The translations under genes and the position numbers were made by a program. 44,349 nt of DNA from Nemertoderma westbladi (taxonomy: Eukaryota; Animalia; Xenacoelomorpha). The notes beneath the pieces are model-generated. The model made no database searches, was not told the origin of the DNA, and saw only the letters and a list, made by a program, of their open reading frames with translations. Location: contig JAUCBJ010007190.1 of NCBI GenBank assembly GCA_032718475.1, forward strand, positions 1 through 44,349, in the 5' to 3' direction. Shown piece after piece: positions 1 to 44,349 of this stretch; the first letter of the stretch is position 1; every line of letters starts with the position of its first letter.

Positions 1-624
1 ATAGCATTTAATCCACACACAACCACTATAAATTGAACCACAATTGCTACCGATACACCCCTTCTGATTACCTCAGTAATTAAGAAAGTTAAGGGGGATT
101 TAACGAATTATTCATCAGTTTTCTCCAAATATAACTAACATCCATTAATATATAACAGCAATTAACAATGATACTAACAACAGTATGTCAGAATGTAGTG
201 CCGCGGTGTGATACGTTGTATTGTGTTGTGGTATGTTGTGATGTTACGTATGGTACGATGTGTTGTGCAGTGAGAGTTGTGTTAATAGATTTGCATTCTT
301 ACGACTCTCTTAGGCCACTGATGTTAGGGCAAAAGTCAGAAAATCAGAATGTCCGAATGAATGAATTCTGAATGAATGAATTCTCAGAATTTGCTGTATT
401 GCGTAATTTCTTATAGGCCACTCTACACAGGGGAAGGGAGATCGCTCTGATTGGCCGAAATATATATCAACAAAGCAGATTCCTCACACAAAGGAACAGC
501 TGGTAGATTTTGTCATCCCAACTCTGAGTTTTTTGACAGACACGTAGTTGTACAAATTATAAGCCCTTTAGAGTATTCAGCACATTGCGCAAAATTACTT
601 ATTTTGTCCACAAAAGCTTTTACA
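1..624 (-). mobile_element. 3' LTR (cut by window edge) of an older, diverged BEL/Pao relative
   Basis: Colinear diverged similarity to 1572-2254 (atagcatt..accactata..caattgcta..ctccaaatataac; gctctgattgg; aaaagc-tttaca). Followed by the same PPT-like ccgctccc at 625-632. Confidence 0.75.
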
Positions 625-693
625 CCGCTCCCAGAAAATGGGATTTAAGTCTATAAAATATATATAAAATCACAGTTTCTAATATAAAAATAC

Positions 694-1010
694 TTTTATG
701 GAGTTTCTTAAGACTTGTGAGAGTCCTTTTCTCTTTAGGGCGAGCCACTTTACTAGGAGGGCTATAACTCCTGGGGGAAGGGTGCAATACAATTGCATCG
801 GAAGGGTTAGGATTGCAGTCGGTGTATCCGCCAGTCGAGGTCCCTGGTTGATCGATATCGATATCGGTGGATCGGGATTGGACAACCTTTAGGGCTCGTT
901 TCAGGACGGCAGTACGTACTGGTCCTTGATTGGTTGTCTGTACGACAGCGGTAGGTTGACCGTATGTACCTCGGTTTAATCGCCTTTTCTAATTCGCGTT
1001 CATTGGCTTT
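694..1010 (-). pseudogene. C-terminal remnant of the accessory ORF of the older BEL element
   Basis: Manual translation ANERELEKAIKPR/(frameshift)GQPTAVVQTTNQGPVRTAVLKRALKVVQSRSTDIDIDQPGTSTGGYTDCNPNPSDAIVLHPSPRSYSPPSKVARPKEKRTLTSLKKLHK aligns to ORF 2333..2665. Confidence 0.75.
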
Positions 1011-1057
1011 GTATTCATATGGTCGTCTATGAACTTCTTGTAACTCGGAGTGTGTGT

Positions 1058-1080
1058 CAGGCCCGTATCGTGCAGGGGGG
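1058..1080 (+). mobile_element. Isolated left-end fragment of the hAT-type MITE family
   Basis: caggcccgtatcgtgcagggggg nearly equals the left terminus at 16989 (caggcccgtatcgtgcgggggg); it abuts the LTR start at 1081. Confidence 0.7.
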
Positions 1081-1972
1081 TGTTCGCGCTTTTAGACCTT
1101 TAGCAGTTTAACCTGCCAATTTTAGGTGTCTTCTAGGTTATAAATCGACTTTAACCTATAAGTATTTGATACACATAGAGTTACATTTGCCGAAGCCAGC
1201 CTATGCGCGATCATTCACCCACGGTTAAGGGAGACTGGATTCGGATGCTCTGAGCTTATTGCGGTGTAGACCTACTGTACTATTCGATTGATCGTTAATA
1301 TATAATCTCTGACAAATATTATTCACTTTCGGGAAATATTAACAGTTCCTTTAGGACGTGGCGCTCTAAGTATATAAACAGAGTTATGACTTACACTAAA
1401 CACAACGGGATGGCTAATGATTTTCGTATAAAGCGCATTCTTTAGGAAATGCTTTGTTATCTGTCACACTCATGCACACTACCGCACACTGCTGCACTCT
1501 GATCTGTCGACCTTCACTAAATTTGATCATATATAAGGAGAACAGCAACCGACACATGTAGGGTCTATGAAATAGCATTCAATTCACTCCAAAACCACTA
1601 TAATGTAAGTCACAATTGCTATATGTAACCGGTCTCTCTAACCTTCAGTATATCAAGAAGATTGGGGTTTTATGATTATTTATCGATATTCTCCAAATAT
1701 AACAACATATCCATCAACTTCTAACAATTAATAACCGACAGTAAATAGCAGTAAAATAATGCGGTGAAAGGTACCGTAATGTGATATTATGCGTGACTTG
1801 TATGATAACAGTTATACGTTTCTATAATCAAAGCCGTTCTAATGTTTGGCTAAAGTCTGAAACACAGAATAATTCCAAAGCCGATGTTCTGGGCTCAGGA
1901 AAAAAGGTAAACAAAGACCATAATGCATTGCGCGATTTTCCGCAGGCTTCTGTACAAGATAAAATGAAAATC

Positions 1973-1984
1973 GCTCTGATTGGT
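1973..1984 (-). promoter_or_regulatory. CCAAT (NF-Y type) box in putative U3
   Basis: Minus strand accaatcagagc; conserved in the diverged older LTR (444-455) and present in the 5' LTR (16211-16222). Confidence 0.5.
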
Positions 1985-2092
1985 CGAGTGAGCCGAACAA
2001 AGAAAGCCAAAAGCTCCACATCGACATATCAGCTGATAGATGTCGTCATCTGAACTACAATGTATTAAGAGTATTTTGGCGCATTGGGGCAT

Positions 2093-2210
2093 AAAATGGC
2101 TTGTTATGTCCGCTAAAGTACACATACAGAAAAATGGCTTTTTATGTCCACTAAAACACCTACACAGTAAGAAAACGGCTTTTTATGTCCGCTAAAACAC
2201 CTAAAGAGTA
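2093..2210. repeat. Three ~40-bp tandem repeats in putative U3
   Basis: aaaa(t/c)ggctt(g/t)ttatgtcc(g/a)ctaaa x3. Confidence 0.8.
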
Positions 2211-2254
2211 CTTTGCAGGGAAAATGACTAGCCAGATCCGCAAAAGCCTTTACA

Positions 2255-2262
2255 CCGCTCCC
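2255..2262 (-). other. Short polypurine tract preceding the 3' LTR
   Basis: Minus strand GGGAGCGG immediately before TGTAAAGG; identical at 625-632. Confidence 0.6.
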
Positions 2263-2332
2263 AGAAAATGGGATTTAATTCTATAAAATATAAAAAATCA
2301 CAGTTTCTAAAATATAAAAATACTCTAAACAG

Positions 2333-3883
2333 TTAGTCTTTCTTGCACGGACGGCGTTTACGCAGTTTTTTGAGGCTAGCAAGAGTCCTTTTCTCTTTGG
2401 GGCGAGCCACTTTACTAGGAGGGCTGTAACTCCTGGGTGAAGGGTGCAATACAATTGCATCGGAAGGTTTAGGATTACGGTCGGTGTATCCGCCGGTCGA
2501 GGTACCTGGTTGATCGATATCAACCTCAGTGGAGCGAGGTCGAACGGCCTTTAGAGAGCGTTTCAGGACAGCAGCTCTTACTGGTCCCTGACGAGTCGTC
2601 TGAAAGAGAGCGGTGGGTGGACCATGGGTAGTGAGAAATTTCCTCGGTTTGATGATTCTTTCCAACTCGCGTTCTCGGGCTCTATCGGAATCGATATGCT
2701 TCTCCTCGAGCTGATTTTCCTCCGCTTGTCATTGAAAGCATTCGTCCAAACTCTTGCAGAAAGTAGAGTCGTCCAAGTTCGATATCTTCTTAGAGATTCT
2801 GGATTTCCTGATCGAACTCAGATAAAGCTAATTCATTTACCGCTTGGACTTGCTGCTGCAATTTACGTTTCTCTAAACAATTGTAGGTTCCTTTTCCGAT
2901 CTTTTGACGAATAGTGTCCAACGCGTTTCGTACAACTCTCTCCTCCACCTCGGTGACAGGTTGTATCGGGTTAAACCGGGACGCTGATACGGTTGAATGG
3001 CGATATTAGATGTCCGCATCCCAATCCGGCTAGGTAAGATGGGCGAATATCTAGGGAGCCCACAGCCGGAGTGCCACCGACTAATTGTTCGGGTAACACT
3101 AGATCTTTGAACAGTGAGTACAGTTCGGGAGGATCCGTGATACTATTAGGATCAAGAGTCTGAGGTCTCACTAGGGAGTGAGGAGGTCTGACCGAGTATT
3201 CCGGAACTCTGATCATAGGTTTATTTAAGGATCGTTTGAGTCAAGCGAGCGTAGGTGATACATCGAACAAGTTTCGCTCGAAACTCCCGTAAATATAGCG
3301 AGTAAAACTGTGCTTAGAGCAACGTCTCCGCGGATGTTTATGTCTTTCCGTTTGTTGGTTGGGTCTTGGGCATTCATCGCAATAATACCAAAGACGCACG
3401 TCTTGTAGGGGAAACGCGGGTGATCTTTCTTCAGTTTTATAATGTTTCTCTCAAGAATTCCAAATATACGTTGGAGTCACTGCGTTTATCTGGTTCTTTA
3501 ACGTCTTCTCTTTCAAGTCGATTTCGAATAGAATTTTCGCATTCGATTCTCAGTTTATCGTTCCGACTCCGCTGGGTATGATATTTAAATAGGACCATTT
3601 CCCTTTCGGTGTCGACATCGTCCGTATCGTGTAAATCGATAGGATGACCAGTAGTTAAGAAGTCCATATGCGTACCATTACGATGCGTATAGCGAGCAGT
3701 GAATTTTCGATAGTCCAATTCACGAGGGAGTTGCTCCTGGGACATTGGCGGTTCGATATAACGACCATAGTCCTCCGTAGTAGTTGGACTAGCATCGCCG
3801 CGTATTAAGCTATCAACAAACGCTTGCAACGGTAGAGTATATCGCTCCCTGATACCAAGATCATCTTCTATCAACTCAGTCAT
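2333..3883 (-). pseudogene. Accessory ORF (~500 codons) downstream of pol, now broken by stops and frameshifts; function unknown
   Basis: Same-strand fragments 3437..3883, 2971..3216 and 2333..2665 plus a coiled-coil-like piece (KRKLQQQVQAVNELALSEFDQEIQNL). Ends ~80 bp before the PPT with a basic KKLRKRRPCKK tail. Synonymous bias versus the older copy supports the C-terminal part; joining all pieces into one ORF is inference. Confidence 0.65.
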
Positions 3884-4269
3884 AGCTGCTATATGAGTTT
3901 ATCAATATTATAATTAGTTATAATTAGGCTAGCGGGCGTCGCTGCCTACCCCTCACGGCCCCCGGACAGCGCAAGATCCTCAGCGCCGATGTACCGTCGT
4001 CGCTGTGTTTTTCACCAACGTAGTAGCTACACAACGACAACGATAACCAGCGCGAGTCACTCCACCTTCCGTCCCAAGGGCTAAGATTTACTTCAGGTTC
4101 TTACTGCAGAGGTAGAGCTACTTTCACAACTGCGACTCGCTACTGTAAACACACTTTAGTAGTAACATTCACCTATAAACGCACATATTCCACACAACTG
4201 TCACAAACCGCACACATTCGGGCCATTTGTCCGTTAGTCAAGTGCCTTCCAGAATGCCACGTTATTATT

Positions 4270-5070
4270 ATGTATCCTTGGATACTAGCAGTGTGCTATT
4301 TATTCCTTATGCTATTCAATGGGGCAAGCTTTCTATTGTTCTTTTAACTCGCTTCTAATTCTATCTTGGTTGTTGCTATGGTGACATTATGGAAAGCTAG
4401 CAGTAGAATTAGGTTAATTCTCATGCATACAGATCTGGTATGCTATTTAATAGTAATTCTTTAATTGTCAATATTCCTCTTTATACATGATTTTATGAAT
4501 TTTATCGGCTATTGACTATATATTGGAGATTCTCGCACACTAATATACTTAATAGGGTGAATCTCCGCTCCCATGATCTATTAATTAATGGAATTTTGGG
4601 AATGTTATAAATTGTAATAAAATGACAATTTATCAAATTCATTAAAAAAGATGAATTTGAATTTGATGAATTTATTCCTGTAAATTTTATTATTTATCCT
4701 TAAAACAGACATAATTTTATTCCAGAGCATGTCTGGGGACTAGGATCCTTAATTCTAGGAAATTTGTCCTTTTAAGAGTATCGGTAAGTGCTACGATATC
4801 TTAATAGACTAGAATTTTAAAGGATCTAAAATTTTACAGATTTTAATTTATAGATTTTCTAGAGTTAACTTGTAAGTAGTTACTCTATTGTATCTATTTG
4901 ACAGATTTTATAAATATTAATAGTTAATATTTAAGATGGGCACCGGTTTATTCCAGAACAGGTCTGGGGATGTTAACCATTGATTCTAGAATTTTGTCTT
5001 TCAAGTATATCGGTGGGTGCTGCGATATCTTAATCGACTAGAATTACAGATGGTCAAAGGGTTTAACAGA
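4270..5070 (+). other. Cluster of about ten stem-loops, including a duplicated ~115-nt structured unit (4717-4828, 4948-5068)
   Basis: Inverted repeats read directly, e.g. ctaattcta/tagaattag (4355/4404), gcatac/gtatgc, ggagattc/gaatctcc, taaatattaa/ttaatattta (4911-4933), aattctag/ctagaatt. Confidence 0.6.
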
Positions 5071-5598
5071 TTTATTTTGCATTTTACGCTACTGTTAAAG
5101 GGACATCACGCTACTATATGTATTATTTAATATACGGTATGAGAGCAATATCGCAAGAAGCAATGTCAGTGAGAAGAGGCAAGTCGTTTCCAAGGTCTAC
5201 CCAGAGCTTGGTTTAGCCGAGACACGAGGATCTGAATTTTGCATTCCTAATACTCTACTTACCAATAATACTTGAATATAGTAGGAGCTTTATTGTACTT
5301 TAATAAGTACGGACATTTCATCTTACTGTAGTCACGTATTTATAATGTAATACTGACAGTAAGGAAAGAGAAAATAATTATTTCTCGCCGTCGCACTAAA
5401 TATATAATATAATATAAGTAAGTAAGTAATAAGACTAATATATATTGCACTAATCTACTAGATAATCGCTAAAATAACATTCTACTAAATAAAATTAAAG
5501 AAAACGATTATAATAAAATTACATAATAATACATACATAAATATAAAAATAATAAAAATATATGAAATAATATAGTCACACACTCACTCCAGACGCTG

Positions 5599-6720
5599 TC
5601 ACGTTAGGGAGTCCCTGGATGTTGGTTGGATTAGGGAGGTGGTCGTGGGAAGAGTATCTTGCCTTCCATAGTTTCCGGAGAGTTCTCTGTCTCTTTCCAG
5701 TAAACATAAACGACCAACTGGGCAATTGAGCTGCTGCGTCTCGAAGACAATTCCCGGTTTCTTAAAGTTACGTCGCATGACGATGAGTTCTACCGATCAC
5801 ACCAAACCATCTCATGAGTCTCGATGATACGACCTGTCTGCCACCGCTTACGTGGAAGATCTGACTCCACAATAAGGACCATGTCTCCTGCGCTGACGTT
5901 TTCTTGCTGCGCAAACCACTTAGTTCGAAGTTGTAGCGTAGGCAGATAATGTTTTTTGAAATGGTGAGCGAAACGACGGGATAACAACTGCATAAGTTGC
6001 CAAGTTTGCCTGCAGTATTCGTCTCCGTCCGTGCTTTCCGATCGTGGGAGCATGGCTACAGGTTTCTTCAGTAGGAAGTGCACGGGTGTTAGCGTTTCCA
6101 GGGAATCGGGACTAGATGAGACTGGCATAAGCGGTCTCTCGTTGAGATAGGCGGCGATTTCCTCCATTAACGTCCGCAAAAGTTCGTCGGTGAGATACGC
6201 GCGGCACGGCACTATAAAGTGAAATGCGGTCTTCACGCTCCTGATTAATCTCTCCCAACTTCCTCCCCACCAAGGGGCGTCGGCGGCGTTGAAGGTCCAG
6301 CTAGACGCTGTTATCTTTAGCTGATCGTCCACCTGTCTTTGGTTCCAATCTTTGACGTAAGCCTTGATTTCATTGTTGGCGCCAATGAAGTTCGTTCCCT
6401 TATCAGATCTAATCGTATTACTGTATGATAATTATTGTATGATAAAGCTTACTGTGAACATCTACAATCATCTTGATTTGTATTTCAAGATTTCTAATGA
6501 GTATGAGAAACTTAGTGTCAAAGGATAATGGAGCATTAGTTAGTCTTCCTCCAACGCGTATTAACCCATCTATCATTGTGCTAGAGAAACGATCCCTTAA
6601 GCGCATCTGTGGATTTCTTAACAACAGGAAATACTTATCGGAATCCTCATAGCATTGTAAGAGTCTCAGTATCTGCTTATTGGTTTCTTCATGCTCTTGG
6701 TAACTGATCCTCTCCTTCAG
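5599..6720 (-). pseudogene. Integrase region, frameshifted and internally deleted
   Basis: GLIRVGGRL..NAPL, then a jump to IRSDKGTNFIGA, WTFNAADAPWWGGSWERLIRSVK, LNERPL, LTPVHFL and C-terminal PVGRLCLLE. The CxxC of the zinc-binding domain and the first catalytic Asp are not seen. Confidence 0.85.
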
Positions 6721-6723
6721 AAA

Positions 6724-8202
6724 TTAGTCTGATATCTTGTATTTGGGAAGATCTTTAACAACATGGACCTGAGCAGACGTCAGTGGAGCGGTATCACTAG
6801 CGGTCTTTGTCCTGGAGTAGTGATGATGAAAACATCGCTTTAAATATGTAATGGCCTTACAGAGCCGATTCCAGGAACTATAGTGATGTATCGCTCTCTG
6901 CAGGAGAGGTGAGAGTCCTTGCGAGACGTCTGGTGTTCCAGATTTCCAATCTCTCTCTCTGATTTCCACAACAGACTTATTTGTGGCTGGGGTTTTTGGA
7001 TCCAAAGCATCGTCTCCGGAAGTGTGTAGTACAGACAGATCTATTACGGGTTTAAATAACTTCGATTTACTCGCCCGGGTTTTAGGTTTGACTTTCTCCG
7101 CTCCCTTGGCTTGTCTAATCTCCGCCGTAATAAGATGAGGAGTCCATTCATCCTCTTCCTTGCTTAGGAAATCGGGTCCACCTAACCAGTCTGGAGTATC
7201 TATCAGTTCTTGTGGAGTTGCTCCCCTGGAGGCAATGTCGGCTGGATTATTCGTCCCGGGGCAATGTCTCCATTGATCTATCTTCGTGCGACTAAGTATA
7301 ATGGCTACTCTGTTGGTAACGAAGACGCTGAACTGACAGACTTCATTGGTTATATACTCCAACACGAGTAAAGCATCGGTCCAATAGACAGTTTTCTCCA
7401 GTGGATAGTCGATCTGTTCTGTTACATTCCGGCCGATGGCTGTAGCGTATAGAGCCGCTTTTAACTCTGCTCGAGGAACTTTCAACTTGTTGTTTATCAA
7501 AGCCTTAGAGGTAACCAAGGTGACCTTGATTCCATCCGGAGTTTCAACTCTCAGGTAGGCTACTATACCTATTCCCATATCGCTGGCGTCTCCAAACACA
7601 TGGAGTTGATAGGAATACGTAGGGAGAACATGACCAAAATATGAACGGGAAATTATAAAGTTCTCGATGGATGGTAGAGAATCTTCCCATTTCATCCACT
7701 TCTTTAATAGTTCTCCCTTAAGTGGATCGTCCCATGAGTGGTTTTCAAGCCACATTTGTTGTACTAAACTCCGAGCAATCAATATAACTGGGCTAATAAA
7801 TCCCAATGGATCGAAATAAGTGCTCAGGATACTTAGACAAATCCGTTTAGTCCGAACTGGATTATCTCGCTGTTTTAGCTGGAAAAACAGGATATCTCTC
7901 TCTGTGTCCCATTTCAAACCAAGTGTCTTGGTTTCTGGAAGATCGTCCTTGATTAGGTCTAGATCTTTAACTCCTCGGTCTTCTACCGGGATCGATTCCA
8001 GAAACTCACGGGAGTTGCTGGTGAATTTAGTTAATCGAAATCCACCTCTTTTCAAGCACTCTACCGTTCCTTTGGCGACATCAATGGCTTCTTCCACCGA
8101 TGGGAGGGACTTTAAATTGTCGTCCATGTATATATCCAGTTTGATGTTGTCGATAACCTCTTTGGAGAAGGCGTCCTGGTTGTCATCAGCAGTGGTACGC
8201 AC
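6724..8202 (-). pseudogene. pol: pol segment: RT C-terminal half and RNase H
   Basis: YMDD, GGFRLTKF, FDPLG, HVFGDAS, VPRAELKAA, YWTDA, WRHCPGTNNPADIASRG; out of frame with the upstream RT half near 8210. Confidence 0.9.
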
Positions 8203-11200
8203 TACTGAGCAGGCGTAGTAGGGCTCGAGATGATCCCAAAAGCCTGGATGGTCATCCAGTACTCCACCGGTTTCTGGTTGAAGTCTCCTTCAGGCCACCA
8301 CAGAAATCGTAGGCTGTCTCGATCCCTATCCAGCGCCTTAACTTGTAAGAACATGCCTTCTATATCGGAGGCGAAAGCGATTGAATATTGTCGTAATCTT
8401 AAGAGTATTCCCAACAAGGATTGGAGTAAGTTGGGTCCTGGCAACAACTCGGAGTTAAGGGATTGGCCCATGTAGAGGGCGGAGCCGTCAAATACTACCC
8501 GGACTTCGTTGGGTTTACCGGGTTTGGGAATGTAATGATGTGTTAAATAGTACGTTCTCTCAGTTATGGGTGTTCCTTCCGGTACTCGCTCCGCATATCC
8601 CTTCTCAATGAATTTCTTCAGCTGGGTCTTGTACATCTCCTTAGCTGAAGCATTTGCCGTAAGGCGTCGATGTAGTTGTACAATTCTCTTCTCCGCCAAG
8701 GGTCGGTTGTTTATAAAATTGGGTTCTCGCTGTCGGAAAGGCAGACCAATCTCATATCTACCTTGATCTTTAAGAAAACGTGTAGTTGTTTCCTGTATCT
8801 GCTTGGCTCTTTCTTCTTCTACCGATAGGGCCTTATCATAGGAATTGGGCTCTACAGCCTCTTGAGTAAAGAATCGTACGGCGTGTTCATCACAAGTCTT
8901 CGCGTTGTAGCGATCTATCACTTCATTCAGTTCGTCGTTGTAATCGACTTGTCCCGCTGGATAAATGAGGTGACATAGGTTCACTTGGTTTTGCCAAGTT
9001 TCATTTTCCGTAAGGAGGTCGATGGTATTCTCCTCGTCGAATAGTTGGTGGATATCGTCATTATCTGAGGAGTATGGTGTTCCCTCAGGTGGGTCGTCTC
9101 CCTCACTGGTCTCATCTTCCCATTCACTCACCTGGTAGACCCGTTCTTTGGGTAGCCTTTCCATGAGAGTTATACGGGAAGGTCCAGTAAAATACCAACC
9201 TACTCTAGTTCTTCCCGCATAAGTTTGTAGTGGTTGCGGTTGAGCAGGCCGTTTCTCCAATGTCTCAAGCGCCTCATGCGCATTTTGGCCGATGAGTATT
9301 TGTACTCCAGGGTAGTCTGTGTTGAATCTAGGTATCTCATGTTGCTGGGTGAAATCGTCCTCATCCCAGTTATAAGGTTCCACTTGGCTGGTAGCGAAGT
9401 TCTTTATCGCTACCATTTTTACTGACCTTATGCTGTGTTCTCCTAGTTCATCCTGGGGGGTGGACAACGCGCCTACATAGTAATCTGTAGTTACTGTAGA
9501 TTTCCAAACCTGCATAATTCCTGACATGTTCAACTTAGTTCGGAACTTGGGTTGTCCAGCAAAGATGTCTTTGGCTAGTTCTTTGTCGATGAATGTTCCT
9601 GTGCTGCCGGAGTCAAGGAGGGCGTTCACTATATAGCTCTTTTCTGACCCGTGGACTCTTAACTGCACTACGGGAAATTCTCGGATTCCTACGTTGGAAG
9701 TTGGTGCTTTCCAAGATGGTTGTCGGTCAGGAGTAGTTAGGGGGAGCTCACTATCTGTTTCCTTCTCATACGTAAGTGCTCGATACACTGCGGTATTTAT
9801 TAGGTAACAGGATTCGTTTTCGTCGGAGAATTCATCCGTATAGAATCCTTCCATCTCAGAACTTTGGTCAGTGTCGTTCACATCACTGAATTGAACATGT
9901 AGTTCGGACTCACTTACCTGACTCGGGTTGTTTCTTTCGAATTCAGTGTGCAACAAGATATGATGTTTCGCGCCGCACTTAGCACATCTTGCGTCGGAGT
10001 AACAGTTTCGCCGTTGGTGTCCTTGTCTGAGGCAATTATAACACAACCGCTTATTCCACATGACTTCACGTCTATCTATTAGGGATTTCTTTATGAATTC
10101 ATCACACACACTTAAATGGTGGGGCCCGTCGCACAGCACACATTTTGGTTTGATGTTACTTACCTTACCTTGGGTAACGTTGTGCACACTCGTTCTTTCC
10201 TCGGGCTTTCTTCCATGAATTCTCTTAGGAGACGTAGGAGGAGTTTTTCTTACCTGTTCTCTCCTGTCATTGGTTCGAGACTTAAATTTACTTACGTCTT
10301 TAGGCGCTTTGTTGATATAGTAAGATCTTTCAGTGTCTTTCAGGCTGTCCTCCTCTTGAGAAGCCTGGCTTTCGCCGTCGTCTGTATAACACACTGGTGT
10401 TATCTTTCTCCTAGAAGCGGGTTTCTCACTTACCTTATTTTCTGGTGTCTTCTCTCGGGACTGCTTTAGGAGCTGTAATTTTACCTCTCCATCTAAGAAT
10501 GACATGAGATCAGCCATGGTACGGTCTCGTCGTTGTTGTTCCATCATATATAACACTTTCTTATCCCAGCGTGTACCTACTCCACCCTTTGGCAAAGTAG
10601 ATGCTACGGCTCCAATAACCATAGAACTCTGATATTCATGAGACTTACCTAGCCAATCTAATTGTCTACAGATCTCCTGAATCTCATCGGAAAACTCTAT
10701 AATCCCGCTGCTAATGAACTTTCGGGGCGCTACCAATTTTGCATACAAATACCTAGCTATGTTATTCCTATTACCATACCTGATGTTTAAGGTATTCCAA
10801 ACTTGGCTTAATCCATCTGGATGTCCAATAAACTTTAACGCCATTAACTTGGGAGATCCTTCCAAGCACTCGATGAGGAATCTAAGTTTCTCTCCATTAG
10901 ATAGCACAGAGTTCTGTATGTTATCTTTGTAATATTCATTAAAAGGTAACCATTTCATCTCATCTCCATTGAACTTGACGATCTCTCCCACCTTTACCGC
11001 TTGACGGGCTTCGGTTCTAGCCATTTGACACGTAAAACTTTCTTGGGCCATCGTATTATTTAATATCGAGTTATCGGTATATAAATTTCTCGGATTATTA
11101 TCAGGTCTATATGGAATATCATTGTCAACAGGTCTATAATTACCCTTAATAGGGTTTACTATAGGAGTTTCTACTTCACTAGCAGTATAGATGCGTGTAG

Positions 11201-13415
11201 GCTCCACACCTTGCGCATGAAATACTTCAGACCTAACAGGTTGACACATTGTTACAGGGGGTGTTGGTATACCCTTTTGTAGATTTACTAACTTATCGCG
11301 TTCTAACGCGATACTCTGCTGCACTTCCTGTAATTCCAACTTACTTTCTCTTACTGTTCCCTTTAACTGTTGAACAGTCCCCTCCAACTCTCGGACCTGT
11401 TGGGAGGAGCGAGCCTGATTCTCCTCCATCTTCCCGAGGAGAATATCCATCCCCCGCCGTCGCTCATCCACCCACTCAACCGCCGAAGCGGGAGCCGCCA
11501 ACATAGTAGCGGGTAGACGAGGGATGACGGGCGGCAAATTGTTAATGTCTCGCTCAGCGTCCAGGACCGGAGTTGACTGAGGAACTGTCCCACCGGATAC
11601 AGGTAGTTTAGTACTGTGCAAAGGGAATTTATAGTTCGGTTCTGGAAGTACAGTGGTCTCTATTACAGAGGGAGTGGCTTCGAGAACAGGCCTAATTATT
11701 TCAGGTTCATCCACTATAGTAGGGAGCCTTTCTACTCTAATAATTTGGTCTGTGGGTTCTGTACTACCTAAGTCTGTGCTAGCTAGTTGCCTTCTCACAG
11801 CTGGGGGCAAATTAGGCAATTTCTGATGGTGGGGCGTTCTTCTACGCCTACTTAGACGAGATCTATTTCCTCCGCCTTCAGGATCTGTTGTATCGCCTTC
11901 ATCAGATGATGTAAATCCCTGTCTTTTGGGAATAGATCGACTTATCATCTGCCACTGACTAGCTGTTCTTTGTTTATCTATGTAGTCTTGCTTCTCTTGA
12001 AGATTTTCCAACTCTAGTTGGGTGGTCTCTTCAGACGCCCTCCGTTCTGCTTCTGCCACTGCCTCTGCCGCTTTTCTTTCCGCTTCTGCCGCTGCTACCT
12101 TTCTTTCCGCTTCTGCCTCTTTTCTTTCCGCTTCTGCGGCTGCCATTGCCGCTTTCCTTTCCACTTCTGCCACTGCCATTGCCGCTTTCCTTTCCGCTTC
12201 TGCCGCTTTTCTTTCAGCCTCTGCCGCTGCTGCTATCTTTCTGTCTTCTATACGTTTTTTCTTTACTTGTTCTTCCTGAACCCTAGCGATGCGGCTACTT
12301 TCATCAAATTTAGCTTGGTTCGCAGCTAACATTTCCGCATCTATTGCGTCCAGCACAAACTTGGCTCCTTCACTATTAGGACGAAGTCCAGCCAGCCTTC
12401 TCCTCAACTCTTCGTCACCTAGAAATCGTTGATAGTCTGACAGATAGATGTCAATAGCGTCCTTCTTCTGCGGTTTCTCTGCTGTCGCTTCGCTTTCCAC
12501 TTGAGAAAAGGTAGCGTCTGTTGATTCTCCGTGGGTTGAGCGCTCAGCCAGCTGAAATTTCCACTGGGCCGTTCCTTGATCCTTGAGACTCACCCGCTGG
12601 AACCAAGTCTTTACGGCAAGTTGCAATGACGTGTCTTGTCTTCTTTTCGAAGCTTCCTCAAAGGCCGATAGGATTAGTCTGATTCTTAGAATTCTTTCTC
12701 GAACTTGATAAAGCAGTTCTCCCTGCTCTTGAGGTCCTTGGGGTTGTTGAAACAGTTGTTCCTCTAATCGCTCCAAAGAGCTGAAGAATCCCTGTACATA
12801 TCCTGCTGCCGACCTCTTCCACACAGCTGGATCACTAGTGTCTTTTGTCACTCCCATCCTGTGTAAGTCCTCCCAGGCAGCTTCCAATAAGTTAAACGGG
12901 AGTCCGGGTCCGGGGAAGTTCCATTGCGTCTCGACAATAGACTTCAGTTCCTCCCTTGTGTATCCCGCATAACTGTCCTTGGTCGATCGCTTACTTCTCG
13001 CCCAATCGATTTGGTGTTCCTCCACCGCAATCAATACCCTAGTGAGTACGGCTGCAGGAAGAATGAGAAGGGGATCCGAATAAACCGCATCTGCCATCTT
13101 TGCTCCGCGCTCGGGTGTCAGCTCTACAGTATCTGAACTACTGGAGCTATCGGGCCGCTGAGAAATAAGTTCTCGGCTCGGGTGTTGTTGCTGTTTAACA
13201 GCTGCTTCTTGGTCCCGCTTGACTTGAGCCCGAGTGCCTATGATAGACCTACGGTGTTTGACTAGCCTAGGGTCTGATACTACTACTGGAGGGATGATCT
13301 TTCTTACAGTAGGAGGTGAGTTGAACTTTGGTCTCAAACGTTCCACACTCCTATCTGGATCACAGATGGTTGTATCTAGGAGACTGTCTGACAGGTTTTG
13401 CTTTGTGTCAGACAT
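8202..13415 (-). CDS. gag-pol: Gag-protease-RT(N) polyprotein portion, 1737 aa
   Basis: BEL Gag core (KFNGDEMKWLPF..EKLRFLIECLEG); knuckles CVLCDGPHHLSVC, CYNCLRQGHQRRNC, CAKCGAKHHILLH; protease ALLDSGS; RT VVFDGS, DIEGMFLQV, FGIISSP. Confidence 0.92.
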   Translation of the reverse strand: MSDTKQNLSDSLLDTTICDPDRSVERLRPKFNSPPTVRKIIPPVVVSDPRLVKHRRSIIGTRAQVKRDQEAAVKQQQHPSRELISQRPDSSSSSDTVELTPERGAKMADAVYSDPLLILPAAVLTRVLIAVEEHQIDWARSKRSTKDSYAGYTREELKSIVETQWNFPGPGLPFNLLEAAWEDLHRMGVTKDTSDPAVWKRSAAGYVQGFFSSLERLEEQLFQQPQGPQEQGELLYQVRERILRIRLILSAFEEASKRRQDTSLQLAVKTWFQRVSLKDQGTAQWKFQLAERSTHGESTDATFSQVESEATAEKPQKKDAIDIYLSDYQRFLGDEELRRRLAGLRPNSEGAKFVLDAIDAEMLAANQAKFDESSRIARVQEEQVKKKRIEDRKIAAAAEAERKAAEAERKAAMAVAEVERKAAMAAAEAERKEAEAERKVAAAEAERKAAEAVAEAERRASEETTQLELENLQEKQDYIDKQRTASQWQMISRSIPKRQGFTSSDEGDTTDPEGGGNRSRLSRRRRTPHHQKLPNLPPAVRRQLASTDLGSTEPTDQIIRVERLPTIVDEPEIIRPVLEATPSVIETTVLPEPNYKFPLHSTKLPVSGGTVPQSTPVLDAERDINNLPPVIPRLPATMLAAPASAVEWVDERRRGMDILLGKMEENQARSSQQVRELEGTVQQLKGTVRESKLELQEVQQSIALERDKLVNLQKGIPTPPVTMCQPVRSEVFHAQGVEPTRIYTASEVETPIVNPIKGNYRPVDNDIPYRPDNNPRNLYTDNSILNNTMAQESFTCQMARTEARQAVKVGEIVKFNGDEMKWLPFNEYYKDNIQNSVLSNGEKLRFLIECLEGSPKLMALKFIGHPDGLSQVWNTLNIRYGNRNNIARYLYAKLVAPRKFISSGIIEFSDEIQEICRQLDWLGKSHEYQSSMVIGAVASTLPKGGVGTRWDKKVLYMMEQQRRDRTMADLMSFLDGEVKLQLLKQSREKTPENKVSEKPASRRKITPVCYTDDGESQASQEEDSLKDTERSYYINKAPKDVSKFKSRTNDRREQVRKTPPTSPKRIHGRKPEERTSVHNVTQGKVSNIKPKCVLCDGPHHLSVCDEFIKKSLIDRREVMWNKRLCYNCLRQGHQRRNCYSDARCAKCGAKHHILLHTEFERNNPSQVSESELHVQFSDVNDTDQSSEMEGFYTDEFSDENESCYLINTAVYRALTYEKETDSELPLTTPDRQPSWKAPTSNVGIREFPVVQLRVHGSEKSYIVNALLDSGSTGTFIDKELAKDIFAGQPKFRTKLNMSGIMQVWKSTVTTDYYVGALSTPQDELGEHSIRSVKMVAIKNFATSQVEPYNWDEDDFTQQHEIPRFNTDYPGVQILIGQNAHEALETLEKRPAQPQPLQTYAGRTRVGWYFTGPSRITLMERLPKERVYQVSEWEDETSEGDDPPEGTPYSSDNDDIHQLFDEENTIDLLTENETWQNQVNLCHLIYPAGQVDYNDELNEVIDRYNAKTCDEHAVRFFTQEAVEPNSYDKALSVEEERAKQIQETTTRFLKDQGRYEIGLPFRQREPNFINNRPLAEKRIVQLHRRLTANASAKEMYKTQLKKFIEKGYAERVPEGTPITERTYYLTHHYIPKPGKPNEVRVVFDGSALYMGQSLNSELLPGPNLLQSLLGILLRLRQYSIAFASDIEGMFLQVKALDRDRDSLRFLWWPEGDFNQKPVEYWMTIQAFGIISSPTTPAQ
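12045..12235 (-). repeat. Coding tandem repeat (A)EAERKAA in Gag N-terminus
   Basis: About 7 imperfect copies of EAERKA visible in DNA and protein. Confidence 0.85.
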
Positions 13416-13547
13416 GTTTGTTTGTACAGTTGAATGCCCACTGCTATAATTACAGTTAAAGCAAGTTTAGTAATTCAGTATCACTGTTAGCCTAGTAATT
13501 AATTACCGATATAGTTACTCTATGTAACATGATATATATACAATATA

Positions 13548-13800
13548 TTAGAATACCGGTATACACTTATAGTATATATAAGTATTATTACGGATCGAAT
13601 ATTATGGTTCGTCACAGAATACCGGTATATAATATCAGCGCAAATATATAGGTATATAATAAGCCTAACGCCTAACAGCTTACACTTATAGTATATATAA
13701 GTATAATTGTAGACTAGAATTAATTACAGAATACCGGTATATAATTTCAGCTTAAATATATAGAAATAAATATAATAAGCCTATCGTAAATACCGGTACG
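13548..13800. repeat. Short direct repeats in the ~1.9 kb 5' leader
   Basis: agaataccggtata x3, tacacttatagtatatataagta x2, tataataagccta x2. Confidence 0.7.
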
Positions 13801-15315
13801 TCAATTATTTTAGAATAATTGAATTTCTGAATTTTAGGGTTACTTAGTTACTTTACTTTACTTTATTACCGTTATTTAAGCAGTAGTCCAACTGATATTA
13901 AGACCTAATTGTTGTATGACAGGCCTACTATTTTATAAATCGGTTTGAGTTGATTTATAATATATATACCCGTTTAATGGGTTTTGTTACAATATTTGAA
14001 ATAAATATTATTATTTCTGGGAAGGAGTCACTACACAGTGAAGTGCTACTTGTTGGACACTAAAACAAATAATTCTAATTTACTAAGTTACTTATTACTA
14101 CAAATTACGTACAATTAAGGGGTGAGATTACAATCTCTAAATAAACACAAAAAATTACACGTACGAATTTTTAGGGTTAATTTTACAGGGAATCTACAAA
14201 CCAGCGTAACAAGGAGTTAGAATATCTGGTTATTACAAACGGACAAGATACTACGGTATTTGAAAATAATAAAGCAGTAGTAAATATATTGCATTGTCTA
14301 GATAAGAAAATACCACCATCTGACGACTTATAGCCGTAGCGCTATAAGTACTACGTTATGTACCCGGAGTGTTCCTACCTAGAAGTTAATTACCGCAGCC
14401 TACTATAGCTAACGTGCCTATTAACCACTTTACAACACAAATATACTGCCTACACACTAATTACCTTCGGAAAGCACTGTACACTAAACCCTAAATTAGG
14501 TACAAGTACTTATACAACAAATAACCAGCAGTTAAAAATACTTGTACAGCTAAAAGAACCACGGTATCTGCCAGAGTGACCAGAGCATAAAATCACCAGT
14601 CTTTACCTACACCAAACAGTCCTGATGTAGTACCGGGGTTAATTTAACTATAACGGTATGTATAACACGCACAATTACTGTAGGAATAAACTTGGGGTTG
14701 TGATTGTTGCGAATAATCGCATATACTCTGAATAATAAATATTACGCTACCCGTACAGACTACACAAACAAAATACAGACCAAACGCTGGCAGACTACTA
14801 TCAAGCCTAAATAAACTACAGTATATGCAGACTCCGAAATGGTTAGTTAGTATGCGTTCTAACCGAGTAGTACGACTTATTCTTTCGGGGGGGGGGGGGG
14901 GGGGGGATTTACCTTACAGCACTGGATGCCCCCACGTTCCTAACTAGTACTTTATCGGACATACACTCTACACACACTGCAATCTCTTCAGACCTAACAA
15001 CAGTCAGACAACAATCCAGCCTACAAATTATTTATACAATCTGAGCAGGCTTACACGCCTTCTGCTCAATATTAACTTACATATAAATAAAACTGACAGA
15101 AATAAGTAAAATCCCAATAAAAAACCAGGGCTGCAGTCCCTGATTAAATATCAAGACCTACCGGTATATAATTATCAAAATCGAATAATACTGATGTACC
15201 TGTACTGCTGTAAGTACCGGTTCGGGTGGTTAGGTAGTTAGGCCTACTGGTTACCGGTCGACCAGTACTTTTGCCTTTATTGCCTACGTTGCAATAAAGA
15301 AAGAATAACTGTTAT

Positions 15316-16222
15316 TGTTCGCGCTTTTAGACCTTTAGCAGTTTAACCTGCCAATTTTAGGTGTCTTCTAGGTTATAAATCGACTTTAGCCTATAACAAG
15401 TATTTGATACACATAGAGTTACATTAGCCGAAGCCAGCCTATGCGCGATCATTCACCCACGGTTAAGGGAGACTGGATTCGGATGCTCTGACCTTATTGC
15501 GGTGTAGACTTACTGTACTATTCGATTGATCGTTAATATATAATCTCTGACAAATATTATTCACTTTCGGGAAATATTAACAGTTCCTTTAGGACGTGGC
15601 GCTCTAAGTATATAAACAGAGTTATGACTTACACTAAACACAACGGGATGGCTAATGATTTTCGTATAAAGCGCATTCTTTAGGAAATGCGTTGTTATCT
15701 GTCACACTCATGCACACTACCGCACACTGCTGCACTCTGATCTGCCGACCTTCACTAAATTTGATCATATATAAGGAGAACAGCAACCGACACATGTAGG
15801 GTCTATGAAATAGCATTCAATTCACTCCAAAACCACTATAATGTAAGTCACAATTGCTATATGTAACCGGTCTCTCTAACCTTCAGTATATCAAGAAGAT
15901 TGGGGTTTTATGATTATTTATCGATATTCTCCAAATATAACAATATATCCATCAACTTCTAACAATTAATAACCGACAGTAAATAGCAGTAAAATAATGC
16001 GGTGAAAGGTACCGTAATGTGATATTATGCGTGACTTGTATGATAACAGTTATACGTTTCTATAATCAAAGCCGTTCTAATGTTTGGCTAAAGTCTGAAA
16101 CACAGAATAATTCCAAAGCCGATGTTCTGGGCTCAGGAAAAAAGGTAAACAAAGACCATAATGCATTGCGCTATTTTTCGCAGGCTTCTGTACAAGATAA
16201 AATGAAAATCGCTCTGATTGGT
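15316..16222 (-). repeat. 5' LTR, missing its outer ~270 bp
   Basis: About 99% identical to 1081-1984; identity stops abruptly after gctctgattggt. Confidence 0.9.
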
Positions 16223-16740
16223 TGTTCGCGCTTTCAGACCTTTGGCGTTAAAAACGAATTATTAGTATGTACATTAGTTAAAAGATAATTATCAGATAAA
16301 AACCAGTAAAAGGCAAAGTGAAAATATTAAGAAATATGCAAAGATTGAGTTGACATCATTATAAGATTAATTTAATAAAGATAAATAAACTATTAAAGAT
16401 TAATAGTTTAAAACGATCGAGTTTTAAAGGTTGGGTTAATACATATTGGGGTAGTTATAGTTAAAAACGAATATCAGTACATTACGTAAAAGATAATTAT
16501 CAGATAAAAACCAGAAAAGGGCAAAGTGAGAGTATTTAAAAATATGCAAAGATTGAGTTGACACAATCGAGTTTTAAAGGTCGGGTTAATACATATTCGT
16601 CATCTTGAAGGTGACGTATTGTGATAGTTAGTTAAAAAACGAATAATTATCAGTACGTTAGTTAAAAAAAAGATAATTATCAGGAATTAAAACAGAAAAG
16701 TGCAAAGTGAACTTATTTAAAAATATGCAAAGATTGAGTA
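16223..16740. repeat. Variant LTR terminus followed by three diverged tandem units
   Basis: tgttcgcgctttcagacctttggc versus LTR start tgttcgcgcttttagacctttagc; then gttaaaaacgaat..aagataattatcag..gcaaagtga..aatatgcaaagattgagt at ~16247, 16460 and 16631. Confidence 0.7.
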
Positions 16741-17586
16741 AAAGATAAGATGAGGTAGATAAAAAGTTTGTGTAGTGCTTGTGTATGACTCAGTCAGTCA
16801 GTGACTGTACAGCTGTAGGCTAAGTAAATACTGAATTATGCTTGATGCCAGCGCCAGGCAGCCAGGATGCTGTACTGTCTGACTGCTGGACTGTGTGATG
16901 CTTAACCACCTGTCTGCCTGTACAAGTGTACTATGCTGCTATAGCCTATGTACAGATGTATGCTGGTATGTATGTATAGGTCAGTAGGCAGGCCCGTATC
17001 GTGCGGGGGGGCTTTGGGGGCACTGCCCCCTCAGAGAAGTCCCACTGCCCCCCCCCAGACATGTATTGTTCACTCGTCTTGTTCAGAATTAACTAATAAT
17101 AATATTGTTGGTAATCAATATTATTGGATTCACATACTCCTGCCCATTGACCTGACCTGACTCCCCACCATTCCATTTGGTCCAATTCTATAACTACATG
17201 ACATTAATATACCCACCTACTGTCAGACTGTACCTGTAATTACTAAACATACTCGAAAGCGCTCGGTTCTCTCATTGGCTACCAGGGTGGAGGGGTTGTT
17301 TGTTGTTGACCCATTGTCTATTTGCTTGTAGTTTGGGAGCCAGCTTGCAGCTAAAAGGCTTGGCGCTGAGGGTTGCAGGGTTGCTTGCGCTGGTATCCAT
17401 AGCTATAATTTGTTGTAACTTAACCTTAACCATATTATACCTGAAGTGGGTCCTTCGCGCAGCACGTGATATAAACTTATGTAAGTGTAATCTTGAAAGA
17501 AAAATAAGCAAAATCTAAGCAGATGTGATGCCCTTGATCACTTTATACCAGCCTAGAGGCAGGATTGAAAACTGCAGTCGATTTAA

Positions 17587-18390
17587 CCCTTGTGCTGTCT
17601 TTGAGTTTGAGGTCATTTTTGACCCATCATAGATTTAAACTTACTCAATTTTATCACACATTGATATTCCAACTCAGTTCGCAAACCAGATGTCATCAAA
17701 TGTCAAATGGGCCCAAACTTAGATAGATACCAACATTTTGAATTGGGGATGACATGAAATATTCCAAAATGCACATGGCCAGTTCCCGCCCTTGGCGCAA
17801 GTGAGTCATATTCCCCATTTTTGTGATGATCAACTTCTAGTATTCCTACTGCATTGATATTATGCTCATTTAGAACCGCAATGACCGATTTAGTTGTTGT
17901 AGACACCTTCAAAACAAGCATAGAGCTGTAGAGCGAATAGTGTTTGTCAAGGTATTTGTCAATATCGCATCAAAGCGCTAATTTTGACTTGTGCCGGACT
18001 TCACATTATCTGCAATATCTGCAAAACTATTCGCTCTATTGTTGTTTTGAAGGTGTCTACACCAACTAAATCTGTCATTGCGGTTCTATTGAGCATAAAT
18101 ATAAATGCAGTAGGAATAATAGAAGTTGATCATCACAAAAATGGGGAATATGACTCACTTGCGCCAAGGGCGGGAACTGGCCATCTGCCTGTGGGAATAT
18201 TTCCTGTCATCCCCAAATGAAAATTTTGGTTCCGGTATCTATCGAAGTTTGGGGTCATTTTATGACATCTGATGTGCAAACTGAGTTTAAATTCGACAAT
18301 TCAACAAGTTTTTTTGGACCACCCCAACCCTCTCATTTACCTGAGGTCAAAATTGACCTCAAAGGAATCATCTGTTTGAGAAACGAAGGG
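17587..18390. mobile_element. piggyBac-like MITE with a long internal inverted repeat
   Basis: TTAA|CCCTT...AAGGG|TTAA; subterminal gaggtca.....tgacc palindromes; ~260-bp inverted arms at ~17673-17930 and ~18030-18287. Confidence 0.7.
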
Positions 18391-18794
18391 TTAAGACCTC
18401 AGAAAAAGTTTAAATGACACAGCTAATGGTCGAGTACAATTCTGCCAAGTTTCAGGTTCAAAAAAAAAGTCTGGGTCTGGGGTGAAAAGTCGCTAAATAA
18501 TGTCAAGTTTTGGACATATTTATGCCTACAAATTTTCAATTTGACAGCTTTAAATCTGACAAAGTTATTTAATGTCAAAATAGTTACGTCAACAACTATT
18601 TGCCATTATTGACATTCTCCTTAACAGTGTCAATTCGCCATGGCTCCGCCAACTTCGTGGCTCGCCCCACATACCTTTCAACAATATTGATTTTACTTTA
18701 TATACTAAATTAACTCTCACTTTTTGCATGCTCCCCAAATCCCAGTTATTGGTTTGCCCCCCCGGATTTGGCCTCTGCCCCCCCAGATATTATG

Positions 18795-21700
18795 ATTATT
18801 ATTATTATTATTATTATTAGCGCTCTTTTTTGGTAAAAAATACAACAATTTATACAAACAAATAAAACACGTTAGAGGGAGACCACCACTAGGCACCAGG
18901 CACTTACAGTGTAGGTTTAAAGTTCACTATACATACAGTAGATTTATGAGTATACATACAGTAGGATGTAGAATTTCGGACGATACAATGAAAACACATG
19001 TAAAAACAGCAATAACAATTTTGAAGAAAAACGGATTTATAAAAATTTTCAGAAATAAAATCATTTCAGCTACACTCAGGACGGTAAGAAAATGGGTATA
19101 AGTAAAACTAAAATTTGGACCATGGATGATATGAACAATAATTAAATTATATCAGATAAAGTAATAATATCAGATATCAAAGTTACAGAAAGGCATAAAA
19201 TCGAAATCAAGTAGCAAATGAGAAAATATTGAAATTGATTTTGCACCAACAGTTTCAGACGGCAAGGAGTTCCAGAGCGGCACAACACGATTTGAAAAAT
19301 AATGTTTGTATATCTGCAGCCGACAGCGAGGTACAAAAAGCTTTTGGTTGTGGCCTCTCAGACCTGAACGAGGCGGCTCAGAAAAGTACTGGGCGCTCTC
19401 AAGATCTACCAGTCCGTGTTTTATACGGTAGACCATCTTTAAATCGAAAACATGTCTACGTACCTCTAGCGGCTGCAAATTCAAAAAATGTAAGCGATCA
19501 ATATAAGTAGCGGGGGACAGATTGCACCTAAGAAAGAGTCGCCTACAGAAGTACCGTTGTACACGTTCCACGAGGTTTATAAATCTCTTTGTAAACGGAG
19601 ACCACACAGGGGTACAATATTCAAGTAGAGGACGCACCATAGATTTATATGCTGTTAGTAAAGCCGACTTGTTTGTGGAGACAATGTTTCTAAAAAGCAT
19701 GTTAATTACTCTAAAGGCTTTCGCAACCTGAGCCTTGCAGTAAATATTAAACTTGAGATCAGGGGCAATTAAAAGGCCAAGATCTTTACAGGAGGATTCA
19801 GATTTAAGCACAGCACTGTTTAAAAAATATATATGCTTAGGATTAGTCGCACCAATATAAACCGCAAAACATTTATGAGCAGCTAAGTTTAGCTGGCATT
19901 CTGACGCCCAAGTCTCCAGTTGCCGAAGAGCAGTGACAATATAATTTCGCTGATCAGAGGAGGAATATATTTTCACATCATCGGCATATAACTTGGCACT
20001 AACTGGTAAAAGAAGGTCAGGTAAGTCGTTGATAAATAACATAAAAAGTAAAGGTCCGATAACACTGCCTTGCGGCGTACCAGAGATAACTGCACAAACC
20101 TGTGAAAACATATTGCCCACCAAAACTTGCTGAGATCTGTTGGATAAAAATGCTTTAAACCAATCTAATAGACTCCCACAAACACCATACCCCGATAATT
20201 TACACAGAAGTTTACTATGTACGACAGAATCGAACGCTTTAGAGAAATCTACATATATTACATCAACATTTTTACGCTTATCTATAAGTTTGCACCAATC
20301 GGAAAGACAATCTAATAATTGTGTACATGTACTTTTTCTCTTTAAAAAACCGTGTTGTGCCCGGGTAATTAATTTGTTTGTTAACAGGTAATTTATCAAA
20401 GCATCTTTAATTACCATTTCCATTATCTTACAGGTTATGCACGTGAGGGAGATAGGTCTGTAATTATAAGGGTCTGATGAATCGCCCTTTTTAAATACAG
20501 GTATAATGTAGGCAGTGAGCCAAACAGATGGAAGGGCGTGCGATTCAAAAGAGACACGGAAAATAACTGATAAGGGCGCTGCTATGGTACAAGCTAGTTT
20601 AGAAAATAGAATAGCCGGGAACCCGTCCGGGGTGGAACTGTGTTTCGGAGCTAGTTTATGTAAAAAAGTTAAAACATTTACAGGATTAAAATCAACAGAA
20701 GATAAATTAACATTATAGGGTACTTTGCGGTTAAAATTTAAAGGCACATTATTGTCAGGGGTAAAATTTTCTGAAAAGACAGAGGAAAAAATGGTAGCCT
20801 TAGTTTCGTCATCAATTACTGTTTCACCTTTGTATTTCAGGGGGCCAATGTCCGATCTGTTGGAGTTCTTTTTCTTCAGGTACCGAAAGATCGCATTTGT
20901 GTTTCCAGAACTGAGAATCCGGATTTCCCGCTCGCAGTCAGCACGGTGAGCGGCGCGGGAAGCTTGCGCTGCAACACATTTATACGCAGCCATACCGCCT
21001 TCCGAGTGACGCCTGCGCCACAAGCGTTTCTTTGCTTTCTGTAAAATCTTGACGTAATGAGGGTACTTCTTTTGGTTGCTATCGTTACAAAATTCCTTGT
21101 AAGGAATATAAGTATTTATACCACTTTTCATAACCTTGCTAAATGCTAGGAAGAAATCGTCCACTGTTCTACATGAAGCAAACTCTTCTTCTTCCCATTT
21201 AATTGACCTCATAAATGACTTAAAACCTGTGTAATCACCATTTGCGAAATCGTAAAAACCACGTGGCGCAGAGGTGTCCGAGCTGTCACACTGAGGTGAA
21301 CCAATTATATCGAAGGACACAGTGGCGTGTTCGCTCGTAGAGAATGGAGCAGCCGTCGAAACGCTCGAGACAAAATGGTCATCCGTGGTAAAAATAAGGT
21401 CTAGAACGTTGTCACCTCTGGTAGGCTCGTACTGGACCTGCGAGAGGCCTGATTCCAAAACGAAACTAAAAAAGTTGTTATAGATATCGTTGTCCGGGTG
21501 GGAAACATCAGTCCAATCGAACAGCGGCAGATTAAAGTCGCCAGTGATCACACACGGTTTGTTGGTGTCGCACAGGATGTTGAGAGCTTCACAAAGTCCG
21601 GTAGTAGTGTCAGGAACGCTGGGAACAGGTGGCGGACGGTAAGCGCATATTAATCGTGAAGAGCCGTCAATGAGGTCAATGGCTACAGCTTCTATGTCCG

Positions 21701-21995
21701 TAGTTTGACGAGGAAGTGCTACAGGTATGCACTTTATCGAGTTCCGCACAAGGAGGGCCACTCCACCCCCAACCCGGTCGTGTCTGTCATGCCGGAAGAC
21801 CCGGAAACGTTTGCTGCCAGACAACATCGCGTCAGAAATAGAATCATTGGCCCAGGTTTCCGTTATCGCGATCACATCATACGGGGTAGTGGATAGAAAC
21901 TCATCCAAGTCCGACAATTTGTTTTTCAGTGACCTGGCATTAAAGCAGCAACACTTGATAAACGCGTGCTGGTTTGATGAGCAACGATGATCACC
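18795..21995 (-). mobile_element. CR1-group LINE, 5'-truncated at about the start of ORF2
   Basis: APE-RT ORF, ~350-bp 3' UTR, (TAA)n tail at 18795-18819, no clear TSD; inserted just inside the right TIR of the hAT element. Confidence 0.9.
19170..21917 (-). CDS. LINE ORF2: APE endonuclease and reverse transcriptase, uninterrupted
   Basis: ITETW, GGGV, YRPP, GDFN, LDL (APE); NYRPISLT, QHGF, DFSKAFDSV, GTPQGSVIGP, YADD (RT). The frame stays open upstream through FNARSLKNK to the truncation point. Confidence 0.95.
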   Translation of the reverse strand: MSDLDEFLSTTPYDVIAITETWANDSISDAMLSGSKRFRVFRHDRHDRVGGGVALLVRNSIKCIPVALPRQTTDIEAVAIDLIDGSSRLICAYRPPPVPSVPDTTTGLCEALNILCDTNKPCVITGDFNLPLFDWTDVSHPDNDIYNNFFSFVLESGLSQVQYEPTRGDNVLDLIFTTDDHFVSSVSTAAPFSTSEHATVSFDIIGSPQCDSSDTSAPRGFYDFANGDYTGFKSFMRSIKWEEEEFASCRTVDDFFLAFSKVMKSGINTYIPYKEFCNDSNQKKYPHYVKILQKAKKRLWRRRHSEGGMAAYKCVAAQASRAAHRADCEREIRILSSGNTNAIFRYLKKKNSNRSDIGPLKYKGETVIDDETKATIFSSVFSENFTPDNNVPLNFNRKVPYNVNLSSVDFNPVNVLTFLHKLAPKHSSTPDGFPAILFSKLACTIAAPLSVIFRVSFESHALPSVWLTAYIIPVFKKGDSSDPYNYRPISLTCITCKIMEMVIKDALINYLLTNKLITRAQHGFLKRKSTCTQLLDCLSDWCKLIDKRKNVDVIYVDFSKAFDSVVHSKLLCKLSGYGVCGSLLDWFKAFLSNRSQQVLVGNMFSQVCAVISGTPQGSVIGPLLFMLFINDLPDLLLPVSAKLYADDVKIYSSSDQRNYIVTALRQLETWASECQLNLAAHKCFAVYIGATNPKHIYFLNSAVLKSESSCKDLGLLIAPDLKFNIYCKAQVAKAFRVINMLFRNIVSTNKSALLTAYKSMVRPLLEYCTPVWSPFTKRFINLVERVQRYFCRRLFLRCNLSPATYIDRLHFLNLQPLEVRRHVFDLKMVYRIKHGLVDLESAQYFSEPPRSGLRGHNQKLFVPRCRLQIYKHYFSNRVVPLWNSLPSETVGAKSISIFSHLLLDFDFMPFCNFDI

Positions 21996-22263
21996 ATACG
22001 GGCCTGTCAGAAGGTAGTCAGATAGTCAGATAGTGTGAATTATTGGACAGATCAGTTAGTAGGCCTACAGTCTCACAGTAGTCTGGTAGTAGTAGTACGG
22101 CATGCGGCTGTACTGCTGCACGGTCAGACGGTAGCGTAGGTACCGGTGCTGCGGTGTAACAGAGAATTTTCACTCCCCATGCAGCCATGTACCATGTAAA
22201 ATCACTCCCCAGTTAAAATTCCCTAGTCAGCTCTGCAGCTAGTGTACCGGTACCGGTATTGTA

Positions 22264-23180
22264 CGGTCCTACTAATTACCCAACTTTACCCAAATCTACC
22301 CAACTTTACCCAAACTTACCCAACTTTACCCCACTTTACCCAACTTTTTACCCAACTTTACCCAACTTTACCCCACTTTACCCAATACCACCCAACTTTA
22401 CCCAACTTTACCCAATCGAATACCCAACTACCTATCTGCCGACCAGTGATGCAATACAGTACAGCAGAAGGCTTACTTACTTACTACAGTACCGGACCAG
22501 TAGGCCTACTGTCTGACAGTAGCATTCCAGCAGTCTGTCAGACTGTACAGCTGTAATACAGTAGGTCATAGTAGGAATGGTTTGTATCAGTGTAGGCCTA
22601 TGCAGCTATGGCTTCATGTTTATAGCTGTATAGTCAGATAGTCATACTCCAGTCAGCCAGTACTTATAATCATAACATAACACATCCAGACATCAATAAA
22701 ATGATCAATATGGCTGTATGAGGGTGCATTTCGGGGTAGTGATGTTCTATAGAATAGACTTTAGTTTATTGTTTTGGTTAGAATAACGTGCCACTATAAC
22801 CTGTTCCTTTCCCTAAATTGAGAATTTAACATTCAGGTTGAGATATGCATCAAGTTTCCCTCTGCAGCCTTGCCTCCACTCCAATCAGCCATTGGCAGAT
22901 TGGATATGGTAGATAGCAGGATAGGCCTAACTACTGAACTAATTGATTAGGCCTGATGATGGATTGAAATGATTGGGTAAAGTTGGGTGGTATTGGGTAA
23001 AGTTGGGTAAAGTGGATTGGGTAATTGATTGGGTGAAGTTGGGTAAAGTTGGGTGGTATTGGGTAAAGTGTGGTAAAGTGGGGTAAAGTTGGGTAAAAAG
23101 TTGGGTAAAATTGGGTAAAGTTGGGTGAAGTTGGGTAAAGTTGGGTGGAGTTGGGTAAAGTTGGGTATTTAGTAGGACCC
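22264..23180. mobile_element. Small foldback (Mutator/FB-like) element with 10-bp-repeat arms
   Basis: Ends cggtcctactaattacccaa / ttgggtatttagtaggaccc; arms of (acccaacttt)n and its complement; 9-bp TSD ggtattgta (22255-22263, 23181-23189). Confidence 0.8.
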
Positions 23181-23468
23181 GGTATTGTATACACGGTTGA
23201 CGGTATTGTACCGGTACCGGTATTGCAGTATTGTATTTTGTATTACCTACTACACTACTGCACTAGTATATACCGGGTACCGTACGTTTTGCATGCGTTT
23301 CTCACTCGTTTGTACTCTTTTGTACTATTTTTGAACTCTTTTGTACTATTTTGCACTTTAATGTAGGCCTAGGTATTTTGTAGGCCTACTCTTTTGTAGG
23401 GCCTAGGCCTACTATATTAGTTATAGTTCATATCCGTACCGATGGTATTTTCGTATTGCAAAAATAAG

Positions 23469-24215
23469 ACTACTACTACTACTAGCTGACTAGGCAGCTA
23501 GGTCGAGCGAACTCGGACAGTGGAAATGAGATCCTTCCAGGCTTCCCGATTCTCCATAGTTGTCGCAATTTCGTTTCTCCCAAGTTCAGTATCCCTTTCA
23601 AGTTGATCTATACCGGTAGGCCTATATGTTATGGCAGGTCGTCCACGACTACGCTTTCCATGAGTTGGTTGCCAGAGAAGTACAGAAGTAGATCTGGTAT
23701 GACCTCGTCTTTACTTCGCCAGCAGTGCCCACTGAATCTTAATCTGCGTTCACGGAGGGTGGTTGATACAGGTGGTATTGTACCATAAAGCTCGGCGTTT
23801 GTCATGTGTTGTCTCCAGCTGATGTTTAGGGCTGCCCTTAGTAATCTTGTGTAGCAACCATCAATTCGTTGTTCAAGTGATTTAGTCAGTGTCCAGGTCT
23901 CACCCCCGTATAAAAATACACTTTCCACTGTGGCTCGAAAGAACTTAGTCTTCAGGCTGTCAGGTGCCTGGAGAGATCTGATTTCCAGATGGTATCCATT
24001 TTTGATAGAGCTACCCAAGCCTTTGCTTTCCTAACTTCTATGTCCTTTTTGCTACTCTCTATCCATGATCCAAGGTACTGGAAGTCGTCGACCTTCCTTA
24101 GTTGATTATTATCAATGGTTGTCAAGTTTCCATCAACATTAAAGGTCATGAATTCGGTCTTTGTAGCATTTATATGCAATCCAACCTCCTTAGCAGCCCT
24201 CTCCACTTTATTTAG
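23469..24215 (-). pseudogene. 3' relic of an RTE-like LINE
   Basis: VGLHINATKTEFM, DFQYLGSWI, ATVESVFLYGGETWTL, RRLRFSGHCWR with frameshifts; (AGT)n tail at ~23469-23485. Confidence 0.85.
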
Positions 24216-24829
24216 TAGAAGACAGTAGAAGTAAAATAAGACTATAAGTATGAAATACCCTTTGTTATTGAGATAATGTTTATTGTTTTGGTTAGAAAAG
24301 CCCACCACTGTGACCTGCTCCTTTCCGTTAATTAAGTAATGGAGATTAGTTTATTGTTTTGGTTAGAAAACACCACCACTGTAACACCATCGGTACGCAT
24401 ATGAACGATAACCACTATATTTCAGTAATTTACTATTTTGTATTTTTTGTACTTTTTTGTACAGATTCGTTGGACCGCTGCAGATCTGCAGATCGGAACC
24501 GGATAAGCGTTTTCCGGTGTGCGATCTGACGGCAGGACGCGAGGACGGTAGCAGAAAATTTCCACCCCCCTAAAAATTCACCTCCCGGCTTCCCGGTTAC
24601 AGGGTTAGGGTACACTTACAACTTACCAGAAAGGAACAAAAACAATAAACGATTTGATCGTCTATGCTTGTGCCTTGGCAGGCCCATCAGCCCATGGTTG
24701 CAGGGATAAATTAAGCATGGTGGTGGTGCTGGTGGATAGCCCATTACTGCCAGACTGCATTACGTTCTTAAGACACTACCAGACTACTGCACTAAGATGC
24801 CTGCCTGTAATACCACCCTGGACCTTGCC

Positions 24830-25140
24830 ACCCCGGATCTAAGATCGCGTCTAGGACAGTAGGATCTAAGTTCTGAAGTTCTCATCTAGCAGTCTAGAAT
24901 CTAAGTTCGCATCTATGATTTATGGCCGGGCCACACCCAGGATTTAGGATCTAAGGTTGCATCTGTAGATACCACCCAGGATCTAAGTTCGTGATCTAAG
25001 GTCGCACCTCTGGCAGCCTGGTTCCCACCCGAGATATAAGTTCCCTATAGAATTTCATATTATTGGTTTTCACAGCTCGTTTCTGGCTGCTAGTTTTCTG
25101 CTCATTTCAGCTCGTTTCAGATTGTTTCAGCTCGTTTGCC
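24830..25140. repeat. Degenerate tandem motifs (ggatctaag ~7x; cagctcgttt ~4x)
   Basis: Read directly; probably decayed subterminal repeats of DNA transposons. Confidence 0.55.
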
Positions 25141-25725
25141 CGTTACTTTGTCCCTGTCAATACTGCAGTACTGCAATACGATTGTCGTATGTTTATTAAA
25201 TTGAAATTTATCGGTATGACTAATTACCCAAACGCACCCAATCGGCACCCAAACGCACCCAAACGGCACCCAAACGCACCCAACCGGCACCCAAACGGCA
25301 CCCAATGGTACCCAAACGGCATTAAAATTGAACTGCCGGATGAAAATTACCACCCTATAGGGTACTCCCTGTCATCCTAAATCAGTGAGTCAGTAGTTAA
25401 ACGGTGAAATTAACCGGTACCTACAGACCTACCAACAGACCAAATACCTGATACCAGAATACTGAAATACAGTACAGCAGTACCCTGGTACCAGCAGACT
25501 GGTACCGGTATGTAGAATAGCTTACTGTCTGACTGTAAACTGTCAGCCAATGAAATGTTAAATGCAATTGCGGTTGTAAATGTTGCACCGACTACCGACA
25601 AGCCTATTACCGATTCTTATAATAAAGTAAAGGATCAGGTTACATGGGTGGGCTTTTCTAACCAAAACAATAAACGTTATAACGTTGAGGTATTGTTTTG
25701 AAAAAGGCAAAAATAAACAATAAAC

Positions 25726-26885
25726 GTTTGGCGTTTGGGTATGTTAGACTGCCGTTTGGGTGGCGCGTGGGTATGTTAGAATGCCGTTTGGGTGGCGTTT
25801 GGGTATGTTATAATGCCGTTTGGGTGGCGTTTGGGTATGTTAGAATGCCGTTTGGGTGGCGTTTGGGTATGTTAGAATGTCGTTTGAGTGGCGTTTGGCT
25901 ATGTTAGAATGCTGTTTGAGTGGCGTTTGTGTAAGGTAGAATGCCGTTTGAGTGGCGTTTGGGTATCTTAGAATGCCGTTTGAGTGGCGTTTGGGTAAGG
26001 TAGAATGCCGTTTGGGTGGCGTTTGGGTATGTTAGAATGCCGTTTGGGTGGCGTTTGGGTATGTTAGAATGCCGTTTGGGTGGCGTTTGGGTATATTAGA
26101 ATGCCGTTTGAGTGGCGTTTGGGTAAGGTAGAATGCCGTTTGGGTGGCGTTTTGGTAAGGTAGAATGCCGTTTGGGTGGCGATTGGGTATGTTAGAATGC
26201 CGTTTGGGTGGCGTTTGGGTAAGGTCGAATGCTGTTTGGATGGCGTTTGGGTATGTTATAATGCCGTTTGGGTGGCGTTTGGGTTTGTTAGAATGCCGTT
26301 TGGGTGGCGTTTGGGTATATTAGAATGCCGTTTATGTGGCGATTTGGTATGTTAGAATGACGTTTGGGTGGAGTTTGGGTATGTTGGAATGCCGTTTGGG
26401 TGGCGTTTGGGTATGTTGGAATACCGTTTGAGTGGCGTTTGGGTAAGGTCGAATGCTGTTTGAGTGGCGTTTGGGTAAGGTAGAATGCCGTTTGGGTGGC
26501 GTTTTGGTAAGGTAGAATGCCGTTTGGGTGGCGATTGGGTATGTTAGAATGCCGTTGGGGTGGCGATTGGGTATGTTAGAATGCCGTTTGAGTGGCGTTT
26601 GGGTAAGGTAGAATGCCGTTTAGGTGGCGATTGTGTATGTTAGAATGACGTTTGGGTGGTGTTTGGGTATGTTGGAATGCCGTTTAGGTGGCGTTTGGGT
26701 ATGTTGGAATACCGTTTGAGTGGCGTTTGGGTAAGGTCGAATGCTGTTTGAGTGGCTTTTGGGTAAGGTAGAATGCCGTTTCGGTGGCGTTTTGGTAAGG
26801 TAGAATGCCGTTTGAGTGGCGTTTGGGTATGTTATAATGCCGTTTGGGTATGTTAGAATGCCGTTTGGAAGGCGTTTGGGTAAGA
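25726..26885 (+). repeat. 32-bp satellite, left arm (~36 units)
   Basis: Consensus gtttgggtatgttagaatgccgtttgggtggc. Confidence 0.95.
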
Positions 26886-27964
26886 TAGACTGCATTCTTT
26901 ATATCTTTATTATGTTTCATTTATTGTATCTTTAATGTATTTATCTATAATTAATTTATTAATCTATAATTATCTATTATTTATCTATAATATTTATTTA
27001 ATGTTTTTCAGATTACTTTTCCAAAGTCAAACCTCCAGGAAGAGAAGAGTGATCAATTTCTGGCAAGCGTCATGGATGTTGTCAACATAGTAACCCGGAA
27101 CTGCGGAATCTGGTAAAAGTTCGGATAGCGTCTCCAAAAGTGTCCACGAATCACCGAATCAACGACTCCTACGAGCGGAAGTCGGCGTCCTGTTTACTTT
27201 TGGTTTAGCTTATAGAAAAAGTTCAAACGATGGGTAGAAGCAATCTCAGTCCCAGTAGACTGTTGGTTGGTTCGGAATTCCAGTTGTAGTTGTCGTCTCC
27301 TGCGTTTCGGGCGATCTTCGATGTGACTAAGTGATGAGATTAACATTAACATTTTTCCGTCAAAAATAAACATTTCAATTTTTGAATAAAATTACGTATA
27401 AATACTGCAATCAAGTACCAACTGTTTTCCTATAAAGTGGTACTTTATGCAGCGTGATATAAATAGTTATTCTTAATATTGCCTTTCTATCCCACTCTTC
27501 AGATTTAGTTTCAGGAAATTGCAATTTTTCTTCCGGTGGGAGAAAAATAAACTTATACATCACGGGGTAGGGGCTGGAAATAGGTACCACTTGTTTTCCA
27601 TGTAGTAATTACAGTAGTTATTAGTGTGCCCTGTTGAAATAGATAGTTTGTGTCATTGACTTTGAAATAATTTGTTGTATATATTTTCAAGCATCATTGC
27701 CGCTACTGCTTAAGAATATTTTCTGCTTTTCAAGTGTTCCACAAATATATCGTAAAAATATCACATATCGTAAACCGCTGCAGGTGTTTATGCGACCGAC
27801 GCTACAGTAGATTGAGATAAAACGTGGATATACAGTTCTATACTAACCAATCAGCGCAATAGTGTGATGGTAGGTGGCGTTGTTTTTCGTTACTAACTTG
27901 AACACTTTGCTGCCCATGCAGTGATTGAGATAGTGATTGATAATTACTGTATTATAATTATTAA

Positions 27965-30015
27965 AAGATCTTATTATTTAATAAGTATTAAACATTACAC
28001 AAGTCGCACCGAAATTATTCTTCGTCCTTCTTGTGATTTGTTGATACCAATTGAAAAGTGTCGCTGAAAGGACACCAGAATTATATCACGTATAAGAAAC
28101 AATATGCATTCTTTTTCAGTTTCTAGTTGCCATGGCAACGCGTAAACTTGACTAAAAACAAGCTACATATTAGCCGCAGCGTTTTAAAATCCACCTCTAC
28201 CCCCCTTATATCGAGTATAAGGAAAAATATGCAATATATGTTTTACTTTCTAGATGCTATGGCAACGTGTCAGAATTGTTAATATAGTGTCTTTAATATC
28301 TGTTAGCCGTTTACACTAAGTAAATTAATCACAATTATAACATTCTTAACTATGGAATTATATTGTGACAAGAATCTCTATTCCGACAGTATTCAGTGCA
28401 CATAACACCGTTACGCCTACAAGAACATCACTTCGTCAAGCAGTCTCTCTTATAGGCACATGTATTTACTAGTGAATCGGGAATTTGTGAAAGGTATTTA
28501 TTGGGCAACAACATTCCATTTGCACCAGTATTCCAACCAAAATCTAATATACACTGAGATTTATCACGGAGTCATTGCGTAATGACGCAATCTTATTTAT
28601 TATGTAGAGACATCGCAAAATGTAACCATTTATAGATTCTGTTGTTGGAGGGAGATCCAATTACTACTACTACAGTAGGATCGGCATTTTTAAGAATGCT
28701 GTCTATGAATTCTTGGTCATTGATCAAGAAAACTTGCCACCTCAATGCAGCATAAAGAAGGTGCCACCTGTGGCTGCATAGACCCTCTTACTAGGGCAAA
28801 CCTGGTCCTGTAACTAGGACCCCCTTCGTTTTGGGATAAGGACGCCCTTGGTCTTGGAAGGACCTACTGCTACTGTATATACTTGGCTGCAGGGGTATAT
28901 GGCCTGGCCAGGCAGATTGTGATCAACAAATGGCTGGTCAGGAGTAGAGTGTTCTCATGTCCACTCTGAGTGCACTTCACTGCGACATGCACCCCACCTG
29001 GTAATTGGTAACATACAGATGGTAACTCCACCTACTTGCTCCAGAAGTCGAGGAAATCCTGCCAAGTATCTAACTGATCTAGACTTTGCTGATGACTTAG
29101 GAGTACTCTCAGAATCATTAGAGGGAGCCCAACGGCTACTCAGCTCATCAGAACAGGCTGCTTCTAGTGTTTACTACAAAAAGACCAACAGTTAACTTTG
29201 AAAGTCCCCAACAAGTCTCTGACCGGATGAGCATAATCTCAAAGGATGGATCCGGAAGTCAGGTTAGGCTACTAGTGGCGTGCAAGTACGCGGGATGTAA
29301 ATCTACAATCTTCATTTCCCTCTCATGATTCTAATTACACCATTTATTGTAGTACTAGGGCCTACAGTAGTTGAAGGCCTACATTATTACTAAAATTGCT
29401 TTTATACACCCATTCAGACCACGAGGGTACTAAAAACAACACAATTGACCGGATAGTTTCGGAGCCTTTCGTGTGACAAACAAACAGACAGACAGGCACG
29501 ATTTTCTTACAGTAAGTAAATCTGAAGATTTACAAATAATATTCTAACATAATATATTTTATTGTTAAAATTTACAATATTTGCCGCTCATTTAATTGGC
29601 CCAGCGGTAAATAATATTTGCATTGTTTACCTAGGTAAATGGAGATTATTCAGTCAACTTTGTACTGTAATAAATACTATTCTGGGGCATTTAATTTATT
29701 TAATGAGTAGCTACGACTAGTAAAATGACATCAAGTAATTAATAATCTTCAGATAAATAATATGTTCCAGAACATTGTGTATTTATTAAATACAATAAAT
29801 GGCCTGCCACGGATGCAGGCTGCAACGGATGCAAATACCTGCATTTTTTGAACGCCGATATCTCAGCTATTTCTCATTGACATTAATAGTTAATTACAAA
29901 TTTGGAATCCTTTCAACGACACTTTTCAATTGGTATCAACAAATCACAAGAAGGACGAAGAATAATTTCGGTGCCACTGGTGTAATGTTTAATACTTATT
30001 AAACAATAAGATCTT
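27965..30015. mobile_element. TTAA-flanked TIR element (possibly Kolobok-type) in the foldback loop
   Basis: ~110-bp inverted ends (27965-28075 / 29905-30015) bounded by TTAA at 27961-27964 and 30016-30019; superfamily is tentative. Confidence 0.6.
29043..29171 (+). pseudogene. RTE-like RT fragment
   Basis: Manual translation RSRGNPAKYLTDLDFADDLGVLSESLEGAQRLL. Confidence 0.75.
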
Positions 30016-30380
30016 TTAAATCGAATCAAATCAAATGTTTTTTTAATTTCTCAATAGATACTGCACAATGGAACTATAACTATACAACGATAAACGCGCA
30101 ATTTATTACATGCAAATATATAGGTTGTCCCACAAAATTTGACACGGTTTGTTTTCAAATAAATCTGCTGCACCTTAATAAAATTCGGGATTATTGGTAT
30201 CATTAGAAAGCTAGAGTGCTAACTTAAAGAAAGAAACTTGTTGGAAACAGTTATGTTGCTATGGTAACCCCATGTGGCAGTGCATAATGAAACAACGGTT
30301 TGTTTTCGAAAGGTGCATTAATAATTAATTTGAATAATTATAATACAGTAATTAGGATGATTTTAACAATAAAATTACAC

Positions 30381-30518
30381 ATTGTACGATAAATAAAACA
30401 CGTTATTTACCTTTTCGCCCCTCGATCCGACTTATTTACCTTCCTCGCTTCGCTCGGCCGGTAAATAACAGATTTCGGGACGAACGGTAAATAAAGCATA
30501 TATTATTTACCGTACAAT
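30381..30518. mobile_element. Short palindromic element with central ctcgcttcgctcg
   Basis: attgtacg..ttatttacc..ttatttacc / ggtaaataa..ggtaaataa..cgtacaat inverted symmetry. Confidence 0.65.
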
Positions 30519-31179
30519 AAATAGTTAATATTTTAGCCTATTGCAGTAATAGACTAACCAAATAATTTGCCAAAAAAGTATTTCTACATTAGTACTGTAG
30601 AACACAAACTATGTAATACTTTAGTAAAAAATACGATACCAAAAATAGGCAATATTAAGAATAACTATTTATATCACGCTGCATAAAGTACCACTTTATA
30701 GGAAATCAGTTGGTACTTGAGTATTTATACGTATAATTTTATTCAAAAATTGTAATGTTTATTTTGAGTGATAAATGTTCATGTTAATCTCATCACTTCG
30801 GCACATCGAAGATCGCCCGAAAGACAGGAGGCGACAACTATAACTGGAATTCCGAACCAACCAACAGTCTACTGGGACTGAGATTGCTTCTACCCATCGT
30901 TTGAACTTTTTCTATAGGCTAAACCAAAAGTAAACAGGACGCCGACTTCCGCTCGTAGGAGTCGTTGATTCGTGGACATTTTTGGAGACGCTATCCGAAC
31001 TTTTACCAGATTCCGCAGTTCCGGGTTACTATGTGGACAACATCCATGACGCTTGCCAGAAATTGATCACTCTTCTCCTCCTGGAGGTTTGACTTTGGAA
31101 AAGTAATCTGAAAAACATTATAAATACATTAAAGATACAATAAATGAAACATAATAAAGATATAAAGAATGCAGTCTAT

Positions 31180-33526
31180 CTTACCCAAACGCCCCCCAAA
31201 CGGCATTCTAACATACCAAAACGCCACCCAAACGGCATTCTAACATACCCAAACGCCACCCAAACGGCATTCTAATATACCCAAACGCCACTCAAACTGT
31301 ATTCTAACATACCCAAACGCCACTCAAAGGGCATTCTACCTTACCCAAATGCCATTCAAACGGCAATCTAACATACCCAAACGCCACTCAAACGGCATTC
31401 TACCTTACCCAAACGCCACTCAAACGGCATTCTAACATATCCAAACGCCACCCAAACGACATTCTAACATACCCAAACGGAATTCTAACATACCCAAACG
31501 CCAGCCAAACGCCATTCTAACATACCCAATCGCCACCCCAAAGGGCATTCTACCTTACCCAAACGCCACCCAAACGGCATTCTACCTTACCCAAACGCCA
31601 CTCAAACGGCATTCTAACATACCAAAACGCCATCCAAACGACAGTCTACCTTACCCAAACGGCATTCTAACATACCCAAACGCCACCCAAACGCCATTCT
31701 AACATACCAAAACGCCACCCAAACGGCATTCTAACATACCCAAACGCCACCCAAACTGCATTCTAACATACCCAAACGCCACTCAAACTGCATTCTAACA
31801 TACCCAAACGCCACTCAAAGGGCATTCTACCTTACCAAAACGCCACCCAAACGCCATTCTAACATACCCAAACGCCACTCAAACGGCATTCTAACATACC
31901 AAAACGCCATCCAAACGACAGTCTACCTTACCCAAACGGCATTCTAACATACCCAAACGACATCCAAACGACAGTCTACCTTACCCAAAAGGCATTCTAA
32001 CATACCCAAACGCCACCCAAACGGCATTCTAACATACCAAAACGCCACCCAAACGGCATTCTAACATACCCAAACGCCACCCAAACGGCATTCTAATATA
32101 CCCAAACGCCACTCAAACTGCATTCTAACATACCCAAACGCCACTCAAACGGCATTCTACCTTACCCAAATGCCATTCAAACGGCAATCTAACATACCCA
32201 AACGCCACTCAAACGGCATTCTACCTTACCCAAACGCCACTCAAACGGCATTCTAACATATCCAAACGCCACCCAAACGACAATCTAACATACCCAAACG
32301 GAATTCTAACATACCCAAACGCCACCCAAACGCCATTCTAACATACCCAATCGCCACCCAAACGGCATTCTACCTTACCCAAACGCCACCCAAACGGCAT
32401 TCTACCTTACCCAAACGCCACTCAAACGGCATTCTAACATACCAAAACGCCATCCAAACGACAGTCTACCTTACCCAAACGGCATTCTAACATACCCAAA
32501 CGCCACCCAAACGCCATTCTAACATACCCAATCGCCACCCAAACGGCATTCTACCTTACCCAAACGCCACCCAAACGGCATTCTACCTTATCCAAACGCC
32601 ACCCAAACGGGATTCAAACAAACCCAAACGCCACACAAACGGCATTATAACATACCCAAACGCCATCCAAACAGCATTCGACCTTACCCAAACGCCACTC
32701 AAACCGTATTCCAACATACTAAAGCGCCACCCAAACGGCATTCCAACATACCCAAACTCCACCCAAACGGCATTCTAATATACCCAAACGCCACCCAAAC
32801 GGCATTCTAACATACCCAAACGCCACCCAAACGGCATTATACCACACCCAAACGCCACCCAAACGGCATTATAACATACCCAAACGCCATCCAAACGGCA
32901 TTCGGCCTTACCCAAACGCCACTCAAACGGCATTCTAACATACTCAAACGCCACCCAAACGGCATTATAACATACCCAAACGCCACTCAAACGGAATTCT
33001 ACCTTACCCAAACGCCACTCAAACGGCATTCTAATATACCCAAACGCCACCCAAACGGCATTCTAACATACCCAAACGCCACCCAAACGGCATTGTAACA
33101 TACCCAAACGCCACCCAAACGGCATTATAACATACCCAAACGCCACCCAGACGGCATTCGACCTTACCCAAACGCCACTCAAACGGCATTCTAACATACC
33201 CAAACGGCATTATAACATACCCAAACGCCACTCAAACGGCATTCTACCTTACCCAAACGCCACTCAAACGGCATTCTAAGATACCCAAACGCCACTCAAA
33301 CGACATTCTAACATACCCAAACGCCACCCAAACGGCATTCTAACATACCCAAACGCCACCCAAACGGCATTCTAACATACCAAAACGCCACCCAAACGGC
33401 ATTCTAACATACCCAAACGCCACCCAAACGGCATTATAACATACCCAAACGCCACCCAAACGGCATTCTAACATACCCACGCGCCACCCAAACGGCAGTC
33501 TAACATACCGGTACCCAAACGCCAAA
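31180..33526 (-). repeat. 32-bp satellite, right arm (~73 units)
   Basis: Reverse complement of the left-arm unit; internal higher-order duplication (~31191 versus ~32012). Confidence 0.95.
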
Positions 33527-34363
33527 CGTTTATTGTTTATTTTTGCCTTTTCCAAAGCAATATTTCAACGTTATAACGTTTATTGTTTTGGTTAGAAAAG
33601 CCCACCCATGTAACCTGATCCTTTACTTTATTATAAGAATCGGTAATAGACTTGTCGGTAGTCGCAACATTTACAACCGCAATTGCATTTAACATTTCAG
33701 TGGCTGACAGTTCTGCAGTTTACAGTAGTCGCAGACAGTAAGCCATTCTACATACCAGTCTGCCGGTAGGCTACTGTATTTCAGTATTTGGTAGGTACCG
33801 GTTAATTTCACCGTTTATCTACTGACTCACTGATTTAGGATGACAGGGAGTACCCTATAGGGGGGTAATTTTCATCCGGCAGTTCATTTTGAGTGCCGTT
33901 TGGGTACCATTGGGTGCCGTTTGGGTGCGTTTGGGTGCCGTTTGGGTGCCGATTGGGTGCGTTTGGGTAATTAGTCACACCCAAATTTATTAACGAGTGT
34001 CATTGTTTACATAATTATATTATTATCTTTGATCTGTTTACTTTGTATATATACACCTTGTTTTTATTATATATGTGTATTTTGTTTTGTTTTTACGACC
34101 GTCAGAGGAATATCACATACAGTGATACAGACATATGCGGACCCGTGATTTTATATTTTTTTTGTGAATTTAGCGGCGCTCAAATGAAACTGATTTGTTT
34201 TTTATTAATTCAATTGACATTTTACCGGTGCTCAAGCAGTCAAGCGAAATCAAGAAGATTTTATAATTAATGCCGTAATGGAAAGGAGCAAGTTACAGTG
34301 GCGAGCTTTTCTAACCAAAACAATAAACGATAACTCAAGAACATACCGACATATAAAACACAT

Positions 34364-36325
34364 AGAATGGTGCTAATTGACCTGCGTAAAGCATTTGATT
34401 GCGTAGATCACCAAACTGTTATCCAAAAGCTTGGGGCTATGGGGGCCACTCAGAGTACCAGCAATTGGTTCTCATCTTATCTGTCTGATAGAGAGCAATG
34501 TGTCGCCATAGGTGAAATGCGCTGAAGCTGTATAACTAACGATAATGGGGTTCCCCAGGGTTCAATTCTGGGTGTCTTGCTTTATATCCGTGATACAAAT
34601 TACTTTCCCCAAGTTCAGAAGTTATCGAAGATGAAACAATAGCACCCATATTTGCCGACGACACAGGCCTAGCCTACAGCAATACATGCTCCGAAAGCAT
34701 ATTTACCTCTCTTAGTAATACCATGGACCGGGTCTCCCAATGGTGCACCGAGCACAAACTCTCCATAAACTTCGACAAAACGGAATGTATCCTTTTCGGG
34801 ACCCACCAACGACTTTCTACTGCATCAGAGTTGGAAGTCTATTGCAGTGGGAAACGCATATCAAACCGGAAATGCGTCATAATAGAACAGAAATAAATCA
34901 ACGGTGAGGTGAGGAAATGGCAACTGAAATATTAAAAAGAGGCAACACCAGACTGAAGTTTCCCCATCGAAATGCCCAGATTTTCGTCCGATCCATTCGC
35001 AGAATGCTTTGTAACTCTCTTATTCAGCCCCATCTCGACTATGCAGCCTCTACGTGGTTTTTCACTATTTCAGCCAGACTTCGCCAGCAGCTCGAAGCCC
35101 TCCAGCGGAAGTGCTTTCGATTCTGCTTGGGCCTCGGACCCAGAGCGCACATTGGATTGAGACTGCCCATTACGTGGACATTAACTGGCTTCCTGTACAA
35201 CAACGTATCGAGGCTTTTATCCTTTCCTAGATGTATAAGGTAAAACACGGTCAAGCACCTCAGTACCTAATCGATCTTATACACTTCCGCGAGTCCACCT
35301 ACTGTCTGCGATCAACCAACAAACCAACCTCGGTCCCTCAGAGAAATTCGTTATACGGCCAGAATACGTTTAGCTTCCTCGGTCCAAAGCTGTGGAATGA
35401 ACTCCCAGCCACCATCACAGACTCAACCTCTTTAGTTGTTTTCAAACATAACGTTGGTTAAGATATACTACCTAGAAAAATTAACCAACTATTCAATGTC
35501 GGCATTCATCTACTAACTTGTAATATATACTTTTATTTTTATCCAAATCGTATAAAACTTTTAATAAGCGAACACACCTTCTTTAAATAAAATCTCAATT
35601 TAAAGCCCGAGCTTTTAAAATCTTGTTGTTAATTCCGACTTTTTAATAAACACTTAAAACATCTACTTTTTATACCTAATTAATTAAATACAATTTTTTT
35701 TCTTTTCTACATTAATCTACTGTAGCACACCTTATTTCGTATAATTTATATTTATATTTTTAATTCAGTCTCAGTCAATAAGTTTACTTACTACCCCCAG
35801 AATACACCAATTACTATTAGGTGAGACCCTTATGGAAACGCGGTTTACCGCATAAGGATATCCCTCAGGTGCAGCTGTATTTTTTGCCAATATAATATTT
35901 ATTTATACTTAAAAATATTTTTATTTTAGAGTGATTACGTTCGGTCTGTCACCCAGATTTTCAGAGTCAGTAATTTTTAATTTATTAACAATATATCTGT
36001 ATATTTTTTAGGGGTCCGACAATTATTTTTTAGCAGGGTCTTTAAACTTTTTTAGATTTTTTTAGCATGCTTATTTTATTTAATTTGACTTTATCCCACA
36101 GCCACACCACCAGGATCTTATTTACGGCTAATGAATGACCTACAGTAGTTAGTTATGTATTGTCTGTTGTATCCAATATATGTTTGTATCACCAGGAATT
36201 ACTTTCTGTTCATGACATATCATTAACTTACATATTTCAATCAATATTACCGGTACCGTGTTAAATCATATGTTTAATTTGTTTTTAATGTTAATTTGGA
36301 AAATAAAATCAATCAATCAATCAAT
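34364..36325 (+). pseudogene. Decayed L2/Crack-like LINE 3' portion
   Basis: MVLIDLRKAFDCVDH, WFSSYLSDREQ, GVPQGSILG, FADDT, LIQPHLDY, FSFLGPKLWNELP with stops and frameshifts. AATAAA-(ATCA)n at 36302-36325 is taken as the tail; linkage of the tail to this element is less certain. Confidence 0.8.
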
Positions 36326-36673
36326 AGAAATGAGCCTTGGGGTTGCTCCTGGTGTTTGGTGTTTTCAATGTTCACTTTGCTTTCTTTACCTTTGAGTGAC
36401 CATCAGACTGTCAGACCTTCCAAATTACAATATTTTTTTTTCAGATCGATTTCAAAACTATACGCGAGACTAACAAATCGAAAATTTTAAACAAAATGAA
36501 AATAATTTAGCATTTGTGATTTTATTTATATATGTCACTACAGTACCGGTACCAGTCTGCCAGTAACATATTTAGAAAAAAACGTCGGTTTGTTGTGCTG
36601 ATTGCAAATCACATATTAATCACGGGTCCGCATATGTGATAGAGCCACCGTCAGTAATATTTGTTGCCTGATT

Positions 36674-36959
36674 GTAAAGTAAAAGTAAAAATAGAGTGCA
36701 TTTTCTTCGGCGGCTAGGCCAGGGATTGCGCACAAAGTCTGACGACTTATTTCCAGTGCGGTCCCCCCAGAACTTTACTCCCCAGAGGAAACTCCAGTAC
36801 TCATTTAGCTACCGCTTAGGGATGCAAGGCAGAGATGCGCTCTGGCTGGTCCCTTTAAAGCATTCGTGCCGAAACGAAAACTGCCCTGGTCCATGTGAGG
36901 ATCGAACCCACGACCTACGGGAGATGTGAATTTAATGCAACCGCTACACCAAGGTGGAA
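36674..36959 (-). mobile_element. tRNA-derived SINE
   Basis: Minus strand A box tggtgtagcgg and B box gggttcgatcc, ~200-bp body, (TTTAC)n-like tail. Confidence 0.7.
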
Positions 36960-38264
36960 CCTTGATTGAGTTCTCCTCGACCATATTTACTGGAATCGGG
37001 TGTTAATAATAATAAACTAAAGTTAAAAATCTTGTTAAAACTTAATCAGTTGAATAGTTACCTTTCGGGCAGTAATGCTGCCAAGATATTCATGATTGCT
37101 TTATTTATTTACAGAGCCCTTCTGCGACGTAATCTCTTATTGGGTGAATTGTAATTTTGTCATACAGCAAGAGACTTCAATTTGCATTGCTTTGTGCTAT
37201 TATGTAATTTGGGTGTATGTTAAAAGCCAACTATAAGGCATTCATTTGCTATGTTTGTTGTTTTTAAATAATATATAAATATAATATAATATTTAAAAAT
37301 AAAAAATAGTATGAATTAGAACTAAATGCCAAAGTGCCTTTTGGGAACTATTCCTATTCGTGTGACTTAACCACAGATTAAATTAAGTTATATTTATAAC
37401 ACTTAATAAGACAATTTTATACAGTAGATCTATGTGTGTATTAATTATTTAATTTAGTTTACAACTCCCTTTTTCTTTCCACCCGTAAGTGCTTCCTAGA
37501 CTGGGTTGTCTTCTCCTCCATACTACTTACTAATCTACATATATTCTTATTTGCAATTTTAATTATCATTTTATTTTAAAAAGGAAGAGTGTTGATAAAT
37601 TATTAAAATAAAATAGCAACAATACAAGTCCAATATAATATCCATAAAACCAAAATTAAATATAAAAACTGCACCAGCATCCCACCACCAATCAGAACAA
37701 AACAATTAAGACAATAAAATTTAACAATTAAAAATGGTGCACCGTGAATTAATAATGGTCTGCGAGGTCATTCCACCGCAGACCCGCACCATCCCCAAAG
37801 CCCAGCGCCCTCCAGGGACGCCGGCCACCACGCAAACAGAGGGAGTTGGAGCGGAGGAGCGCGAACTTATTTTATTAAAATAAAATAAGATTTTATTATT
37901 TTTTATTTATTATTTGTTTTTAATTCTAGTAATTTTTTTATGTGGTGTTTTTGTTTATATTGTGTGGTGGTGGGTTTTCTATTTGTAAATTTTGTATTGT
38001 TTTGTTTTGAAAATTATATTATCATTTGGTAATTTTTTTATTATTTATTATTATTTTTTAAGATTTTATTATTTTGATACAAATACATAGTTAATTGCAG
38101 TGGCTGGATTATAGAAAAGCCCTAAAATGGTACAGTTGATACACCTGTCCTGTACGATAGTACGATATTAATTTTTATTTAGATGTGATTCATTATGTAC
38201 CGCGTACCGGTACTTAACTTATAAGCTTTATAGTATTACAGTATTATAATGGTGATATAAAATT

Positions 38265-39488
38265 ATGATGGCGGCGACAGAGTTCGAAGAAATGACTATT
38301 GCGCAGAGAATCAAACTGTACGAGACTACAGCGCAACGAGGTTCTACTCCGGCCAGCGCGAAGGAACGCGTCCCCCCCTTGGGATCGGACGACCCCGCAT
38401 CGACCCCGGGGGACTTCCGGACGCCCAGGGCCAGGATGCCATCCTCCTCGTCCGAGGGGGACTATCGAACCCCCAGGGGGCACAGCAAGTCCGCTTCGTC
38501 GGAGGGGGAAATATTCTCCCCGTTCACGCCGCCTAACAAACAAACTCCTTCCGGCTTCTACAGAGCAAATTATTCCAACTCCACCAGCACCGCGGCCAAT
38601 CACAACTCAACGTTGCCAGGTAACAAGATTTCTTCCACCAATGGGCGCGCCGCTGGTGATCACGAATCCAGATATCCATCCTCCCCCGGTTATAAACGTG
38701 TTTCCGATGTAACCACGGTGTTTCACTCGCGACATTCGTCCGACAATGTCTCCACACCCAACCATTCCGATTCATTCTCTACTCCCATCGAAGGCTCCCG
38801 CTCATCCGCTCCCGGGGGCGGCTCCCCGGCTTCCGCCGTAGACGAAACGCCACCATTCTCCAACGCGCTCCAATTCTTCGCTAAACTCGATTCCCCGTCC
38901 ACCGAGGAGGAGCGGCCGGTGAGCGTGCGTCGCCCGAGCGGCGGTTTGAACTGGAGCGAACGGCGTCTCTCGTCGTCCGGGGAATCGCGACGCGATTCCG
39001 CACGGCCGTCGGACCCGTCGGCTACACGCGTCGGACGCCAACCCACGATCGGCTCCGTTCTCCTCGCAACCTCCTTCGCCGATTCTCCCCACCGCGGTGC
39101 CGCTAGTCGTGGCGAGGATTCCCGTTGGCGTTCCTACGAGAACCGCTCGGGAGGAAGTCGCGCCACCTATATAACCGACTCGTCGGACAACCGTCGGACT
39201 GAGAGTACCGACAGTCGGGTAAAAGGTTCCGACGCTCCTCTACTAGGCTCTACTAGTCGGACCGGGACAGTAGAGACGGACACGATGGGTGACACGATAT
39301 CGCAGTACCTTCCCCCCGATATCCGAGCCGCCGTAACGCGAGCCACGCAGTCCCCAGTTCAACACGCCGCTCCGCATTCTTCTTCTACGGCCACTGGCTC
39401 TGGCGTCGTCGATAACGCGGTGACGTACAGCGGTGCTACAGCGGTCAATGCGGTGCAATCAACGGAAGTTGGGGTGTACCACGTGCGG
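38265..39488 (+). CDS. Probable large coding exon of a host gene; Ser/Thr/Pro/Arg-rich disordered protein, identity unknown
   Basis: 408 open codons in a GC/CpG-rich island amid AT-rich DNA; candidate acceptor just upstream (ttacag ending 38241); phase-0 donor CGG|GTGAGT at 39488/39489. Confidence 0.65.
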
Positions 39489-42400
39489 GTGAGTATTAGT
39501 ACGGGGTTGTTGGGGTGTACCACGTGCGGGTGAGTATTAGTACGGGGTTGTTGGGGTGTAGTGTACCACGTGGGGGTGGTGCGGTGTTGTTGGGGTGTAC
39601 CACGTGGGGGTGAGAATAGTACGGGGTTGTTGGCGTGTACCACGTGCGGATGAGTAGAGTGCGGGGTTGTTGACGTGTACCACGTGCGGATGAGTACGGG
39701 GTTGTTGGGGTGTAGCACGTGCGGTTGAGTAGAGTGCGGGGTTGTTGGGATGTACCACGTGCGGGTGAGTAGAGTGCGGGGTTGTTGGCGTGTACCACGT
39801 GCGGATGAGTAGAGTGCGGGGTTGTTGGGGTGTACCACGTGCGGGTGAGTAGAGTGCGGGGTTGTTGGCGTGTACCACGTGCGGATGAGTAGAGTGCGGG
39901 GTTGTTGGCTTGGCGTGTACCACGTGCGGATGAGTAGAGTGCGGGGTTGTTGGGGTGTACCACGTGCGGGTGAGTAGAGTACGGGGTTGTTGGGGTGTAC
40001 CACGTGCGGGTGAGTACGGGGTTGTTGGCGTGTACCACGTGCGGATGAGTAGAGTGCGGGGTTGTTGGGGTGTACCACGTGCGGATGAGTAGAGTGCGGG
40101 GTTGTTGGCGCGTACCACGTGCGGGTGAGTACGGGGTTGTTGGGGTGTACCACGTGCGGATGAGTAGAGTGCGGGGTTGTTGGGGTGTACCACGTGCGGA
40201 TGAGTAGAGTGCGGGGTTGTTGGTGTGTACCACGTGCGGGTGAGTAGAGTGCGGGGTTGTTGGCGTGTACCACGTGCGGATGAGTAGAGTGCGGGGTTGT
40301 TGGGGTGTACCACGTGCGGGTGAGTAGAGTGCGGGGTTGTTGGCGTGTACTCCACGTGCGGATGAGTAGAGTGCGGGGTTGTTGGCTTGGCGTGTACCAC
40401 GTGCGGATGAGTAGAGTGCGGGGTTGTTGGGGTGTACCACGTGCGGGTGAGTAGAGTACGGGGTTGTTGGGGTGTACCACGTGCGGGTGAGTACGGGGTT
40501 GTTGGCGTGTACCACGTGCGGATGAGTAGAGTGCGGGGTTGTTGGGGTGTACCACGTGCGGATGAGTAGAGTGCGGGGTTGTTGGCGCGTACCACGTGCG
40601 GGTGAGTACGGGGTTGTTGGGGTGTACCACGTGCGGATGAGTAGAGTGCGGGGTTGTTGGGGTGTACCACGTGCGGATGAGTAGAGTGCGGGGTTGTTGG
40701 TGTGTACCACGTGCGGGTGAGTAGAGTGCGGGGTTGTTGGCGTGTACCACGTGCGGGTGAGTAGAGTGCGGGGTTGTTGGCGTGTACCACGTGCGGATGA
40801 GTAGAGTGCGGGGTTGTTGGGGTGTACCACGTGCGGGTGAGTAGAGTGCGGGGTTGTTGGGGTGTACAATGTGCGGATGAGTAGAGTGCGGGGTTGTTGG
40901 CGTGTACCACGTGCGGATGAGTAGAGTGCGGGGTTGTTGGCGTGTACCACGTGCGGATGAGTAGAGTGCGGGGTTGTTGGGGTGTACCACGTGCGGGTGA
41001 GTAGAGTGCGGGGTTGTTGGCGTGTACAACGTGCGGGTGAGTAGAGTGCGGGGTTGTTGGCGTGTACAACGTGCGGATGAGTAGAGTGCGGGGTTGTTGA
41101 CGTGTACCACGTGCGGATGAGTAGAGTGCGGGGTTGTTGGGGTGTACCACGTGCGGGTGAGTACGGGGTTGTTGGGGTGTACCACGTGCGGGTGAGTACG
41201 GGGTTGTTGGCGTGTACCACGTGCGGGTGAGTACGGTGTTGTTGGGGTGTACCACGTGCGGGTGAGTATTAGTACGGGGTTGTTGGGGTGTACCACGTGC
41301 GGGTGAGTATAGTAGGGGGTTGTTGGGGTGTACCACGTGCGGGTGAGTAGAGTGCGGGGTTGTTGGCGTGTACAACGTGCGGGTGAGTAGAGTGCGGGGT
41401 TGTTGGGGTGTACCACGTGCGGGTGAGTATTACTACGGGGTTGTTGGGGTGTACCACGTGCGGGTGAGTATAGTAGGGGGTTGTTGGGGTGTACCACGTG
41501 CGGGTGAGTAGAGTGCGGGGTTGTTGGCGTGTACAACGTGCGGATGAGTAGAGTGCGGGGTTGTTGACGTGTACCACGTGCGGATGAGTAGAGTGCGGGG
41601 TTGTTGGGGTGTACCACGTGCGGGTGAGTACGGGGTTGTTGGGGTGTACCACGTGCGGGTGAGTACGGTGTTGTTGGGGTGTACCACGTGCGGGTGAGTA
41701 TTAGTACGGGGTTGTTGGGGTGTACCACGTGCGGGTGAGTATAGTAGGGGGTTGTTGGGGTGTACCACGTGCGGATGAGTAGAGTGCGGGGTTGTTGGCG
41801 TGTACCACGTGCGGATGAGTAGAGTGCGGAGTTGTTGGGGTGTACCACGTGCGGATGAGTAGAGTGCGGGGTTGTTGGGGTGTACCACGTGCGGGTGAGT
41901 AGAGTGCGGGGTTGTTGGCGTGTACAACGTGCGGATGAGTAGAGTGCGGGGTTGTTGGGGTGTAGCCTACCACGTGCGGGTGAGTAGAGTGCGGGGTTGT
42001 TGGTGTGTACCATGTGCGGGTGAGTACGGGGTTGTTGGGGTGTACCACGTGCGGGTGAGTAGAGTGCGGGGTTGTTGGTGTGTACCATGTGCGGGTGAGT
42101 ACGGGGTTGTTGGGGTGTACCACGTGCGGGTGAGTTGAGTGCGGGGTTGTTGGGGTGTACCACGTGCGGATGAGTAGAGTGCGGGGTTGTTGGCGTGTAC
42201 CACGTGCGGGTGAGTAGAGTGCGGGGTTGTTGGCGTGTACAACGTGCGGATGAGTAGAGTGCGGGGTTGTTGGGGTGTACCACGTGCGGGTGAGTAGAGT
42301 GCGGGGTTGTTGGTGTGTACCACGTGCGGGTGAGTACGGGGTTGTTGGGGTGTACCACGTGCGGGTGAGTAGAGTGCGGGGTTGTTGGCGTGTACAACGT

Positions 42401-43976
42401 GCGGATGAGTAGAGTGCGGGGTTGTTGGGGTGTACCACGTGCGGATGAGTAGAGTGCGGGGTTGTTGGCGTGTACCACGTGCGGATGAGTAGAGTGCGGG
42501 GTTGTTGGGGTGTACCACGTGCGGGTGAGTAGAGTGCGGGGTTGTTGGCGTGTACCACGTGCGGATGAGTAGAGTGCGGGGTTGTTGGGGTGTACCACGT
42601 GCGGGTGAGTAGAGTGCGGGGTTGTTGGGGTGTACCACGTGCGGATGAGTAGAGTGCGGGGTTGTTGGCGTGTACCACGTGTGGATGAGTAGAGTGCGGG
42701 GTTGTTGGCGTGTACCACGTGCGGATGAGTAGAGTGCGGGGTTGTTGGGGTGTACCACGTGCGGGTGAGTACGGGGTTGTTGGGGTGTACCACGTGCGGA
42801 TGAGTAGAGTGCGGGGTTGTTGGGGTGTACCACGTGCGGGTGAGTACGGGGTTGTTGGCGTGTACCACGTGCGGGTGAGTACGGTGTTGTTGGGGTGTAC
42901 CACGTGCGGGTGAGTATTAGTACGGGGTTGTTGGGGTGTACCACGTGCGGGTGAGTAGAGTAGGGGGTTGTTGGGGTGTACCACGTGCGGATGAGTAGAG
43001 TACGGGGTTGTTGGGGTGTACCACGTGCGGATGAGTAGAGTGCGGGGTTGTTGGGGTGTACCACGTGCGGATGAGTAGAGTGTGGGGTTGTTGGGGTGTA
43101 CCACGTGCGGATGAGTAGAGTGCGGGGTTGTTGGCGTGTACCACGTGCGGATGAGTAGAGTGCGGGGTTGTTGGGGTGTACCACGTGCGGATGAGTAGAG
43201 TGTGGGGTTGTTGGGGTGTACCACGTGCGGGTGAGTAGAGTGCGGGGTTGTTGGTGTGTACCGCGTGCGGGTGAGTAGAGTGCGGGGTTGTTGGGGTGTA
43301 CCACGTGCGGGTGAGTACGGGGTTGTTGGCGTGTACCACGTGCGGGTGAGTACGGTGTTGTTGGGGTGTACCACGTGCGGGTGAGTATTAGTACGGGGTT
43401 GTTGGCGTGTACAACGTGCGGATGAGTAGAGTACGGGGTTGTTGGCGTGTACCACGTGCGGATGAGTAGAGTGCGGGGTTGTTGGGGTGTACCACGTGCG
43501 GATGACTAGAGTGCGGGGTTGTTGGGGTGTACCACGTGCGGGTGAGTAGAGTGCGGGGTTGTTGGTGTGTACCACGTGCGGGTGAGTACGGGGTTGTTGG
43601 CGTGTACCACGTGCGGATGAGTAGAGTGCGGGGTTGTTGGGGTGTACCACGTGCGGGTGAGTAGAGTGCGGGGTTGTTGGCGTGTACCACGTTCGGATGA
43701 GTAGAGTGCGGGGTTGTTGGCGTGTACCACGTGCGGGTGAGTATAGTGCGGTGTTGTTGGCGTGTACCACGTGCGGATGAGTAGAGTGCGGGGTTGTTGG
43801 CGTGTACCACGTTCGGATGAGTAGAGTGCGGGGTTGTTGGCGTGTACCACGTGCGGATGAGTAGAGTGCGGGGTTGTTGGCGTGTACCACGTGCGGATGA
43901 GTAGAGTGCGTGGTTGTTGGGGTGTACCACGTTCGGATGAGTAGAGTGCGGGGTTGTTGGCGTGTACCACGTGAGT
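39466..43976 (+). repeat. G-rich minisatellite, 40-bp unit with 35-bp variant, ~115 copies
   Basis: gtgtaccacgtgcgg(g/a)tgagtagagtgcggggttgttgg(g/c); short variant lacks gagtg. Confidence 0.97.
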
Positions 43977-44349
43977 GCGGCTTTATTCATTACATTTTAT
44001 TTTACAAGGGTGAGATTTAACTTCCGATTTAAAAGAGTATATATTGATTATCTAGTTTTTTTTTATTTTATTAGGCGTGGTAGTACCGGTATCGAAAAGA
44101 ATAGCCAGGTATATACCGGTACCGGTACTGTAAACTGTAGTTTCCTTAACGGGGAATCATTAAATATTCTCATCAATCACTTTATATTTATATTGGACCA
44201 TCAAATTGATATTTGAATATCTTCTTCTGTTTAGTACCGATAATGTAATTTATTTCCCGCGTTGCTTACAGTTATTAATCTTCTATCACGGGGTGTTAAT
44301 TATTTATGAATTTTTCAATTTCTAAAGAGATTTAATTCTAATCGATTAA

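What the first reader, a model, noticed from the sequence alone, without database searches (positions are those of the whole stretch)
2333..3883. BEL/Pao element carries a non-env accessory gene showing purifying selection
Seen: a same-strand coding-like region lies in the slot between integrase and the PPT. Over 55 codons (DIDQPG...KKLxK) the young copy and the older copy at ~695-860 differ at 14 codons by manual count; 10 are synonymous (e.g. ggt/ggg, acc/act, tca/tcc, tac/tat, aaa/aag) and 4 are replacements. Known: most BEL/Pao elements have a single gag-pol ORF, and described extras are mainly env-like glycoproteins. Inference: this product is hydrophilic with no signal or TM segment, has a coiled-coil-like part and a basic NLS-like tail, so it could be an undescribed nuclear accessory factor (transactivator, RNA export or anti-silencing).
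Basis: partly seen in the sequence, partly recalled or inferred. Interest (0 to 1): 0.78.

Follow-up and report, generated by a model that had tools for sequence, protein, structure and literature searches.

The report
Non-envelope extra gene in BEL/Pao retrotransposon
An abundant animal jumping gene of the BEL/Pao type carries, where an envelope gene would sit, a second gene that evolution has conserved at the protein level and that matched nothing in the databases searched; its predicted product is soluble and likely nuclear, and it likely helps handle the element's own RNA, though this copy is broken and the function is untested.

Summary
Observation confirmed exactly: 14 of 55 codons differ between the two copies, 10 synonymously (dN/dS 0.08; 89 codons 0.175; 1 of 5000 permutations). 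The gene lies on the minus strand (3883-2333), after integrase and a 1.7-kb spacer, and stops 1 nt before the 3' LTR of a 15-kb BEL/Pao element. This copy is broken at five points. Contigs from public runs support one frame across three of them; the first break and one stop are unresolved. Variation among other copies also supports coding in the N-terminal piece (7 of 8 listed polymorphic sites synonymous). The ~510-codon product has no hydrophobic segment, 7 cysteines, a CxxC-x16-CxxH motif, a heptad helix and a basic tail, so it is not env or a FAST-type fusogen. No credible homologue was found; both single-sequence folds failed. The same acceptor-like 8-mer precedes both gag and this gene, hinting at spliced mRNAs. 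Best guess: a nuclear Rev/CERV-like RNA regulator (0.4); function untested. Non-env extra ORFs are known in Gypsy elements; eight literature searches found none for BEL/Pao. The scan had no note on this sequence; it noted unrelated Gypsy accessory genes in another genome.

The parts
1081..2331 (-). 3' LTR, about 1.25 kb, TGTT...AACA ends
   Evidence: 1081-1984 matches 15316-16222 at 895 of 907 columns; inner end inferred from the TGTT start just after the ORF stop, because the 5' LTR is cut short
2337..2344 (-). short purine run, PPT-like, overlapping the last codons of the extra gene
   Evidence: seen in the sequence; function inferred
2333..2728 (-). extra gene, piece 4: disordered Ser/Pro-rich C-terminal part ending in a Lys/Arg-rich tail (2374-2339)
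   Evidence: dN/dS 0.08-0.175 versus the sister copy; basic windows and disorder-type composition
2742..3002 (-). extra gene, piece 3: helical part with heptad pattern (2825-2742); in-frame stop at 2792-2794
   Evidence: coding-model score 13.8 bits versus -4.0 and -10.2 in other frames; 6 of 8 a/d positions hydrophobic (no null test)
2974..3450 (-). extra gene, piece 2: CxxC-x16-CxxH motif (3381-3310) then Pro-rich part; in-frame stop at 3241-3243
   Evidence: 159 codons read through with X; motif in 8 of 5000 shuffles, pattern chosen after seeing it; the stop site differs in over 99% of depth in all 4 runs
3437..3883 (-). extra gene, piece 1: ATG at 3883, 148 open codons, charged helix near its end
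   Evidence: 7 of 8 listed polymorphic sites synonymous, p 0.004; coding-model best frame
3886..3893 (-). splice-acceptor-like word (TATAGCAG) just before the ATG, with branch-point-like CTAAT words upstream
   Evidence: the 8-mer occurs only here and before gag on the element's sense strand; 99 of 3000 shuffles share an equally long word; splicing not shown
3884..5600 (-). non-coding spacer between integrase and the extra gene, AT-rich (29% GC over 4351-5570)
   Evidence: longest open stretch 65 codons in three sense frames
5600..13415 (-). gag-pol of BEL/Pao type, broken into several pieces
   Evidence: DUF1759, Peptidase_A17, DUF5641 above Pfam cut-offs; three Cys-His boxes, LLDSG, YMDD, DAS
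13441..13448 (-). same acceptor-like word before the gag ATG, at the end of a 1.9-kb 5' leader
15316..16222 (-). 5' LTR, lacking the part that corresponds to 1985-2331
1..1050 (-). fragment of a sister lineage: tail of the same extra gene plus LTR, with its own deletions
   Evidence: 83.5% over 267 nt in the gene, 72% in an LTR part

Best explanation
This BEL/Pao family carries a second, selected gene after pol whose predicted ~510-residue soluble product is likely made from a spliced mRNA, likely enters the nucleus, and likely binds the element's own RNA to get unspliced copies exported or stabilised, working like HIV Rev or CERV of Cer1. Shown: position, strand, purifying selection at both ends of the gene, lack of membrane features, the motifs, no credible homologue. 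Inferred: one continuous ORF in intact copies, splicing, nuclear import through the basic tail, zinc binding, oligomerisation through the heptad helix, and the RNA-handling role.
For: Selection. Frame path supported by a coding model trained on gag-pol and a LINE ORF in all 7 segments. Contig pieces keep frame across the break at 2971-3005 (2 of 3 single pieces), the break near 2729-2750 (1 of 1) and both together (1 of 1 record); the stop at 3241-3243 is not shared by over 99% of depth in 4 of 4 runs. Highest 19-residue hydropathy 0.93, 7 Cys, 1 sequon in 511 codons. Basic tail, Arg-rich zinc-like motif, heptad helix, SP motifs in a conserved disordered block. Same acceptor-like 8-mer before gag and this gene, each after a long AT-rich spacer: if both are spliced, full-length RNA retains introns and needs an export route (inference). 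Precedent: CERV is made from a spliced Cer1 mRNA, has a Cys loop and an oligomerising domain, and is required for export (PMC10309623, abstract and section 15 read).
Against: No expression, splice junction, location or binding was observed. Basic tails, zinc motifs and NES-like strings are common to many nuclear proteins and do not pick RNA over DNA. The shared 8-mer is only modestly beyond chance (99 of 3000) and no donor was located. Outside piece 1 only 4 of 10 listed polymorphic sites are synonymous. The zinc-motif segment is the weakest: 0.2 versus -1.8 bits, and a variant with three single-base gaps across it makes up about 40% of depth in one run. The first break is unresolved (1 of 2 spanning pieces keeps frame; a third piece seems to have no gap there). 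Position differs from CERV's layout as far as I read, and no sequence likeness to Rev-like proteins was found.
Confidence: 0.4

Rival explanations
1. The gene is real and nuclear but acts on DNA or chromatin: a transactivator of the LTR or an anti-silencing factor, using the zinc motif to bind DNA and the acidic N-terminal part to activate.
For: Zinc-like motif, basic tail, acidic piece 1 (31 D+E versus 21 K+R); very high abundance of the family in 4 runs; plant Retand extra ORFs are proposed DNA binders (PMC11963269, abstract read).
Against: No DNA-binding family matched in Pfam (best Arm-DNA-bind_2 E 0.17-0.2, below cut-off); does not explain the acceptor-like word before gag.
Confidence: 0.25
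2. The region holds two genes, or one gene with a programmed frameshift: a 148-codon ORF ending at 3437 and a downstream ~370-codon frame reached by frameshifting or a second splice.
For: Piece 1 has its own ATG and stop; at the first break 1 of 2 spanning contig pieces does not keep frame and a third seems gap-free there; no indel row at this break among 12 of 33 shown.
Against: The downstream frame has no Met before the zinc motif; one contig piece keeps frame with a single gap; short contigs cannot show gaps, and the break at 2971-3005, which is supported, has no indel row either.
Confidence: 0.15
3. A cytoplasmic helper (inclusion-body or particle-assembly scaffold, translation helper or RNA-silencing suppressor, in the manner of caulimovirus P6, recalled) or a host or other-element gene captured long ago and now unrecognisable.
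For: Size, 3' position and modular low-complexity make-up fit; rotifer Gypsy-type elements captured varied ORF3 genes (PMC5408684, abstract read).
Against: No Pfam, PHROG or PDB match; no DEDD, GDSL or kinase motifs; a strong NLS-like tail argues for the nucleus.
Confidence: 0.15
4. A decayed env or FAST-type fusogen, or a non-coding region whose conservation comes from cis-elements near the PPT.
For: It sits in the env slot; dS in the tail (0.40) is lower than just upstream (0.71), and the adjoining LTR start is 92% identical, so some nucleotide-level constraint exists.
Against: Third-position periodicity cannot come from a cis-element; no signal or TM segment, 7 Cys, 1 sequon; the overlapping hydrophobic frame 2550-2281 has dN/dS 2.6.
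Confidence: 0.05

Closest known systems
BEL/Pao LTR retrotransposons (Belpaoviridae, Semotivirus)
   Same: Gag with three Cys-His boxes, PR-RT-RH-IN order, DUF1759/Peptidase_A17/DUF5641, LTRs, PPT-like run.
   Different: At least 15.1 kb versus 4.2-10 kb, and a third gene that is not env; the ICTV profile lists only gag, pol and env (PMC8742986, whole text read).
env-bearing BEL/Pao elements (Roo F-type; Tas and Cer7; mosquito Chuviridae gB-like)
   Same: Extra same-strand gene between integrase and the 3' LTR (PMC13524379 and PMC554778, passages read).
   Different: No signal peptide, TM segment, Cys-rich ectodomain or glycosylation pattern.
CERV of C. elegans Cer1 (Gypsy) and HIV Rev
   Same: Element-encoded non-structural protein with no known homologue; Cys-rich loop, oligomerising part, proline-directed Ser sites, spliced mRNA (for CERV read in PMC10309623; here predicted).
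   Different: Different superfamily; no sequence likeness detected; splicing, location and export are untested here.
Non-env ORF3 of bdelloid LTR elements and aORFs of plant Tat/Retand elements
   Same: Conserved extra ORF between pol and 3' LTR (PMC5408684 abstract; PMC7264820 part 1 of 3; PMC11963269 abstract).
   Different: Those are Gypsy-type; the rotifer ones are DEDDy exonuclease or GDSL esterase, the Retand ones antisense with TRP28; none of these matched.
sORF2/FAST-like fusogens of MDG1-group elements
   Same: Non-env accessory ORF of an LTR element (PMC11952523, abstract read).
   Different: Those are short transmembrane proteins; this is long and has no TM segment.

Membership tests
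BEL/Pao (Belpaoviridae) | Gag with DUF1759 and triple Cys-His box | tested here: met
   DUF1759 E 5e-11; three boxes
BEL/Pao (Belpaoviridae) | Pol order PR-RT-RH-IN with Pao-type domains | tested here: met
   LLDSG, YMDD, DAS in order; Peptidase_A17 E 6e-37, DUF5641 E 6e-15
BEL/Pao (Belpaoviridae) | Direct terminal repeats (0.2-1.2 kb) | tested here: met
   98.7% over 907 nt; full 3' LTR about 1.25 kb; 5' copy cut short; no target-site duplication seen
BEL/Pao (Belpaoviridae) | PBS complementary to tRNA-Arg or tRNA-Gly | tested here: inconclusive
   No TGG start directly after the 5' LTR by eye; no host tRNA available to compare (no genome)
BEL/Pao (Belpaoviridae) | RT phylogeny within BEL/Pao clades | not tested
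   No relatives retrieved; clade unassigned
env glycoprotein (F-type or gB-type) | Signal peptide and C-terminal TM segment | tested here: not met
   Highest 19-residue Kyte-Doolittle mean 0.46, 0.93, -0.05, 0.05 in the four pieces; no dedicated predictor available
env glycoprotein (F-type or gB-type) | Cys-rich glycosylated ectodomain, profile match | tested here: not met
   7 Cys, 1 sequon in 511 codons; no Pfam match
sORF2/FAST-like fusogen | Short protein with one TM segment under selection | tested here: not met
   Selected frame has no TM; the overlapping hydrophobic frame has dN/dS 2.6
Captured enzyme ORF3 (DEDDy, GDSL, dUTPase, kinase) | Catalytic motifs or profile match | tested here: not met
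   No motifs, no Pfam match; PDB best E 1.2 to an STE20 kinase N-lobe without HRD/DFG
Rev/CERV-like export factor (works-like) | Made from a spliced mRNA | tested here: inconclusive
   Acceptor-like word only; no run on record as RNA
Rev/CERV-like export factor (works-like) | Nuclear location, Arg-rich RNA-binding or Cys loop, oligomerisation, export signal | tested here: inconclusive
   Motif-level only: basic tail, CxxC-x16-CxxH, heptad helix, 4 NES-like strings from a permissive pattern
Rev/CERV-like export factor (works-like) | Required for export of unspliced element RNA | not testable with these tools
   Needs cell experiments

The most novel reading that the evidence does not exclude
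This is a 'complex' BEL/Pao element: both gag-pol and a new ~510-residue nuclear protein family come from spliced RNAs sharing one acceptor signal, and the protein is an independently evolved Rev-like switch between spliced and packageable full-length RNA, the first such regulator in this superfamily.
Probability: 0.25. Interest if true: 0.8.

Novelty: new variant of a known kind. Interest (0 to 1): 0.52.

Why it matters
BEL/Pao elements are described with gag, pol and at most env, and their replication is called poorly understood (PMC8742986). A conserved non-env gene in a very abundant family gives a concrete handle on how these elements regulate their RNA or evade silencing, and adds a protein family with no recognisable relative. 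Extra non-env ORFs as a concept are already known from Gypsy elements, which limits the surprise.

Tried and rejected
Homologue searches, all blank or artefact: piece 1 among 260-2000 aa proteins (0 of 191 candidates); piece 4 among 72-230 aa (0 of 39); piece 2 among 280-2000 aa (0 of 149); piece 1 against 1.84 billion representatives gave 3 hits, all sums of 2-12-bit matches over tandem repeats, rejected. Piece 3 was not searched in the large protein sets. ESM Atlas: no usable hit for 3 pieces. Pfam, PHROG, PDB: nothing significant; kinase N-lobe likeness E 1.2 rejected. Viral contigs: pieces 4 and 3 and integrase none; piece 2 reported 3 of 9 stretches passing but 0 loci, unusable. Metagenome contigs: none for piece 1 or RT/RH. 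AlphaFold on single sequences failed (mean pLDDT 38 and 33), so no fold search was run. No RNA holder listed: no evidence on expression. No host genome held, so no multi-copy dN/dS. Rfam and tRNA scans blank. Hairpin after the 5' LTR not significant (z -0.53). My first frame guess for 3476-3225 was dropped: four gap-free or frame-neutral contig pieces cross 3225-3243 and the other frame scores better. CpG decay as the source of the bias rejected (4 of 17). One search was translated in the wrong frame and repeated.

Full report
Setting. The region lies in a minus-strand LTR element spanning 1081-16222. Gag-pol (13415 to about 5600) is in several pieces and carries DUF1759, Peptidase_A17 and DUF5641 above Pfam cut-offs, three Cys-His boxes, LLDSG, YMDD and DAS: a BEL/Pao element. 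The terminal repeats match at 895 of 907 columns. The 3' LTR most likely runs 1081-2331; the 5' copy lacks its first ~350 nt. After integrase come 1.7 kb of non-coding, mostly AT-rich DNA, then a 46% GC block from an ATG at 3883 to a stop at 2333, one base from the LTR. A fragment of a sister lineage at 1-1050 holds the tail of the same gene joined to the same kind of LTR, so gene and LTR have travelled together in two lineages; this argues against a recent nested insertion.

Over 89 ungapped codons it is 0.175. The alternative sense frames give 1.5-3.4. A permutation keeping substitution types reached the observed protein identity in 1 of 5000 trials. The LTR parts of the two copies differ by JC 0.555, close to dS 0.54, while dN is 0.094. 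CpG decay does not explain it (4 of 17 differences). This rests on one pair of sequences.

Is it one gene? In this copy the frame changes at 3437-3453, 2971-3005 and about 2729-2750, and there are in-frame stops at 3241-3243 and 2792-2794. A three-periodic model trained on gag-pol and a LINE ORF picks the same path in all 7 segments tested, weakly in 3450-3245 (0.2 versus -1.8 bits). No host genome was held, so I laid contigs from 4 public runs of 4 studies (one may be the window's own source). All 30 bins are covered in all four: the family is abundant and diverse. The tool showed 40 of 541 variant sites, 12 of 33 indels and 32 of 23,316 pieces, so all counts below are from small, tool-chosen subsets. 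The stop site at 3241-3243 differs in over 99% of depth in 4 of 4 runs. Of pieces crossing a break with at least 31 nt each side: 2 of 3 keep frame at 2971-3005; 1 of 1 near 2729-2750; one record keeps frame across both; 4 of 6 that cross only the 3241 stop are frame-neutral; at 3437-3453, 1 of 2 keeps frame, and a third piece with short overhang seems to have its gaps elsewhere. The stop at 2792-2794 is not among the sites shown. So a continuous frame of about 370 codons from 3450 to the end is reasonably supported; its joining to the first 148 codons is open. Of 31 listed sites inside the gene, 3 at breaks were left out; of the 18 polymorphic ones 11 are synonymous (expected at most 0.35; p 0.02), 7 of 8 in piece 1 (p 0.004) but only 4 of 10 elsewhere; of 10 near-fixed differences (private to this copy's lineage) 3 are synonymous, as expected for decay. 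Piece 1 is thus coding on independent evidence.

Anatomy. 511 codons in four pieces, 7 Cys, 1 N-glycosylation sequon, highest 19-residue hydropathy 0.93: no signal or TM segment. Features: acidic piece 1 with a charged helix; CxxC-x16-CxxH with an Arg/His-rich loop at 3381-3310 (8 of 5000 shuffles, pattern chosen after the fact); a heptad helix at 2825-2742; a disordered Ser/Pro block that is 51 of 55 identical between lineages; a Lys/Arg tail. Against the zinc motif: weakest coding score, and a variant with three single-base gaps across it is common in one run. The word TATAGCAG occurs only twice on the element's sense strand, 3 nt before this ATG and 26 nt before the gag ATG, each time after branch-point-like words and a long AT-rich spacer; 99 of 3000 shuffles share an equally long word. 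That these are splice acceptors is inference; no run on record as RNA was listed.

Relatives. None credible: (word-indexed, weak when blank), 25 with 27-29 (3 repeat-sum artefacts), Atlas 15, 16, 36, Pfam 12, 35, PHROG 65, PDB 66-69, contig collections 33, 37, 42, 45, 75, 76. These collections are poor in animal transposon genes (even RT/RH and integrase queries returned no locus), so the blank shows little about absence in animals. Single-sequence folds failed.

Mechanism. Most likely (0.4) a nuclear RNA regulator in the manner of Rev or CERV: a spliced subgenomic mRNA yields a protein that enters the nucleus, oligomerises, binds element RNA and lets intron-retaining RNA out. The argument is the shared acceptor-like signal plus the motif set; every functional step is inferred. 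Rivals: DNA-level transactivator or anti-silencer (0.25), two genes or programmed frameshift (0.15), cytoplasmic helper or unrecognisable captured gene (0.15), env remnant or non-coding (0.05).

Comparison with the literature. The ICTV profile (PMC8742986, whole text) gives gag, pol, sometimes env, 4.2-10 kb. PMC3118150 (passages), PMC554778 (passages) and PMC13524379 (passages) mention only env-type extras for BEL/Pao. PMC2774666 (passages) lists accessory genes for Retroviridae, Caulimoviridae and some Gypsy clades. Non-env extras in Gypsy: PMC5408684 (abstract), PMC7264820 (part 1 of 3), PMC11963269 (abstract), PMC11952523 (abstract), PMC10309623 (abstract and section 15). PMC3597677 (passages) names one BEL element with a captured gene fragment; PMC8556966 (passages) gave nothing on extra ORFs. 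Eight searches found no non-env accessory gene in BEL/Pao. Limits: I recall, unverified, that a 1999 paper on C. elegans Cer elements proposed an accessory ORF in Cer7; it was not held. Repbase reports, subscription journals and supplements were not seen and could hold similar ORFs.

Verdict. A real, selected, non-env gene in an unusually long BEL/Pao element; broken in this copy; no known relative; function unproven. New variant of a known kind; interest 0.52.

Noticed in passing
window 16223-16980, 1058-1080 and 16989-17010: The 5' LTR is cut at a CCAAT-like box and abuts a second LTR-like end with nearly the same first 20 nt; the same ~22-nt word (start of a MITE-like repeat) flanks the whole block on both sides. 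No target-site duplication seen; nested insertion or recombination.
   Followed up: partly
window 13415-10900 (minus): Gag has an ~830-residue extension before DUF1759, with an Ala/Glu/Arg repeat at 12041-12264; unusually long.
   Followed up: no
window 15240-15315 (minus): No obvious tRNA primer site right after the 5' LTR; a 10-bp stem lies there but folding is not beyond shuffles.
   Followed up: partly
window 2798-3069 and 3647-3856: Abundant contigs in two or three runs skip 270 nt (a multiple of three) or 208 nt of the extra gene: internally deleted derivative copies exist as DNA.
   Followed up: no
window 2281-2550 (minus): An overlapping 89-codon open frame with a hydrophobic end; dN/dS 2.6, so a by-product.
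   Followed up: yes
window 19170-22025 (minus): Open 951-codon endonuclease-RT ORF of a LINE, apparently intact.
   Followed up: no
window 25700-26900 and 31000-33200: Two arrays of a 32-bp unit in opposite orientation, about 5.5 kb apart, with shared non-repeat flanks: foldback-like structure.
   Followed up: no
window 17671-18287: Self-complementary ~620-nt element, MITE-like.
   Followed up: no
window 38256-44349: A 425-codon Ser/Pro-rich plus-strand frame running into a ~40-bp GC-rich satellite of about 5 kb.
   Followed up: no
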